64,000 nt of DNA from Acinetobacter phage nACB1, in sequence record OQ032511.1; one strand, 5' to 3'. Below the pieces are notes generated by a model. It made no database searches and was not told the origin of the DNA. It worked only from the letters and a program-made list of their open reading frames with translations. The translations under genes were made by a program, and so were the position numbers. Positions 1 to 64,000 of this stretch are shown here, one piece after another. How positions within the stretch are numbered: position 1 is the first letter of the stretch; each line of letters starts with the position of its first letter.

Positions 1-1005
1 AATGAGTATATTAATCGTATCTCTCAGAAAGAAGGTTTTACAATTGAGCAAGGTGTAGCTGCTTATAATGCAGGGCCTGGTGCTGTTAAAGAAGCTATTA
101 GATCAGGTGGTTCAAACTGGTTATCTAAGTTACCTGCTGAAACTAGAGCTTATGTTCCTAAGGTAATGGGTGGTGCAGGTCAAGCCATGAATGCTGTAGG
201 TGGGCGTGGTATTACTCAAGCCAACATGTCTAAGGTTACTTCTGACTATCAATCCGCTTTAGCTAAGCTTAATGCTGATTACGCAAGTCAAGAAGCTAAG
301 AGTCAGGTTAAAGGTTCTCTTGCATCTACAGGTAACAGTGTAGAAACATGGGCTGCTTCTAACCGTGGCAAAGATAATACATTCTTCACTAATGCAGGTG
401 ACTTAGCTAAGATGGCTCGTCAAGACCCTACATTTAATAAGTTACCTGAGTCAGCTCAGATTAATGTATTGAATGGTGCATTTGCTAAAATGAATGATGT
501 GAATGCTTTACAGTATGTACCTGATGCTGATTTGAAGAAGTTCATCTCACGTGAAGCTACTAACTATAAGCAAGATCGTGTCAATCAGTTTGAAGGTCAG
601 AAGCAAGCTCTGATGGAACAAGCTTATCAAGGTATAGTTGCTCAGTATCAAGCTGTAGGTCAACAACCTCCTACACGTGAAGGTGTACGTCAGATACTTG
701 ATCCGCAGACTCCTAAACCTCAAGCACCTAAGCCACAGCCTGTACCAACTAAGCAGTCTACTCCTCCTCCGCAAACTGCACCTAAACAACAAACACCAAG
801 TAAGATGGATACTTACATGGCACAACGTGAAGCTAAGAAGCAAGCTCAACGTGATGCAGTAGATAAACGCTTAACAGCTGAAAAGACTAAGAAGCAGGCT
901 CAGCAAGCATCACAGAAGATGCCTAATGGAACTGTTCGTATTGGTTCAACTAATATGTCTCAAAAGCAGTTAGATGATATTTTAAAGAAATACAAGGTAA
1001 GCTAA
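1..1005 (+). CDS. 5'-truncated CDS: virion protein with SLT-type lytic transglycosylase C-terminal motif plus P/Q-rich linker
   Basis: Frame 1 is open from nt 1 with no stop before ORF 166..1005; nt 1-165 encode ...EQGVAAYNAGPGAVKEAIRSGG, the AYNAG.G signature that ends SLT domains; then PQAPKPQPVPTKQSTPPPQTAPKQQTP linker; sits just upstream of vRNAP. Confidence 0.55.
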   Translation, partial: NEYINRISQKEGFTIEQGVAAYNAGPGAVKEAIRSGGSNWLSKLPAETRAYVPKVMGGAGQAMNAVGGRGITQANMSKVTSDYQSALAKLNADYASQEAKSQVKGSLASTGNSVETWAASNRGKDNTFFTNAGDLAKMARQDPTFNKLPESAQINVLNGAFAKMNDVNALQYVPDADLKKFISREATNYKQDRVNQFEGQKQALMEQAYQGIVAQYQAVGQQPPTREGVRQILDPQTPKPQAPKPQPVPTKQSTPPPQTAPKQQTPSKMDTYMAQREAKKQAQRDAVDKRLTAEKTKKQAQQASQKMPNGTVRIGSTNMSQKQLDDILKKYKVS

Positions 1006-1031
1006 TTCTAAGTTTATTCTTGTGGTACGAT

Positions 1032-1062
1032 AAGCACGTATTAAGGTACGTGCTTTTTTATT
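1032..1062 (+). terminator. hairpin + T-run between SLT gene and vRNAP gene (attenuator-like)
   Basis: aagcacgta-ttaagg-tacgtgctt followed by ttttttattt, 16 nt before the vRNAP ATG. Confidence 0.45.
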
Positions 1063-1077
1063 TATATAGGATTAAAC

Positions 1078-4000
1078 ATGGCAGATTATAAATCACTCCA
1101 AGTGTCAGACGCATTATCCCGAATTACTAATCAATTGAAACCACAAGTTACTTATGGTTCCTTAGGTAGTTCTGTATACGGTCGTAACACTAATACGCCT
1201 GATGCTATTGCTGCTGATCAACAAGCTATTCAACAAGGTCAGCAATACTATAACTCTATCTATGGTAAGACTGGTTCTGACTATGTACAAGATGCAGGTG
1301 TAGCTTTAGCTAAAGGTGTTGTATCAGTTCCACAAGCAGCTGCAGGTATTGTTGACTTGCTTGATGCAGGTGCTCAATTCGCTACAGGTCAAGATGTTCA
1401 AGGTGGACGCTTCTCTAAGAACTTAGCAGATGTAGGTGTAGACTTTGCTACCACTCAAGACATTATGTCTGGTTGGTTTAGTGAAGGTACTCAACGTCAG
1501 ATGCAAGAATTAGCTGCACTTCCTGGAATGTCTACAGAACAATCCTTAGGGCAGAACTTAAATTCATTAGGTTCTACTTTAGGTTATGTTGCAGATAATC
1601 CATCTATTGCTCTTAACACTATTATCCAATCATTGCCTTCTATTGCTGCAGGTGGTGTTGTAGGTCGTGGTGCTGCAGCATTAGGTGCAAGAGGAGCTGC
1701 AGGTGCTATTGGTGAAGGTACAATAATGTCAGGCCAAGCACAGGCTAATATGGAACGTAATGCAGAAGGTTATACAACTGGTCAACAAGCATTAGGTGCA
1801 TTAGGTATTGGTGTATTGGGTGGCTTAGTAGGTCAAGCAGGTAATCGTATTGCTGCTACCCGTGGAGCTGCTGATATTGATCAGGTAGCTGCAGGTGTTG
1901 GTAGTCAAGCTGCAAACCAAGGCTTCAAATCATTAACTGTAGGTACTGCAACAGAGGCAGCAGAAGAAGCTGCACAGTCTGCATTAGAAAATGTTATTAC
2001 TAACGTTAGCTCAGGTAAAGATGCAATCCAAGGATTAAACCAAGACTTAGTATTAGGTACTCTTGCAGGTGCAGGAATGGGTGCTGCTGTTAATGCTAAA
2101 TCTTCTATTGGTACTGCTGCTTTGGAAGCTGTACAGAATGCAGCTAACAAACAAATTGAACGTGCTAAGGAGAAGATTAGTCGTGAAGCTCCTGAACAAA
2201 CTGATACCCCTACTGAACAGTTTACAGACCCAAGTTCTCCTTCATATAACCCTTCTGCTGCTTTGGTTAGAGAAGCCAAGAAGTTAACTGAAGCTACTAC
2301 ACCTGAAGAACAGTTAGATGTACGTAATAGCTTTAATTACATTATGGAAGAGCAAGAAGCTTATCTTGGTGGTTTAATTGAGACACGCGATGCAGTACAG
2401 AACATTGATAACTTACGTCAGTCAATTGTTAATGCTGATGCTGCTGTAGAAAGATTTGCAGAGTCTGACCCTGCTAAGGCAGAACAGATTGCTGCTATCT
2501 CAGCTAACTTAAAAGAACAAGTTGCTGTAGCTGAACAGTTCATTGGTAATGAGCAAACTCTTGATGCTCATATTGCTGAGGTGGAAACTAAGGTACAAGA
2601 AGCACGTGATATTCATACTCGTTATGACAGCTTAATGCAGCGTGCTACAACTAATGATGAAACTATGGATACTCAAATCTTTGGTGCTCCTCAGAAGTTC
2701 ACACCAGAACAGATTGAGAAAGCTATCAATGATCCTAAAGTACCAGAAGCTAGTAAACCTGCTTTACGTGCTTTAGCTGATGCTGTAGTTGCACAGAATG
2801 CTGTTAAGAATATTGATGCTGTAAACCAACAGATTACTGGTAAACAGTATGACTCTAATTACCGTAGTACTCCTCAATACTTAGCTCAGTTTACTCGTGC
2901 TATTAAGCAAGGTAATACAGCTCAACAAGTTAACCTTATGCGTGAGATTGGTGCGTTTGAACAATCACATGTGCAGAAAGCTGAGATAGTACAACAAGGT
3001 TTAGAGTTAGCTAGTTCAGGACAGCCAGTACAGATTATTCGTAATCAAGATGGTTCATGGGCATTCAATCAAGGTGAGTGGTTATCTCGTACTGCTGCTA
3101 AAAAGAATGGTGCTATTACTATTGCTTCACCTAAGCAGATTGAAGCTGTAACTAAAACAAGTGAATACATGCAAGCAGAAGCTCAAGCTATTACTGCTAC
3201 ACGTAATGCAATGGAGCAACTAGATGTACTCAACAACCCTAATGGTTCAGTCGTTAGACCAAGCAATGTGGCAACACAAAGTACACCTGAAACCCAAGAA
3301 GTACCAACGCAACAAGCAACTGATTTCCAAGCTGCTATTGATGAACTCAACTCACTAGAGCGAGACAACTATGACTATCAACCTCAGCGACGTGTTGAAG
3401 ACCCACGCGAATCTTTATCACAGCCTAGCTTTGATGGAGCTATCAATGCAGAAAGCCAAGTTCCTACAGGAACACAATCTACCAGTGGAACCATGTCTAG
3501 TGGAGATACCTCCCAAGTACAAACCCCAACGAACACTGAAGGCACTACTCCAGTAGCGAAGGCTGAACGTGTTGCAAGTCGTAGCGTAAGCGAAGACGTA
3601 GCAACGGAAGTTCAGACAAGCACAGAAGCAGCAACCCAAGCAACCAACGAAGAAACTACTGAAGAAGTGGTTACTCCTGAAGTTAAGAAAGAAGCTGAGC
3701 CACAGGATATTAATACTGTAGAGAAAGCAGATAAGAATCCTGCTCGTACTGCTGAACGTGCTAAAGAGCCTAAGAAACGTAATCTTGTTATTGATGGTTT
3801 TAATCAACGTGATACTGTGCTTAATCGTAATGAGAACTTTGTTAAGCGTTTTATGAATCGTAGTAACATTGCTCCAGTTGTAGAATCTATTACTGGTAAA
3901 GCTCCTACACCTAAACAAGAGCAAGCTCTTAAAGACTTTACTAACTTTGCTAATTACTTTGATAGTAAGTTAGACATTATTGGTAGTAAGCAAGAAGACT

Positions 4001-7000
4001 TCCGCTTCCAAGACTTCAATCAATTCTTACTAGTAGATGGTAAGTTACCTGACAATGTTAAGACTGCAGTATCTGCTGCTATGTATTCTTGGATTGCTGA
4101 GAATGGTTCTAAGACTCTCAATACTGAGAGAGATGTTGCAGGGTTATTATTACTCAATGACATTGATACATTACCTACAACTGTGTTTAACGCATTCACA
4201 GGTATTGGTGATCACCAGTCAGTAGTAACAGGTAGCTTAGGACAGAAAGCACTTGAAGCTCTTGGTTTAAAAGTTGTGTCTGACGTTGACCCTGCTCGTA
4301 AGCAAAAACTTGAACAAGCTCTTGGTACTCTTGCAGCTGTAGCACTTACACAGAATGGTTACTTAGAACATACTGCAATGTCTGTTGCTGAGTTTGAGCT
4401 ACATCAAGCATATGCACAGAATGCTAATGAAGGTTCTACCTTTGGTGATCAAACATTCAAAGGTGGTAAGACTATTAACTTCTTGGTTCCTAAAGCAGGT
4501 AAGAAAGTAGATCAAGTAATCAAATCAGCTGCTGAAACTCAAGGTATTGTTCAATCTTTATTTGGTGTACAGCGTGATATTAAATTACCTTCTCTTGAGC
4601 CTGTAACAAGCACACCACAGTCTTTTAACCGTATGGGTTCTGAACTACCTTCGTACACTAAAGATATGTTAGAAGCTGCTCAGAGCAATGGTTATAAGAT
4701 GTCTATCCCTGCTATGCAGTTTATGGACAATGTTAAGCAAGATGACTTACTTGAGTTGTTTGGTTTTATTAAGCCTAATGCTGATGGTGTTTCATTTGAT
4801 GGTATGCATAAGAAGTTCTGGAAATCTCAATTAGCTTCTAATGAAGCTGTAGAGCGTGCTGTAGCAATCATTAAAGAACAACGTGCTAACTTAGGTGATG
4901 ACTCTAAAGAGTTCTTTTTCGAGCACACCAGTTGGACTAACACGCGTTCAGGTTATGATTCCGCATTTAACTTACAAGCTAATAAGATGCACCGTGCTGT
5001 AGCAGGTATGTCAGCTCATGTAGTAGAAGTAGGAATTGAAGCACCTATTAAGAATGGTGAAACTACTAAGTTTGGTGAGTTCTTAATGGCTGTAGCAATG
5101 GGTGCAGAAGGTGCATCTGATGTTATGGGTATTCAAACTGTAGATAAAGTTTCTGCTGAAACATTCTTACCTAAGTTCCAAGAGTACTTAGCACAAGATT
5201 ATGTACAAGCAGGTATCGAGTCTATGGCAGCTGCTATAGAGACTAAACCAACTAAACAAGATATGGACAACATCAAACGTGTGGTAACTGAGTTTGATAT
5301 GGGGCCTATGTCTGTACGTGCATTACAAGCGTTAGCTCAAATGCACATAGCTGAACGTGATGGTCAACGTACCTTTACTTCAGATATTGGTTTTGAATCT
5401 GATGGTGTAACTAATGGCCCAGTCATTACTAACGTAGCTTTAAATACTGCTGATGCACAGATGTTAGAAGCAGGTGGTATCTTTACTAGCCGTGCTAAAT
5501 CAAATGTACCTACTAACAAGGAGCAAGGTAACGAAGACATCTATGAGCAATTAGGTGGTGTAATGCAAGCTGAATGGACTGCTTATAAAAAAGCTGTTAA
5601 AGGTGGTGCATTAGATTCTGCACTTGGATTAGATGTTATCTACTCTGCCTTTGGTAAACGTAAAGGTGCTAAACCAATCGTAACTACATCTAACTATGGT
5701 GCAGGCATTGCTTCAATTAAACGTGCTAATGCGCGTGAGGTTTTGAATGCCTTCTATACTGGCTTAGAGTCTGCAGGTAAGAAAGGTGATATTGGTGCAG
5801 CACAAGACCTTATTAATGCTGTTAATAAAACCATTAAGTACTCTAACTTTAAACAGAAGTTATCTACTCCATTAGCTGTAGCTAAAGGTGATGTTATGGA
5901 GTTTCTATTAACTCCTGAACAAGAAGCTGCATTATTCTTTGCTGCTGATCTCCAACATGGAGAAGCAATCAAGGAGACCCTTAGTAAAGCTATGGCAGGC
6001 TTTAATGAAGTACGCGATAACTTAACTGAACAAGCAGTTACTGGATTTAAAATCTATGAGTTGATTAGACAGAATGCTATTAATGAAGCTCTTAAGAATA
6101 CTGATGGTGTACTTGTAGATGGTAAGGGTAAACGTCAAGAAGGGCTGACTGCTGATCAAATGAAAGCAGTACTTAAGTCTATAGAACGTTATACCCCATC
6201 TGTAGTTTCAGGTATGGGTAATCTATCTTCTAATAAGAAGAAATCATCTATTCCATTAATGAAGCAAGATACTGTATGGGATGGTTCTGCTATGTCAGAA
6301 CAACAGTTTAAGTTCTTAGGTTCTTGGCAACAGTCAGGTACTAAAGAGTTTTCTGTACGATCTGCTATTAAGCGTGATGCTGTATCTGATCCTGGTGTAT
6401 CTGGTTTAGCTCTTATCATTCAATCTATTGATGCCATGATTGCTCATACTACTATCGGTAAGATGCCTACTCAAAACTACCATGATGCTAACGCATCTGC
6501 TGTAGGTCAGGGTAAAGCTATGGCTAAGATTCAGAATGAAGCATTCGTTGATGGTGTTATGCATACACATGTTAATCGTGAGTTTGCACGTGCCTTAATG
6601 AATCCTTTGACTTTAGTTTTAGATAACAAAGCATTCTACACAGCTAATAAAGATGAGATTAATGATGCTATGAAAGGTATCTTTATGTCTCAGAAAGTAG
6701 CTACTGCCTACGAGCGTGATTTAGCTAAGCTTACTGGAATGCTTAAATGGGTGAACGTAAATCAGTATGGTACTCAAGGCGGTCATTTCCAAATGACTAA
6801 TGCTAAGCGTAAAGAGATTCTTGATGAGATTGCTCAGCTTAAGAAAGACTATGCTAAAGATGCGGCATTAGCTAAACGTATTGATGAGATTGTTGAATCA
6901 GGTTCTGAGCCTCAAACTGTAGAAGAACACTTACGTCAGAACATTATCATGACTGGTAAAGAAGTGGTTCCATTGCTTCAAGCAGAACTTAAACAGTTCC

Positions 7001-10000
7001 AAGGTAAAGAAGGTCAGGTAGGTAAGTTCTCTCAGTTCTATGACAGCATATTAGATTTAGTAACTAAGCAAATGCCTAGTGACTTAGAGATTAATTACTT
7101 CTCTGATCTTGAAGCGCCTGAAAATGTTAATGGCTTAAAAGAAGCAGTGGATAACAATAACCCTGCTTGGTTCACTACAGGTAAGGACGGTAAACCACAG
7201 ATTAATATTCTACGTTCTGATGCTCCTATTCGTGCACAGGTTCTCGTACATGAGCTTGTACACGCTATCACTGTAGATTCTATTAGTCAGGTTCGTAAAG
7301 ACCCTACAGCGCACGCTAAGGCTGCAGAATCACTAGCTAAGCTTGATGCGCTCTATGAAGATATTAAAGCGAAAGTAAATGCTGATCCTAATGCTACTGA
7401 CTTACAGAAGTATGCAGTTAAGAATGTAGAAGAGTTTATTGCTACTGGTTTCTCATATCCTGAGTTTGTTGATTACCTAGATAGCCAATTGGCTCCTAAA
7501 GCAGCTCGTGGTAAGAATCGTATTGTTACTGCATTACGTTCATTTGTAGATAGTATCCTAGGTGTGCTTGAGAGCTTCACAGGGCGTAAGTATTCAGCTA
7601 AAGATGCAACTGCACTAGAAGCATTAATCATTGACTCTACAGAGTTCTTAGGACGTGCTCCTACACAAACCACTGGTACTCAAACAAGTATCTTTGGTGC
7701 ACCACAGCAAGCGCGTAATACTGTAGATGGTTACACTGCTTATGAAGTATTTAGTACTTTACCTAAACATGCTAACCCACAATTCCAAGCTCATTTGAAT
7801 CAGATGATGCGTCAGGTTGCTGACACAATCTATTCAGGTTTAGATCAAAAACTTATTGATAACAATGATGGTGCTTGGTCTATTGAGAAAGCATGGGAAG
7901 AATACACAACTGCAGGTAATGCTGAGACTACCGAGACTGCTGTAACTGCAGGCTTCCGTATGACTGAGCAAGAAGCATTTGCTGTTGAGTCTATCTATGC
8001 AGCTATGGTTCATGGTTTAAAAGATAAGTCTATGACTCAGGTGTATGCTGAAATGAATAAGGCATATAACTCTGCTAAAGCTAGACTTAAACCAGAGAAC
8101 TTCTATCAAGGTGATTGGGCTACTGCTACTCGTCAAGATAAAGCTGATGCTCAAGATATGTATGATTACTTCTTTAAACTAGGCCCAACTAATAAGCAGC
8201 ACTTAGCTCGCTTTATCTCTATGGCTCTAGGTTCTGAGCAAGTAAATAGTATGCTTGGTTTTGCTGTTAAAGATACTTCTACAGCTCCTTCAAATACATT
8301 TGAAAACATTGTTGAGAAAGCTAATACCTTACTTGATTTTGTTGGTGGTGTATTAACTAACAGTAACTCAGCTCAGAATATTAATAACCGTGTTGGTCTT
8401 CTTGCAAAAGAGTTAGCACGTATTGATATGAAGAATCGTGAACATGCTGTTGGTCGTGTTGAAGCACAGTTAGAAGCTATTGCTGATTACACAGATGGTG
8501 TATCTAAGAAGTTACGTGAACGTGTTGTTGAATTTGCAGATAAAGATGCGATTGCTAATAACCGTAATACTTATGTACGTCTTGCAAGTAACACTACGCG
8601 CTTAGCTGCTAAAGGTGATTTGTGGACTGTACTCGATACATTGAAAGAAGCTAACAACATTGATAATCCAAATAGTACCTTAGGTATGATGGGTGAAATT
8701 ATTAATGAAGCTGCCAACAATGACTCTACTAAAAACCATGTAGAGAAGATGATGCGTATCACTAAGTTAAATAACCAAATGAAGGAGAACATTCGTCATA
8801 CCACTACTAAGAATGTTATGAGCACATTTGAAGATAATGGTCAGTATCTTACTAAAGATCATAAGGCTGCTCTTACTACTATGTTACGTTCTGATGTACA
8901 GGTGTTGAGTACTACATACTCTACTAAAGAGATTGCTCAGTTATACACTGATGGTAAGTTCTTACAGAATGAAACTGCTGCAGTAGTTAATCAGCTTAAA
9001 GCTTTAGGTGGAGATCAAGTAATGATTAACCGTGCTAAGCAATTAGCTAAGTATATGCTTACTGGTAATTCATCTATTGGTTTAGCTAAGAATGCTCAGC
9101 TTATTGTTTCTGGTTTTAACTCTGGTGAAGTAGTTGATCTGACTGACCCACGTGTTGACTTGGTAGATAAACTTGCAACTATGTATGCAATTGAATACAC
9201 AGATAAAGGTACTCGTAATCGCCTTGGTGAAGTGTTTAAGCGTGAGCTTAAAAACAAAACTAATGGTGTAGATACTTCTATCAAGTTCCATCATGAGCTT
9301 TCTAAAGAAGCACGTAATAAGTTATTCGTTGATAATGCTACGTCTGTTGTTAAAGGTTTTGTTCCTGAGATCACTAACCCTAACAAAGAAGTTCGTATTG
9401 CTACTAACGATACAGAAGCTCGTCTATATAAAGAGCAGTACTATCGTGAAGTTAAGTCTATGGTTAAAGACAAGTCTGATAAGACTGGTGCTACTCCTCG
9501 TTTATTTATTACTGATGAAGCTAACGTACAGCGTTTAGTATCAGGTGCTGTAGAGATTGTTTCTACTAACCGTAAAGGTACTGGTGTAAACATGGATGCT
9601 AAAGAATTTACTTATGCTGTTAATAGCGTACGTATTCCTAACAGTCCATTATATAACCCTATGCTTGATCAAGATGTTTATATGGTTCCTAACTACAATA
9701 CTCAGAATGAGGTAGTTGGTTTCTCTTATGAAATGTCAGGTAATAACCGAGATAGTTTATTAGAGCGTAACAATGATTTCTCTGAGTTACTTGGTGCTTA
9801 TGCTGCAACTAACTTTAACAAGGTTACTGTTCCTGATCAGAACAATAAAGTTATTGATGCTGCTTACCAAGACTACAAAGATAACTTTGTTAATAACCCA
9901 CGTGCTTACATTACTGTAGGGCCTGGTGCTACTAACCCTGCATTGGCAGAGACTTGGGCTATGTTGCCAGAAGATACACGTAGATACATTGAATCTAAGT

Positions 10001-11076
10001 TTGGCCCAGATGGTATGGTAATTCGTAATGATGTTTACTTAACTATGTTTGGCTACCGTAAATATTCTTTAAACCAAGCATTCGATAAGATGCCTGAAGC
10101 ACGTAACATGTTTGAGTCTATCTACACAGATGTTATGAATACTCTGTTTGGTGGTAAGGCTCGCTTACGTGGTGTACAAGGTGAACGTGCATGGCAAGAA
10201 GCTGTAAGTACTATGAAAGATATTATTGTTATTCGTAACGTTAAGACTCTTATTGGTAACACTATCTCTAACGCTTTATTGTTATCTGCTCATGGTGTGA
10301 GCTTTACTGATATTGCTAAAGACACTGCTACATCTATTCGTGCAGGATTACAGTACCGTCGTGACATGGCTAACTTGTTATCTATTCGTCAGAAGCAGAA
10401 AGCAGGTGTAGGTGATTTCAATAAACTAGAGCAAGAAGCTTTACGTATTGAAGATTCAATGAGTCGTAACCCATTAGCTGACTTTATCAATGAAGGTATG
10501 ATGCCTACTATTGTTGAAGACTTAGACCCATCTAATGACCACTACTCATACAAGTCTAAGTTACAAGAGCGTATTGATGGTTTAACTACTGATGTACCTA
10601 AGTCTGTGAAGACTGCAGCTAAATGGTTAATGGTATCTCCTGATACTCCGTTGTACCAGTTCTTGAATAATGCTACTCAGTTCTCTGACTTTAGTTCTAA
10701 GTATGTGTTGTATAAACACTACACTACTAAAGCTAAAGAAAAGCTAGGACATGAAGAAGCTATTCAGATTGCTCAGGATAACTTCATTAACTATGACATT
10801 CCTACTTCACGTGGTTTACAGTATCTGAATGATATGGGTGTGGTAATGTTTACTAAATATAACTTACGTATTCAGAAAGCATTATTCCAATTGATGAAGA
10901 AGCGTCCTGCTTCTGTAATGGCTCAAGCCTTATTGATTGGTACTCTTACTAATATGGAAACTGCTATTGACCCTATTGTGTTTACACAGTTTGGTAATCC
11001 GCTACGTACTGGTGCATTTGGTTTACCAAGTGCTTTAGATGAACCTCTTCCTATTAAGATGCTTACTGGACTGTAA
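1078..11076 (+). CDS. virion-encapsidated RNA polymerase (N4 gp50-like vRNAP), 3332 aa
   Basis: Giant ORF; central region has T7-like single-subunit RNAP motifs: FESDGVTNG (A-like), KRKGAKPIVTTSNYGAG (motif B, R/K..YG), NYHDANA (motif C-like HD); size and operon position match N4 vRNAP. Confidence 0.75.
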   Translation: MADYKSLQVSDALSRITNQLKPQVTYGSLGSSVYGRNTNTPDAIAADQQAIQQGQQYYNSIYGKTGSDYVQDAGVALAKGVVSVPQAAAGIVDLLDAGAQFATGQDVQGGRFSKNLADVGVDFATTQDIMSGWFSEGTQRQMQELAALPGMSTEQSLGQNLNSLGSTLGYVADNPSIALNTIIQSLPSIAAGGVVGRGAAALGARGAAGAIGEGTIMSGQAQANMERNAEGYTTGQQALGALGIGVLGGLVGQAGNRIAATRGAADIDQVAAGVGSQAANQGFKSLTVGTATEAAEEAAQSALENVITNVSSGKDAIQGLNQDLVLGTLAGAGMGAAVNAKSSIGTAALEAVQNAANKQIERAKEKISREAPEQTDTPTEQFTDPSSPSYNPSAALVREAKKLTEATTPEEQLDVRNSFNYIMEEQEAYLGGLIETRDAVQNIDNLRQSIVNADAAVERFAESDPAKAEQIAAISANLKEQVAVAEQFIGNEQTLDAHIAEVETKVQEARDIHTRYDSLMQRATTNDETMDTQIFGAPQKFTPEQIEKAINDPKVPEASKPALRALADAVVAQNAVKNIDAVNQQITGKQYDSNYRSTPQYLAQFTRAIKQGNTAQQVNLMREIGAFEQSHVQKAEIVQQGLELASSGQPVQIIRNQDGSWAFNQGEWLSRTAAKKNGAITIASPKQIEAVTKTSEYMQAEAQAITATRNAMEQLDVLNNPNGSVVRPSNVATQSTPETQEVPTQQATDFQAAIDELNSLERDNYDYQPQRRVEDPRESLSQPSFDGAINAESQVPTGTQSTSGTMSSGDTSQVQTPTNTEGTTPVAKAERVASRSVSEDVATEVQTSTEAATQATNEETTEEVVTPEVKKEAEPQDINTVEKADKNPARTAERAKEPKKRNLVIDGFNQRDTVLNRNENFVKRFMNRSNIAPVVESITGKAPTPKQEQALKDFTNFANYFDSKLDIIGSKQEDFRFQDFNQFLLVDGKLPDNVKTAVSAAMYSWIAENGSKTLNTERDVAGLLLLNDIDTLPTTVFNAFTGIGDHQSVVTGSLGQKALEALGLKVVSDVDPARKQKLEQALGTLAAVALTQNGYLEHTAMSVAEFELHQAYAQNANEGSTFGDQTFKGGKTINFLVPKAGKKVDQVIKSAAETQGIVQSLFGVQRDIKLPSLEPVTSTPQSFNRMGSELPSYTKDMLEAAQSNGYKMSIPAMQFMDNVKQDDLLELFGFIKPNADGVSFDGMHKKFWKSQLASNEAVERAVAIIKEQRANLGDDSKEFFFEHTSWTNTRSGYDSAFNLQANKMHRAVAGMSAHVVEVGIEAPIKNGETTKFGEFLMAVAMGAEGASDVMGIQTVDKVSAETFLPKFQEYLAQDYVQAGIESMAAAIETKPTKQDMDNIKRVVTEFDMGPMSVRALQALAQMHIAERDGQRTFTSDIGFESDGVTNGPVITNVALNTADAQMLEAGGIFTSRAKSNVPTNKEQGNEDIYEQLGGVMQAEWTAYKKAVKGGALDSALGLDVIYSAFGKRKGAKPIVTTSNYGAGIASIKRANAREVLNAFYTGLESAGKKGDIGAAQDLINAVNKTIKYSNFKQKLSTPLAVAKGDVMEFLLTPEQEAALFFAADLQHGEAIKETLSKAMAGFNEVRDNLTEQAVTGFKIYELIRQNAINEALKNTDGVLVDGKGKRQEGLTADQMKAVLKSIERYTPSVVSGMGNLSSNKKKSSIPLMKQDTVWDGSAMSEQQFKFLGSWQQSGTKEFSVRSAIKRDAVSDPGVSGLALIIQSIDAMIAHTTIGKMPTQNYHDANASAVGQGKAMAKIQNEAFVDGVMHTHVNREFARALMNPLTLVLDNKAFYTANKDEINDAMKGIFMSQKVATAYERDLAKLTGMLKWVNVNQYGTQGGHFQMTNAKRKEILDEIAQLKKDYAKDAALAKRIDEIVESGSEPQTVEEHLRQNIIMTGKEVVPLLQAELKQFQGKEGQVGKFSQFYDSILDLVTKQMPSDLEINYFSDLEAPENVNGLKEAVDNNNPAWFTTGKDGKPQINILRSDAPIRAQVLVHELVHAITVDSISQVRKDPTAHAKAAESLAKLDALYEDIKAKVNADPNATDLQKYAVKNVEEFIATGFSYPEFVDYLDSQLAPKAARGKNRIVTALRSFVDSILGVLESFTGRKYSAKDATALEALIIDSTEFLGRAPTQTTGTQTSIFGAPQQARNTVDGYTAYEVFSTLPKHANPQFQAHLNQMMRQVADTIYSGLDQKLIDNNDGAWSIEKAWEEYTTAGNAETTETAVTAGFRMTEQEAFAVESIYAAMVHGLKDKSMTQVYAEMNKAYNSAKARLKPENFYQGDWATATRQDKADAQDMYDYFFKLGPTNKQHLARFISMALGSEQVNSMLGFAVKDTSTAPSNTFENIVEKANTLLDFVGGVLTNSNSAQNINNRVGLLAKELARIDMKNREHAVGRVEAQLEAIADYTDGVSKKLRERVVEFADKDAIANNRNTYVRLASNTTRLAAKGDLWTVLDTLKEANNIDNPNSTLGMMGEIINEAANNDSTKNHVEKMMRITKLNNQMKENIRHTTTKNVMSTFEDNGQYLTKDHKAALTTMLRSDVQVLSTTYSTKEIAQLYTDGKFLQNETAAVVNQLKALGGDQVMINRAKQLAKYMLTGNSSIGLAKNAQLIVSGFNSGEVVDLTDPRVDLVDKLATMYAIEYTDKGTRNRLGEVFKRELKNKTNGVDTSIKFHHELSKEARNKLFVDNATSVVKGFVPEITNPNKEVRIATNDTEARLYKEQYYREVKSMVKDKSDKTGATPRLFITDEANVQRLVSGAVEIVSTNRKGTGVNMDAKEFTYAVNSVRIPNSPLYNPMLDQDVYMVPNYNTQNEVVGFSYEMSGNNRDSLLERNNDFSELLGAYAATNFNKVTVPDQNNKVIDAAYQDYKDNFVNNPRAYITVGPGATNPALAETWAMLPEDTRRYIESKFGPDGMVIRNDVYLTMFGYRKYSLNQAFDKMPEARNMFESIYTDVMNTLFGGKARLRGVQGERAWQEAVSTMKDIIVIRNVKTLIGNTISNALLLSAHGVSFTDIAKDTATSIRAGLQYRRDMANLLSIRQKQKAGVGDFNKLEQEALRIEDSMSRNPLADFINEGMMPTIVEDLDPSNDHYSYKSKLQERIDGLTTDVPKSVKTAAKWLMVSPDTPLYQFLNNATQFSDFSSKYVLYKHYTTKAKEKLGHEEAIQIAQDNFINYDIPTSRGLQYLNDMGVVMFTKYNLRIQKALFQLMKKRPASVMAQALLIGTLTNMETAIDPIVFTQFGNPLRTGAFGLPSALDEPLPIKMLTGL

Positions 11077-11083
11077 GTAGTAA

Positions 11084-11120
11084 CAAAAAATAGCCCCTCA
11101 TGAGAGGGGCTTATTTTATT
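11084..11120. terminator. bidirectional intrinsic terminator at convergence of vRNAP and minus-strand genes
   Basis: aaaaaa-tagcccctc-atga-gaggggct-tattttatt; A-run upstream and T-run downstream. Confidence 0.7.
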
Positions 11121-11127
11121 ATGAGGG

Positions 11128-11403
11128 TTAATCCATTAATTCTAGTTCAGACATTAATTGCCCTTCACTAATACATTCTTGCAGTACAGGTTTCTGTTCT
11201 TCAAGTGTACGGCCATGTTTACCATTACCGTGATGCTTACGTGGATTACCACACATATCACATGAACAACGAGCAGGTGTATTGGCATGAATACCAATAG
11301 CTTTGTCTGATGACTTCCACTCATTATCTTTAAACTGTTTAGCAGCTTTTTGTTTCTTACGTTGCTGCTGTTTAATACGATATTCACGACCACGTTGTTG
11401 CAT
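11128..11403 (-). CDS. hypothetical basic protein with CSCDMCGNPRKHHGNGKHG Cys/His cluster
   Basis: ORF 91 aa; lysine-rich N-terminus, putative metal-binding cluster. Confidence 0.4.
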   Translation of the reverse strand: MQQRGREYRIKQQQRKKQKAAKQFKDNEWKSSDKAIGIHANTPARCSCDMCGNPRKHHGNGKHGRTLEEQKPVLQECISEGQLMSELELMD

Positions 11404-11405
11404 TT

Positions 11406-11582
11406 CTAAATCCAGTTAAAGTTAATACTATCTGAGTCTGCCATAACTTCACGTACATAATCAACAGCTTCTGTATGTAAGGCTGTTGGGTGTTGTATAC
11501 GGTAAAGTTCATATAGCTCTACGAACCGCTGTGTGTATGCTTTCAGTCTAGTGTCTGAAGTGCCTATGTCATGTAGTCTCAT
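11406..11582 (-). CDS. small hypothetical protein (58 aa), below ORF-track cutoff
   Basis: ATG overlaps upstream stop (ATGA); MRLHDIGTSDTRLKAYTQRF...; ends 1 nt before next gene ATG. Confidence 0.3.
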   Translation of the reverse strand: MRLHDIGTSDTRLKAYTQRFVELYELYRIQHPTALHTEAVDYVREVMADSDSINFNWI

Positions 11583-11911
11583 TGGGTATCCTCATAAGTA
11601 ATAGTGTCTGCTTCTTGAAATATCATCTTAGTCATCTCAATTGCAGTCTGATGATCTAACACGATATTGTCTGTACGAATCTTCACGTAAGCTTTCTTGA
11701 AGTTTTCAACTTCTTGTTGCTTACGTTTTTCTTCAAGCATTTTTGCATTATATTCAGACTGCCTTTTTGCATGTTCCATAGAATCCCACATACCCTCTAA
11801 TCTTCTATTATCACTAAGAATTTTAGAAGCTGTTAACTCACTAAGAGAAACTTCAGAAGCAGCATAAGGCATACCAAGTAAACCTGCGCGTATTAAATCA
11901 TCTTTATCCAT
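11579..11911 (-). CDS. hypothetical protein (110 aa)
   Basis: ORF in tightly packed minus-strand operon. Confidence 0.45.
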   Translation of the reverse strand: MDKDDLIRAGLLGMPYAASEVSLSELTASKILSDNRRLEGMWDSMEHAKRQSEYNAKMLEEKRKQQEVENFKKAYVKIRTDNIVLDHQTAIEMTKMIFQEADTITYEDTQ

Positions 11912-11912
11912 C

Positions 11913-12299
11913 TTACTTAATCCGTGTCATTTTACGTTGGAAGTTGGTTAATGGTTTAGCCCATGTCAATCCATTCTCACCTTGGTACACCACTGTAGGT
12001 GGGTATTCAGGACGTAATGAATGTTCATTGGCAATTGCAAGTACTTTATAGATATTGCTGTTGATGTGTTGAAATACTTGTCCTGGTTTAGGATAGAAAG
12101 ATTTCATCACATTCTTAACAGCTTCTTTTAATGACGTGTAAGACTCTACAGATGAGCTGCCTGAACGAGTTGACCGAAAGATTCGAAATACACCTTCTTT
12201 GGTAAACTTGATTTCAATACGAAGTTCAGGAGTAGTAAGTACACGTTCTTGTCCACGAGACATGGAACCAAGAGTGTTACGTAAGTTATCGTAATCCAT
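11913..12299 (-). CDS. hypothetical protein (128 aa)
   Basis: ORF; preceded by terminator/hairpin at 12313..12348. Confidence 0.45.
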   Translation of the reverse strand: MDYDNLRNTLGSMSRGQERVLTTPELRIEIKFTKEGVFRIFRSTRSGSSSVESYTSLKEAVKNVMKSFYPKPGQVFQHINSNIYKVLAIANEHSLRPEYPPTVVYQGENGLTWAKPLTNFQRKMTRIK

Positions 12300-12312
12300 T
12301 AGGATTTCCTTA

Positions 12313-12348
12313 AATAAAAATAGCCACCTTATTCAGGTGGCTTTTTTG
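12313..12348. terminator. bidirectional hairpin terminator
   Basis: aaaaa-tagccacct-tattc-aggtggct-tttttt; overlaps stop of micro-ORF 12329..12502. Confidence 0.55.
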
Positions 12349-12502
12349 TGAAGTACATGTTCACCTTAACGAGTATCCATAGGATAGCTCCTACAGTCAG
12401 TAGTACTGCTGTAATCTTAACTGCCATCCATAAGGCTACTGCCATTGAATACAGAACTAAGGCTCCCACTACAAATGCTATGAGATACCATAGTTCTTTC
12501 AT
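12329..12502 (-). CDS. small two-TM membrane protein (57 aa), below ORF-track cutoff
   Basis: TAATG overlap with upstream stop; MKELWYLIAFVVGALVLYSMAVALWMAVKITAVLLTVGAILWILVKVNMYFTKKPPE. Confidence 0.35.
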   Translation of the reverse strand: MKELWYLIAFVVGALVLYSMAVALWMAVKITAVLLTVGAILWILVKVNMYFTKKPPE

Positions 12503-12987
12503 TACATGAACAACTTAGTACGAGGTGCTTCTGCAACAACTTCTTCAGCTTCAGTCTCAGCTTCTACTTCAGGAGTTAATGCACGTTCGACTGCTTCAGC
12601 AACTGCAACATCTTCTACAGATGGTGTAGCTACTTCACCTGCAGGTTCAGATTCAGGTTCAACTACTTCTAAACCAACTTCAGCAATGTGTGCTTTAGCT
12701 GCTTCAACTGGAGTGGTTTCAACTACTTGAGTTACTTCAGGTTCTTCAACACCAGTTTCTTCAGTGATGTTAAGTTCAGCACGTAAACCATCTTTAGGTG
12801 ATTTAACAAAGTTGATCTTTGCTAAATCTTCTTCGTTGATGGTGTAACCATTGTCAGATAAGAAGTTACGTACTGCTGCTGTAATGTCAGCTTGATCCAA
12901 TTCAATTTTGACTTGGCGTTTGATTTGTACTTGCATGTTTGTATTCCAAAATGAGTTGTTTAAATTCAGGTGTACTGGCTGCAGCAT
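12502..12987 (-). CDS. acidic E/V/A-rich protein (probable start at internal Met MQVQIKRQ, ~12936)
   Basis: C-terminal half is PEVEAETEAEEVVAE-type acidic low-complexity. Confidence 0.45.
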   Translation of the reverse strand: MLQPVHLNLNNSFWNTNMQVQIKRQVKIELDQADITAAVRNFLSDNGYTINEEDLAKINFVKSPKDGLRAELNITEETGVEEPEVTQVVETTPVEAAKAHIAEVGLEVVEPESEPAGEVATPSVEDVAVAEAVERALTPEVEAETEAEEVVAEAPRTKLFM

Positions 12988-13456
12988 AGATAGCTACGAT
13001 AGCATCTGCCATATGCTCAGCTTCACCTATTTTGATATTCCCTCGGTACATAGGCCAAGGGGCTTCTGGGTGTTGCTTACTTGCCCACTCTACTACTTCT
13101 CGCTTAGTGGCTTTTGGATTGCCTACAACCTTCTTCACAGCTTGTGGAGTTACATAGATAAAGTGGTCAGCCTTAACGCTACCCAATACACCTAAACAGA
13201 TACCACGGCCCTTAGCTGCATCTGCACTCTGAGAACCTGTGGGAACTTCTACACAGACAATATCTGCGTCATGGACAACTTCCTGTACACCCTCATAGAG
13301 TTGTGTAGCAGAGATAATATCCAGTTCTGATGTACGCTTAGTATGGTCTTCCAGAATGCCTGTATGCACTACACGCATATCTGAGATTACTAAGTTACCA
13401 TCATCTAATGAGGCATGACCAATGGCCATACCCCAATGTCTAAAGCTAGGGATCAC
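12902..13456 (-). CDS. putative RuvC-like Holliday junction resolvase
   Basis: 184 aa; MAIGHASLDDG... N-terminus and C-terminal EHMADAIVAIYAA resemble RuvC catalytic Asp/His region; call from motifs only. Confidence 0.4.
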   Translation of the reverse strand: MIPSFRHWGMAIGHASLDDGNLVISDMRVVHTGILEDHTKRTSELDIISATQLYEGVQEVVHDADIVCVEVPTGSQSADAAKGRGICLGVLGSVKADHFIYVTPQAVKKVVGNPKATKREVVEWASKQHPEAPWPMYRGNIKIGEAEHMADAIVAIYAAASTPEFKQLILEYKHASTNQTPSQN

Positions 13457-14007
13457 ATCCTACGATTTTTATATGTGAGATGTGGTTTACCCTCCTTACT
13501 AGCACTGATGTTATACAATTCGATGACACGTCTAACAATGTTACGCGGGAAGGCTAGTTCATCAGCAACTTCTGTAAGACCACCGTAATACTGCTTGGTT
13601 TTTGCTAATGCAATGATGCGATCACGGTCAGCGTCAGATACCAATGCTCTGTAATGTTTCTCACCTTTACAACTACGGTTCTTCTTAACCATGTCTTCTA
13701 GGTTCTCTTTAGGAGTTCCATATTTAAGATTGGATAAGTTGTTGTTAGTGCAGTCATCATCAAGATGCATAACTAGATGTCCTTTAGGGCATGGGCCTAC
13801 AAAGGCTTCTAGTACTAATTGGTGTACACGTCTTGATTTACCACCGAGATTTACACGTAGATAATCTGAGTCACTGAACGGAGTTAGGCTAAGTAGGTGA
13901 GGTGTAGTTAATAAACTTCCCCTACCATTCTTAGGTCGCCAAGACCTTACTTGTCCTTGATCCGATACATCGTAACCTTCAAAGTTAGGTATTGGCTTCC
14001 AAATCAT
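13453..14007 (-). CDS. HNH homing endonuclease (NUMOD4-like N-terminus + HNH_3)
   Basis: WKPIPNFEGYDVSDQGQVRSW motif; HLDDDCTNNNLSNL HNH-N core. Confidence 0.65.
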   Translation of the reverse strand: MIWKPIPNFEGYDVSDQGQVRSWRPKNGRGSLLTTPHLLSLTPFSDSDYLRVNLGGKSRRVHQLVLEAFVGPCPKGHLVMHLDDDCTNNNLSNLKYGTPKENLEDMVKKNRSCKGEKHYRALVSDADRDRIIALAKTKQYYGGLTEVADELAFPRNIVRRVIELYNISASKEGKPHLTYKNRRM

Positions 14008-14010
14008 TAC

Positions 14011-14346
14011 TTAACCTTCGCCATCTTCAGGCACACCCTTGATAGGGAATGTATCCATGATTTCTAACACGTAATTAATACCTGCTAAGAAACCTGCTTT
14101 GTGATCATCATTACCATCAATAACAATGTCATTACCTTCACCATCAACTTCACCAGTTGGGATGTCGATACCTACGTTGTCAGGCATTTGTAATTGATGA
14201 TGCAGTTTCTGAATCATATTGAAGTGCCAATGAGTAACAATGTTACCCATCATTTGCACATCAGTAATCTTTACAGCTTCTGCTGATACACCCATTGCGT
14301 CCAAGTCTTTTTGACTTGGTTCTACTGGTTTAACTTCTTCAGTCAT
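14011..14346 (-). CDS. hypothetical acidic protein (111 aa)
   Basis: ORF. Confidence 0.45.
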   Translation of the reverse strand: MTEEVKPVEPSQKDLDAMGVSAEAVKITDVQMMGNIVTHWHFNMIQKLHHQLQMPDNVGIDIPTGEVDGEGNDIVIDGNDDHKAGFLAGINYVLEIMDTFPIKGVPEDGEG

Positions 14347-14381
14347 TTGAGTTCCTAGTGGGGCCTAAGCCCCTTAGTTTA

Positions 14382-15086
14382 TTAACCGAATAAACCAGAT
14401 GGTTTATTTGTTGCAGTGTGAGATGCTTGGTTAGCAGGCGTTGCTGCTTTCTTCGCTTCTTTCACTTTGCCTTTGTTGGTTTTAAGCCATGCTTCTAAAG
14501 CAGCTGCTTCTTGACCATTGGCTTTTTCAACAGCTGATTGCGTTGTTTCAGGATCAAAGCATTTAACGATTGAGTTAATAAGAGTGAACTCACCAGTACC
14601 TTCATAGTTACCAGTCGCATCATTCTTTTTCTGCTTTTCCTTTTCTTCTTCTTGAACTGCAAGAAGAACACGTTGACCAATCATAGGAATGACTGCTTGA
14701 ACATCTTGTAGTACTTCTGCTTTCGCTGTGAAGTCATACAATTTAACTGAGCGTGTTTCCACGTCTGCAGCAAGATCAAACAAGCCTTTACCAGTAGTCA
14801 TAACTGCTAAGTTATTAATTAACTGGAACCCTGGAAGATGGAAATGTTTACCATCTTTTTCGTAAGTGTTTTGACCAGTTTTATTTGTGATATACACAGT
14901 TTCAGTGAGTTTTTTACCATTGTCTAAATTGACATGGACAGTAACATTACGCGCACCTGATTGAGCTTGACCTACAAATACCATGCCTAGCGTACCGCTA
15001 TATGCACCTGTATCTAATGTACGTTTGCTAAAATCTTTTTCTGCTTCTACGTTAGTGCTTGCTGCGCCTGTACCGAAAATTGACAT
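14382..15086 (-). CDS. hypothetical protein; positional candidate for N4 gp45-like ssDNA-binding protein
   Basis: 234 aa next to primase/ATPase genes as SSB is in N4; no diagnostic motif seen. Confidence 0.4.
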   Translation of the reverse strand: MSIFGTGAASTNVEAEKDFSKRTLDTGAYSGTLGMVFVGQAQSGARNVTVHVNLDNGKKLTETVYITNKTGQNTYEKDGKHFHLPGFQLINNLAVMTTGKGLFDLAADVETRSVKLYDFTAKAEVLQDVQAVIPMIGQRVLLAVQEEEKEKQKKNDATGNYEGTGEFTLINSIVKCFDPETTQSAVEKANGQEAAALEAWLKTNKGKVKEAKKAATPANQASHTATNKPSGLFG

Positions 15087-15088
15087 AA

Positions 15089-15766
15089 TTAAATTCCTGT
15101 TGGTTTGCTACCATGATTGTCATGGAAGCCTAGTTCGATTGCTTTTGCCTTACGTTCTCTGATGGCATCATCAACGTTATCGTAAGACTTTTGAAAGACC
15201 TTCTTACCGTTAAAGGTAATCTCGGCCACATATTTAAAGGTTTGCTTGTTATACCAAATCCCAACCTCTCCCACTTTAGAGTGAGGGTTACGACTACGGT
15301 TACGAGCATTTTCTGCCTTGGTTACTTCACGTAGGTTAGACCATCTGTTATCAGAACGTATTTGATTAATATGATCTATCTCGCCTTTAGGCCATTCGCC
15401 TGTTTGCATAAACCAAATCAATCTGTGTTCTTTGTAGGTGTTACCCATGAAGCTTATTTGTCTATAACCTGTCTTCTTAACTACACTACCAGCACGCTGC
15501 CCAGGTAACATACGTTTAGAGTGAAGGCCACTAGTCCAAATAAGATTTCCAGTAGTAGGGTCATATTTTAATACCTGCTTAACGAGTTCAACTGTTAAGT
15601 CTTCTCGGTTAATCTTCTTTGTAGAACTCATGTACCACATCCAGTAAAGTCTGTGCGTCATTGTCAATGAAGGTTTCAGAAGGCTTAAACATACCCATTG
15701 GCCCGCGAATACGTTCACCAGTTGTGTTCTTGGTAATACGTGTTTGGAACACATGCTTGTAACCAA
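15089..15766 (-). CDS. HNH-AP2 homing endonuclease (likely start at Met ~15631)
   Basis: GEIDHINQIRSDNRWSNLREVTKAENARN HNH core; C-terminal AP2-like YVAEITFNGKKVFQKSYDNVDDAIRERKAKA. Confidence 0.65.
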   Translation of the reverse strand: MVTSMCSKHVLPRTQLVNVFAGQWVCLSLLKPSLTMTHRLYWMWYMSSTKKINREDLTVELVKQVLKYDPTTGNLIWTSGLHSKRMLPGQRAGSVVKKTGYRQISFMGNTYKEHRLIWFMQTGEWPKGEIDHINQIRSDNRWSNLREVTKAENARNRSRNPHSKVGEVGIWYNKQTFKYVAEITFNGKKVFQKSYDNVDDAIRERKAKAIELGFHDNHGSKPTGI

Positions 15767-16352
15767 CTAGCTTGTCATCTTCTGTGATGTTCAAGAATTG
15801 GTTTTGGTACTGTTCAAGATCACGGATAGGAACTTTCTTAACGTTAACGTTTAACGAGAAGTATGCTTCGATACCAGTGTTCTTTAATGCACCTTTAACA
15901 CGCGCTTGTGTTTTGCGTAGACCTGTAGCTTCATCTAGGTCTTCTGCGATATGAGTAATCATGATCACATTCTTAGATGACTTAGCTACATACTGTTGCA
16001 TCAAGTTCTTAAAGAACTGAGAGTAATCTTGCCATTTGGCACGAGTATCGGCAGCACCTACAATATGTACTGATTCAAACATTTCCATAAGGAATGATAC
16101 TGAATCAATTACGATTGTATGAATCTGAGGTTGTGACTCGGCCCATGTAAAGCCTTCGTATACCTGCAGTGGATCAGTAATCGTAATGCTTTTGAACTTA
16201 TTACGGAAAGGTAATTTCTTTCCTGCTTCACAGTTTAAGTATAAGACACCTTCGTGATCGCGTAGGTTCATTAGGCATGCAGATTTACCTGCTCCAGACT
16301 CACCCCCGATTAATACGAGATTGTCGTTTACTTGTTCAATTGCGGCTGTCAT
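15609..16352 (-). CDS. P-loop ATPase (RecA/Sak4-like)
   Basis: Walker A GGESGAGKS, Walker B IVIDSVSFL. Confidence 0.5.
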   Translation of the reverse strand: MTAAIEQVNDNLVLIGGESGAGKSACLMNLRDHEGVLYLNCEAGKKLPFRNKFKSITITDPLQVYEGFTWAESQPQIHTIVIDSVSFLMEMFESVHIVGAADTRAKWQDYSQFFKNLMQQYVAKSSKNVIMITHIAEDLDEATGLRKTQARVKGALKNTGIEAYFSLNVNVKKVPIRDLEQYQNQFLNITEDDKLVGYKHVFQTRITKNTTGERIRGPMGMFKPSETFIDNDAQTLLDVVHEFYKED

Positions 16353-16414
16353 TTTAACTCCAAAAAGTAAGGAGCCTTAATTGGCTCCTTGTATTGCACC
16401 AGACTGAGCGAAGC

Positions 16415-18577
16415 TCAGACCTTGTTAGCTTTGTTCTGAATAGACTTCAGAATTGTAGCTTGCAGTTCATCAGCAGATAACTTATCTGCCAATTTGTCAT
16501 TAAGGCTACGAACCTTAATACCAATATCAGTAAACTGATGCCCACTTTCAACAAGCACCATTGCATAGTTATACAATTGCTTATTACGGTTTCCATCACC
16601 TGTATTGTTAAGTACCCAACGCTCTAAGTTATCAAGCTCTTTCTGATCTTTAAACTTAGCTTCGCGTTCTTCATTCTTCGACGTACGAGGAATAAACGGA
16701 AGTACATCAAATAGTTCACCTTCGTTCATGTGTACTTCTACACTGTCACAAGTTAACCATTTCTTGTTACGTTGGTTACAAGACTCGTCCATATCAAATG
16801 GTAATGCTGACATCACATTGTCCATGAACATCTTGTACTCTTCACGATCCAATTCAAGAATATAGTTCGTAGGTAATACAATACGATAGCGATCTAAACC
16901 ATCTTCGTCTTGATGACGTTTAGTGGTATAGAAGAATGCCTTGTAGTCCTTCATCAATTCCTTAGCTGTACTTAATGGCAATGTACCATCAACATCTAAG
17001 ACAATTGTATTGAAGCCTGGGATTGTGTGATCTTCACGACGATAGCCTCCATCAAAGTGATGGTTAGCCCAATGGAAACCATTGACCTTACCTAGTCGCT
17101 CTAAGTCATCAAACTTGATACGTTGCTTCTCATAACCCTCTGCAAGCTTATCGCTTGTAGAAATGATTAGTTCATCAACGTTAGTACGTTTTAATGATTC
17201 ACCACGTAAGAACAAAATATTACCGTCATACAATTTCTTGATGATGATATTGTTCTTGTATGCCCATGCTACTGCGTACTCGAGCATTTGATCTTTCTGT
17301 TGCTTAGAACCACGGAAACAAGGTAATGCTTGTTCTAGGTCTGGTAACGTAATGTTGTTACCACAGTCCGCTAAATACTTAGCAACCTTTTCGTAATCAA
17401 ACTCTGGTTGCATCAAACGTGTAAAGTCACGTCCTGAGTCTTCAGCCAATTTCATTGCTGATTCAAGATGACTAATACGAATGTTTGGTGAGTAATCACG
17501 GAATGCATATGCAGCTGCTAACTTCAATACTTTGAAGAAGCGGTTTTCTAATTCAGAACGTAAAATGTTTTCATGATCTTTGAGCTGTTCAGCACGGCGA
17601 TCACAATTGATTTTATATTCCATTAAGTAGACTGCTTCAGCTTGTTCAATACGAACAACTTTATTCAAGTTTGAGATGTCAGCTAACTGTTCTAAACCAC
17701 ATGACAATGTATCAAGTTGAGCATCATTAGAGCTATTAAACATTTGGTTTACTAACTCTGTTGCATCTGCTGCTACATTCTTTTTAACCTTAGCGGTATA
17801 ACCAAAGAAGCAGCGACGTGCATAACCCATCTCTAACATGTCAATCAAATGACGTTGAGTTGCACCTGAGTCTAATAGTTTTGACGGTGTACCGAACAAT
17901 AACATGTTCGTTGGTGTAGCACCTTCAATACGTTCAAAGCGTGTGTTTTCAGCTGATGATTTTACAAGCTTATCCTTGATCATGCCTGTGTCATACAGTT
18001 CAAGGAATGCATTGGTTACTTCTTCTTGACCAACTAAGTTAGCACCAATTTCATCAATCTGTAGATTGACTCCACCTGCTTTAGCTAAGTTAAGTTTATG
18101 ACGAAGTTGTTTAACTGCAGGAACTGTTGCAGAGTCAAATGAGAATAACAATGAACCAATAGAGTTAAACTCTTTAGTTAATCCTGCTAATTCATCATGA
18201 GGGTCTGAGCCTTTACGTGTAGCACGTGAGTTGGCTAACTTCTGCATGTTCTGTTCTGCAGCTAATGGGAACGTGTTTTCCATGAATGACTCACGGAAGC
18301 GATCAATGACGCTACGCTCAATCAGACCAGTAGAGTAACCCTTACCAGTACCTGAAGGACTTAGGTTCATTGCATAAATGTTGATGGGTAATGTGTTACC
18401 ACCCCAACCTTGAATGTTCGCATGCATCTGAGAAGCAAGTACTCCCCAGTAATACGTACACGCAATACGGAAGAACATGCGTTCTGAGTTCTGAGTCTTT
18501 GCACACATAATATCTGTGAGCATTTCAGTAACTGGGTCATAGGCCATCTGATCGAATGGCTTTAGTTGTGTTGTCAT
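16415..18577 (-). CDS. DNA primase (N4 gp43 / VirE-like, P-loop)
   Basis: 720 aa; P-loop-like SPSGTGKGYS; size and position as N4 primase. Confidence 0.45.
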   Translation of the reverse strand: MTTQLKPFDQMAYDPVTEMLTDIMCAKTQNSERMFFRIACTYYWGVLASQMHANIQGWGGNTLPINIYAMNLSPSGTGKGYSTGLIERSVIDRFRESFMENTFPLAAEQNMQKLANSRATRKGSDPHDELAGLTKEFNSIGSLLFSFDSATVPAVKQLRHKLNLAKAGGVNLQIDEIGANLVGQEEVTNAFLELYDTGMIKDKLVKSSAENTRFERIEGATPTNMLLFGTPSKLLDSGATQRHLIDMLEMGYARRCFFGYTAKVKKNVAADATELVNQMFNSSNDAQLDTLSCGLEQLADISNLNKVVRIEQAEAVYLMEYKINCDRRAEQLKDHENILRSELENRFFKVLKLAAAYAFRDYSPNIRISHLESAMKLAEDSGRDFTRLMQPEFDYEKVAKYLADCGNNITLPDLEQALPCFRGSKQQKDQMLEYAVAWAYKNNIIIKKLYDGNILFLRGESLKRTNVDELIISTSDKLAEGYEKQRIKFDDLERLGKVNGFHWANHHFDGGYRREDHTIPGFNTIVLDVDGTLPLSTAKELMKDYKAFFYTTKRHQDEDGLDRYRIVLPTNYILELDREEYKMFMDNVMSALPFDMDESCNQRNKKWLTCDSVEVHMNEGELFDVLPFIPRTSKNEEREAKFKDQKELDNLERWVLNNTGDGNRNKQLYNYAMVLVESGHQFTDIGIKVRSLNDKLADKLSADELQATILKSIQNKANKV

Positions 18578-18585
18578 CTTAGTTC

Positions 18586-19566
18586 CTAAATTTTTAATTC
18601 ACCTGCAGCTATGAGGTCATCTTTCTGACTGCATAGCGTAAATGCAGAACAATAGAGACAAGCTGTTACTTGTCCCTTCACCACGTCGATACGTCCTTTG
18701 CTACCTTTCTCAATAAAGTACTTATTGGCTTCATACATTGAACTAAAGTTCTTTTGGCTTTTACCTGTGGAAGCAGGGTTGCTGTAATACTTAAATGAGT
18801 CATCCTTACGCCACAAATCTTTATCTGTGCATAAAGGTAATTCTGATTCAGGTAAGTTCTCACATGCAATTAGACGCTGCACTTTATGTTCAACGAAGCG
18901 TTGTACTTCAGCTTCAGGAAGAAGCTCAAACTCTCGTGAGATAATTTGTGAGTGTGGGTATTTCTCTCTATCAGATAGATAACGGTTTTTATTCCAATCC
19001 ATGAAGATAAAGATAATGGACATGCGATCATCAGTAATAATATCAGGATTAAGCCAACGATAGATGCTACCTTGTAAGATATAATCTTCGTCTTTATTTC
19101 CACTAGTCCACGCAAATGTACTTGTAGTCTTGAAATCATGTACGCGACCATCTGCGATGAAGTCAAACTTACCTGTAACCTTTACTCCAAATACTTCACG
19201 GCTACTACGCTTCTCTAAATAGATAGGGATAGTTGGGCCTGTGAATGTCTCAGGATCATGGTTTACCTTAATGCGGTTAATGGCTTTCTGAGGAACGCCT
19301 AATGCAGTTAAGGTATCTGCAAGACTTGGGTCTGTCCATGTACGTTCAATTGCATCATGAATTGCTGTACCGATACGAGATTTAATCATACCGCTTACAT
19401 CTATGGTTCCCTCTCCAGGAGGTAGACGCTTAGTAAGGATGGTTTGACGAATAGGTCTCATCAATGTGGTAGCAGATAATCCTGCTTCACTTCGATCATA
19501 CGTATCATGAGCTAACCAAGCTGCAATAGGTAATGGTAGATTTGTTTGATTTGAATATTGCGCCAT
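18586..19566 (-). CDS. PD-(D/E)XK nuclease with C-terminal 4-Cys cluster (Cas4/RecB-like)
   Basis: FIADGRVHDFKTT motif; C-terminal C...CLYCSAFTLC. Confidence 0.5.
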   Translation of the reverse strand: MAQYSNQTNLPLPIAAWLAHDTYDRSEAGLSATTLMRPIRQTILTKRLPPGEGTIDVSGMIKSRIGTAIHDAIERTWTDPSLADTLTALGVPQKAINRIKVNHDPETFTGPTIPIYLEKRSSREVFGVKVTGKFDFIADGRVHDFKTTSTFAWTSGNKDEDYILQGSIYRWLNPDIITDDRMSIIFIFMDWNKNRYLSDREKYPHSQIISREFELLPEAEVQRFVEHKVQRLIACENLPESELPLCTDKDLWRKDDSFKYYSNPASTGKSQKNFSSMYEANKYFIEKGSKGRIDVVKGQVTACLYCSAFTLCSQKDDLIAAGELKI

Positions 19567-19711
19567 ATTAGGTACTCAAATTAATAGTGGGTGTTTCCCC
19601 ATAACCTGCATCATCAACTGTTATGTCTACACGACGGTAATCAATTAACACTTCAGCTTCTTGATCAAACTCATTTAATAGTTCTATGAGGTCTTTGACT
19701 TTCATATCTTC

Positions 19712-19741
19712 TCCAAAGGCAAGAAACCCACCGTGAGGTGG
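19712..19741 (-). terminator. intrinsic terminator after RNR beta gene
   Basis: cccacc-gtga-ggtggg; minus-strand downstream tttcttgccttt. Confidence 0.5.
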
Positions 19742-19749
19742 GCTTAGAA

Positions 19750-20808
19750 TTATCCGTTAAGGATTTCCTGTTCTATTTCATAATCTGTCTTAAAGTCAGT
19801 GTCAGGATATTTCCATTCACCTGTAAGACTACCAATAGAATAGTTTGTGCTTGCAGCTTCAAAGAAGTTTACAAGACTAGACTTAGCAAATAATAATCCT
19901 ACCTGAGGTAAGATTTCATCTGTAACGTCAGGGTAGATTGCATCAATACCAATATTCAATTGACTGCTACGAGCATTAGCTAATTGTTTCAAGAATACTT
20001 CGATCTGATCAATTGATAGATCACGTAGACTGCCTTTACTGTATGCACACTTAGCAAGAGCAATACCACGCTCTACAGCAGCATTAAACATCTCTTGGAT
20101 GTTGTAAATGAAGTCTGCAGTCAATACTCCAGGGTTCTCTGCAAGCTCTTGGTTGATTAACCAAGTTAAACCTTCACAATGTTGGTTTTCGTCGCGAGCT
20201 GACCATGCAACTACTTCTTGACCTAGACAAGTCATCTTACCAAAGCGTTGTGCATTGATAAGCATTAAGAAGATTCCATAGATGCCAATACCTTCACCAC
20301 AGATATGTTTAACCAACGTGTAGATACGATGAGATGCTAAACTACCATTGATAGTTTGAGCAGTCATGAACTCACGTTGATCATAGACTTCATCAATATC
20401 CAACATCTCACAGTACTGCTCTTTAGGAATACCGAACTGATCTGGTAACATATCATAACACTGTACATGAGTAGCTTCACGGTCAATGACTTTAGCTAAC
20501 CAGTAACGCTGCTCAGGTTGTGTGTACCATTGTGCTAAGTTCTCAAAGTAAGAACCTGCAACATCTACGTCAGCTTGAGTAAAGTATAGAAGTAGGAACT
20601 GATAAATAGCCTGCTCTTCTGGATTGGTTTTACCCAATTCTTTCCAGTCTTTAACATCCTGCCCTAGCTTCTTTACTTCTTCGATAGTCCAGTTCATCTT
20701 GCGATGAGTTTCAGCTAAGTTATATAACTCTGGGTATCGGAAAGGTTTCCAGTAATCACGTCCGTCAACAAGTGTTAATGCGTCGTGACTAATTTGATTA
20801 AATGCCAT
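19750..20808 (-). CDS. nrdB: ribonucleotide reductase class I small subunit (beta)
   Basis: Ferritin-like iron motifs VIDREATHVQCY and SARDENQHCEG (E..H pairs). Confidence 0.65.
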   Translation of the reverse strand: MAFNQISHDALTLVDGRDYWKPFRYPELYNLAETHRKMNWTIEEVKKLGQDVKDWKELGKTNPEEQAIYQFLLLYFTQADVDVAGSYFENLAQWYTQPEQRYWLAKVIDREATHVQCYDMLPDQFGIPKEQYCEMLDIDEVYDQREFMTAQTINGSLASHRIYTLVKHICGEGIGIYGIFLMLINAQRFGKMTCLGQEVVAWSARDENQHCEGLTWLINQELAENPGVLTADFIYNIQEMFNAAVERGIALAKCAYSKGSLRDLSIDQIEVFLKQLANARSSQLNIGIDAIYPDVTDEILPQVGLLFAKSSLVNFFEAASTNYSIGSLTGEWKYPDTDFKTDYEIEQEILNG

Positions 20809-21058
20809 TGATTAGCTCCAGTAATTCAGGGTGATAATCACGATTGTCTTTAGCCATAATACTAATTAGCTTTCGTGCAATGCTGTGTGGGGCAGTTGAA
20901 CCAAACACAGATTCAATACCTTTAAAGATATGAATATATGTTTTACGTTCAAATACTAGGATTGATTCATTTGCATCAATAGGTAAATAGGTACGAGTAC
21001 CTATTAAACTTGCAATGACCTGAGTTAGTTTATGCTCATTCACTGGTTTAACCCTCAC
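20798..21058 (-). CDS. hypothetical protein (86 aa) between RNR subunit genes
   Basis: ORF overlapping both neighbours by 11 nt. Confidence 0.4.
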   Translation of the reverse strand: MRVKPVNEHKLTQVIASLIGTRTYLPIDANESILVFERKTYIHIFKGIESVFGSTAPHSIARKLISIMAKDNRDYHPELLELINGI

Positions 21059-23045
21059 AGCTTAAGCATGCAGTAAAAATATCTGCACGGTTGTAGTCAA
21101 TAGTGTCATCTGATTTCTCAGATTTAGCGAATGCATTTGATGAAGCCAATGCCATAGTACGAATGTAGTAACGAGACTTACATCCTTTCTTCCACATTTG
21201 GAAATGAACAGCATTCACATATGAACGTGGAACACCTGGTTTCATAAACAAGTTTGTAGAGATTGCTTGGCATACATCTTTCTGTGCACATGCTACATGT
21301 TCAACAATCCACATTTGATCTACTTCAAATGCTGTACGTAATACTTTCTTCTCATGTGTATTTAAGAAGTCTAAGTGTTGTACTGAGCCTTCGTTATCTA
21401 CAATTGATTTGATTACAGCTGCATTGTTCTTACCATATTTCTCAAGACACTTGAGTAAGTACGGTTCAATGATTTGGAAAGTACCTGAGGTAGTCTGTTG
21501 TGCATATACGTTTTGGAAACGTGGTTCACGACTTGGTGTAACACCTCCACAGATTAGACTGTTGGTAGCTGTTGGAGCATCAGCTAATAAGTGTGAGTTA
21601 CGGCGACCAGACTTAGCCATATCAGGGGCTGCACCACGAGATGCACCAAGTTCATAAGTTGCTTCAAGAGCTACTTGCTTAACCCACTTGGTTACAGTGT
21701 AGGTAATGTCTAATGCTTCACGAGATTCGTAAGGTAGATCACACTGTTTAAAGTATGAGTCCCAACCCATTGAACCTAAGCCAATAGCTCGTTCTTGTTT
21801 AGCACTGAATACTGCTTTACGTAATCCCATAAAGCGATCTTGAACTACACCAATACAGATTTGTTGTAAATGGTCTTCACCAATGTACACACCTGATTCC
21901 TGCATATTCTTACGTAGTGAGTCAGCTAACTCTTCCCATGCAAAGTCTTTGGTACAAGACCAAACAGCATTCTGAATAAAGTACTCAAGAATGTTATCTA
22001 GGAACTCAACCATATCTTTGATGAATTGGCTATTACCTTTCCATTGATCATAGGTAGCCATGTTGTATGAACTTAAGCAACATACTGCTGTACGTTCTTC
22101 ATTGTTAGCCAATGTGATTTCAGTACAGATATTTACGTTGTTGAAGTCTAGCCCCAATGCCTTTTGCTCTTCAGGTAAGAAGCGGCGGCATGTGTCTTCA
22201 AACACTAAGAATGGGCAACCTGTCTCGAATGGTAATTCAAGCATTAGTTCCCATAAGTAACGAGCTGAGATAATTTCTTTGGTTACGCCTTTATGATCTA
22301 CCAATGCCCAGTCACCATCAGCTAATACTGTGTGCATGAACTTGTCAGTTACTTTAACTGCTTGGAAGATATTACGGCTACGCTTATTAGGATCACCAGA
22401 CATTTTACGTGACTCAATAAACTCTACTACTTCTGGATGGTCACAACGAATGTTACCTCCATAAACAGCACGTCTATTTGAGCCTTGGTGAGCTGCTGTT
22501 ACCATTGAATCTTCTACATGGAAGAATGGTACTAGTCCGCCAGACTTTCCTCCTGTGCTCGTTACAGAGCCTTCTGGACGTAGGTCAGACCAGTCTGCTG
22601 CATAACCTCCGCCATTGGATGCAATCCATAATGATTCAGTTAAATGATCAGCAATACCAATACGACTATCAGGCACATAACCTGTGTAGCATGAAATTGG
22701 TAATGGGCCATATACTGACTCGTAAGCCAAGTGACTAAAGTTAGCTTCAAAGTCAGTTAAGAATTTTACGCGTACTGGAGCATTAGCTAATACTGGTGAT
22801 GCAGGGCCTGCCCATTGACGCTTAAAGTAACCATACATACGTAATGCATGGGCTTCATTTGTTGCGAATGCCGTAGCACATCGCATATAAGCATCTTGGG
22901 GAGACTTCTCATTCTGAACTAAGTAGCGATCAATAACAGTAGCTTTACCTGCAGGGATCATGTGCCCATCTGCAGTGTAATCAATATGTTGAGATAATAA
23001 GCGTGACTTTAAAGGTGGATTATTTGAAGGTCGAATCATTGTCAA
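21048..23045 (-). CDS. nrdA: ribonucleotide reductase class I large subunit (alpha)
   Basis: Active-site N.CTEI motif (NVNICTEITL), C-terminal CLSCEG redox tail. Confidence 0.7.
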   Translation of the reverse strand: MTMIRPSNNPPLKSRLLSQHIDYTADGHMIPAGKATVIDRYLVQNEKSPQDAYMRCATAFATNEAHALRMYGYFKRQWAGPASPVLANAPVRVKFLTDFEANFSHLAYESVYGPLPISCYTGYVPDSRIGIADHLTESLWIASNGGGYAADWSDLRPEGSVTSTGGKSGGLVPFFHVEDSMVTAAHQGSNRRAVYGGNIRCDHPEVVEFIESRKMSGDPNKRSRNIFQAVKVTDKFMHTVLADGDWALVDHKGVTKEIISARYLWELMLELPFETGCPFLVFEDTCRRFLPEEQKALGLDFNNVNICTEITLANNEERTAVCCLSSYNMATYDQWKGNSQFIKDMVEFLDNILEYFIQNAVWSCTKDFAWEELADSLRKNMQESGVYIGEDHLQQICIGVVQDRFMGLRKAVFSAKQERAIGLGSMGWDSYFKQCDLPYESREALDITYTVTKWVKQVALEATYELGASRGAAPDMAKSGRRNSHLLADAPTATNSLICGGVTPSREPRFQNVYAQQTTSGTFQIIEPYLLKCLEKYGKNNAAVIKSIVDNEGSVQHLDFLNTHEKKVLRTAFEVDQMWIVEHVACAQKDVCQAISTNLFMKPGVPRSYVNAVHFQMWKKGCKSRYYIRTMALASSNAFAKSEKSDDTIDYNRADIFTACLSCEG

Positions 23046-23082
23046 TTCCTAAAAGAAAAGGTGCGTATACTAACAGCGAAGT

Positions 23083-23727
23083 CTAAGCTTCGCTAGTCCA
23101 TCCAAGTGCCTTTGCGACAATTGGGAGTTCATTAGTAAACACTTCTTTAGCTTGTTGAGCAATGAGCATGTGTTCCTTTTGTGTACCATTACCTGAACGT
23201 AGCGTGATGTAATGAATCCACTGACGTACGTTACCAGTCATATAAATCTTGGTTTCAGTATTGAGTGGTAAGACTTTACGCGCACATTCTTTAGCAATGC
23301 CTGCATCTAACATGTCGTTATATAAGTCTTGTGTTTCAGCAAACTGTTGTGCAATACGTTTTTCAAAGTCAGCAACAATCAACTTAGATTCTTCATCTAA
23401 GACTTCAAGAGAGTTTTGGCGATTCTTGTGATCCTGTAAACGTAGTTCAGGTACACGTGCAGGGTTCATAACTGCTGCATAACGTTGGCTAAATTCTTGA
23501 AAGAAAAAGCTACGATGACGAAGCATTTGAGCACCAATATCACGTGTAGTTGTGATCTCTAAGGTCATATGAGCATGCTCAAAGACAGACCAGTGTCCTT
23601 CACGTATACAGAAAGCTAGCAGGCCTGCTACATTATCATTGAATTGGTTTGCAGGGTTTGACACACGAGCAATAAAGCCCATGAGTTTTTCAGCATTAGA
23701 ACTAATACTGATAAGGTTTACTGACAT
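23083..23727 (-). CDS. thyX: flavin-dependent thymidylate synthase ThyX
   Basis: RHRSFFFQEFSQRY = ThyX RHR..S....S.RY signature. Confidence 0.75.
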   Translation of the reverse strand: MSVNLISISSNAEKLMGFIARVSNPANQFNDNVAGLLAFCIREGHWSVFEHAHMTLEITTTRDIGAQMLRHRSFFFQEFSQRYAAVMNPARVPELRLQDHKNRQNSLEVLDEESKLIVADFEKRIAQQFAETQDLYNDMLDAGIAKECARKVLPLNTETKIYMTGNVRQWIHYITLRSGNGTQKEHMLIAQQAKEVFTNELPIVAKALGWTSEA

Positions 23728-23730
23728 AGT

Positions 23731-23979
23731 TTATTCCTGTTCAGGTTTATACATGTGGGTTACGTAAGTTCGATACGCAACCTCATCAATAACGAAGATA
23801 CCTTCTCCGCTATATTCAACTGGAGTTTCTAGTGGTAGTACTTTGTGAAGTACTCCATCGTCATACTCTAAATAAATATCTTCTGTACCATTCTCAGTAT
23901 CATCTTGAGGATAGATACTTAGGCCAGAGGACTGACTAACTAAGAAGTCAATCTTATCTAATAGATCACGTAAGATCAT
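23731..23979 (-). CDS. hypothetical protein (82 aa)
   Basis: ORF; first gene of minus operon diverging from plus-strand late module. Confidence 0.45.
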   Translation of the reverse strand: MILRDLLDKIDFLVSQSSGLSIYPQDDTENGTEDIYLEYDDGVLHKVLPLETPVEYSGEGIFVIDEVAYRTYVTHMYKPEQE

Positions 23980-24019
23980 AATTATTCCTTGGTTTTAAAA
24001 GTCAGAAGATGGCAGGGAC

Positions 24020-24048
24020 TGCCAAACCAAACTACTCTGTGTATAATC
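24020..24048 (+). promoter_or_regulatory. sigma70-like promoter with perfect -10 (TATAAT) and weak -35 for giant fibre gene
   Basis: tgccaa-N17-TATAAT (24043..24048), GAGG RBS 7 nt before ATG 24074; weak -35 fits N4-type late promoters. Confidence 0.4.
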
Positions 24049-24073
24049 AGCTCCATAGCTATGAGGTACATAT

Positions 24074-24349
24074 ATGTCAAACCTAACCCCTGAAGATGTA
24101 AACATCCAATTAACTGAAACTCGTAACGAGCTTCGGTTAGAAGACTTACGCCTATGGCAAGGACTAGAAGATGAAAAGATTTCTCGTATTGCAGGTGATA
24201 ATGCCAACACAGAATTAAACACATTAACTAATACAGAGCTTGCTGCTCAAGAGTCTCGTCTGTCTGTTGAAGTAGTTCAACGTGAAGAAGGTGATATTCG
24301 TAACATCACTTCATTGACAGCACTTGCTCAAGCATTAGCTGATAGGTGA
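24074..24349 (+). CDS. N-terminal 90-codon segment of giant fibre-like gene, cut off by frameshift from 55-bp duplication
   Basis: Ends ...NITSLTALAQALADR*; ORF 24369.. restarts with the same peptide TALAQALADYRV. Confidence 0.6.
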   Translation: MSNLTPEDVNIQLTETRNELRLEDLRLWQGLEDEKISRIAGDNANTELNTLTNTELAAQESRLSVEVVQREEGDIRNITSLTALAQALADR

Positions 24350-24398
24350 TATTCGTAACATCACTTCATTGACAGCACTTGCTCAAGCATTAGCTGAT
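24289..24398 (+). repeat. perfect tandem duplication 2 x 55 bp
   Basis: aggtgatattcgtaacatcacttcattgacagcacttgctcaagcattagctgat occurs at 24289..24343 and 24344..24398 with no mismatch; 55 mod 3 = 1. Confidence 0.9.
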
Positions 24399-27300
24399 TA
24401 CCGCGTTAAGACTGATCTTGAAATTAATAATGAACGTATTGCGCGTCAACAGTTGGGCGTAGATTTAAACACACGTGTTGATGATTTTGTTAGTACATTT
24501 GATCATAAATTTGTAATGGTCTATCAGACTATTCAAACATATCAAGATGAGACTAACGGTAAACTCACACTGTTTGATGCACGTATTAGAAAATACGAAG
24601 AGATGCTTCAAGACATCACTACAGATTCTATTCAGATCACTATGGATAATGGTGAGATCAATATGGGTGCGTGGACTATTTTGTCTCAAGCACGTGAATG
24701 GGATTTAGAAATCTTAGCTAACTTCAAAGATTATAAAACTCAAACCGATAAAGATATTGATGAAGCTTTGAAAGATATTCAAGATAAGCTTCCTATTGAA
24801 CAAGACATTATTGATAAAGCTATTGAAGCTTTGTCTGATGCTCAGATCATCAAAGACTTAGATGCTAAGATTGATGGCAACATTGCTGACATTGATACTG
24901 TACATCAGCAGCTTATTGCTGAGGTAAACAATCGTCAAAATGAGATGATTGATTACAGTCAGACTATTGCTAATGAAATGCAGAAGAATCAGAACGCATT
25001 AGTTACTATGGTTCAGACTGAAGCTGAAGCTCGTATTGATGCATTACAGCGTGAGTCTGCTATCCGTCAACAAGAACTAGTTAACGAAGCTGCAGAGCGT
25101 AGTGCTGAGATTACAGAGCGTATTAAAGATATTGAAGCAGGTACTGGTGCAGATTTAACTGCAGTAAACCAACGTATTGATGAAGCTAATCTCTACATTG
25201 AATCTGTTAAAGATACTCTTGATACTGAGCGTGATGAACGCTTAGCAGATATTGCTACTCTTGATGATGGTTTAACTAAAGAGATTCAATCACGTAAAGA
25301 TGGTGATACTTCAATCACTACAGCTTTAAATAACTATAAAGCTTCTAATGACGTAGCTATGGCTAACTTCCGTGATGAAGTAACTGTGGTTGCAGAATCG
25401 AATGCTGCTACTGTAACTAAAGTAAACGCATTAGATGCTTCACTTAAAACTACTAATACTAAGCTTGATCAGACTACTGCTACAGCAGGTACTGCATTAG
25501 ATAAAGCTACCTTAGCTCTTACTGAGACAGGTGCTCTAGCGCAGCGTGTAACGCAGACAGAAGCTAATATTACACAGATCAATAAAGATGTAGCCACTAA
25601 AGCTAATGCTTCTACAGTGACTCTCCTAGAGTCTCGTGTGGAGACTATTGATGGTGAAGTAAAAGCATCTACTAAAGCTATTACTAAATTAACTTCTGAC
25701 TTAACTACTGTTCAAGGTGAGCTTGATCAGAAAGTAGATGCGTCTGTCTTAGACTCATATTCAACTACAGTTCAAACCGACAAAGCTATTGCAGATCGCG
25801 TACAAGAGTATGATGCGAACTTATACATTGGTGGTCAGAATATTTGGTCTGTTGTAGATCAACCTGTAACTAATGAAGCAGGTGTTGCTACTAAGACAGT
25901 AGTAAACCAAGGTGAAGAACACTATCGTATTATTATCAATTCTTTTGCATCTAACCGTATTGTTACACGTTTGGATAATGCACTTGTTGATCGTGGTTTT
26001 ATTTTTAAAATTGGTGATGACTTCACTGTATCATTTGAAGTACGTGCAAGCCGTAATGCCCCTGCATCAGGTATCTATTACTACTTTGGTGGTAGTGGAT
26101 CATTTACATCTAATTTACCTCTAACTACTGAGTGGGTACGTTATGTATTCCCATTGAAAGCAACTGGTACTGGTGTAGGAAGTGCTACACAAATGTTTGG
26201 TACAAGTTTCTTTAGCACAAGTGGTTGGGCAGTAGATGACTGGGTTGAGTTCCGTCATGTACAAATGCAACGTGGTAAGAAGGCTACTGAGTTCCAGAAA
26301 GCTACTGCTAAAGTGCAGCAAGGTATTACAACCAATGCTACAGCTATTACTGGTATCAAAGCTGAAGTAACAAACCATGAAGGTCGTATTACTTCTAACA
26401 GTAATAGCATCACTGCACTTACAAATACTGTAAGCCAAACTAATAAAGACTTAGCTACTAAAGCTGACTCTAAAGCTGTAGCTGATCTTAAATCTCAAGT
26501 AGATGTTATGGATGGTAAGATCACATCCAACTCACAATCTATTGTTATTCTTAATAATGATGTGACTACTATCAAAGGTGATATGCAGAACATGGCTACT
26601 ACTAGTGCATTACAAGCACTGGATAGTAAGGTATCTGTAATTGATGGTAAGACTACGTCTAACACTAATGCAATTACTTCTCTTCAAGGAAGTGTTAATA
26701 CTATCAATAGTACTTTAGCTACTAAAGCTGATACCTCTGCAGTTAATGCATTGAGTACTACTGTTACTCAACAAGGTACACAGATCATTGCTAACAGTAA
26801 TCAGCTTACTAACTTGAGTGCATCTATATCAATGTCTATGCCTGAAGCTAAAGTTACAGGTACGTTGGATGGTATTAATTTATTCACACCTTATATTAAC
26901 AACTCAAATATTAACTTAGTTGATGAAGCTACTGCAGTATCAGGTAAGGTAATACGTATTGGTGATAACTCAGGTAATGATAACATTGCAGGTATCAGTA
27001 ATGCTTATGTAGCAATTGATCCTAATAAGTTATACCGAGTTAAGTATCGAGTTCGTCGTGTTATTGGTGATGGTACTATTTACTTATCTGTCGTAACAAC
27101 TAATGCAGATAAGACACGTAACGTAATGCATACCAACTCTGAGACTGCACTTACTGATATTAGTAATTCATTATATTACGTGGGCAATGCCGCACCTGCC
27201 TTAGGTACATGGTTAGAGGGTGAATACTTTTTTAAAGGTAAGTCTGCAGGTACTTCTGGTGGGACAGGTACAATAGCTTCTCCTCGTACATTCCCTGCTA

Positions 27301-30300
27301 AAGCTGCATATATCCGCTTAGGTATTCTACCTAACTTTACAGTTAAAGCAGGCCAACAAGATATTGACTATATTATCTTGGAAGATTATGACGCTATGTC
27401 TTTAGGTGATGCTAATGGTACAGCCATCACTAATCTTGGTACTCGTGTAACTAATAACGAAGGTGCTATTGATGTACATAGTTCTCAGTTAACTAACCTT
27501 ACTGGACGTATTAGTACTGTTGAAGGTGGTTTAACAACTAAAGCTGATTCCTCTGCGTTGAGTGCTTTGGAAACTAAAGTTACTGCAGTTGATGGGAAGG
27601 TATCTACAAACACTAATGCCATTACTTCTTTACAAGGACGTGTTACATCTGTTGAAGGTACGTTAAGTACTAAAGCTGACGCTTCTGCATTAGCTAATTA
27701 CTACACTAAAACTCAAACTGACAGTGCAGTAGCAGGTGGTATCAATGCTTACAATACTTCGTTGAGTGTAGGCGGGGATAACTTATGGAGTCTTGAAGGT
27801 TCTACTAATTCTAACGAATTTGGTGTTACTCAAAAAGTACTACAAGATTCTACGATTGATGCTCATAGATTTACTGTGTCTAGCTTTACAACGAATATTG
27901 CACGTATCCGAAACCAAGACATGATTCCTAATGGTTATGATGGCCAATTAGCTGTTGGTGAGCAATACACACTTACATTTAAGATTCGTGCTAGTCGAGC
28001 TGCTGCTGCAGATTACTATGCTTACGTTGGTGAGACAGGCTTTCCTAATGTAACAACACCTCTTAGCTTAACTGAAGATTGGCAGACTATTACATCTACA
28101 TTTACTCTACGTGCTACAGTTTCTACAAGTATTCGTCAGATGTTCTGTGTGACTTTACGCAGTACAAATGGATGGGCTGTAAATGATTGGTATGATGTTA
28201 AAGAGATCATGCTACAGCGTGGTAATAAAGCTACTACTTACGTTAAAGCAGCTGCTAAAACCAAGCAGTTAATTGACGCTAATGCTTCAGCTATTACTAA
28301 TACGCAAGCTTCAGTAACTAACCTAGATGGTAAGCTTACTACGCTGTCTACATCAGTAACTACGCTTACAGGTCGTGTATCAACTGTTGAGAATGGTTTA
28401 TCTACTAAAGCAGATGTATCAGCTTTCAATGCATTGGATGCGCGTGTTGTACAGCAAGGTAAAGACATTGAAACTGTGTCTGCAAGTGTTACTACTGTAA
28501 ACACACGTATTGATAACTTAGCTATCAGCACTAATAACGTATTACTTAATTCTTACGGTGAACGTACAAGTGCTGCACCTACTCAACGTGAATACTTAAT
28601 GTATGAACGCAGTGTTGCACTTAAAGATTTCTATAATGAAAACTTAGATAAGTTCATTACATTAAGTTTTGAAATCAAGGTTCCTGTAGCAGGCCCTGTT
28701 CAGGTATACACAAGCAATAACTCTGCACATCAATTCAGTACAGGTATTACTATTACAGAAGCTGATGTATGGCAGAAGTTTACTTTAAAGCTTGTTCCTA
28801 GACCACATCCTACAACTCCTGAGAATGTTGCAGGTTCTACTTTAGAGTTCTATGGTACATATGGTACTGGTCGTATCCCTACTATCCGTAAAGCTATGAT
28901 GGTAGCAGGTGGTGTTGCAGCTGCATGGGAACCATCTCCACGTGATACACAGGCGAGCTTTGAAGCACAGTCTTCTGCTATCAGTACTTTGGATTCACAG
29001 ACTAAAGCATTAGATGGTCGTATCATAACTAACGCTAGTAATATCACTACATTACAAGGTCGTGTTACTACAGCGGAAGGTAAGATTACTTCTAATACAA
29101 ATGCTATTTCTGGTTTGGAAACTAAGATTACTGAAACCAACGGTAAGATAGATGCACAAGCTAATAGTGTTACTCGCTTACAGTCTCGTGTGGATAACAA
29201 TGCAGGTGCAGGTTTATCACAGGATTACTTATGTCTTGATTATGATAGTTGGTATAACCATAGTAATTTAACTAACTCAATTGCATTGGCTCCATACTTC
29301 AATCAAACACTGACAGATGGGCCTTTAGGTGCTAAAGGATTTGCTGCTACTGGTGGTACATTCTTTATGTACAACAAAACACCATTACCTACTAATAAGA
29401 CTTATCGAGTTCAGTTCTGGGCTAAGCGTAGCAGTGATACAACTGGTACTGCGTACATTACTATCTTACGTCTTAAACCAGGTGAAGCATTAAATGCTCA
29501 GTGGTATACATCTATAGCTTTATCAGCTGCAGAGTTACCACGTAATAATACTTGGACTTACATTGATAAGATTGTGAACATTACAGGCGGTACTACAACG
29601 TATCCTCTTATGTATCTTGGTTTCAGTCTTAACAATGGAGCTTCTGCAGGTACTACAGCAGCACAAGGCTTTAAAGTTACTGAGATACTTAACGTAGGTG
29701 ATACTACTGGTTTAGCTACATCTGATGCATTAACTTCATTGACTACTCGCGTAACAACTGCTGAAGGTAAAATTGATACTCAAGCAGGTCAGATTACTAG
29801 CTTAAATACTACTGTTGCAGGTAAGGCAAATGCGTCTGCTGTAACTAGTCTTGAAGCACGTGTAACTACTGCAGAAGGTAACATTACTTCTCTTACTACA
29901 AGCAGTACTAACCTTACTAACCGTATGACTGCTGCCGAAGGTAAGATCACAACTAACACCAATAACTTAACCACTATGACAAATAAGGTTACAGAGATTG
30001 ATGGGAAAGTGACTGCACAAGCTACACAGATTAACAAGGTAGAATCTACGTTAGCAGGGCAAGCAATTGGTAGTACTAACTTACACCCTGCAACTATATC
30101 AGCTACTACTTGGGAGCCTTACAGCACATCTACAGTAGCTAAAGTTACTGGTGGTTTTAAGACTGATTTAGTACGCGTAACTAAGACTGGTGGTTCTGTC
30201 GGTGGTGTGGCAACTGTAGCAGCACAACGTAAGATTAACGTACGAACTGGTACACCTATAATTGTTACAGCTAAAGTACGTGGTGATGCTATACCTAATT

Positions 30301-31838
30301 ATATTTATATGATGGGTGCATCTGGTACAGCTTCTAACGTTGCAGCTACCTCTATTGAGTTTAGTGAACCATTCGGTACTAGCTTCGTAACTATGACTGT
30401 TAAATTTAATGGTAATGGTTTTGGCTTCAGAACTAATGCATGGCTCATGATGTCTAACAATGGTGCTGCATCAGGTACTTGGTTTGAGTTTGCAGAACTT
30501 ATGGTACAGGATGGAAATACTGCAACTGCATGGTCTGACTCTTACTTAGACGTACCTGAGATTGATTTAACTGAGTATGCAAAAGCATCTGCATTAAGCT
30601 CATTAGATACTAAAGTAACTCAGATTGATGGACGTGTAACAAGCCAAGCTACTTCTATCACTCAGCTACAATCTAGTGTTGGTGACAATACATCTAAGCT
30701 TCAAGTACAAGGTGAAGTGATTGATGGATTGAAAGCTTCATACTTTGTTAAGACTGATGTGAATGGTTTGGTAGCAGGGTTTGGTTTATATAATGATGGT
30801 ACTAGTTCTGCTTTTGGTGTTAATGCTGATTACTTCTATATTGGTAAAGCATCAGGTGGTAAGAAACCATTCATTGTAACTACTTCACCTCAAACTATTG
30901 ATGGTGTTACTTATCCCGTAGGTACATGGATTCATACTGCATTGATTGCTAATGCCACTATTGGTACAGCACATATTGCAGATGCTTCTATTACCAATGC
31001 TAAGATCAATAGTCTTGATGCAGCTAAGATTACTACTGGTACTCTTGATGCAGCACGTATTAAAGTTGGTGCAGCTACTCAGTATGAGATTGGATATGAT
31101 CCAATTACTAAAGCTCGTACATTCGTAGCACAACCAGTTACTCCATACCGTGCAGGTGATATTTGGAAGAATGGTACTACTACAGCTATCTGTACTGTTA
31201 CTCGTTTGTCTGGTGCATACGTTGCAGCTGATTGGGGTAAGACTGGTGATGTAACTTCTGAGAATACTGCAGCTGATACATCTAAAGTTGGCGGTGTCGC
31301 TGCAGCTACTGTAAACCAAAATATTACTAATGCACAGACTGCGGCTACTAATGCTGCTACATTGGCAGGTAATAAAGGTGAGGTTATCTATGGAACTGCA
31401 CAGCCTGCTGCTGACAAGCGTTTAGCACAAAACCTATGGATTGATACCACTAGTAATGCTAATACGCCTAAGCGTTGGAATGGTAGCGCATGGGTAGCGG
31501 TTACAGATAAGGCAGCTACTGATGCTAAGGCTGCAGCTGATGCAGCAGATGCTAAAGCGGTAGCAGCACAAGTAACAGCTAACTCAGCTAACAACCAAGT
31601 TAATGCTTGGAAGTTCACTGGTACAACTGAGATTGATGGTGGTAAGATTCGCGCTGATACAGTAACTGCTGTACAAATGAATGTAGCTGAGCTTAGTGCT
31701 ATCACAGGTACACTTGGTACTTTAGTTACTTATAAAGACCCTGCTCAACCTAATAAGGCTCGTATGGTTATGCAAGGTAGTTTGATTACAGTGTACGATG
31801 ATAATAATGTTTTACGTGTTCGTATGGGACTTTGGTAA
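24369..31838 (+). CDS. giant fibre/tail appendage-like protein (2489 aa; ~2569 aa if the duplication is collapsed)
   Basis: ~20 copies of a ~28-aa module (TSN.NAITSLQGRVT..EGKI/TLSTKADASA) alternating with four beta-rich lectin-like domains each ending in the fibre-protein motif M/LQRGNKAT / MVQDGNTATAWSD; TTG start in ORF track is an artefact of the frameshift. Confidence 0.6.
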   Translation: MTALAQALADYRVKTDLEINNERIARQQLGVDLNTRVDDFVSTFDHKFVMVYQTIQTYQDETNGKLTLFDARIRKYEEMLQDITTDSIQITMDNGEINMGAWTILSQAREWDLEILANFKDYKTQTDKDIDEALKDIQDKLPIEQDIIDKAIEALSDAQIIKDLDAKIDGNIADIDTVHQQLIAEVNNRQNEMIDYSQTIANEMQKNQNALVTMVQTEAEARIDALQRESAIRQQELVNEAAERSAEITERIKDIEAGTGADLTAVNQRIDEANLYIESVKDTLDTERDERLADIATLDDGLTKEIQSRKDGDTSITTALNNYKASNDVAMANFRDEVTVVAESNAATVTKVNALDASLKTTNTKLDQTTATAGTALDKATLALTETGALAQRVTQTEANITQINKDVATKANASTVTLLESRVETIDGEVKASTKAITKLTSDLTTVQGELDQKVDASVLDSYSTTVQTDKAIADRVQEYDANLYIGGQNIWSVVDQPVTNEAGVATKTVVNQGEEHYRIIINSFASNRIVTRLDNALVDRGFIFKIGDDFTVSFEVRASRNAPASGIYYYFGGSGSFTSNLPLTTEWVRYVFPLKATGTGVGSATQMFGTSFFSTSGWAVDDWVEFRHVQMQRGKKATEFQKATAKVQQGITTNATAITGIKAEVTNHEGRITSNSNSITALTNTVSQTNKDLATKADSKAVADLKSQVDVMDGKITSNSQSIVILNNDVTTIKGDMQNMATTSALQALDSKVSVIDGKTTSNTNAITSLQGSVNTINSTLATKADTSAVNALSTTVTQQGTQIIANSNQLTNLSASISMSMPEAKVTGTLDGINLFTPYINNSNINLVDEATAVSGKVIRIGDNSGNDNIAGISNAYVAIDPNKLYRVKYRVRRVIGDGTIYLSVVTTNADKTRNVMHTNSETALTDISNSLYYVGNAAPALGTWLEGEYFFKGKSAGTSGGTGTIASPRTFPAKAAYIRLGILPNFTVKAGQQDIDYIILEDYDAMSLGDANGTAITNLGTRVTNNEGAIDVHSSQLTNLTGRISTVEGGLTTKADSSALSALETKVTAVDGKVSTNTNAITSLQGRVTSVEGTLSTKADASALANYYTKTQTDSAVAGGINAYNTSLSVGGDNLWSLEGSTNSNEFGVTQKVLQDSTIDAHRFTVSSFTTNIARIRNQDMIPNGYDGQLAVGEQYTLTFKIRASRAAAADYYAYVGETGFPNVTTPLSLTEDWQTITSTFTLRATVSTSIRQMFCVTLRSTNGWAVNDWYDVKEIMLQRGNKATTYVKAAAKTKQLIDANASAITNTQASVTNLDGKLTTLSTSVTTLTGRVSTVENGLSTKADVSAFNALDARVVQQGKDIETVSASVTTVNTRIDNLAISTNNVLLNSYGERTSAAPTQREYLMYERSVALKDFYNENLDKFITLSFEIKVPVAGPVQVYTSNNSAHQFSTGITITEADVWQKFTLKLVPRPHPTTPENVAGSTLEFYGTYGTGRIPTIRKAMMVAGGVAAAWEPSPRDTQASFEAQSSAISTLDSQTKALDGRIITNASNITTLQGRVTTAEGKITSNTNAISGLETKITETNGKIDAQANSVTRLQSRVDNNAGAGLSQDYLCLDYDSWYNHSNLTNSIALAPYFNQTLTDGPLGAKGFAATGGTFFMYNKTPLPTNKTYRVQFWAKRSSDTTGTAYITILRLKPGEALNAQWYTSIALSAAELPRNNTWTYIDKIVNITGGTTTYPLMYLGFSLNNGASAGTTAAQGFKVTEILNVGDTTGLATSDALTSLTTRVTTAEGKIDTQAGQITSLNTTVAGKANASAVTSLEARVTTAEGNITSLTTSSTNLTNRMTAAEGKITTNTNNLTTMTNKVTEIDGKVTAQATQINKVESTLAGQAIGSTNLHPATISATTWEPYSTSTVAKVTGGFKTDLVRVTKTGGSVGGVATVAAQRKINVRTGTPIIVTAKVRGDAIPNYIYMMGASGTASNVAATSIEFSEPFGTSFVTMTVKFNGNGFGFRTNAWLMMSNNGAASGTWFEFAELMVQDGNTATAWSDSYLDVPEIDLTEYAKASALSSLDTKVTQIDGRVTSQATSITQLQSSVGDNTSKLQVQGEVIDGLKASYFVKTDVNGLVAGFGLYNDGTSSAFGVNADYFYIGKASGGKKPFIVTTSPQTIDGVTYPVGTWIHTALIANATIGTAHIADASITNAKINSLDAAKITTGTLDAARIKVGAATQYEIGYDPITKARTFVAQPVTPYRAGDIWKNGTTTAICTVTRLSGAYVAADWGKTGDVTSENTAADTSKVGGVAAATVNQNITNAQTAATNAATLAGNKGEVIYGTAQPAADKRLAQNLWIDTTSNANTPKRWNGSAWVAVTDKAATDAKAAADAADAKAVAAQVTANSANNQVNAWKFTGTTEIDGGKIRADTVTAVQMNVAELSAITGTLGTLVTYKDPAQPNKARMVMQGSLITVYDDNNVLRVRMGLW

Positions 31839-31861
31839 GTCCCATACCTTAAGGAGTTTTT

Positions 31862-32167
31862 ATGCCACAAGGTTTACAAGTATTTAATGAGAATGGAGTT
31901 CTTATAAACGATACTAATGATAGATTTCCACGCATCATGGGTAATGTTGAAACTGTTGCGGGAGTAGCAGGAGAGCAGGCTATTAGCATACCTGCGAACA
32001 CTCAACCTATATTTTTTATGGTAGGTCTAAATGCTAATTCTTATGACAGCCTACCTTATATTAGTATTACAAATACTTTACTTAAGTGGGATTATCGTCG
32101 TTATGAAATTGCTTGGGGTACTTCACCCTATGGAGCTGCAAAAATACATTGGGGGTACTACTAATGC
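31862..32167 (+). CDS. small structural-module protein (100 aa), N-terminus MPQGLQVFNENGVL
   Basis: ORF; TAATG coupling to next gene, whose N-terminus is paralogous. Confidence 0.5.
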
Positions 32168-32949
32168 CATCAGGATTAGAAGCTTATTCAGATAGTGGAA
32201 TCTTACAATTTGATTCTAACTATCCTCAGTACTCTGTGTCGAAAGTAATTACTAAACCTGTAAACAGCAATAACCCTGTAACCTATACGGCAGGGCCTTC
32301 GCATTTACTGGTAGGTGTTAATTTATCTACTGCTGTAAATGCTGCTAAAGGTTTGTGTACTATCAATACAGGTACTGTTTATGAAGGTAATAATACTTTT
32401 AGAGTTTCTATGCAGTTGGATGTTTATACTTTTGAAAACATAGCTAAGTTTATTGTATTTGAGCCTTTTAACTTATTGAATGCTCAATCTCCTGGGTCTG
32501 GGGTAGGTTTAGAAGTTTTCGACGAGAACTCTAAATTAACCTATACGACCCAAGTTCCCAACTTACGTGTTGTAGCTACACATGTTTTACCTGACCAAGT
32601 AAAAGCACAAGGTATGTTATATGGTACAGGAGCAGGTGTTATTAATGCTAATAACTATAAGTGGACTACTAACATATTCCCTGATGATATTAGTAATTAT
32701 GGTATTGCATTTGCTCAACCTAGGCTAGGTAACAGGGTTGAGTATGATGGGTCAGAGGAAGTAATTACATTACATGACTCTGCTAAATTTAGTATCAATA
32801 GTTCTGGTTATCTTGAAGTATTATTTAGTGCTGCTGAAGGTTCAGCAACTTCTTATGGTGCTCCTTATAATGCTACAAACATTTGGGTATCTCATGGTGT
32901 ACAGATTGCCTATGTTATTGATGTAAGGGCTATAAGGCATTTACTTTAA
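32166..32949 (+). CDS. structural-module protein (261 aa), N-terminus MPSGLEAYSDSGIL
   Basis: Start ATG overlaps previous stop (TAATG); same MP.GL....G.L N-terminus as 31862 gene. Confidence 0.5.
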
Positions 32950-32960
32950 TTTAATTAACA

Positions 32961-32988
32961 AAGCCCCATAAAGGGGCTTTATTTTATA
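32961..32988 (+). terminator. intrinsic terminator after fibre sub-module
   Basis: aagcccc-ataaa-ggggctt-tattttat. Confidence 0.6.
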
Positions 32989-33178
32989 TTGCTACTGTTA
33001 CTTCGTCTTTGGGTACTTCTACCAGTTTGATGTTATAACCATCTATATCAGAATAAGATAAGACAAACTCACTAATACTAACATTTTTGTTAAATTCACG
33101 AGCTTCTTTAACGTTAACGAAATCATTAAGTAACTTGATGTGGTCTACTGGCATACCGCGTTGAACTGTGTCAGTCAT
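32984..33178 (-). CDS. questionable small ORF (64 aa) antisense between plus-strand modules
   Basis: Only a reading frame; no RBS examined. Confidence 0.25.
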   Translation of the reverse strand: MTDTVQRGMPVDHIKLLNDFVNVKEAREFNKNVSISEFVLSYSDIDGYNIKLVEVPKDEVTVAI

Positions 33179-33249
33179 GGACTGTATCCTTTAAATAAAT
33201 ATAAGAGTCTGCAATAATACCTCATCTCTAATGATCAAGGATACCTAAC

Positions 33250-33837
33250 ATGGGTAAATTTATTACTGCTGCTGAGATAGCAGCTAAAGCTAAAGAGTAT
33301 GGTATTGAAGAAGCAGCTCTAAAGGCTGTTATGGAAGTTGAGTGTAAAGGTCATGGTTTTAATAGTGATGGTACACCAGTTATATTATTTGAACGTCATA
33401 AGTTCTATCAAGGACTTATTGCTATTAAATGGATAACTAAAGCTAAAGAATGGTATAAAGCCTATCCTGATATTTGTAATCCTAACTGGGGAGGTTATGG
33501 CAAAGAATCTGCTCAACATGGAAGACTACAACGAGCAGCTGCTCTTAATCGTGATGTAGCTCTCGAATCAGCGTCTTGGGGTTTAGGACAAGTGTTAGGT
33601 AGTAATTGGAAATCACTTGGCTATACGAGCTTACAGGCGTTCATAAACGCTATGTATCAAGACGAGGTATCACAACTTGACGCTATGTGCCGCTTCATTA
33701 AAGTGAATGGTTTAATCAAGCATATCCAAGCTAAAGATTGGGCAGCATTTGCATTCAATTATAATGGGCCTAAGTATAAGGCTAATGACTATGATACTAA
33801 ATTAGCTGCAGCTTATAAGAAGCATTCAGGAGAGTAA
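33250..33837 (+). CDS. endolysin, N-acetylmuramidase family (N4 gp61-like)
   Basis: 195 aa; GHGFNSDGTPVILFERHKFYQ resembles phage muramidase (DUF3380-type) core; followed by spanin genes. Confidence 0.55.
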   Translation: MGKFITAAEIAAKAKEYGIEEAALKAVMEVECKGHGFNSDGTPVILFERHKFYQGLIAIKWITKAKEWYKAYPDICNPNWGGYGKESAQHGRLQRAAALNRDVALESASWGLGQVLGSNWKSLGYTSLQAFINAMYQDEVSQLDAMCRFIKVNGLIKHIQAKDWAAFAFNYNGPKYKANDYDTKLAAAYKKHSGE

Positions 33838-33838
33838 T

Positions 33839-34234
33839 ATGTACTGGAAGGTTTATACAAAGATTGCCCCTTTGTTGATGCCATTCTTCATATTAACTAC
33901 TGTTGTCTTTGGTTCCATTGCTTTATACCGAGGGGAGATAATCCTAGGGTTACAAGCTCAGTTAATCAAAGACCAAACCAAAGAAGTTAAAGTGATTATT
34001 GAGCAGCAGCAAGCAAGTACTGAAATCAGTAAACAATACGAAGAGCGTAAAGCTCAGCGTGAACAAGATAGGATAGTGAACAATGTTCAAATTGAAAAAG
34101 TTATCAGTGAGTCTGATAACAGCAGTGTATGTTTTGATGATGCTTGGTTGTACCAACTCAATAATCAAATCATCTCCTTTAATAGTTCCAGCGAACCTGT
34201 CTCAACCATGCCCACAGATACAGGAGCTAACTGA
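33839..34234 (+). CDS. i-spanin (Rz-like)
   Basis: N-terminal TM (LLMPFFILTTVVFGSIALY) then coiled-coil periplasmic region; overlaps o-spanin ORF. Confidence 0.55.
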   Translation: MYWKVYTKIAPLLMPFFILTTVVFGSIALYRGEIILGLQAQLIKDQTKEVKVIIEQQQASTEISKQYEERKAQREQDRIVNNVQIEKVISESDNSSVCFDDAWLYQLNNQIISFNSSSEPVSTMPTDTGAN

Positions 34235-34364
34235 TGGAAAAAATAGCACAGTTCTTAGATGGTCTAATGATCTTCTTCTGCAGTACAGCGACTGTATGGA
34301 TAGGCATCAAAGCACTATTCGCATTGTTGATGACTACAATAGGAGGCTTTTAAATGCCAACTAA
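34083..34364 (+). CDS. o-spanin (Rz1-like lipoprotein), partly embedded in i-spanin gene in another frame
   Basis: MFKLKKLSVSLITAVYVLMMLGC lipobox; Pro/Cys-rich mature part. Confidence 0.55.
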   Translation: MFKLKKLSVSLITAVYVLMMLGCTNSIIKSSPLIVPANLSQPCPQIQELTDGKNSTVLRWSNDLLLQYSDCMDRHQSTIRIVDDYNRRLLNAN

Positions 34365-34932
34365 TTTAAGTCAGTGGGAGCGTGAACGCTTTGTCTATGG
34401 TGATGCAGCAGGAGATGGTAAAGGAGACTTCTTACGCGTTCATGCTATTAAAGCAGAGCATGCAGACAATCTCTTATTCTCTTGGCTTAGTGGTGGAGCA
34501 AGTGAAGTACGTTTACCTGATGCACTTCCTATAAGTCGTGGTGGTACAGGTTCTGCTACTGTAGCAGGTACTATTCGTAACCTTGGGTACTTTGAAGATA
34601 CTAACCATGTCTTACGACGTGGAACTAAAGTATTAACGTTAGCTGATACAGGTATCTTAGACCGCTTTCAAAACTTACCTAATGCTACGTTTACTAAGCG
34701 TGCTACAGGTGAGTATGTATTGAAAGGTGTTGAACTAGACACTAAGTTGTTTGGTATGGTTTTCCCTATAACTAATCTAAACCAGTTACGTTATATTGCT
34801 ACTACTGCTTTAGGTGCTGTAGGTGAGACTATTATCAAAGTCTTTGTAGCTAACAATGCTACTAATCCTCCTAGTCCTGGAGCTGCTGTAGACTTACCTA
34901 CAGGTGTCTACATAGACATAGAATGTAAATAA
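34354..34932 (+). CDS. hypothetical protein (192 aa), last gene of plus-strand module
   Basis: ORF followed by strong terminator. Confidence 0.45.
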   Translation: MPTNLSQWERERFVYGDAAGDGKGDFLRVHAIKAEHADNLLFSWLSGGASEVRLPDALPISRGGTGSATVAGTIRNLGYFEDTNHVLRRGTKVLTLADTGILDRFQNLPNATFTKRATGEYVLKGVELDTKLFGMVFPITNLNQLRYIATTALGAVGETIIKVFVANNATNPPSPGAAVDLPTGVYIDIECK

Positions 34933-34963
34933 AAATAGCCCTCTTTTGAGGGCTTATTTTTTA
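34930..34963. terminator. bidirectional intrinsic terminator at convergence point
   Basis: aaaaa-tagccctc-tttt-gagggct-tatttttt. Confidence 0.7.
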
Positions 34964-35020
34964 TGGGATGTTACTGATCGCAAATACAATTGCTAAAAAT
35001 ACAAGTAGGTAAACCATAGT

Positions 35021-35695
35021 TTACTCCATCGCATTGATTAACCATTTAGACCAATCTTCAAACTCATTCCAATTGGCTTTGAGTTCATCAACAGACATCC
35101 ACTTGAAATTACAGAACTCAGCAGGGTCAAGATTCAGGCTAGATTCTTTATAACCTGCTTGAGCAAGTTTTAATAACAATGGGATACCTACATGACGACA
35201 TGAAGTAGCATTAGTATATGACTGAATAATACGATTAGCTCGATATGTAAAGTCATCTATACTACCTAATGCACCAAACTCACGTGGGTCAATACCAAGC
35301 TCTTCTTGAAGTTCTCGGATAGCACCTGCGTAAACTAAGGTAGCCAATGGAGGATAATCTTCATCAGTATGTAATTTAACATCATACAAATCTTCTTGGC
35401 TTACATGTCCACCTATACCAATAGACCATTGTCCAAATAGACCTGCTTCTTTTCCTTTACGTTGGTAAGCTAAGTATTTACCTGCTTCATTCATGATCTG
35501 GAAGTAACCAAGAATTTGAGGAAATGCAAAGCCTACAGCATCAGCAGTACCTGCATGCTCTTGTTTACTATCCACAATATCACGAGGTAATAATGCATAT
35601 GCTGTCTGATCAATATCATCAAAAGAAAATGGAATAACACCTAAGTCAGTGTTACCTAATTCTTTTCGATGGATAGCTATAACTAATTCGCTCAT
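35021..35695 (-). CDS. Nudix hydrolase
   Basis: Nudix box GIGGHVSQEDL...AGAIRELQEELGI (RE..EE.GI). Confidence 0.55.
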   Translation of the reverse strand: MSELVIAIHRKELGNTDLGVIPFSFDDIDQTAYALLPRDIVDSKQEHAGTADAVGFAFPQILGYFQIMNEAGKYLAYQRKGKEAGLFGQWSIGIGGHVSQEDLYDVKLHTDEDYPPLATLVYAGAIRELQEELGIDPREFGALGSIDDFTYRANRIIQSYTNATSCRHVGIPLLLKLAQAGYKESSLNLDPAEFCNFKWMSVDELKANWNEFEDWSKWLINAME

Positions 35696-36063
35696 TTCTT
35701 CGCTCGCTTTTTGTATAAAGACTTTCCAAAGATACGGACGTTATTTAAGTAGAAATCTACTTCATGTTTACGCCAAGCTTTTTTAAAGTCTTCAGTAGAT
35801 GTTAAGGTGTGAATTTTATATTCACGTTGGGATGAACAGTCTTTATGTGTCCATGACATGATGATGTGTGTGTCATTAACATTTACACCACGTTCAATAG
35901 TGTGGTTCTTAAATAAAGGTAAACAAGGTGGTATTTTTAGATCATCAATTGTTAATGCCTTTGGTTTAGGGTCTTTACGTACTAATAACGTAAGTAATCC
36001 TGCTAATAAAGCCATAGATAGCCCTATAAGAATCCCTACTAATAATTCAAGTGTCATTGTCAT
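35692..36063 (-). CDS. membrane protein (N-terminal TM)
   Basis: MTMTLELLVGILIGLSMALLAGLLTLLV. Confidence 0.45.
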   Translation of the reverse strand: MTMTLELLVGILIGLSMALLAGLLTLLVRKDPKPKALTIDDLKIPPCLPLFKNHTIERGVNVNDTHIIMSWTHKDCSSQREYKIHTLTSTEDFKKAWRKHEVDFYLNNVRIFGKSLYKKRAKK

Positions 36064-36123
36064 TCCTTAGCACGAACAGCAGCCAGTAAGCGTAAGCTTA
36101 CGTTAGCTGCGGTGTGAGTGCGG

Positions 36124-36489
36124 TTAATATTTAATAATGAGTTCGTGGTTGATACTGTAAGAATCACACATCATCTCAAGATAATGTTTGATGTGAGCTA
36201 CAGCAACATTGGTAGGATGTTTGTGATACACAGCAGCTACAAGAGCTGACGTTTGAGAGTTCAGTTTAATGAACGCATGTAAGCCAATAGGCTCTATGAA
36301 TACTTCTTGTGGTTTAGTTAAATCACGCCAAGTCTTACGTTCTACATCACCCTCTGCAAGATCACGTACACATTCCCATACACGACCAATCTGATGTTCA
36401 AGTGTTGGTTTGATACCTGAGTTTACAGCATGAGCTAACATGCCCATGTTGTTAAGTAAGTTACTTACTTTAATTACTTGGTTTTCCAT
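36124..36489 (-). CDS. hypothetical protein (121 aa)
   Basis: ORF. Confidence 0.45.
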   Translation of the reverse strand: MENQVIKVSNLLNNMGMLAHAVNSGIKPTLEHQIGRVWECVRDLAEGDVERKTWRDLTKPQEVFIEPIGLHAFIKLNSQTSALVAAVYHKHPTNVAVAHIKHYLEMMCDSYSINHELIIKY

Positions 36490-36814
36490 TGTGATCCTCT
36501 GCGATTATCTTAAGTAATTTAACTTGCGCTGCAATAGAAGCAGCTATCACAGAATCGTGCGAAGCAACGAGTTCAGTTTGCGTATAGTATTGTCCATACG
36601 CTTTTGCAGAAGCATGTACATACATACCAGTACGTACGACTTTAAGTTCAGTAACGTAAGGTGGTACAACTAACTTAGGTGGTTTACCTATTGCTTTGTC
36701 TAACAGCCAACTTAATAAAGTCCATAAGAGCTTTATCATAATTACTGCGTACACAACACCTAAGGTGAAGAAGAATCCAACGGAAGTAATCCATGCATAT
36801 TCAGGAAAGATCAT
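36470..36814 (-). CDS. membrane protein (114 aa)
   Basis: Hydrophobic N-terminus FFFTLGVVYAVIMIKLLWTLLSWLL. Confidence 0.45.
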   Translation of the reverse strand: MIFPEYAWITSVGFFFTLGVVYAVIMIKLLWTLLSWLLDKAIGKPPKLVVPPYVTELKVVRTGMYVHASAKAYGQYYTQTELVASHDSVIAASIAAQVKLLKIIAEDHNGKPSN

Positions 36815-37419
36815 GAGTGAAGTCCTAGTACTAATTTACCTCGTTCAATCAAGTCTGTGCATTCACGAGGTATAATAATTTTCTTAACTGTTATACGAGG
36901 GTCTAACATTAAGGATAAGTAACATTGATTGAATGTCTCAATCATGTCAGGGTCTGCAGCAGCAGAAGTAGGTGACTCCCCTAATGGAATCCCTGGTTGA
37001 ACTAACGCAACCACATCGTAGAATTTGTTGGTCAGGTCTATACATTCTTCAGTGTACTCTTGCATCCATTCTTGATCTGCTTCTGTTGGTTCCTTAGGGA
37101 ATGACCACATAGCATAACCAATAAGGTCTAGCGGAGTACGATCAGAGAATATATTCATAATGTCTCTGGTCATATGTTGAGGAAATACACGTTTGTTAAT
37201 ATCTACAAGTTTCTGATCAAACAAGTCAAGTAAACACTCTTGTATATGCTTTCGCGTGTGCCAAGGATAGTCTTGTTTAGCTGATGAGTAACCTATTGAG
37301 TGTTGCATCACAGAGATGCCAATAGGCATATACTCACCGCGTAAAGTGCAAGCAAGTGTCTCAGCTAAAGTGGATTTACCTACACGGTGCGCACCTACTA
37401 AACCATGTAGATTAATCAT
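36811..37419 (-). CDS. P-loop nucleotide kinase (putative dNMP kinase)
   Basis: Walker A GAHRVGKSTLAE at N-terminus, 202 aa. Confidence 0.45.
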   Translation of the reverse strand: MINLHGLVGAHRVGKSTLAETLACTLRGEYMPIGISVMQHSIGYSSAKQDYPWHTRKHIQECLLDLFDQKLVDINKRVFPQHMTRDIMNIFSDRTPLDLIGYAMWSFPKEPTEADQEWMQEYTEECIDLTNKFYDVVALVQPGIPLGESPTSAAADPDMIETFNQCYLSLMLDPRITVKKIIIPRECTDLIERGKLVLGLHS

Positions 37420-37727
37420 AGGATACCCTTCTTCTCTAAGAATGTAGTTGCCACAATGTTAGGCTGCATTAAGTAGTCAGTAACATCAATGTTTGGGTCT
37501 TCAGCTATACGAGCTTCTACACACTGACCAATGGCACGACCTAACATAAACAATGTCATTGAGTCATCTTCGGTGTGCCCTCCTACATACATTTTACTGT
37601 CTGTAACAGTAATAAGAATTGAGTTGTCTGCTTCAAGAATACACTTGATCATACCTACTATTTCATTACGCTTATTGATTACGTTGCGAAGTAATCCAAC
37701 TGTTTTAGTGATCATAACGATCTCCAT
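37416..37727 (-). CDS. hypothetical protein (103 aa)
   Basis: ORF. Confidence 0.45.
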   Translation of the reverse strand: MEIVMITKTVGLLRNVINKRNEIVGMIKCILEADNSILITVTDSKMYVGGHTEDDSMTLFMLGRAIGQCVEARIAEDPNIDVTDYLMQPNIVATTFLEKKGIL

Positions 37728-37749
37728 AATAAAAGGAGCCTAAGCTCCT
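37726..37749 (-). terminator. intrinsic terminator
   Basis: aggagc-ctaa-gctcct; minus-strand T-run ttttatta. Confidence 0.5.
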
Positions 37750-37753
37750 TGGT

Positions 37754-38155
37754 TTAACTCTTAAGAGCTGTACTAACACGCTCCTCTAAATACATGACAA
37801 GCCTACTACTCATGTGCACACAGGTTGCAGCAAATACAGCTTTAGTTATGAAAGCAGGTAACAATGTTGAAATCTGCGGATATAACTCAAGTGCAAACAT
37901 GAAGGCTAGTAAACACATCATAACTTCGTGGCTTATCCACAGTTTGCTGATGGTTCCTCTTTTCCTCATTACTTTGCGTACTATAGATACGTAGGCTGTA
38001 ACACAAGACATTAATACGGCTACCATGAAAGACAATACATCTGGGTCTACATGGCTCATAGAACACTCCCTAACTAGACTAAGGTGTATTCTATGGAAGT
38101 TTGTCACGCAAATCCAACCTATATAGTATGTAATGAAACTATATGATATTATCAA
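37754..38155 (-). CDS. multi-TM membrane protein (133 aa)
   Basis: Several hydrophobic segments. Confidence 0.4.
   Translation of the reverse strand: MIISYSFITYYIGWICVTNFHRIHLSLVRECSMSHVDPDVLSFMVAVLMSCVTAYVSIVRKVMRKRGTISKLWISHEVMMCLLAFMFALELYPQISTLLPAFITKAVFAATCVHMSSRLVMYLEERVSTALKS
38101..38129 (+). promoter_or_regulatory. sigma70-like promoter TTGTCA-N17-TAGTAT for isolated plus-strand gene
   Basis: -35 TTGTCA 38101..38106, -10 TAGTAT 38124..38129; ~55 nt upstream of ATG 38188. Confidence 0.4.
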
Positions 38156-38187
38156 GCCTTCTAAAAACCCTATATAGGATATTTAAT

Positions 38188-38511
38188 ATGCCAGTTGATC
38201 AAGATGGTAACATCACAACTACCCCTTCAGTTAATGTCAAGACATGGCATGACGTTGTAACCACTGATGGTAAAGACGGTATTGCTCTTCAAGTTGGTGG
38301 TATGGCTCGTACCCCTCAAGACACTGGTGGTGGTCTCGAATTAGGTGCAGGCACTGCTTATGTACTCCCTGCTGCAACAACTGCTGCAATTGGTGGTGTT
38401 AAGAAAACCCCTACTATTGCTGCTTTAGCAGGTGGTGCAGATGCTGCAGCTATCGTAACAACTGTCAATGATTTGATTGCCAAGTTAAAGACAGCGGGTA
38501 TTGTTTCCTAA
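38188..38511 (+). CDS. small Gly/Ala/Thr-rich protein (107 aa), lone plus-strand gene inside minus-strand block
   Basis: MPVDQDGNITTTPSVNV...; own promoter-like element and terminator. Confidence 0.45.
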   Translation: MPVDQDGNITTTPSVNVKTWHDVVTTDGKDGIALQVGGMARTPQDTGGGLELGAGTAYVLPAATTAAIGGVKKTPTIAALAGGADAAAIVTTVNDLIAKLKTAGIVS

Positions 38512-38527
38512 TAGTACTCAATAAGAT

Positions 38528-38556
38528 AAGGCAGCCTAGGCTGCCTTTTTCTTTTC
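38528..38556. terminator. convergent terminator; DNAP stop codon lies in its loop
   Basis: aggcagc-ctag-gctgcct-tttttctttt. Confidence 0.6.
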
Positions 38557-39167
38557 ATGATATTTCTTCATTGCAGCATCTACTACATCACAGAGTTCAA
38601 CTTTAGTAGCTGTTCTTGGTAATGTAATACCATGAGACCAGTTAGGATAGAACAAGTCTAAGTCACCTCCAAGTTTCACTTCGTCGTGAGCAATCTCAGG
38701 TAAGTCTTGCCATTCCATCTCTTTGGTGAGATGTCTATTAACCCATTCAACAACTTCAAGTTCGTTACTAATAACGAGATAAATTGCATCATGAATTAAT
38801 GCTACTGGCATAATCTTAAGTCTGTAAGGTGATGCCCAAACTTTCTCCATGAATGCTACTGCAGCTCGGTTATTCAATAAGCCATATGATTGGCCCATAG
38901 CATTACCTGCTGTACGCATCTCTGCTTTAGCTTCATTAGAAGTAAACTTATTACCTAAGATGGTTTTCTTGAGTAATGGTGTACGTAACTTCAAACCAAA
39001 GGCTAAAGTAACATACCCTAATTTACAGGCTTCTTCTTCAATACGTTTCATAATGAAGTCATCACTGACTACATAAAGCTTGTGATACATCTCCTCAATA
39101 GCTTTCGCTACCTCAGGTGCAAAACCACAGTTCTTAACTAACGTAGACCATGTGCCCATATATGTTA
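38536..39167 (-). CDS. DNA polymerase (family A) exon 2
   Basis: Frame open upstream of annotated Met to 39189; begins (L)TYMGTW completing motif B (..FA|LTYMG vs Pol I ..FG-LIYG); contains motif C-like IHDAIY. Confidence 0.65.
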
Positions 39168-40010
39168 CATTTATGTTCAGGATAGTTCGTTAGGCTACCC
39201 CCGCTTTGTTCAAGCTGCTGTATGTCACCATACAGATCAGACTATATCATCATCCTTTCGGATGCCTTGCGCTTCCACTCACTTGAGTGTACGAGCTATC
39301 GCTCTAGTCGTTGAACCTTACTTGCATTCACTACTGCTAATACTTTCCTATTACGCTCTGCTCTTTGTTGCTTTAAAGCTTCATCAAGTTGAGCTTCTAA
39401 TCCTACCTCTTTAGCTATCTTACGAAGCTTTGTAGATAAGAATGGTACTTTATAAGGGACACGTTCAGCTAATGCTGCGTATGTCTCACCACCAAGCACA
39501 CTATGCAAGCAATCAATAAATTCTTGCTTAGTAAGTCTGTTGGTGTAAGCACGTAAACCTGCTTGTACCGCATGTTGTGAGTTTCCTACGCTATCGACCC
39601 ACTCTAAGTTAGAGTAATGGTTGTTAAGCTTATTACCATCCTTATGATTTACTTCAGGTAAACCGTGTGGATTACTCACAAATGCTTGTGCTACAAGCCT
39701 GTGTACATAGAAAGTTTCTGGTTTGTTATTCTTCCAAAGTTGTACAGTTAAATACTCTACATCCTTATGAGGATACAAACCTAAGTAATCTTCTTTGTGA
39801 TTACTGTATATGAGTCCTGATTCAGTTACTGAGTAGTTCTCATAATTTTTAATAGCTAGTGTGTTCATAAGCATCTCCTATATTTGCTATGGTGTATCTT
39901 AATAGCAAAAGTAGGTGAATGCAAGTCTTGGCTGCTGATTGTCTCATTGAGATGTCCCAGCAATTCACAAGGTTTTCATTACGTATTTCTACGTAATGGC
40001 GCAAACATTT
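39168..40010 (-). mobile_element. group I-like intron (~843 nt) with HNH homing endonuclease, splitting DNAP motif B
   Basis: Exon 1 ...KAPTFA then in-frame TAA; joining exon-1 terminal T (40011) to TA of exon 2 (39167) gives TTA=Leu and restores KAPTFALTYMG; 5' exon ends in U, intron ends in G; a P1 pairing (exon gcgu / intron gcgc) is possible. Confidence 0.6.
39296..39874 (-). CDS. intron-encoded HNH homing endonuclease (NUMOD4-like + HNH_3)
   Basis: YSVTESGLIYS N-terminal motif; VNHKDGNKLNNHYSNLEW HNH core. Confidence 0.65.
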   Translation of the reverse strand: MLMNTLAIKNYENYSVTESGLIYSNHKEDYLGLYPHKDVEYLTVQLWKNNKPETFYVHRLVAQAFVSNPHGLPEVNHKDGNKLNNHYSNLEWVDSVGNSQHAVQAGLRAYTNRLTKQEFIDCLHSVLGGETYAALAERVPYKVPFLSTKLRKIAKEVGLEAQLDEALKQQRAERNRKVLAVVNASKVQRLER

Positions 40011-42003
40011 ACGCAAATGTAGGTGCTTTACTGTCCTGACGCTCAGTTGGATACTTATCTTCAATACTGTTGATAGAGTCAACAGAAGTAGGATCAATGT
40101 CTGGCATACGATCACCAAAGTAAGCATAAGCACGTAGACAGTGACCATCATAACCATCTGTATAAACCTTGAGTTTCTCAGGGTCTTTAGTGGTTAATGC
40201 TGAGATACGATCTTCTAATGATGCAAAGTCTGCACCACAGAAAATACTGCCATAAGCTGCTGCAAAGCATGACTTAATTAGCTTACCTAAATCTCCGCCT
40301 GCAGGCAGGTTTTGAAGATTAGGATCACTGGATGAAAGTCTGCCTGACTTAGTTCCTCCAATATTGAATGAACCATGTAGGTAAGCCATACCATCAGCTT
40401 TAAGCCATGCATCTTCAAACGCAGGGATAAACCCAGTTAGAATCTTCACAAGCTTGGTGTACTTATGGAGAGCTTCCATGACCTCTAATTTCTCAGGGTC
40501 ATTTGTATGCTTACGTAAAGCCTTAATGACTTTACCTCCAGTTGCTCGCTCACCTGAATCAGTCCACTCAATGACTGGCATTTCCATAACGTCGTATAAC
40601 AGTACAGCTAGTTGCTGACCGCTATTAAAGTTCAATGGTTCATTAAACTCATGACGCTCTACAACCTTCTTCTTTAAAGAAGCTTGTTTGTCTTTCCATG
40701 CCTTAGTCTGAAGCTTGTCAGTAGCTTCTTGGACATACGCATTACATTCCATGATCTGAACATAACTGTCTGATTCAGCTTGTAGCTGTGCTTTAACTTC
40801 CTGAACACGTTCAGGTATCAAAGGTAAACCATGACATTCAATCTGAATAATCATCCGTAAAGATGGGATCATCAAATTGTTATAAATATCTAGTTGTTCC
40901 TCAGCTACCATAATTGGATAGTAAGTCTCATACACATAGTTTGTACTAAGTACATCTACTAAGTTGTATCGTAAGATTTGTTCAGCAGGGATACGACGAA
41001 TGTCTTTAATGTCATCTTCTGCCCAGTTACCTGCAAATGGTTGTGCAAGTACTTTAAGCCCATACAGCGTTTGAGCTGTCTGGTTTAAACTGAGATATGC
41101 AATGATCTTGGTATCATCAAAGCAACGTGTCAGAACTTTTAGTCCTGTTAACATACCTTCCCAATCAAGAGGATGTTTCATCCATAAAGAATGAATCAAA
41201 CACTTGAAGTCATATGAAGCATTATGAGCTATCAGCTTACCGCGATAACCTTCAAAGAACTTACGTAGCAATTCCTTAGTTTTAGTTGCTTCAGCGCGTA
41301 CGCCGTAGTAACCATCCTCAGGAACAATTGGCTGATACTCTACAAAGAAAGCACAGCCTGTATGTTTAGACTCTGCAAATGCAATAGTACCTAAACCTGC
41401 ATCACGTAGGTTCAACGAGAATGCTTCAATATCTACAGCTAATTGAGGTTGGTTTGACAAGAATGCCAATTCCTTTTTCAATGCAGATACTGAGTTGGGA
41501 TAACGCTCTTCATGGATAATGTCAGAGCCAATCTCTACATAGCTACCATGGTAATGAGTTGTTAAGGCTTGAAGACTGAGATCAATCTTCTCCTTTTGGT
41601 TTGGGTTATGAAACAATGCACCGTAACCTAATGAATAGATCACGTACATATCTTCAAACCCTGGGATACCACATTCACTGACATAACCTAAGTTAACGTC
41701 AGCTTTACGTTCTTTGGCTAAGACTTTGTAATAAGCAGAATCAGCTACAAATAAGTATTTGATACCTGCTCGTTTATAGTCATCTAACCAATCAGCAATA
41801 TATTCTTTAATGAGTGTTACAGGTGCTTTACCTGCACGTGTATAGTCTAAGCTCATCGCTACGATTTCTTCACGTGGGATACCTGCATCAACCATAGGCT
41901 GAACATAGTACTGAATTAATTGTTGCTCTTTAAAAGCAGATTCCTTGATGAGAATACCAATTTTTGGGGTAGTGTCCCCATCAACGAACTTTAGTGTCTT
42001 CAC
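40011..42003 (-). CDS. DNA polymerase (family A) exon 1: 3'-5' exonuclease + polymerase motif A, start of motif B
   Basis: Exo motif LAVDIEAFSLN; motif A GADFASLEDRISA (DYSQIELR-like); ends RQDSKAPTFA* inside motif B. Confidence 0.65.
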
Positions 42004-42521
42004 ATAGTTGCTCCTAAAAGTACTCGCATATCAAATTTAGTAAAGTACTGTTCGTACTCATCTTTGAATGCTTTAACATCATCAAGTGACATTAGTGGTT
42101 TAGATTCCATCTGGAAGAAGCCTGCTTCATTGATTGCTGCATGCATACACTCTGGAAGTAACTCCAATAAGTCTTCTGCATACTTTGCAATACGTATGGC
42201 GTGTGAAACCATGTTCTGACAGATACGCGCTTCTTCTGATAACTCTACTACAAACATTTGGTATGCATCATTAAACTCTTGTTTCAATGACTCATGTAGC
42301 TGCTGTACACCACTACGCAATACTGTGTCACCCTCTATAAAGTAGGTAACACCTTTGTACTTAAATTGCATCACACGGTTAGGCATTAGCTCACCATGTC
42401 GCTTACAGAACTCTGTATAAACTCGTTCCCAAGCTTTGTTAGCCTGACCAAACAGATCACGATTGATCTGATTGATTAAGCGTTGGTTTGATGCCATTAC
42501 GTGTGAACGTGAGAATGACAT
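42000..42521 (-). CDS. hypothetical protein (173 aa)
   Basis: ORF, ATGA-coupled to neighbours. Confidence 0.45.
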   Translation of the reverse strand: MSFSRSHVMASNQRLINQINRDLFGQANKAWERVYTEFCKRHGELMPNRVMQFKYKGVTYFIEGDTVLRSGVQQLHESLKQEFNDAYQMFVVELSEEARICQNMVSHAIRIAKYAEDLLELLPECMHAAINEAGFFQMESKPLMSLDDVKAFKDEYEQYFTKFDMRVLLGATM

Positions 42522-43744
42522 TAGATGTCTCCTGTGAATACCACTTTATTACGTGCACGCGATACAGCTACGTACAGCATACGATTTACTTGATCTTTAT
42601 CACGGCATCCGCCTATGTCATTAAGATCAATATACACAGTGTCGTAAGTACTACCCTGTGCTTTGTTGACTGTTGAAGCATACATTAAACGTAGATCAGC
42701 ATAGTGTTCCATAATCCAATCACCTTTAGTATGTTGATCTGTGTCGTACATTCTTTTAGCTGCACCTAACACGTCAGTCATATTACGTGGTTGCCATACT
42801 GATACACCAAATGAAGTTTGCACTTCACGTGATTCAATACCACTTTGATCAACACGCCACTGACCTAAACCAATTACTTGGAATGTACTGTCAGTAGCAA
42901 AGCGGAAATTACGATTAATACGGTGCTGCTTATTAACATTCACAACATCACCAATTTGAATTTCTGGTGAACCATTACGAGCGAGAGATACTATCTCATT
43001 AAAGTAGATAGCTCGCTTATTAGTCCATGCTAGCGCACGTACGCTGTTTACAGGGTTGTTTAGGACATCCTGTACAAATGCTGCTTCAAAGTCTTTCTGT
43101 GGCATATGGATGATATTAACACCATCTACGCCTGCACTAGGCATAGGTGCACCTTCAACAAGTGAACGGAGTCCACGAGACAATGCTTGAATAGGACTAT
43201 CATCAGACTGACGAACAATCTGATTTAAAGTTACTGTCGGATACCCTGCATTGAATACAGGAGTTACATCTGAACCTACTGGTTTAAGCTGATTAGGATC
43301 ACCTAAAAAGATAACCTTACAGTTACGTAGTTTGTTCTGGATGTAAGCTAATAGTTCTTTATCAATGAAAGATGCTTCATCAATAACAACTACTTGATCT
43401 GCTAGACCAGACTTACCAGTATCCATAATCTTAGTACGTCCATAACCAATGTTCTGAACGCGTAAACCAAGTAATGAATGAATGGTTACACACTCACGTT
43501 TAGTGGCATTAGCTAAAGCATCTGCAGCTTTGTTTGTAGTAGCAGTTAATACTACTTCTATATCTTTAAAGGCTCCACCTGATAAAGATACGAATTGAGG
43601 CCACTCATCCATGAACGTATTCATTAGAGTGGTTTTGCCTACGCCTGCCCCACCTTCGATAACAAGAGTCTGTTGGTTAGTGGTTACAAGCGTAATGATT
43701 GCAGCATAGGCATCTTGCTGATCTTGGGTAAGCTGAATAGACAT
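42521..43744 (-). CDS. Dda/RecD-like SF1 DNA helicase
   Basis: Walker A GGAGVGKTT; VVIDEASF; QIVRQ and VSRA motifs. Confidence 0.6.
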   Translation of the reverse strand: MSIQLTQDQQDAYAAIITLVTTNQQTLVIEGGAGVGKTTLMNTFMDEWPQFVSLSGGAFKDIEVVLTATTNKAADALANATKRECVTIHSLLGLRVQNIGYGRTKIMDTGKSGLADQVVVIDEASFIDKELLAYIQNKLRNCKVIFLGDPNQLKPVGSDVTPVFNAGYPTVTLNQIVRQSDDSPIQALSRGLRSLVEGAPMPSAGVDGVNIIHMPQKDFEAAFVQDVLNNPVNSVRALAWTNKRAIYFNEIVSLARNGSPEIQIGDVVNVNKQHRINRNFRFATDSTFQVIGLGQWRVDQSGIESREVQTSFGVSVWQPRNMTDVLGAAKRMYDTDQHTKGDWIMEHYADLRLMYASTVNKAQGSTYDTVYIDLNDIGGCRDKDQVNRMLYVAVSRARNKVVFTGDI

Positions 43745-43756
43745 ATAAAAATCTCA

Positions 43757-43787
43757 ATAAAAAATAGCTACCTGATTAGGTAGCTAT
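43757..43787 (-). terminator. intrinsic terminator
   Basis: tagctacc-tgatta-ggtagcta, minus-strand T-run attttttat. Confidence 0.6.
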
Positions 43788-43797
43788 TGGGGGTTAA

Positions 43798-45033
43798 TTA
43801 GAATGCCATTGAATACTTAGGATACATTACAGGCGTAAGAATGAATACATAGCTAACGCTGTTTTCATCACGCTCATCTGCGTCATCTTCATAACCAGTA
43901 ATGGTTAATACACCTGTTGCAGGGTCTTGTACCATAGTACAGTTACGACTATAAATATAGTCATCCCAATAAGGCATGAAGGTTAGTGTCTTCTTGTCTT
44001 TCAACATTGCACCGTGTTTTAAATCGTGACCTTTGTCTTTGTCAGTTACAGGATTGTATTCACGGTTTTCTGTTTCATTCCACACAATGCTGCGAGTACC
44101 CATAGGGTTAATGCATTCTTCACGGCTAGGGTCTTGTAGACCTTTAAGCAATACTTTGAATGCTGCACTGCTGAGACCAGTTGTGATCTTAGAAACATCA
44201 ACACCATTACGGAGTACTTTGTAATCAAAGAAGATGTCATCAAGAGTGATGTCTGGTTTAGTGTTTAAGTACACTGCAATGTCTTCTAACGCTACGTCAG
44301 GACATGCATTTACTTCACGTACTAATGTACCAAGCATATCCATGTTGAATTGAGTGAAGCGTTTAACGAAAGTCATTAACTCACCTAACTTAGATTTATC
44401 AGCTAACTGATCTTCTAAGTAAGCTTGAATAGCTTCGTAATCAACACCTTTGAATGAGATGTTGAAGAATACACGACCTGGGCGGTTATGGAAGAACTCA
44501 AAGCCTTTTGAACCTGATGATGCATTCATTGTTAATACAAACAATGTATGCGAAGCCATAGTACCATCTAACAAAGTTAAGATGTTATTACGCGCATCAG
44601 TGTCTTTATAGACTTTATCGAACTCGTCCATAAGGACAATTTTCTTTTGAGTAATCTGTTGAAGGAACTCAAAGAAGTCATCACCTGTGTACGGCACATT
44701 ACAAAGTAATACGATACCGTCATGCTGTTCAACAAAACGCTTGGCAAGCGTCTTCATCAATAATGATTTACCTGAGCCTTTTAAGCCTTCAAGTAATACT
44801 GTTGTTGGTACACCTTTACGCTCTTCCCATACTTCCTCAATACGAGGAATATGTTTAAGCAAGCTGCCATAGATTTTGTCAGCTACTTGTAAAGGTTCAA
44901 TAGGTACTAAGTGAAAGCCTATACCTGGAGCACATGCAATACGGTAATAACCTGCAGGCACTTTATCAATTGTGATACCAGAGAAATCAGGAGCAATAGT
45001 TACCATGCCAGGCTGTTTAATAAATTGAGTCAT
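43798..45033 (-). CDS. AAA+ family ATPase (411 aa)
   Basis: Walker A GLKGSGKS, Walker B IVLMDEFD. Confidence 0.5.
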   Translation of the reverse strand: MTQFIKQPGMVTIAPDFSGITIDKVPAGYYRIACAPGIGFHLVPIEPLQVADKIYGSLLKHIPRIEEVWEERKGVPTTVLLEGLKGSGKSLLMKTLAKRFVEQHDGIVLLCNVPYTGDDFFEFLQQITQKKIVLMDEFDKVYKDTDARNNILTLLDGTMASHTLFVLTMNASSGSKGFEFFHNRPGRVFFNISFKGVDYEAIQAYLEDQLADKSKLGELMTFVKRFTQFNMDMLGTLVREVNACPDVALEDIAVYLNTKPDITLDDIFFDYKVLRNGVDVSKITTGLSSAAFKVLLKGLQDPSREECINPMGTRSIVWNETENREYNPVTDKDKGHDLKHGAMLKDKKTLTFMPYWDDYIYSRNCTMVQDPATGVLTITGYEDDADERDENSVSYVFILTPVMYPKYSMAF

Positions 45034-45041
45034 TGTCTATT

Positions 45042-45079
45042 CCAAAATTAAAGATGACAACTAGAATTAACTAGTTGTC
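45042..45079 (-). terminator. hairpin terminator overlapping stop of vWA gene
   Basis: gacaactag-aattaa-ctagttgtc (9-bp stem); T-rich on minus strand downstream. Confidence 0.45.
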
Positions 45080-46285
45080 GAAATGAATTGCTGTACCAAA
45101 TGTAGGTACAAATCGTGGGTTGTTGTAGATACACCAGACCACAGGTTTCTTAGGGTCTAGCTCTGCACTGTGATGTAAATAACCATCTGTTAAGATGATT
45201 AAAGCTTTACCTTCACTTTCCTTGAATGCTTCAAGTACTGGTTCAATTTGAGTACCTCCTCCGCCTTTAAACTCTAACTTCATGAAGTCCTGAGCATTAA
45301 CGACTTTATCGTTAGATTGGAGAATACTGTCAAATTGCATGATGCCAATCTCTTTAGGGTTAAAGCGTTTAAACACATAACCTATTTCAGAGATAAAGCG
45401 GTTGAAGTCATCCTTAGAGACTGAGCCTGATGTATCAATAGCAAAGTCAATTTTACCAATACCTTCACTGTGAAGTGATGGCATGATGATGCCCTGACTG
45501 ATAAAGCGTCTATTAGGCTTACGCCAAGAATAGTCATCTTTACTTAGCGTAAATAAGAATTTAGCTAAAATTTTATCCCAAGGTAACTTAGGATATAGGA
45601 GGTCATCTAACTCACGTTGTAATGAGCCTGGAACTGTACCTGCTTTATCACCTGCCATTTGACTGGCTTGTGTTGCTTGCGTAAGTAAGTTCTTATTATG
45701 TTCTTCAATTTCTTCAGCTGTAGGCTGTCCCATTGAAGGAGTTTGGTTTCCTGCACCTCCATTTTGAGGTGATTGATTTCCTGCACCTGATGCTTGAGGT
45801 TCTTTCAAATCAGGCCACGGAGATGGTGCATTGGAGCCGCCTTTGTTCTTACGTTCCATAAGAAGATCATAAACATCATCTGCTGACATATTACGATAGG
45901 TCGAATCATGTAGACCATCTTTAGGCATCTTGAAATTACGTTGAATCAATTCATCATTGATAACGTAGTCACAAGCTTCATTCCATGTAGTTGCATCACG
46001 GAAACCACGACGAGTACAGTGGTTGTATACGTTGTGCATGATCTCATGCAAGATGAGGAACAGACGCTCTTCTGGGTCTAATGACAAGAAGAAGTCTGGG
46101 TTCATGTACAAGTTAATACCATTGGTTGCAGCAGTTGGTATCTCATCTGCTGATACCCAAAAGACAGGTGTTTGCAAGATCAACGTAGCGAAGAAAGCTA
46201 CATCCTTTTTAAGCATGAGTTTGATCTTCGCACGTGACAATGCTTCTGGAGCAGGGTCTAATGGGCCTAGTTTAAGTAGTGCCAT
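45071..46285 (-). CDS. vWA-domain protein with N-terminal HExxH metallopeptidase-like motif
   Basis: HEIMHNVYNH; MIDAS-like DTSGSVS. Confidence 0.5.
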   Translation of the reverse strand: MALLKLGPLDPAPEALSRAKIKLMLKKDVAFFATLILQTPVFWVSADEIPTAATNGINLYMNPDFFLSLDPEERLFLILHEIMHNVYNHCTRRGFRDATTWNEACDYVINDELIQRNFKMPKDGLHDSTYRNMSADDVYDLLMERKNKGGSNAPSPWPDLKEPQASGAGNQSPQNGGAGNQTPSMGQPTAEEIEEHNKNLLTQATQASQMAGDKAGTVPGSLQRELDDLLYPKLPWDKILAKFLFTLSKDDYSWRKPNRRFISQGIIMPSLHSEGIGKIDFAIDTSGSVSKDDFNRFISEIGYVFKRFNPKEIGIMQFDSILQSNDKVVNAQDFMKLEFKGGGGTQIEPVLEAFKESEGKALIILTDGYLHHSAELDPKKPVVWCIYNNPRFVPTFGTAIHFDN

Positions 46286-46685
46286 CGGGTTTAATTCCTA
46301 TTGTAAATAGTAGTTCATTGATTGAAGATTCTGTCTCAAGCTCAAGACGTAACTTCTTAGTCATTCGTGGTAGTGACTTTCTCCGTCCTGTTGAGTTAAA
46401 CCAAACAAGATTGTTTTTACTCTCTTTAGTGGGAAAATTGTAGGCAAAGTATGATATATCCTCTGTTACTGCAAATTCCCAACCAAATGCTATACCTTTG
46501 TTTGCGAGATCACTCAAAAAGTCTGGATAGACATCTGAATCCCATAGAGCATATTCAGGCCATCCCCATGAATGATCAGGAAGTGTATCGTCAAATAAAG
46601 TAAATGGTTTTACACGATTAGCATTCATAGGAGTGACTAAGTAACCTGAATTAACCAATTGAACATGCGGTAGAATATCTTTCAT
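46272..46685 (-). CDS. hypothetical protein (137 aa) between vWA and MoxR genes
   Basis: ORF. Confidence 0.45.
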   Translation of the reverse strand: MKDILPHVQLVNSGYLVTPMNANRVKPFTLFDDTLPDHSWGWPEYALWDSDVYPDFLSDLANKGIAFGWEFAVTEDISYFAYNFPTKESKNNLVWFNSTGRRKSLPRMTKKLRLELETESSINELLFTIGIKPDGTT

Positions 46686-46694
46686 AACATTCCT

Positions 46695-46723
46695 ACAATA
46701 AATAGGGACTCATCTGAGTCCCT
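46695..46723 (-). terminator. intrinsic terminator
   Basis: agggactc-atct-gagtccct with flanking A/T runs. Confidence 0.5.
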
Positions 46724-46729
46724 TATTGT

Positions 46730-47854
46730 TTATGCCTTAGTCATCTCAGGTGCATTGCTTTGCAACCATTGACGCAATGATGGATGTACTACTAACGTTG
46801 GTTTACGTTTAGTGAAATCCGTAAAGGTACGTAGTTGGTACTCTTTAGACATACGCTCCATGAATGGAACTACTTTGTCTAACGTGCTTGCATCTACTTG
46901 AGCTGCAATAGAACCTGATAATGCAAACATAGCTGAGATGTTCTCAGATGGAATCTTCGCATTAAGAGGGTCTGCACATACTTCTGCAAATGTGGTTAAA
47001 CCAACGAAGTGCTTAGTAAAGTTCATGTACTCTACTGCAGCTCCTTCACCGATAACACCTGACAGTAATGACTGAAGTGATGGATCATTCATACCAACCT
47101 GTTCTACAACACGGTTAGCCATTTCCCAAGTACGAGGGCATGGGAATGTTTCTGTCTCAACTTTTGGATTGAATTGATACAATAAGTTTGGACGAAACTT
47201 AATGAATGAAGTGATTGAGTGATGAATGCCTGCGCCTAAAGCCCAGTTCATCCAATCTTCAATATTCAATTCAAGATTCATATGAGCTAAACGAGATTTC
47301 AATGCTGTAGACATTTCACCTGTTACTGCTGCACCATCATCAATTTTGTTACCTGCAGATACGATACGTACTGCTTTATGTAGCGGGTGCATACCCACTT
47401 CACGATCAAGAATGATCTTATATGCTGCTGCTTGAACAGACATAGGAGCATTTGTGATTTCATCAAGGAATAGTAACCAACCATCATAATGAGGAGTTAC
47501 ATATAACAGATTTCCATTAGTATCTGTTTCTTGATTACCTAATGCATCCAACTTAGGTAACTTGATTGGTTTACCTTCAGCATCTAAATGTGGAGGTAAT
47601 GCATCACCTTGAATTGGAAATGCAATGTTAGGTAAGAAGTCACTACGACCATTCTCAATAAATGGCATTCCAGATAAATCTGTTGGGTCTGCAGTAGATA
47701 GGCGAAAGTCGATAACCTTAAGGTTAAGCTCTTTAGCTACCTGTTTAATTACATCAGACTTACCTAGACCTGGAGAACCAATAAGGTTACAAGGTACATT
47801 GGCTGCAATAAAAGTCTTGATGAATGTTGCTGCTTTGCTGATTGAAATATTCAT
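46730..47854 (-). CDS. MoxR-like AAA+ ATPase
   Basis: Walker A NLIGSPGLGKSDV, Walker B LLFLDEITNAP. Confidence 0.55.
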   Translation of the reverse strand: MNISISKAATFIKTFIAANVPCNLIGSPGLGKSDVIKQVAKELNLKVIDFRLSTADPTDLSGMPFIENGRSDFLPNIAFPIQGDALPPHLDAEGKPIKLPKLDALGNQETDTNGNLLYVTPHYDGWLLFLDEITNAPMSVQAAAYKIILDREVGMHPLHKAVRIVSAGNKIDDGAAVTGEMSTALKSRLAHMNLELNIEDWMNWALGAGIHHSITSFIKFRPNLLYQFNPKVETETFPCPRTWEMANRVVEQVGMNDPSLQSLLSGVIGEGAAVEYMNFTKHFVGLTTFAEVCADPLNAKIPSENISAMFALSGSIAAQVDASTLDKVVPFMERMSKEYQLRTFTDFTKRKPTLVVHPSLRQWLQSNAPEMTKA

Positions 47855-48054
47855 TTCTGTTCTTCCTGAAGCTCACGAATTAGTGTGTTGTGATAACTCA
47901 TGATTAAGCTTTTTAAGTCATTGGTTTCAGTGATTGGGAGTTGGGAATTAATAAATTCCCATGCGTCATCTAAACTGTCATGTGCAGGGTAGATGTGAAC
48001 ATATTCAGGTTTAATTTTATTTGACACTTTTCGCCTGTCTTGCCTTAACAACAA
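47851..48054 (-). CDS. hypothetical protein (67 aa)
   Basis: ORF ATGA-coupled. Confidence 0.4.
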   Translation of the reverse strand: MLLRQDRRKVSNKIKPEYVHIYPAHDSLDDAWEFINSQLPITETNDLKSLIMSYHNTLIRELQEEQK

Positions 48055-48304
48055 ATGCTGAAAGTTTCTTAATGTCGTTAAGACCTTGTGACTTCAAGAA
48101 ATCAAGGATTGCTGTATCAGCTTGGGTTTTATAACCTGCTAGTTCAACAAGACCGTGTTCTGCTAATGCACGACGTACAGTAACAGGAGCGACATTAAAG
48201 CGATAAGCTAATTCTGTCTGTGTTGCGCGTTCACCCTTAGGACGCTGCCATTCAGCAACAACAACGTTAGTTTCTGCAGGTGATAATGTGTTCTTGGTTT
48301 TCAT
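48017..48304 (-). CDS. small putative HTH DNA-binding protein (95 aa)
   Basis: TQTELAYRFNVAPVTVRRALAEHG helix-turn-helix-like segment. Confidence 0.4.
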   Translation of the reverse strand: MKTKNTLSPAETNVVVAEWQRPKGERATQTELAYRFNVAPVTVRRALAEHGLVELAGYKTQADTAILDFLKSQGLNDIKKLSAFVVKARQAKSVK

Positions 48305-48418
48305 GGTTTAATCCTATGAATGTAAATGAGAGTTAAAGCAACTTGAGTTGAACTACCTTGAAGACTGAGCAGCTCACTCAAGTTGCCTTGATTAGTAGTC
48401 AGGTACAGAACCCAACCA

Positions 48419-48751
48419 CTAAGCCGTACGAAGTACGGGGAACTCATTAATACGAAAGCTTAAGTTACGCCATTCTTTTTCATACCAAGCTTCTACTCCG
48501 TCAACACTAGCGTGATTTCTTAGAGCGTAGATTTGTTGTATGTACTCTGAAGCTGTAGTGTCTGTATAAGGTGTTGTCCAAAAGTTACCGTCAGATTTAA
48601 CAAAAGGTTTTTCTTCATACACATAAACATCCCCTGTCTCATCTACTGCTATATAACCAGACTCATATAAATCTGTCGGAACAGTTATACCGAAACCAAA
48701 GAAATCTATGATTGTTGTCTGAGCTATGATATTTAAAAATACTGTACTCAC
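48419..48751 (-). CDS. hypothetical protein, paralog A (110 aa)
   Basis: MSTVFLNIIAQTTIIDFFGF... paralogous to next gene; ATGA overlap. Confidence 0.5.
   Translation of the reverse strand: MSTVFLNIIAQTTIIDFFGFGITVPTDLYESGYIAVDETGDVYVYEEKPFVKSDGNFWTTPYTDTTASEYIQQIYALRNHASVDGVEAWYEKEWRNLSFRINEFPVLRTA
48424..48438 (-). promoter_or_regulatory. 6-bp stem / GAA-loop hairpin (vRNAP-type promoter candidate) inside 3' end of paralog A gene
   Basis: ccgtac-GAA-gtacgg on plus (template) strand, ~120 nt upstream of next minus-strand gene. Confidence 0.3.
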
Positions 48752-49068
48752 GGTCTACTCCATATAGGAAATTCTTGTACACGCCAATATTGTTTATTCC
48801 AGATTTCACTATACCATTCCACCAAACCATCAATCTCATAACTAGTAAGATTTAATAGCGTGTTTGAAAAGGAATTCCATTCAAATGATGCAGTCCATAC
48901 AGAGCTATTAAGTACTTTAGGGCGATAGTTAAAAACATTAATATCACCATCATGATCAATAGCTAGATATAGATTGTCATACCACCATTCTTTTTGAATA
49001 GCTACTGGAAAGCCAAAGAAATCAATACAGATAATCTCTACCTGTATGTTTAAAAATACCGCACTCAT
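48748..49068 (-). CDS. hypothetical protein, paralog B (106 aa)
   Basis: MSAVFLNIQVEIICIDFFGF...; RBS caggag. Confidence 0.5.
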   Translation of the reverse strand: MSAVFLNIQVEIICIDFFGFPVAIQKEWWYDNLYLAIDHDGDINVFNYRPKVLNSSVWTASFEWNSFSNTLLNLTSYEIDGLVEWYSEIWNKQYWRVQEFPIWSRP

Positions 49069-49083
49069 AGAGTACTCCTGACA

Positions 49084-49118
49084 TAAAAAAAGCCCTACAT
49101 CTTGAGGAATGTAGGGCT
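49084..49118 (-). terminator. strong intrinsic terminator (10-bp stem + T7) 13 nt upstream of the RBS of gene 49068
   Basis: Minus strand: agccctacat-tcctcaag-atgtagggct-ttttttt. Confidence 0.7.
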
Positions 49119-49748
49119 ATAAATAGAACAGTACATGGAGAGATACTGTTCTGAGGTTGAAAGATAAATTCGAGAGTCCTGACCGACACAGTGGACTATT
49201 CTGTTGCTAAGGTAAACGCACCTTGTCTTCACGTTACACGCTCTATTACAGGGTCTATGAATAAAAACCAGTAAGGAAGATCGTCACCGAGGTAATACCT
49301 TAAGGAGCAAGGCAAGTGATAAGCCACGTGATAGGGCTATGGGGTAGTTCACATTGGTGGAGGATAAGCCATAAGATGACTAATCTCATGTGGGTTTCAG
49401 GCCGAAGTCTATAACACTCGTACCTTACAGGATTAACCGTAATAAAGCCTCACTTCAGTAATGCACATCTTCAGAGTCCTCGCCGAAGCTCGTCTTATCA
49501 TTTACATATTCTGGTTCGTCTCTTACCCTCCCCAATGAAAACTATCCCGATATGTTATGCACAGTGATCGGGAAGTTTCATCAGCCTATTCATGTCATAG
49601 GTGACTAGAAAAGACAGTAGAGCGAATCGTACTGTCTTAGTTGGTTGTGATGGGAAGTTACCGCGAATCACTTACCATACCTCACCTCGGTGCTAGATAT
49701 TCCTGCAGAGAACATCACGTAGGTCTATTGGCATCAACAACCACATCA
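49119..49748 (-). ncRNA. ORF-free, highly structured ~630-nt region (candidate non-coding RNA or regulatory leader)
   Basis: No ORF >50 codons in any minus frame and none >=60 aa in six-frame track; many hairpins (49127..49150, 49611..49638), long-range complement caccgaggt (49285)/acctcggtg (49684), repeated gagagtcct 300 nt apart; bounded by GAA hairpin and terminator. Confidence 0.4.
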
Positions 49749-49763
49749 GCATCCGAAGGATGC
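49749..49763 (-). promoter_or_regulatory. 6-bp stem / GAA-loop hairpin (vRNAP-type promoter candidate)
   Basis: gcatcc-GAA-ggatgc on plus strand, just downstream of the tRNA-cluster terminator. Confidence 0.35.
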
Positions 49764-49771
49764 CAATACTT

Positions 49772-49803
49772 ACAACAAAAAGCCTATCACGATGGATAGG
49801 CTT
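49772..49803 (-). terminator. intrinsic terminator ending the tRNA cluster transcript
   Basis: Minus strand: aagcctatc-catcgt-gataggctt-tttgttgt. Confidence 0.6.
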
Positions 49804-49815
49804 ATGTATTAAATC

Positions 49816-49892
49816 TGGTCAGTACGGTAGGACTCGAACCTACATATTCCAGCATCCAAGGCTGGGCGATTACCCTTTCTCGCAACGCACTG
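49816..49892 (-). tRNA. tRNA-Pro (anticodon UGG), CCA encoded
   Basis: Manual cloverleaf: acceptor cagtgcg/cgtactg, D-stem gcga/tcgc, anticodon stem ccagc/gctgg, loop cuUGGau, T-arm gtagg-ttcgagt-cctac. Confidence 0.65.
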
Positions 49893-49894
49893 AT

Positions 49895-49976
49895 TGGTGT
49901 AGCCACTTGGATTCGAACCAAGGTGTGATATAGCGGAGTTACAGTCCGCCCCCTTCGACCACTCGGGCATAACTAC
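49895..49976 (-). tRNA. tRNA-Tyr (anticodon GUA), 82 nt, CCA encoded
   Basis: Acceptor gtagtta/tggctac (two G-U), D-arm ccc-gagtggtcgaa-ggg as in bacterial tRNA-Tyr, anticodon stem gcgga/tccgc, loop cuGUAac, T-arm cttgg-ttcgaat-ccaag. Confidence 0.6.
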
Positions 49977-49980
49977 AATT

Positions 49981-50058
49981 TGGTTCCCAATCTCAGAATC
50001 GAACTGAGAGTCTCTTACTTACAAGGCAAGTGCTATAACCAACAACAGCTTCTTGGGA
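49981..50058 (-). tRNA. tRNA-Thr (anticodon UGU), CCA encoded
   Basis: Acceptor tcccaag/attggga (one mismatch), D-stem gctg/tagc, anticodon stem cttgc/gtaag, loop cuUGUaa, T-arm ctcag-ttcgatt-ctgag; position 8 is A. Confidence 0.5.
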
Positions 50059-50059
50059 A

Positions 50060-50143
50060 TGGCGGAAGGTAATAGAATCGAACTATTCCCAGTTAAGAGA
50101 GCACGGCGTTCAAAACCGCTTTGTACCCAGTACGCTACCTTCC
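50060..50143 (-). tRNA. class II tRNA, probably tRNA-Ser (anticodon UGA), 84 nt, CCA encoded
   Basis: Acceptor ggaaggt/accttcc and ...cttccgcca 3' end like bacterial tRNA-Ser; anticodon stem gcggt/gccgt, loop uuUGAac; T-arm aatag-ttcgatt-ctatt; D-arm and variable arm not cleanly resolved by hand. Confidence 0.5.
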
Positions 50144-50180
50144 AAGGTTGGCAATACTACAAGAGTAAAACCAACCAGTC

Positions 50181-50199
50181 AAGGGTACGTAGTACCCTT
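50181..50199 (-). promoter_or_regulatory. 8-bp stem / 3-nt loop hairpin between SPFH gene stop and tRNA cluster (processing site or weak terminator)
   Basis: aagggtac-gta-gtaccctt overlapping stop codon 50198..50200; no U-run follows on minus strand. Confidence 0.3.
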
Positions 50200-51013
50200 A
50201 CTTGATTTGACCAAGAGCACTGAACTTTTCAGGTACGATAACCATAGTGTTCAATGTTCCTTTTTCAGCAGCTTTCAACAATGCTTGAGATTTAATTAAC
50301 TCAGCTTCAGCACGTTGCAGATCAATATACTTTTCAGAAGCATTCTCTGCTAATACACGCTTAACTTCGGTTTCAACCTTAGCTGTCTCAAGCTCATTCT
50401 GTTTTGTCTTCAGAGCATTCTGAGAGTTCACAATAGCCAATGATGAATTGACAATTGATTGGTGTGGTTTCACAGCCAAGATGTTTACTTCATTTACTGT
50501 AGCAAAGCGATCCTTACCTGCAAGCTTAAGACGCTTGTTCAACTCAGCTTTAATAGCTGCTTCGATTTCAGTACGGTTATCATTTACTTCCAGTGCTTTG
50601 TACTTGCTTACAGCAGTTTGTACAGAAGCATCAGTAATGTCTTGGATGTATTTACCCATCAAGAAAGTTTCACCTTCCACAATTAAGTGTTGAGCTTTTT
50701 CTGTCTTGAAAGCAACAGCAGCATTGTCGGGAACAATACCGTAATTGATTTTGGTAACGAAAGCAGCCATAGGCACTTTCTCTTGAGTGATTGGGTTAGT
50801 GTTCACTTGCATAACTAAGTTACGCTTAGACACTTTAATCACATCACCAACAACAACTTGGTGTAATCCTTGCTGCAGAATTTTGTCTTCGATTTCACCT
50901 GAGAAGGTTTCACGAATACCTACTTCTGCATCTGTTACACGAGAGTATGGACTGCATGCAGTCATAGCTACAGAAGCAGCTACTAGTAAGCCTACGGCTA
51001 ATTTACGAAGCAT
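50198..51013 (-). CDS. SPFH/band-7-like lipoprotein (271 aa)
   Basis: Signal peptide with Cys (LLVAASVAMTAC); long coiled-coil C-terminus with QRAEAEL motif typical of SPFH proteins; call from motifs only. Confidence 0.45.
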   Translation of the reverse strand: MLRKLAVGLLVAASVAMTACSPYSRVTDAEVGIRETFSGEIEDKILQQGLHQVVVGDVIKVSKRNLVMQVNTNPITQEKVPMAAFVTKINYGIVPDNAAVAFKTEKAQHLIVEGETFLMGKYIQDITDASVQTAVSKYKALEVNDNRTEIEAAIKAELNKRLKLAGKDRFATVNEVNILAVKPHQSIVNSSLAIVNSQNALKTKQNELETAKVETEVKRVLAENASEKYIDLQRAEAELIKSQALLKAAEKGTLNTMVIVPEKFSALGQIK

Positions 51014-51260
51014 CTTTGTTTCCTTTAATGCGTTTCAGAATTGCACCTGCAATCCCGTTAGTGAACTTTGATCCCGCCCATACCAATACGGTTAGGAGTA
51101 ATACGAGCAATGTTAGTGGCCAACTGGCAGCACACAATGCAAGGAGAAACCATGTGAAAGGTTGATTCTCTTTAGGTTTCAAAAGTCCAAGCTTAATAGC
51201 TAGATTAAATGCAACACCATAAATGATGAATACAATACAAGCTGTAATGAGATAAGGCAT
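51003..51260 (-). CDS. small polytopic membrane protein (85 aa) overlapping start of SPFH gene
   Basis: Two or three TM segments; 11-nt overlap with downstream gene. Confidence 0.4.
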   Translation of the reverse strand: MPYLITACIVFIIYGVAFNLAIKLGLLKPKENQPFTWFLLALCAASWPLTLLVLLLTVLVWAGSKFTNGIAGAILKRIKGNKDAS

Positions 51261-51377
51261 ATTAATTCCTTAAATGACTCACCTAAGCCAAGTGCACTAT
51301 CGAATGCAGAGAATGGGTCTGTTGGTTCTCCTTGGCTTAAGCTTTACCTGATTGATTAAGTCAGGTTGTCAAACTGA

Positions 51378-51977
51378 TTACTTATTGTTGTTAACAGTAA
51401 CTGATGATTGAGCTAACGCTTGTGTACGTGCAGTTTCAGCTTCACGGTTCAATGCAATAGTGTTTTCTAAAGTATCAACCTGCTTAATCAACATTTCAAT
51501 CTGAGCTTTGTCAGCTTTAGCGTTAGCAACGTGTTCAGCTAATTGAAGAGCTGATTCGTGTTTAACAGTAGAAAGCTTAGCACCATATTCAGAATGTAAT
51601 TTTTGTTCTGCAGCTTTAACTGCTTTAGCAGCTTCGTTTGCAGCATCACGTTCAGCAATAGCAGCACGTTCTTCTAAGTCACGTACATCAGTTGGTTTAA
51701 GGCTGATTAAACCACGTTCACCAAGTAAGTCAGATAATACTGAGTCAGCATCTTCTTTAACTTGTAAACGGATTTCAGCAGCAGCATTACGAACAGCAGT
51801 TTCAATTGCTTTTTCATTTTCAGCGAAAGTTGTTTCTTGATCTGCAATTTTGTTTGCATTGGTTTGGATTTCTGCAATTTGACCCTCAATAGTTACTTGC
51901 AACTGACCAAGTGATTTTTGAGCAGCTGTAGCAGTTTGTTGGAGTGAACGAGTTGCAGCATCAATAATTTGAGACAT
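51378..51977 (-). CDS. coiled-coil protein (199 aa)
   Basis: Ala/Gln/Glu-rich heptad-like sequence. Confidence 0.45.
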   Translation of the reverse strand: MSQIIDAATRSLQQTATAAQKSLGQLQVTIEGQIAEIQTNANKIADQETTFAENEKAIETAVRNAAAEIRLQVKEDADSVLSDLLGERGLISLKPTDVRDLEERAAIAERDAANEAAKAVKAAEQKLHSEYGAKLSTVKHESALQLAEHVANAKADKAQIEMLIKQVDTLENTIALNREAETARTQALAQSSVTVNNNK

Positions 51978-52171
51978 GGATTAATTCCTTTGGTTTGTCA
52001 TTCGGGGTTTAAGCATAATTGCTTAGGTGAACTGTCTAAGTGAGCTAGATGATCCTGTAAAATCAGAGCTAATACACACCACTTCTGGTTACAGCCAAAA
52101 GTAACACCCATGTGCTCCCGTCTTCAGGGGGAGTTAGGTTAGCAAAGCAGTTCGCCTAAACAATCATAAGA

Positions 52172-52510
52172 TTATTTAGTCCAAGGTCTTTGAGACTTGG
52201 CATCCATTTCTTTTTCAAGTTGTTCATACTGTTCGGCATAAAGCTCAGTAATAAACAATATACGTGTTCTTTGATCAAGCATTAACAGTAAAGAGTCAAA
52301 TACCCAATCAGGTAATTTAGCTCGCTGTGTACCATACGAAGCTGTCTTAGAGAAGCAATAGCGCATATCCTTTATGTAGACACGGATAGTATCTGGCTCT
52401 ATTGGTGCAGTGCCTGTGTTGGCATACTGATCTTCGAGATGCTCAATACACTTACTAGCAAGCTCATCAGTGTACTTAAAGAAAGCATAATGTTGTTCAG
52501 CTATTCTCAT
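52172..52510 (-). CDS. hypothetical protein (112 aa)
   Basis: ORF with RBS aaaggatt. Confidence 0.45.
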   Translation of the reverse strand: MRIAEQHYAFFKYTDELASKCIEHLEDQYANTGTAPIEPDTIRVYIKDMRYCFSKTASYGTQRAKLPDWVFDSLLLMLDQRTRILFITELYAEQYEQLEKEMDAKSQRPWTK

Positions 52511-52569
52511 TGGTTTAATCCTTTAGGTGAAGGAGTAGGGCGAATTACTTCTTCCCTAACGAATTAAGT

Positions 52570-52650
52570 GATGGGTTTCCCTGGACTCGAACCAGTCTAA
52601 TAGTTTGTCAACTTGCAGATTGCCGTACGCTCCTTATGTCGCCTTTCTAT
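52570..52650 (-). other. tRNA-like element (canonical T-arm GGTTCGAGTCC, no matching acceptor stem)
   Basis: Minus strand ...actgg-ttcgagt-ccagg-gaaaccca; no 5' partner for the 3' acceptor strand within 100 nt. Confidence 0.35.
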
Positions 52651-52733
52651 TAGTATGTAGTAAATCCTCAACCATATTCAGTAACCTACATGCATGTCAG
52701 TTAAAGCCTATGTCTACATGGAACCCCGTTGGG

Positions 52734-52816
52734 TGAGTTAAGGTGGAATTGAACCACTCCCTTAACGGATAGACTCCTACTGTTAGTTCCCTCTAGGGGA
52801 CAGTTCTACATAACTC
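52734..52816 (-). other. tRNA-like element (T-arm gtgg-ttcaatt-ccac plus 6/7-bp acceptor-like helix, no clear anticodon arm)
   Basis: Minus strand gagttat...agtgg-ttcaatt-ccacc-ttaactc-a; D and anticodon arms not resolvable. Confidence 0.35.
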
Positions 52817-52948
52817 ATTGGGTGAGAGGGAAGCTAAAGTAATTGCAATATTAAATTAGCCCTCTCATTACGTGGTAGTTTTTATACAGAACTACCAAAC
52901 TGTTTGTGTGCATCCATTGGACTGTGTCGGGTCAATCCGTCATGCACA

Positions 52949-53149
52949 TTACTTACCTGAAACAAAAGGCTTCAATTGAGTCAATGCAGAATCAACTTGA
53001 TTAGCTGCTTTTTCAAGCTTAGCTAAGTGTTCATTTGCTGCTTTGGTTTCAGTTGAAATGTCTGCCTTTAGTACAGTGAGTTCGTCGAAAGCTTTCTGAA
53101 AACCAGACATAGTTTTCTTAAAGCGATCACTAAAGTTTGATGTGAACAT
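52949..53149 (-). CDS. hypothetical protein (66 aa)
   Basis: ORF. Confidence 0.4.
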   Translation of the reverse strand: MFTSNFSDRFKKTMSGFQKAFDELTVLKADISTETKAANEHLAKLEKAANQVDSALTQLKPFVSGK

Positions 53150-53198
53150 TGGTGTCTCCAGAGACTGTTAAAAGATCAATCACACAAGTGAGCGAAGC

Positions 53199-53492
53199 TC
53201 ACACTGGATCAAGAAGTAAAGCCACTTGAGCATCTTTACTGACATTCTCTAGCATTACTAATTGTTCTATAAGAGCGTGATCAACCTTTTTAACTTTGGT
53301 TTCTGTTTGGATGGTATTCCACACACCACGCTTATTTTTTAAATTAATCATAAGCCACTGGTAATCATTCATATGATTATTCTTACTGTAATGTACTAAT
53401 ATGTTAGTGTACCTTAGTAAGTTATTAACGTAAGCATTGTAAGCTCTATGTGTTATATGCAACTGCAGATAGTTTTCGTAAGGTTCATTCAT
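53199..53492 (-). CDS. hypothetical protein (97 aa)
   Basis: ORF in overlapping array. Confidence 0.45.
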   Translation of the reverse strand: MNEPYENYLQLHITHRAYNAYVNNLLRYTNILVHYSKNNHMNDYQWLMINLKNKRGVWNTIQTETKVKKVDHALIEQLVMLENVSKDAQVALLLDPV

Positions 53493-53766
53493 TTGGAAGT
53501 CCTGCTAACTGTCTTAGATAAACGTGTACAGCTTCAGATGGGATAAGCTTAAGCTCTGCTAAAATCTTAGGCCCAATCTTTTTGTATTTAAACCCATAGT
53601 TCAAACGAATAGGTTTTATATACACTGTCTTAATGTCATCTATGTTGCTGTCACAAAGTTCAAAGAAACCATGTCTATACATGCCTCTGTGAATGATATA
53701 TCTAGCTGAGTTAATTACGTCACTAAACTCTTTAAAGTTATCTTCTGTAATGCAAATCACTTTCAT
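53485..53766 (-). CDS. hypothetical protein (93 aa)
   Basis: ORF, 8-nt overlap with neighbour. Confidence 0.45.
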   Translation of the reverse strand: MKVICITEDNFKEFSDVINSARYIIHRGMYRHGFFELCDSNIDDIKTVYIKPIRLNYGFKYKKIGPKILAELKLIPSEAVHVYLRQLAGLPNE

Positions 53767-54056
53767 AAGTTATGTCCTAATATGTAATCTTGCCACACCT
53801 CTTCAGGTACTAGCTTAAGTTGATCATTAAGATTGTCTTCCCAGATGATAGTACGTTCCACGTCTTCAAATGGAGTATCTGATTTACCTAAGTACAGCTT
53901 ACGTTCTTGGTTTACATATACATAACGTACGTGATAAGACATACCAAATTTAGAAGGTTCTGTCGTACCATATAAATAACCTTGCTCGCGCAGCATGTGT
54001 ATAAATGCTAATACCCATGCAGGATTCATTACAGGAAAATGTACTTGGTAAATCAT
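53763..54056 (-). CDS. hypothetical protein (97 aa)
   Basis: ORF, ATGA overlap. Confidence 0.45.
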   Translation of the reverse strand: MIYQVHFPVMNPAWVLAFIHMLREQGYLYGTTEPSKFGMSYHVRYVYVNQERKLYLGKSDTPFEDVERTIIWEDNLNDQLKLVPEEVWQDYILGHNL

Positions 54057-54065
54057 TTAAATCTC

Positions 54066-54097
54066 CTAATAAAAATAGCCCCAATTAAGGGGCTATT
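54066..54097 (-). terminator. intrinsic terminator
   Basis: atagcccc-aattaa-ggggctat, minus-strand T-run atttttatt. Confidence 0.6.
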
Positions 54098-54119
54098 TAT
54101 TCAAGCAATTAATTACAGT

Positions 54120-54788
54120 TTATGCACGACCAGTAGGTGTATCATCTTCTGCAGCAAATTTTGCTAAAGCTTCTTCAAATGATTTCGCATGAATAACACG
54201 TACACGCGGTTTTACTTTAGCTTCAGCTTCTTGAGTTGCTTGACCAAAGATTTGTCCAAGTACACCTGCAAGTACATCACGAATTTCTTCAGGAGCACCT
54301 GCAGACATTTCTTTTTCTTCATCTTCGTCAGGGAAGAAGTCAGAAATCGCATCAACGCTATGATCCATGAACTGAGTAAAAGTACCATGTTCTGGGCAAT
54401 AGATCGCATGAAGAATTTCTTCAACACCTGCACCTGATGACAAGATGTGCTTAAGTTTAATCACAAGTTCTTCAGTGTTTTGCAACAATACTTGACGAGG
54501 GTCTTCAATATTGTCTACTTGACGTAGAGTATTCAAAAGCTCTGGAGCAGCTACATGTGCAACTTGACCTAAGATTTGAAATTCTTCATCAACTGGAACC
54601 CATTGTAAGCCTGTTTCAGACACAGCAGGTTTAGTACCAAATGACGCTAGCAAACAAGTATGATTACCTGCTTTACCCATCATTACCACAGCTACCCAAT
54701 CATGGTTAGTAGGGATTTCAATTTCAGCACCTAAGTAAGTTACTGTCTTTGATTTAGTAGGTACTGGTTGTTTAAGTTCTACAAACAT
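54120..54788 (-). CDS. hypothetical acidic protein (222 aa)
   Basis: ORF. Confidence 0.45.
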   Translation of the reverse strand: MFVELKQPVPTKSKTVTYLGAEIEIPTNHDWVAVVMMGKAGNHTCLLASFGTKPAVSETGLQWVPVDEEFQILGQVAHVAAPELLNTLRQVDNIEDPRQVLLQNTEELVIKLKHILSSGAGVEEILHAIYCPEHGTFTQFMDHSVDAISDFFPDEDEEKEMSAGAPEEIRDVLAGVLGQIFGQATQEAEAKVKPRVRVIHAKSFEEALAKFAAEDDTPTGRA

Positions 54789-54801
54789 GTTTTAAATCCT
54801 A

Positions 54802-55107
54802 TTAAGGGTTATTGGAAATTTCCACATCAGGTTCCGAAGGAACCCAAGCCAAGAGATAAGCATCAAATGCTTCTTTAGTAGGGAGTATCTCAAACTGAGC
54901 TACATCATGTAAGCGTATTAAGGCAGCATCTTTACTGTATGATGCTACATACTCACCTTCTAACCAAATAGCATATCCTACTAAAGCAGTATCAAGTAGA
55001 TCACCCATAGAGTTAAACTTGTATCCATGCTTAACTAATACATCCTGAAACTTACGTTTAGATATTGATGAGTTAAACCGTACTGTTTTTACAATTCTTT
55101 CAGCCAT
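54802..55107 (-). CDS. hypothetical protein (101 aa), member of overlapping ~100-aa array
   Basis: ORF; C-terminal ..AFDAYLLAWVP resembles array paralogs. Confidence 0.45.
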   Translation of the reverse strand: MAERIVKTVRFNSSISKRKFQDVLVKHGYKFNSMGDLLDTALVGYAIWLEGEYVASYSKDAALIRLHDVAQFEILPTKEAFDAYLLAWVPSEPDVEISNNP

Positions 55108-55394
55108 GTCTTTAATACCTCTGGGTTATGACTAAGCAATTTAAGTTGAGCTAAGTAGTTTTCATTTACTTTGACACAAGGCCTATGTCGCATGTCTTCT
55201 TTAGGAATTAATGTGAAATAGCCATCATCTAAGCGTATATGTTCACAGTAGTTATACACATACTCTTCACTGTAAGACCGACATAAGTAGCCTAAGCCTA
55301 AGAGTACTTCTATAAACTTATTCCATTCTAAGTTTGATGGTATGTGGAAGTACTTACTTCTTGTATCCACATCATTTACTTGTTTAGTAACCAT
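55089..55394 (-). CDS. hypothetical protein (101 aa), paralog with C-terminal LKLLSHNPEVLKTWL
   Basis: 19-nt overlaps on both sides. Confidence 0.5.
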   Translation of the reverse strand: MVTKQVNDVDTRSKYFHIPSNLEWNKFIEVLLGLGYLCRSYSEEYVYNYCEHIRLDDGYFTLIPKEDMRHRPCVKVNENYLAQLKLLSHNPEVLKTWLKEL

Positions 55395-55675
55395 TCTAAT
55401 GCTGCCTCTGGGTTAGGGGATAATAGATTAAGTACATCTATATCCGCTTGAGTAATAACATAAGCATCTGGGTATAAATCTTTATTAACTACCCATAGGT
55501 ACTTACTATTAAAGGTTAGGGTATCAGTCTTATACGCTTCTGAATTTTGCATCAGTGTCGGAGCATACTTTAGACCTGCTGATAACAATATAGTTGTGAC
55601 CACATCCCAATAGCTACTTGAAGATATGTGTAATACTTTACGCATTGTATAGTTTACTCGCTGTGATACCAACAT
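55376..55675 (-). CDS. hypothetical protein (99 aa), paralog with C-terminal LNLLSPNPEAALEWL
   Basis: Clear C-terminal similarity to 55089..55394. Confidence 0.5.
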   Translation of the reverse strand: MLVSQRVNYTMRKVLHISSSSYWDVVTTILLSAGLKYAPTLMQNSEAYKTDTLTFNSKYLWVVNKDLYPDAYVITQADIDVLNLLSPNPEAALEWLLNK

Positions 55676-55943
55676 CCATTAAAGGAATCATTGGTATATC
55701 TGTATAAGATGCAAGTTCAATATTCTCTGCTAAGAATGCATCACTTGGTTTACCGTCAGAGATAATTAACTGAGCTTCAGCTTGATCAATTACATAGATA
55801 CAAGCATAAAGATGTTTACTCGTTGGGAAGGGTAAACGTGTTACATCTCGAACGTAGTTTGCAAAGGCTTTCACAAACAAACCAACAACTTCATTCTGTC
55901 TTGTAGGCATGAACTTTACATAGTATCGGTTAACTATTCGCAT
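55638..55943 (-). CDS. hypothetical protein (101 aa)
   Basis: 38-nt overlap with neighbour. Confidence 0.45.
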   Translation of the reverse strand: MRIVNRYYVKFMPTRQNEVVGLFVKAFANYVRDVTRLPFPTSKHLYACIYVIDQAEAQLIISDGKPSDAFLAENIELASYTDIPMIPLMDVGITASKLYNA

Positions 55944-56301
55944 TGAATAACTCCCTTAAGTCAACATTAAGATCACGAGCTAGAATATAAGATTCAAACT
56001 CGTCTTGTGTAGTTACCATATGCACTTGGTAAGCAGAAGTAACTACTCCTGATGCAGGTTGGAAGCTGTACTGCATAGTTCTTAAACCATACAACAAGTA
56101 CTGATCATGTAAATTCTTTTGGTTAAAGAAAGGTTTCTTAGGTAGAAAATGCATATTTACTTCTGACAAAGGAACAGCTATGTAATAACCTTTATATCTG
56201 TCATCCATAACTATAGGATTTCCATAACAATCTACATGATCATCATGTTGAATCTTTTGCTTCATTTTGTACATACTCTCTGTAAGGGTGGTAGGGATCA
56301 A
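55930..56301 (-). CDS. hypothetical protein (123 aa)
   Basis: ORF. Confidence 0.45.
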   Translation of the reverse strand: MIPTTLTESMYKMKQKIQHDDHVDCYGNPIVMDDRYKGYYIAVPLSEVNMHFLPKKPFFNQKNLHDQYLLYGLRTMQYSFQPASGVVTSAYQVHMVTTQDEFESYILARDLNVDLRELFNANS

Positions 56302-56554
56302 TTACACCCTCCGCATAGAGATAGTGTACTTGGGCTTCAAGACAAGGCATAAGAAGTAACGAAGTTACTATAGCTGTCTTAGCTAAAGGAGCCAAATCAG
56401 TAACTGCATCTGAATAAAAGGCATGTTTGCTTGTTACATCAAGTTTAAGATATGGCGAACGTGGGTCACGAAATATAGGCCCATTAATAAAACCTGTTTT
56501 AATAAGCCACTCAAAGTTACTTGCTGTGTTAGTGATGGATAGAGTAAGTTTCAT
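56243..56554 (-). CDS. hypothetical protein (103 aa)
   Basis: 59-nt overlap with neighbour. Confidence 0.4.
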   Translation of the reverse strand: MKLTLSITNTASNFEWLIKTGFINGPIFRDPRSPYLKLDVTSKHAFYSDAVTDLAPLAKTAIVTSLLLMPCLEAQVHYLYAEGVIDPYHPYREYVQNEAKDST

Positions 56555-56795
56555 GTCCCTCTCTCATAAATGTTAAAGCTAGTTCCATACGTGCATCAAT
56601 ATCTACTACTAAACATAATTGTTGTAGCTGTAGAATAGTAAAGTCATAAGATACACCTAATGCATTATGTGAACTTGCTTTGTGAGTTTTAAAATTAATA
56701 TCTAAGTACTTATCAGGGAATGTATAGTGAACAACAAATCCCATTGACTGTAATGCTTCAACAAGTTCACCTGATACTTTAGATGTTATTACCAT
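56529..56795 (-). CDS. hypothetical protein (88 aa)
   Basis: RBS gaggaag; first gene after hairpin 56837..56853. Confidence 0.45.
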   Translation of the reverse strand: MVITSKVSGELVEALQSMGFVVHYTFPDKYLDINFKTHKASSHNALGVSYDFTILQLQQLCLVVDIDARMELALTFMREGHETYSIHH

Positions 56796-56836
56796 ACTGT
56801 CTTCCTCAAAGTTAGTTACTAAGCTAAATCTAAAAT

Positions 56837-56853
56837 AGCGTCTGGAAGACGCT
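56837..56853 (-). promoter_or_regulatory. 7-bp stem / GGA-loop hairpin: N4 vRNAP-type promoter candidate
   Basis: agcgtct-GGA-agacgct on plus (template) strand, just after a terminator and 42 nt upstream of ATG 56795. Confidence 0.45.
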
Positions 56854-56855
56854 TA

Positions 56856-56883
56856 ATTAAAAAAGCTACCCGAAGGTAGCTTA
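56856..56883 (-). terminator. intrinsic terminator after gene 56885..57184
   Basis: aagctacc-cgaa-ggtagctt; minus-strand T-run ttttttaatta. Confidence 0.6.
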
Positions 56884-56884
56884 G

Positions 56885-57184
56885 TTAGAGATTATTTAAG
56901 TAGGTAAGTCTGACTCCATTATCAGGCATTAGCATACATGCTCTTGCTAGATCATCTTCAGGTGTTACGATGGTATTAGCAAGTATTATAAGATCATCAT
57001 TAACCATGTCCCAATAGAATGCAGTTAAGTTTGTGTTCCAAGTGCTATTAACCCTAACATAAGGTGAGTTACATATATAACCTGAATCTAAAAGCTCTAC
57101 AGCAAGAGCATACGTTACGTATACTCCACTGATAGTGAACTTGGTATAGTCTGAATTAACAGATGCCATTAGATGTATTCCCAT
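56885..57184 (-). CDS. hypothetical protein (99 aa)
   Basis: ORF. Confidence 0.45.
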   Translation of the reverse strand: MGIHLMASVNSDYTKFTISGVYVTYALAVELLDSGYICNSPYVRVNSTWNTNLTAFYWDMVNDDLIILANTIVTPEDDLARACMLMPDNGVRLTYLNNL

Positions 57185-57750
57185 TTAAAGCCATATGCTG
57201 TTTTTAGTTTACCTTTACATACTTGATGTATGTTTGAACTTGATTCAGGATTTTTACCTAAAGATCGCATTGCAATAAGCACAGATGCGTGTTCTGTAAC
57301 AAGTACACCATTTAAGGTCAACTGTCGTACAGGACTACCATTAGCACCTAAATGAAGACCTTTAAGGTTGTCAGTAACCTTGTTATTAAGATTCTCTTGG
57401 AAGGTTACAAGTTGTAGATTAGATAACTTATACGGTATAGCGCTGTTTATACGATCACAACTAGGTTTGATGTACTTATCATACCCACTATTAACCCAAG
57501 CACTGTACAAGGTATTCCAGTTAGGTTGTGATAATACCCATTCACGTAGTTCAGCTAGTGTGTAATCAGGTGCAGGTCTCCCCATGTTACGAGATGTCAT
57601 TCGTTGGTTTGAGTACATCATATTAACAACACCATTAGGTGTCTTGTTACGTTCTTGAGTCACTACTGAACTACAAGGTTTACAAGTAGCCTTACCTTTT
57701 GAGAAGTTAGTAATGTCTTTAGTTTGGTTACAGAGTTTACATGTTTTCAT
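57169..57750 (-). CDS. zinc-finger / homing-endonuclease-associated DNA-binding-like protein
   Basis: N-terminal CKLCNQ..CKPC; C-terminal NIHQVCKGKLKTAYGFKWEY resembles NUMOD1-type motif (..CxGKRKTAGGYKW); no nuclease core seen. Confidence 0.4.
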   Translation of the reverse strand: MKTCKLCNQTKDITNFSKGKATCKPCSSVVTQERNKTPNGVVNMMYSNQRMTSRNMGRPAPDYTLAELREWVLSQPNWNTLYSAWVNSGYDKYIKPSCDRINSAIPYKLSNLQLVTFQENLNNKVTDNLKGLHLGANGSPVRQLTLNGVLVTEHASVLIAMRSLGKNPESSSNIHQVCKGKLKTAYGFKWEYI

Positions 57751-57761
57751 GATTGTATTCC

Positions 57762-57790
57762 TAAATATTAAAGGGAGTCCGAAGACTCCC
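57762..57790 (-). terminator. intrinsic terminator after RNAP II catalytic subunit gene
   Basis: gggagtc-cgaa-gactccc; minus-strand tttaatattta. Confidence 0.55.
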
Positions 57791-57827
57791 TAGTATATCT
57801 AACTATTTAACAGTTGTTAAGTAGTTA

Positions 57828-59060
57828 TCAGCATATTCCATAGTTTGAGTTCCTGATCTTATTACCTAAGTCATTTGACTTCTTAGTATAAGTAACACGT
57901 TGTTTAGTTACTTGACTTACAAGGAAGCTAAGCATGTCACTCTCTGCAAGCTCTGCACAGATTTCTTTATACCAATAGCGGACAGTATCACAGTGACTCG
58001 GAAGGGAACCAAACGAGTCATGAACAGTTACCACAGGTGAAGAACCACGAGCAAGCATTTCACCCAATACAGCAAGTAAACGAATAACCATAGCAATAGG
58101 TACATGATGTACATTCTTCTCATTGATATAGTCAATGATTGAAACATCTAACATAGCTGAATACTTGTAAATATCTAACATGGTTTGTAATGCATCATCA
58201 CAAGGCTCTGTAGTGTCACCATCTACTGATAGTGAGTCATCAAGCAGCTTGTAAGCTACTTGTACCTTCTTCACATCGAACGAAGCTCTACGGATCACTG
58301 AACGTAATACGTAAGCATCAACTGAGTGAGTAACGTTAGCTACATTTGCTAAGCCTTTCTCTGTACCTTGGTTGATAGACACATACGTTGTAAATGTAGT
58401 GTGGTTAAGCTCATCAACTTCGATACGAGTTTCTTTCTGCTCTAACACTTTAACAATTACATGATGGTTATCAGGTAGTGTCCACGAGTGTTGTAGAGCA
58501 TATGGCTGCCATGTATGTAGTAATGAAGTCATTAGCTCGAATGCAGCAGGAGCTACAACAGCAACAGCTTCATAGAATACTTCTAATAAGTCACCCTCAC
58601 CAAATACCTCTTTAGGTACTGCTGTAGAGCCATAGACAGAAGTCATCATGGCACGCTTAACATCGTTACGTGGAACTACGATTGTGCTCATACCACGTAA
58701 TTGAAGAATCTTATTCATCTCAATAGTAACGTCGGTATATGCATCAGCTCGTTTATTAGATACTAAACCAGTGGCATCAGCTCCACGTACACAACCTGCC
58801 ATAGCAGATAGTAATTGGATACCTGAACATGTAGCATCAAGATGTACAATGTGTCCTGTTGGTTTACCTGCAACTACATTACGTAGTTCATGTACAGCTT
58901 TCAGATATAAAGGTTTAACGTCTGCTTCATCAGCTAGTTGTTCTAACTGATCATAGTTGTCTTTAACCCATTGTATACGTTGCTCAAATAACCATTTGTC
59001 TTTACCAAAGTGGTTAGCAATATCAATGCAAAGGTAGTCTAAAGGTAAATAAGTTTTCAT
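57828..59060 (-). CDS. phage RNA polymerase II catalytic subunit (T7-like single-subunit RNAP C-terminal part)
   Basis: Motif A HLDATCSGIQLLSAM, motif B RNDVKRAMMTSVYGS, motif C VTVHDSFGS. Confidence 0.7.
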   Translation of the reverse strand: MKTYLPLDYLCIDIANHFGKDKWLFEQRIQWVKDNYDQLEQLADEADVKPLYLKAVHELRNVVAGKPTGHIVHLDATCSGIQLLSAMAGCVRGADATGLVSNKRADAYTDVTIEMNKILQLRGMSTIVVPRNDVKRAMMTSVYGSTAVPKEVFGEGDLLEVFYEAVAVVAPAAFELMTSLLHTWQPYALQHSWTLPDNHHVIVKVLEQKETRIEVDELNHTTFTTYVSINQGTEKGLANVANVTHSVDAYVLRSVIRRASFDVKKVQVAYKLLDDSLSVDGDTTEPCDDALQTMLDIYKYSAMLDVSIIDYINEKNVHHVPIAMVIRLLAVLGEMLARGSSPVVTVHDSFGSLPSHCDTVRYWYKEICAELAESDMLSFLVSQVTKQRVTYTKKSNDLGNKIRNSNYGIC

Positions 59061-59077
59061 GGTTTCGCCCTATGAGG

Positions 59078-59347
59078 TTAATGATTAAAGTAATTAACAA
59101 TGTCTTCCCATGCTAAATGACTTAGCATGAGGAATTGGAGATAGTCTTGTTCGTTTAAGTAGATGACACTTCTATCATCTTCAAATTGAGGTAATTCAGG
59201 AAAGTAGTTACATACCCATGACTTGCGGTAGAAGTTAAATGCAATGGATATACAATTAACTTTCCAACCTCTATCAAGCTCACCTATACGATGTTCATCA
59301 GGTAAGTCAGTTACATCAAATATCAGTGTTGCTAGTGAAGTAATCAC
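59078..59347 (-). CDS. small ORF (89 aa) bridging the two RNAP II subunit genes; possible third RNAP piece or frameshifted segment
   Basis: Fills the 255-nt gap between subunit ORFs; overlaps upstream ORF by 32 nt in another frame. Confidence 0.35.
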   Translation of the reverse strand: MITSLATLIFDVTDLPDEHRIGELDRGWKVNCISIAFNFYRKSWVCNYFPELPQFEDDRSVIYLNEQDYLQFLMLSHLAWEDIVNYFNH

Positions 59348-60296
59348 TTGGAACCTCCAGTTTTACTTTGTCATATAAGTCAACAGATGCTTTCTTATAT
59401 GCAGCTCCCTGTGGTGTGATGTGATAGCCTTGCATGTAAAGTCTTCCACGTTTATCAGGCTTAACAGTGATATACATCTTGTTCCCATTCATACGAATGA
59501 GATTGTAGAAGTATGCAGACTGCTGAAGATGCTTCTTCCAGTTCTGATGTTGTTGTGCTATTGCACGTTGTAGATCAATCGTATTCATTAAATGAGAGTC
59601 TTTAACTACATTGAGATCAGTAGTTGGCTCCTCTTTAATGTTGTCTAATACCCACTCATTGAGCGTGTATTTATAACGATTCATCAGGTTAAGTACATCA
59701 AGACAGATAGGCTCATTGTGGTGGTTTATAGAACCTCCTAGTATCAATGATTCACCTTTAATAGTGAGATACCCACTATCACGATTACCTCGTAATGTCT
59801 TTGGTTTAGATAGCATTGGTGGTAAGTAACAAGCACGTTCAACATAGGCTTGTAGCTCATCATTCAGTTTGAAGTTACTACGTACATAGACAGAGCTATT
59901 AACGTGATACTTAACTAAATGATAGAAGTTGGTATTACATACAACAGCTAATACTTCAGCCATAGTTTGAATACCAACACGAGTATCATCAAAGCCAATA
60001 GCAGGAGCTAATTGACTTGCTAGATTGTTAAGTGTGGTTTCAGTACTAAGACTAGCTATACGTACGAATATGTCTGTTACAAGCTCTTTCAAGTCCATTT
60101 GTGATACATGGTCTTTACGAGTTTGTTTGGATGCATACGAGCTTGGTGATTGACACCAATTATTAATAAGCTCTACGCCTTGGTTAATACGATTCTCAAC
60201 TTCAGGTATTGTAGCCATATAATCAAGCACAGCTTTCTTAATACCTTTACGAGAGAACATATTCTCAATTGCCATTTGGCCTTCAACTAAATTCAT
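59316..60296 (-). CDS. phage RNA polymerase II N-terminal subunit (T7 RNAP N-terminal domain-like)
   Basis: 326 aa just upstream of catalytic subunit, as N4 gp15/gp16; no catalytic motifs (expected). Confidence 0.45.
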   Translation of the reverse strand: MNLVEGQMAIENMFSRKGIKKAVLDYMATIPEVENRINQGVELINNWCQSPSSYASKQTRKDHVSQMDLKELVTDIFVRIASLSTETTLNNLASQLAPAIGFDDTRVGIQTMAEVLAVVCNTNFYHLVKYHVNSSVYVRSNFKLNDELQAYVERACYLPPMLSKPKTLRGNRDSGYLTIKGESLILGGSINHHNEPICLDVLNLMNRYKYTLNEWVLDNIKEEPTTDLNVVKDSHLMNTIDLQRAIAQQHQNWKKHLQQSAYFYNLIRMNGNKMYITVKPDKRGRLYMQGYHITPQGAAYKKASVDLYDKVKLEVPSDYFTSNTDI

Positions 60297-60316
60297 AAGT
60301 ACCTCTTAATATGTAT

Positions 60317-60346
60317 TAATAAAAATGCCTAACCCGAAGGCTAGGC
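60317..60346 (-). terminator. intrinsic terminator
   Basis: gcctaacc-cgaa-ggctaggc (one mismatch); minus-strand atttttatta. Confidence 0.5.
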
Positions 60347-60353
60347 AATATGA

Positions 60354-60713
60354 TTATTCAGCAGATGGTGCTACTGGATTTGCAATACCAAGTTTACTGA
60401 GATCAACCACTACAGGTGTGTTCTCATCACGCGCTAAGCTGATCTCAACTTGAATTAAAGATGCTGCTTGTTGCTCGGTTAACACACCTTGTTTGATTAA
60501 CTCAACAATTTGTTTCTCGGCTGCTTTCTCTAGGTATAAACCTAAAGTTAAATCACCAACTACTTTGACACGCGTACCATCACCTAAAGGTAAATATAGG
60601 TTTACATAAGCTAAACGTGTCTTTGGTTCTTGGTTTCCACGGCGATTGCCTTGTGCATTGTTAGCAGTAGCAGTTGCAGTGTTGTTTGTATTTTCAGGGA
60701 ATTGAAATGACAT
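60354..60713 (-). CDS. hypothetical protein (119 aa)
   Basis: ORF. Confidence 0.45.
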   Translation of the reverse strand: MSFQFPENTNNTATATANNAQGNRRGNQEPKTRLAYVNLYLPLGDGTRVKVVGDLTLGLYLEKAAEKQIVELIKQGVLTEQQAASLIQVEISLARDENTPVVVDLSKLGIANPVAPSAE

Positions 60714-60801
60714 AATGATAATCCTGTGAAGAAGATTGGCGAAATTGCCACTTAAAAGCGTAGCGTTAAAGCTATCGTGCAGGTGAACCTACCGCGAAGC
60801 A

Positions 60802-60830
60802 GAAAAAAGCACAGTATTAACTACTGTGCT
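60802..60830 (-). terminator. intrinsic terminator overlapping stop of gene 60821..61267
   Basis: agcacagta-ttaac-tactgtgct; minus-strand T6 follows. Confidence 0.6.
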
Positions 60831-61267
60831 ATTGCTTTAATATATGCTGCATAATCTGCCTCATATATACGATATTGTCTTCCTAATCTAGCAGGTAGAT
60901 TATATTCAAGCTTCTTGTATTTAAAATATAGATTACACTCTATTAACCTTTGTAATACTTTCATTATTATAACGTCATGAGACTTACCATAATAAGGGAT
61001 CATATCCTCCCATAGATAATATGCATGACTTATATTAAGCAATATAAAGTCTTGATATTCAAATGGTAGGTGACGAGTTAAGTCTACAAATTTTAGTATT
61101 ATAAAAGGTTCAACTACAGTATTAGAATGATCTAACATATTATTAGCATCAGCTACTAAATGCCAGAAATCAAGGTAAAAAGACTTACTTGGAAATAAGA
61201 GTCTTGCTACTTTACCTTGTGCTTGTGCTAGGTATGAACCTACGTTATTACCGCTAAAAGTGCTCAT
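60821..61267 (-). CDS. hypothetical protein (148 aa)
   Basis: ORF. Confidence 0.45.
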   Translation of the reverse strand: MSTFSGNNVGSYLAQAQGKVARLLFPSKSFYLDFWHLVADANNMLDHSNTVVEPFIILKFVDLTRHLPFEYQDFILLNISHAYYLWEDMIPYYGKSHDVIIMKVLQRLIECNLYFKYKKLEYNLPARLGRQYRIYEADYAAYIKAIAQ

Positions 61268-61338
61268 AAATACTCCAATAATAGAGTTAGAAAAGCCCTA
61301 CGAATAGGGCTATAGATATTAGTCTTGCTTAGCGAAAA

Positions 61339-61611
61339 CTATGGATTTAAGGCTTCTTTAGCCTTTAGGTCTGAGATGAATTTACATGCATCACATAAGA
61401 ACTCTTTACAGTGTTCTTCTACCATTTCATCAGTGAATTGAAAGCGTACTTTCATCATGTTAATGACCTTTTGATGTTGCTCAATGCACTCTTCGGGATA
61501 CTCCCAGAATGCTTGGAAAGCAGCATCATCAAGTACTTCAGTTAATGATGGATTAGCTGCAATGTATTCCATTGCAAGCTCCATAGGTGCTTTAGTTACT
61601 TGTTCTTCCAC
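61339..61611 (-). CDS. hypothetical acidic protein (90 aa)
   Basis: ORF. Confidence 0.45.
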   Translation of the reverse strand: MEEQVTKAPMELAMEYIAANPSLTEVLDDAAFQAFWEYPEECIEQHQKVINMMKVRFQFTDEMVEEHCKEFLCDACKFISDLKAKEALNP

Positions 61612-61815
61612 AGATATACTCCTAGTGATAATCCAAGAACGATACAGATAATTGAGATGATAAGATCAATACTCATAGTGAATATACTCCAACAGATAGT
61701 AGGACACATGCTATAGCTATGCTAATACATGTGTTTTCTTGCTTTGATTGCTTAGGTGCTATTACTGCAATGGTCATAGATATGCACCATATAAATCCTA
61801 GTAAGAACAGTGCTT

Positions 61816-62196
61816 TTATTTGGTAAGTATCCATACAATAGCATCCATAAGTATTTGAATTGCTTGGTTTCGTCCTACTGAAGTAGAGCCTTTGAGCAAT
61901 TGATTAATGTTAGTGAATATATCTAACTGAGCTTGAGTACGCATACTTCTTTGGTTCTCCCAAATGTTACGCATGTACTCACGATATGTTTCAGTTGATA
62001 TGTTGGTTGTTGAAGTCTCAAGTTTAACTAATAGCTCATCTACGAGTAGAAGCTCATGATATGAAATCAAAGCTTTTAAGATGATCTTGTTAGCTTCTTG
62101 AGGCTTATAGTTGATCTTACTAAGTTGAACATTATCAGCAAATGATAGTGCTGTTAGCTTAGCAATTTCAGAATGAACTTCTACACGAGTAGGCAT
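61816..62196 (-). CDS. hypothetical protein (126 aa)
   Basis: ORF. Confidence 0.45.
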   Translation of the reverse strand: MPTRVEVHSEIAKLTALSFADNVQLSKINYKPQEANKIILKALISYHELLLVDELLVKLETSTTNISTETYREYMRNIWENQRSMRTQAQLDIFTNINQLLKGSTSVGRNQAIQILMDAIVWILTK

Positions 62197-62361
62197 GGTT
62201 ATGCTCCAGTAATTACAGTCATATTAGAGCGTAGCTCTTTGATTGTATTAGTCTTAGTACCAATAAGATGCTTATTAGTACCATAGGCTAAATAGATGTT
62301 TGAACCATCAACATAGATGTCTTGGTTCAGTGAATTAGATAGTAGAGGATCGTATTTCATG

Positions 62362-62850
62362 TTAGTTACTAATTAGTGGAAATGCTGGTTCAAGTAAGTC
62401 TGGATCAGTAGATGATTTAATCTCTACAACAGGTACACCTAGTTCTTTAGTACGTTGTTTAATAGCTTCAGTTTTAGACTTCTTAGGTTTCTTAGCATCA
62501 CGTATTTGATAGATAAGAAATTCTAATGCCCATCCATTCTTATCAAGTAAGTAAACTAATTTAGGGTTATGACTAAATGTACATGCATAACGTGAAGTGC
62601 CTGCAACAGGCATACACGTAAGTACATCAAGCCAACCATGAATGGTACGTACTTGTTTAGTTGTTAGTTTAGGCATTACATCTACACCAACAGGGTATTT
62701 AGTTAATGAAGCTTTAGCAGCTTCATAACCAGATTCTTTATATATTTCAAGGACTATACCTAGTTCATCATCATCAGATGTTTCTTTAGATAAGAGCATT
62801 AGTTCTTGAATAGTCTTTTCAGATTCAATGAGTATTGAGATTGGTTTCAT
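62362..62850 (-). CDS. hypothetical protein (162 aa)
   Basis: ORF; start overlaps stop of 24-aa zinc-knuckle micro-ORF. Confidence 0.45.
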   Translation of the reverse strand: MKPISILIESEKTIQELMLLSKETSDDDELGIVLEIYKESGYEAAKASLTKYPVGVDVMPKLTTKQVRTIHGWLDVLTCMPVAGTSRYACTFSHNPKLVYLLDKNGWALEFLIYQIRDAKKPKKSKTEAIKQRTKELGVPVVEIKSSTDPDLLEPAFPLISN

Positions 62851-62921
62851 TTACTTACTCCACAATGAGGATGATGCCATTTACCACAGATAGGGCATGG
62901 TGGAAAGAATGTATAAATCAT
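62847..62921 (-). CDS. 24-aa Cys/His micro-ORF (MIYTFFPPCPICGKWHHPHCGVSK), below ORF-track cutoff
   Basis: ATG..TGA with ATGA overlap onto next gene; C-x2-C...H-x2-C pattern. Confidence 0.3.
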   Translation of the reverse strand: MIYTFFPPCPICGKWHHPHCGVSK

Positions 62922-63041
62922 TAGATAGCTCCAATTAGTTGAATGAATAAGTCATGTAGTTACGGTGTTGCTCAGCAAGACATGCAATAGGCTTACGCAT
63001 ATGCATGTAGTACTGAATGATGTGTGAGTTATGTATGTTTC

Positions 63042-63224
63042 TCAAATGAGTATGTATTCCTTTGCAAGACGTGCTTGATTAGCAATGAACTCTCTATGTT
63101 CACGCTTAACACGAGTACGTGCATAGCGATTACCTTTGTTGGTAGATACATAGTTCATACCAAGATGTGCAGCTGTACGATAGCGACCATCAAGCATATC
63201 GAAGTACTTCATACGTATACGCAT
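63042..63224 (-). CDS. questionable small basic ORF (60 aa)
   Basis: Arg/Lys-rich ORF; antisense ORF of similar size exists. Confidence 0.3.
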   Translation of the reverse strand: MRIRMKYFDMLDGRYRTAAHLGMNYVSTNKGNRYARTRVKREHREFIANQARLAKEYILI

Positions 63225-63312
63225 ATCAGTTTCCTTTAATCTGTTGGATTAATAGATTACGAGTGTAGTGTCTGTACAACCAGAAGTGTGCATCATGTTT
63301 CATAGTAATACC

Positions 63313-63609
63313 TTAATGGATCATGTACTTAGTGAGAGGTAATGCATCATTTACTTGCTTAAATAATACATGTTGGTTGTGCATTTGATTTTGTACCTGT
63401 GCTTCTGGATAGTAAGCAGGATTAGTGATAAAGAACTCAATGATAGTGTTGATAGTGCCTTCTTCTAATACACAGTCTAAAGCCAGGGATAGAGTAGGAT
63501 GATTATATGAATCAACTAAATCATACAGACCATTAATGGTGTAGTGATTGTTAGCAATCATAAGATTAGAGATTGCATTCATTTCAGGTGATTCAGTAGT
63601 GTTAGACAT
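63313..63609 (-). CDS. hypothetical early protein (98 aa)
   Basis: First sizeable minus-strand ORF downstream of hairpin 63882. Confidence 0.45.
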   Translation of the reverse strand: MSNTTESPEMNAISNLMIANNHYTINGLYDLVDSYNHPTLSLALDCVLEEGTINTIIEFFITNPAYYPEAQVQNQMHNQHVLFKQVNDALPLTKYMIH

Positions 63610-63881
63610 AAGTACCTCTTAGGTTAGTTTAGGTTTAAATGGATGAATAGCAGAGATATAGGTAGAGGAAACAACATTAGATAAACAAGTACTAAGTACT
63701 GATCTAACTCATTTCTACTACTATCTCTCCAGTTCTAAGCGTAGCTAATTATCTATATCAGAATTACTGATAATAGATATAAGCATTACTCGTTAGACAG
63801 ATTGAACTATCAAGATATACTGCGTACAGGGTAGCAAGGAAAACATACACCTATAACTATGTATTTATATTTATATATAAG

Positions 63882-63898
63882 ACTGTACGGAGTACAGT
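63882..63898 (-). promoter_or_regulatory. 7-bp stem / GGA-loop hairpin: N4 vRNAP-type early promoter candidate
   Basis: actgtac-GGA-gtacagt on plus (template) strand in AT-rich non-coding DNA upstream of the first minus-strand early genes. Confidence 0.45.
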
Positions 63899-64000
63899 TA
63901 ATTATAGGAATTAGTGTATAGATAAGAATGTCTATAGCTATAGGTATAAGAATAAGTAGAGCCATACAAAATATACTGTTTTCTCAGATAGTTTTTAAAT

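Follow-up and report, generated by a model that had tools for sequence, protein, structure and literature searches.

Hairpin promoters that are read on single-stranded DNA are a hallmark of the N4-like phages. To our knowledge, N4 and LUZ7 are the only phages in which such promoters have been mapped by experiment, and the two differ with regard to their middle promoters. Concerning N4, the determinants, as given in a review, comprise a C on the template strand at +1, lying 11 nt from the loop centre, a loop G(-10) R(-11) A(-12), a closing pair C(-9):G(-13) needed for extrusion and stability of the hairpin, and a G at -8 of the stem, contacted by the specificity loop (PMC4496689). The three promoters were recovered in NC_008720—P1 at 90-102 (5 bp, GAA), P2 at 557-573 (7 bp, GGA) and P3 at 4546-4562 (7 bp, GGA)—and all of them have the C:G closing pair and a GG start at +11/+12; what an earlier note on this DNA had stated about N4 (5-7-bp stem, 3-nt loop, GGA in P2) was thus right. 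The promoters of LUZ7, known from ONT-cappable-seq (PMC9163698, together with the bioRxiv supplementary tables S2 and S3), have loops of 3-4 nt (ttc, tac, tcc) and start at a G located 12-16 nt from the hairpin centre. Its early promoters, those of the virion RNA polymerase (vRNAP), reach to 9.6 kb and include PE8, AGCGTTC-tcc-GAACGCT, with the G start 14 nt from the centre; the hairpin PM3/T41, GCCGCT-tcc-AGCGGC-tctttcG, its G start also 14 nt from the loop centre, is at the same time a terminator (3' end 39374, efficiency 0.54-0.68) and the strongest middle promoter (start 39375) (PMC9163698).

The stretch analysed here, called the window, covers 64,000 nucleotides of Acinetobacter phage nACB1 (record OQ032511.1), for which the published analysis used generic promoter predictors (PMC10057805). 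The phage is N4-like (Schitoviridae), encodes a vRNAP of 3332 aa as well as a two-subunit RNAPII (genes 59316..60296 and 57828..59060), and shares the gene order of the Acinetobacter schitovirus XC38. Its vRNAP is aligned by phmmer to N4 structures in the C-terminal domain only, the central polymerase domain, too diverged, giving no phmmer match to the N4 mini-vRNAP, in which W129, K114, R119, D901 and R904 serve in promoter recognition. All genes at the locus lie on the minus strand, so that the plus strand is the template, as the earlier note had correctly taken it to be. The features of the early region and of the locus are as follows:

63729 to 63745, minus strand: motif E, GCTACGCTTAGAACTGG, the template strand of which contains the mini-hairpin heptamer GCGTAGC
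60748 to 60764, minus strand: motif E, GCTACGCTTTTAAGTGG, preceding gene 60354..60713 as well as the RNAPII genes
56859 to 56882, minus strand: canonical intrinsic terminator, AAGCUACC-UUCG-GGUAGCUU followed by UUUU, which ends the early/RNAPII operon
56837 to 56853, plus (template) strand: the focal hairpin, AGCGTCT-GGA-AGACGCT, a perfect 7-bp stem with a GGA triloop
56830, minus strand: G predicted as the transcription start, at +15 from the loop centre and the first base of a conserved GATTTA
56796 to 56829, minus strand: conserved leader with the RBS GAGGAAG (56801-56807), preceding the ATG at 56795
56529 to 56795, minus strand: ORF of 88 aa, the first gene past the boundary and presumably the first gene of a transcription unit

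The 7-bp stem and GGA loop directly behind a canonical terminator, as first described in the earlier note, were found in the sequence exactly at 56837-56853 of the plus strand. The terminator stem-loop occupies 56863-56882 and its T-run 56859-56864, with a gap of 9 nt between this stem-loop and the focal hairpin; in the relatives L019 and L020, which have no HNH gene, the same terminator directly follows the gene of the RNAPII large subunit. The focal hairpin is intergenic, 41 nt from the ATG at 56795; the two RNAPII genes lie upstream of it, as do four early-region terminators, including the last one. It is found ~8 kb from the inferred early end, i.e. at roughly 10% of the ~79-kb genome. The 88-aa protein occurs in identical form on two independent contigs (exact-protein look-up); a protein search in IMG/VR gave no relative of it, and neither of the two ORFs flanking the hairpin had a homologue in the phage collection (protein search), where the region 54000-60000 had no near-identical DNA match. 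Within Rfam, tRNAs alone reached the threshold and no known RNA family covered any of the hairpins. The exact 17-mer of the focal hairpin has six matches in IMG/VR, all in unrelated GC-rich contexts and therefore attributable to chance.

The focal hairpin is not alone in the window. Class B was defined as the clade-specific hairpins—in the window, XC38 and the phage At2—in which a C:G pair closes a T[TC]C or TAC loop. Based on 200 dinucleotide shuffles, hairpins of at least 6 bp with a C-T[TC]C-G loop are expected 0.07 times on the sense strand of the window and were seen seven times there and not once on the other strand, well in excess of chance; XC38 and At2 exhibit the same strand-specific pattern of template-strand triloop hairpins. 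The earlier note had named 63882, 49749 and 48424 as places where the same geometry recurs. All three carry hairpins on the plus strand, as it said, but the succession of terminator and hairpin is repeated only at 49749, no terminator standing in front of the other two. Seven further members were found beyond that list. The family, except for the focal hairpin, consists of the following template-strand hairpins, written in the sense orientation:

63882 to 63898, plus strand: class A, ACTGTAC-tcc-GTACAGT, near the early genome end, 20.5 bits
56355 to 56369, plus strand: class B, AGTAAC-ttc-GTTACT followed by tctta-TG, 30.1 bits, predicted start G56348
54830 to 54844, plus strand: class B, GGTTCC-ttc-GGAACC, predicted start G54823, 35 nt before the ATG at 54788
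53188 to 53202, plus strand: class B, GTGAGC-ttc-GCTCAC, predicted start G53181, 32 nt before the ATG at 53149
50181 to 50199, plus strand: class B, AAGGGTAC-tac-GTACCCTT (tac loop), the tRNA cluster following 33 nt beyond the predicted start G50176
49749 to 49763, plus strand: class B, GCATCC-ttc-GGATGC, 32.9 bits, 16 nt behind the terminator 49780-49803, predicted start G49742
48424 to 48438, plus strand: class B, CCGTAC-ttc-GTACGG, predicted start G48417
24010 to 24024, plus strand: TGGCAG-tcc-CTGCCA with a G:C closing pair, predicted start G24003
19727 to 19742, plus strand: class B-like with a 4-nt loop, CCCACC-tcac-GGTGGG followed by tttct-TG, 14 bits, predicted start G19720
16404 to 16418, plus strand: class B, CTGAGC-ttc-GCTCAG, at the primase/Sak4-like gene junction, predicted start G16397

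Among 20 aligned sites from the three phages, the G at +14 from the loop centre is invariant (20/20) irrespective of the stem length, accompanied by Y at +13 and T at +8, and the closing pair is C:G in 17 of the sites and G:C in the remaining three. The stems themselves are unrelated at orthologous gene junctions; thus at the primase/Sak4-like junction they are wholly different, being GCGCAC in XC38 and CCGTAC in At2. Orthologous hairpins were found for 54830 (before XC38 gp78 and At2 9700), 53188 (XC38 67481, At2 10674) and 48424 (At2 16165, XC38 62682-62718), and 19727 is the positional orthologue of XC38 34640. At 24010 the sequence itself is conserved, the predicted start being 24 nt before the first gene of the block 23979->11128, and 63882 is conserved in XC38 (within the 944-bp terminal repeat), At2 (with one compensatory pair), L021, L022 and L024. 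A sigma-54-like reading of TGGCAGTCCCTGCCA at 24010 was rejected on inspection, as the GG-to-GC spacing is 10 and not 12. Hairpins of the template strand that carry a G-R-A loop are a real, strand-specific and gene-proximal signal in this genome. That class B hairpins serve mainly as terminators for the phage polymerases was discarded with regard to the invariant G at a fixed distance and to the many members that have no U-tract; moreover, the hairpin at 54830 falls within the 3' end of the preceding ORF, 26 nt before its stop codon, which is incompatible with a hairpin type acting mainly in termination.

With a class B covariance model trained without it, the focal hairpin scored 17.3 bits (E 0.03), the tenth-best match in the window. 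The true class B members reached 26.6-32.9 bits—the lowest of these values belonging to 50181, found by the model despite its absence from the training set—so that the focal hairpin stays 9-16 bits below them; the matches ranked after it had at most 14 bits and the UUCG terminators of the phage gave no score at all. It is an atypical family member, since its loop is closed by T56843:A56847 instead of C:G and the first G is found at +15 instead of +14. The T at +8 is present, T and A occupy +13 and +14, and the template strand has its first downstream C at 56830, which corresponds to the G displaced to +15 (loop centre: 56845).

Orthologues of the focal hairpin were identified in six relatives (L021, L022, L023, L024, XC38 and At2), the homologous unit across them consisting of the tcc hairpin, the leader, the RBS and ATGGTA; the leader, RBS and ATGGTA start can be aligned for the window, L021, L022, L023 and XC38. 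In the alignment of the seven lineages the stem is 100% paired, six of its seven pairs exhibiting compensatory double changes and none a one-sided change, and the covariation of 0.79, compared with 0.24 in shuffles, was equalled in none of 500 shuffles. All orthologues have a G followed by (A/C)TTTA at +14/+15. The one in XC38 (70360), with 33.5 bits, is a consensus member of class B. The focal hairpin is a real, evolutionarily conserved element, and its structure, non-randomness, strand specificity, compensatory conservation and conserved G and leader are matters of observation. The sequence GATTTAGCTTA was also considered as a repeated promoter motif and dropped, being found once in the window at zero mismatches and at chance level with one mismatch; it is a homologous leader in common with At2. 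As for more distant phages, the early regions of the IMG/VR relatives L012-L018 contain GC-tYc-GC hairpins that have TGG at +12 to +14; with an RNAPII identity of 44-46%, these relatives were set aside as too distant to be sources of orthologues.

Based on the above results, the focal hairpin is somewhat better explained than not as a LUZ7-type promoter of the first middle transcription unit, probably read by RNAPII from a start near G56830, which may double as a back-up terminator. It should be noted that we infer promoter activity, start site and polymerase from the sequence. The reading is supported by a hairpin family that is non-random on the template strand, by a geometry matching that of the mapped LUZ7 promoters (7-bp stem, tcc loop, 41 nt before the ATG, conserved G at +15 as the predicted start) and by the precedent of PM3, likewise with a T:A closing pair and a tcc loop. 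It is also favoured by the homologous unit with its covarying stem, by orthologue tails that do not resemble those of terminators and by a score above the lower-ranked matches. Furthermore, with a strong terminator just upstream and the next family start (56348) beyond the ATG at 56795, the 88-aa gene would, without the focal hairpin, have no promoter of its own. What speaks against this reading is the T:A closing pair together with the A at +14 and the low score, as well as the need in N4 for a C:G pair in extrusion and stability (PMC4496689); the resemblance to terminators, dealt with below, points in the same direction.

Mechanistically, transcripts arriving from upstream would stop at the UUCG terminator 56863-56882. 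The inverted repeat would then be extruded, or melted by a cofactor binding single-stranded DNA, and the plus (template) strand would fold into the 7-bp hairpin capped by the GGA triloop. This structure would be recognized by a phage RNA polymerase, more likely RNAPII, by comparison with the LUZ7 middle promoters, and less likely vRNAP. Transcription could start at G56830, ~15 nt further on, so that the transcript of the 88-aa gene 56529..56795 would carry a leader of 35 nt (GAUUUAGCUUA...GAGGAAG). In read-through RNA the same hairpin followed by AUUUUAGAUUU may represent a weak back-up terminator, as in LUZ7 T41/PM3.

The alternative that survives best, in our opinion less likely but plausible, is that the hairpin acts only in RNA, as a back-up terminator or 3'-end stabilizer behind the UUCG terminator, with the 88-aa gene being reached by read-through. 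In the RNA sense, i.e. on the minus strand, it reads AGCGUCU-UCC-AGACGCU, with four G:C pairs in the 7-bp stem and the tail A-UUUU-AGAUUU; this tail (AUUUUAGAUUU) is consistent with a weak intrinsic terminator, the hairpin is among those classed as terminator-like by the terminator scan, and the RNA fold of 56800-56900 contains two independent hairpins. Both the focal hairpin and the adjacent terminator have TAAGC...GCT followed by a T-run, as has the single UUCG hairpin after the RNAPII large-subunit gene of At2, and the At2 counterpart of the focal hairpin is an 8-bp UUCG hairpin with a U-rich tail, terminator-like in appearance; the focal hairpin thus resembles a diverged tandem copy of its neighbour. 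The same explanation would suit the lack of the invariant G(+14) and of the C:G closing pair of the promoter family, and the LUZ7 analogue T41 does terminate 54-68% of transcripts. Against it, all strong terminators of the window have stems of 8-11 bp, loops of 4-6 nt and a T-run at the stem, with no triloop among them. The orthologous tcc hairpins of L021-L023, XC38 and L024 keep the G at +14/+15 and the leader with no adjacent U-tract: the bases right after the stem are tatatagattt, taattgaattt or ttagtgcttta, giving the RNA tails UAUAUAGAUUU, UAAUUGAAUUU and UUAGUGCUUUA, whereas in the bona fide terminators of the same genomes UUUU directly follows the UUCG hairpins. The XC38 orthologue is, in addition, a perfect class B member, the class B hairpin at 54830 precedes the stop codon of the upstream ORF, and the T41 hairpin is itself the strongest middle promoter of LUZ7.

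Much less probable is a bona fide early promoter of the N4 P1-P3 type, extruded by supercoiling and read by vRNAP via the central loop purine, with the start ~11 nt downstream. The 7-bp template-strand stem and the GGA loop with its central purine are those of N4 P2/P3, and the DNA fold of -6.6 kcal/mol lies within the range of P1-P3 (-3.7 to -6.7 kcal/mol), close to P3. The distance from the early end is ~8 kb, the early promoters of LUZ7 reach as far as 9.6 kb, and PE8 has the very sequence of the L022/L023 orthologues. Three of the N4 determinants (PMC4496689) are, however, absent: the loop is closed by T:A, the stem has C at -8 (56842), and at 11 nt from the loop centre the template carries A (56834), which precludes a G start there. 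The site, moreover, is downstream of the RNAPII genes and the four early-region terminators, and family hairpins lie as far as 40-48 kb from the early end (24010, 16404), which would not be expected under N4-type logic (PMC4496689). Finally, the early region has a motif of its own, GCTACGC-N8-GG (motif E), with 22 sites in seven genomes, all of them within ~8.3 kb of the early end; the site at 60748 has orthologues at XC38 75887 and At2 3882. Motif E keeps six of seven positions of the GC-rich heptamer of N4, with the GG one nt further out, and is a better candidate for the vRNAP promoter than the focal hairpin. The idea of class A (63882) as the sole early vRNAP promoter is weakened, as motif E sits between 63882 and the first genes. 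The proposal of an N4 vRNAP-type promoter, made in the earlier note, can thus be retained in part: for an N4-like phage with a vRNAP, a strand-specific hairpin signal and compensatory conservation, a hairpin-promoter architecture is a reasonable reading; the attribution to P1-P3 did not hold, given the missing C:G pair, -8G and start at 11 nt, the position downstream of the RNAPII genes and the better candidate in motif E.

A functionless chance inverted repeat is very improbable, even if the flanking ORFs are orphans and hairpins with a 3-nt loop and a stem of at least 7 bp are hardly in excess in the 64 kb (eight seen, ~6 expected), because 7-bp hairpins with a TCC loop on the sense strand are expected 0.06 times and observed twice, the site is intergenic and its pairing has been kept by compensatory changes in seven lineages (covariation 0.79 vs 0.24).

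Returning to the hairpin as a LUZ7-type middle promoter, a wider scheme may tentatively be proposed for the clade formed by the window phage, XC38, At2 and four metagenomic relatives, namely that the N4 promoter logic has been re-partitioned. The vRNAP would use three to four bare mini-hairpin heptamers (template GCGTAGC), lacking an extended stem and starting at a GG 12-13 nt off; the extended G-A-A/G-G-A hairpins would have been taken over by the two-subunit RNAPII as ~10 middle promoters over 48 kb, including that of the tRNA operon. The focal hairpin would then be the first of these, in dual use—terminating read-through as RNA and restarting transcription as DNA—and perhaps derived from a tandem duplication of the adjacent terminator followed by divergence. 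If these ideas are true, the LUZ7-type hairpin middle promoter would be widespread and the AT-rich middle promoters of N4 the exception, recognition by vRNAP could be reduced to a 7-nt mini-hairpin, and a single hairpin could be both terminator and promoter. The window and the relatives offer a compact cross-genome test set, with ~10 hairpins of fixed loop-to-G spacing and a separate early motif that has the N4 heptamer and no extended stem. With these motifs, transcription units would also be better annotated in the schitoviruses of Acinetobacter, which are under consideration for phage therapy.

Compared with the known systems, the focal hairpin is the kind of signal to be expected in N4-like phages and involves no new mechanism. 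With N4 P1-P3 it shares a template-strand hairpin just upstream of a gene in a phage with a vRNAP, a stem of 5-7 bp and a 3-nt G-R-A loop (PMC4496689), the 7-bp stem and GGA loop being exactly those of P2 and P3. [quoted passage not shown] Concerning the d(GCGNAGC) or C-GNA-G mini-hairpins (PMC13037366), the exceptionally stable triloop motif is found in class B (C-GAA-G), motif E (GCGTAGC) and N4 P2 (GCGGAGC), whereas the focal T-GGA-A has no C:G pair to close the sheared G·A loop, so that the 7-bp stem must account for its stability (-6.6 kcal/mol). Tandem rho-independent terminators are similar in that two stem-loops in series, both with a T-rich tract behind them, immediately follow the final gene of an operon; here, however, the second hairpin differs by its triloop and its interrupted U-tract, and its orthologues keep the G and the leader at a fixed distance with no adjacent U-tract. 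LUZ7 PE8 has the same stem and loop as the L022/L023 orthologues, from which the focal hairpin departs only by a swap of the two innermost pairs, but in LUZ7 it counts among the early (vRNAP) promoters and its loop is closed by C:G; its identity with the L022/L023 hairpins is almost certainly coincidence and not homology. LUZ7 PM3/T41 comes from another host and clade with no sequence homology, its start site and 3' end having been measured while the start of the focal hairpin is predicted, and the focal hairpin has in addition a separate strong terminator 9 nt upstream. With its tcc loop, T:A closing pair, stem of 6-7 bp, U-rich tail and intergenic position at the end of one transcription unit and the start of the next, PM3/T41 is, by analogy, the closest experimentally mapped counterpart of the focal hairpin.

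The window comes from an N4-like (Schitoviridae) Acinetobacter phage, whose early genes occupy the right end, on the minus strand, and are followed by the genes of the two-subunit phage RNA polymerase (RNAPII) and then by the middle and replication genes, the late genes being on the plus strand; phage XC38 has the same gene order. A protein of 3332 aa shows, in its C-terminal domain, a match to the N4 virion RNA polymerase (vRNAP); its central part is 65-70% identical to the vRNAPs of the Acinetobacter phages XC38 and At2. With phmmer, its C-terminal third alone aligned to structures of the N4 vRNAP, and aa 900-2100, the central polymerase region, had no match to the N4 mini-vRNAP, which would fit with a diverged promoter specificity.

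Main features of the window
1078..11076: ORF of the vRNAP
56837-56853, plus strand: focal hairpin, agcgtct-gga-agacgct
56863-56882: stem-loop of the terminator for minus-strand transcription, AAGCUACC-UUCG-GGUAGCUU followed by UUUU
57828..59060 and 59316..60296: ORFs of the RNAPII subunits
60764-60748 and 63745-63729, minus strand: sites of motif E, an early-region motif
63882-63898: class A hairpin, ACTGTAC-tcc-GTACAGT

A hairpin with a 7-bp stem and a GGA loop behind a canonical terminator, as described in the earlier note, is indeed present when read from the plus strand. Its stem is perfect and its loop has 3 nt; in plus-strand coordinates 9 nt separate it from the terminator, and RNA folding of 56800-56900 yields two hairpins, each independent. 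The first ATG after it is at 56795. Since all genes from ~35000 to 64000 are carried by the minus strand, the GGA loop lies on the template strand, so that the purine-centred template loop which the note had claimed agrees with the gene strands. The adjacent segment 56885-57811—an HNH endonuclease gene (57169..57750), the terminator belonging to it (57772-57791) and a 99-aa orphan ORF (56885..57184)—is an insertion relative to the contigs L019 and L020; in XC38, an endonuclease gene splits the RNAPII large subunit. Further along the minus strand, at 54802-55943, four successive, slightly overlapping ORFs of ~100 aa each (54802..55107, 55089..55394, 55376..55675 and 55638..55943) may represent a paralogous array, L019 having one fewer.

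The ORFs flanking the focal hairpin had no homologues in the phage collection searched. An exact-protein look-up led to L019 and L020, 92-98% identical to the window and devoid of the HNH module; they carry this terminator and this tcc hairpin directly after the RNAPII large-subunit gene. Four near-complete relatives (L021-L024; 67-89% identity) were reached by way of RNAPII homologues, and in each of them a tcc hairpin of 7-9 bp precedes a homologous leader, RBS and ATGGTA gene start.

Orthologues of the focal hairpin
L022, L023: AGCGTTC-tcc-GAACGCT
L021: TAAGTGTGC-tcc-GCACACTTA
L024: ACCCTGC-tcc-GCAGGGT
XC38 (70360): ACCCTCC-tcc-GGAGGGT, consensus member of class B (a family of template-strand triloop hairpins), 33.5 bits

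Compared with L022 and L023, the two innermost pairs of the focal stem are swapped. In the alignment of seven lineages the stem is 100% paired, with double (compensatory) changes in six of the seven pairs and one-sided changes in none; its covariation is 0.79 vs 0.24 in shuffles, as high a value being reached in 0 of 500. A G and then (A/C)TTTA are kept at +14/+15. Hence the element is real, and selection acts on its pairing.

The window contains 41 perfect hairpins of at least 6 bp with a 3-nt loop vs ~22 expected; in nine of the 41 the plus-strand loop is GAA or GGA, and all nine lie within minus-strand gene blocks. The form C-G(A/G)A-G occurs seven times vs 0.07 expected from 200 dinucleotide shuffles, the scan finding none on the opposite strand, and the same behaviour is seen in XC38 (8 vs 0.10 expected) and At2 (7 vs 0.07). 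In the genome-wide scan proposed in the earlier note, the refuting outcome named there did not occur: such hairpins are not equally common on either strand or within genes.

Class B was defined from 20 sites in three phages—the window, XC38 and At2—aligned on the loop. Position +14 from the loop centre is always G, irrespective of whether the stem has 6 or 7 bp, Y at +13 and T at +8 are common to all, and the hairpins stand 15-50 nt ahead of start codons. Orthologous gene junctions carry class B hairpins with unrelated stems, e.g. CTGAGC, GCGCAC and CCGTAC at the primase/Sak4 junction of the three phages. A covariance model built from this set found the following members outside it, with no match above noise on the plus strand (late genes).

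Additional class B members
50181-50199: tac loop, ahead of the tRNA cluster
19727-19742: 4-nt loop
XC38 62682-62718

The tac-loop hairpin is located 33 nt upstream of a minus-strand unit of four tRNA genes (Ser, Thr, Tyr and Pro; region 49816-50199), a terminator (49780-49803) following directly downstream. The stretch 49091-49742 on the minus strand, ~650 nt long and ORF-poor, extends from a class B hairpin (predicted start G49742) to a strong terminator (49091-49118) and has no minus-strand ORF >45 aa; its predicted RNA structure is stronger than that of shuffles (z -3.2, from just 20 shuffles). Similar ORF-free gaps are present in At2 and XC38, the latter (63150-63460) with 74-82% nucleotide identity; Rfam gave no match, and the stretch may be a structured non-coding RNA. 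The palindrome TGGCAG-tcc-CTGCCA (24010-24024) is part of the divergent intergenic region that precedes the thymidylate-synthase/replication block. XC38 and At2 keep it in sequence, not just in structure, and its closing pair is G:C instead of C:G; possibly it is a hairpin promoter that additionally binds a protein.

The focal hairpin is an atypical member of the set. The class B model gives it 17.3 bits (E 0.03), compared with 26.6-32.9 for true members and ≤14 for the next matches; its closing pair is T:A vs C:G in 17 of the 20 aligned sites, and position +14 is an A, the G being displaced to +15. We lean, by a little, towards a promoter that possibly serves as a terminator as well. The 88-aa gene downstream (56529..56795, minus strand) would otherwise be promoterless, because a strong terminator lies just upstream of the hairpin and the next family member starts past the gene's start codon. 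That the hairpin is a terminator without promoter role is less likely, though plausible: its tail is AUUUUAGAUUU, it looks like a diverged copy of the adjoining terminator and also resembles the single UUCG hairpin after RNAPII-L in At2, and the invariant +14 G of the family is absent, but its template G-G-A triloop agrees with the promoter class, and its orthologues are without an adjoining U-tract, yet retain the G and the leader. The strong terminators of this phage have stems of 8-11 bp, loops of 4-6 nt and an immediate T-run, and its UUCG terminators gave no score at all against the class B model. It should be noted that the two roles are not exclusive, because the PM3 hairpin of the Pseudomonas phage LUZ7 has also been called an intrinsic terminator, T41.

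The earlier note had proposed a promoter of the N4 vRNAP type; this interpretation is supported in part, a hairpin promoter being a reasonable reading. Extrusion in N4 needs a C:G closing pair plus a loop 5' G and 3' A, and the polymerase recognises -11 A/G, -10 G, -8 G and +1 C (PMC4496689); a scan of the N4 genome recovered its hairpin promoters P1, P2 and P3, each with a GC-tYc-GC core and a GG start exactly 11-12 nt from the loop centre. The C:G closure, the -8G and the start at +11, which define P1-P3, are all absent from the focal hairpin; it is therefore not of that type, and a strict vRNAP early promoter is improbable. A chance inverted repeat is scarcely credible.

A better candidate for the vRNAP promoters is motif E (GCTACGC-TT-nnA-nnn-GG), noticed at the genome ends and represented by 22 distinct sites in seven genomes, since the RNAPII genes need expression before RNAPII exists. 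On the sense strand of whole sequences it is confined to ~8.3 kb from the early end, 40-50 nt ahead of early genes at orthologous positions (XC38 79249, 78426 and 75887; At2 85, 871, 2130 and 3882; also L021-L024). Its template strand, GCGTAGC, is without an extended stem and belongs to the mini-hairpin sequences GCGNAGC (PMC13037366). Six of the seven positions of the N4 heptamer GCGGAGC are kept, among them -8G, -10G, -12A and the C:G closure; relative to N4, the GG is displaced outwards by one nt. The T at the centre of the heptamer agrees with the tac loops found at early promoters of LUZ7. Motif E and the class A hairpin are the sole conserved motifs found upstream of the RNAPII genes, and the former is probably the true vRNAP promoter of the clade. 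Class B hairpins occur solely downstream of the RNAPII genes, reaching 40-48 kb from the early end; parsimony and the analogy with LUZ7 make them more likely RNAPII (middle) promoters, of which the focal hairpin would be the first.

The class A hairpin differs from class B in that the sequence of its stem is conserved. It is also found in XC38 (at 221 and 78605, within the 944-bp terminal repeat), L021, L022 and L024, and with one compensatory pair in At2, and it always precedes the second E motif by 75-160 nt; it may be a promoter, a terminator or a protein-binding/replication element. The early regions of more distant IMG/VR relatives (L012-L018; 44-46% RNAPII identity) contain several hairpins (A)TGxGC-tYc-GCxCA(T) with TGG at +12 to +14, having an N4-like GC-heptamer and extended stems, unlike motif E.

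In the genome paper comparing nACB1 with XC38, promoters were assigned by generic predictors only (PMC10057805). Hairpin promoters are already known as a kind in N4-like phages, to which the focal element would add one; the clade-wide picture—motif E, class B and dual-use hairpins—is somewhat more interesting than this element alone. The focal element is predicted to work in the manner of these promoters. In LUZ7, mapped starts place hairpins at early and middle promoters alike (PMC9163698); their loops are ttc, tac or tcc, and transcription begins at a G lying 12-16 nt from the hairpin centre (PMC9163698; bioRxiv supplementary table S2). Class B has this geometry and not that of N4. The closest mapped analogue of the focal hairpin is PM3/T41: the strongest LUZ7 middle promoter, it has a tcc hairpin likewise closed by T:A, which was called as an intrinsic terminator as well (3' end 39374, start 39375, efficiency 0.54-0.68).
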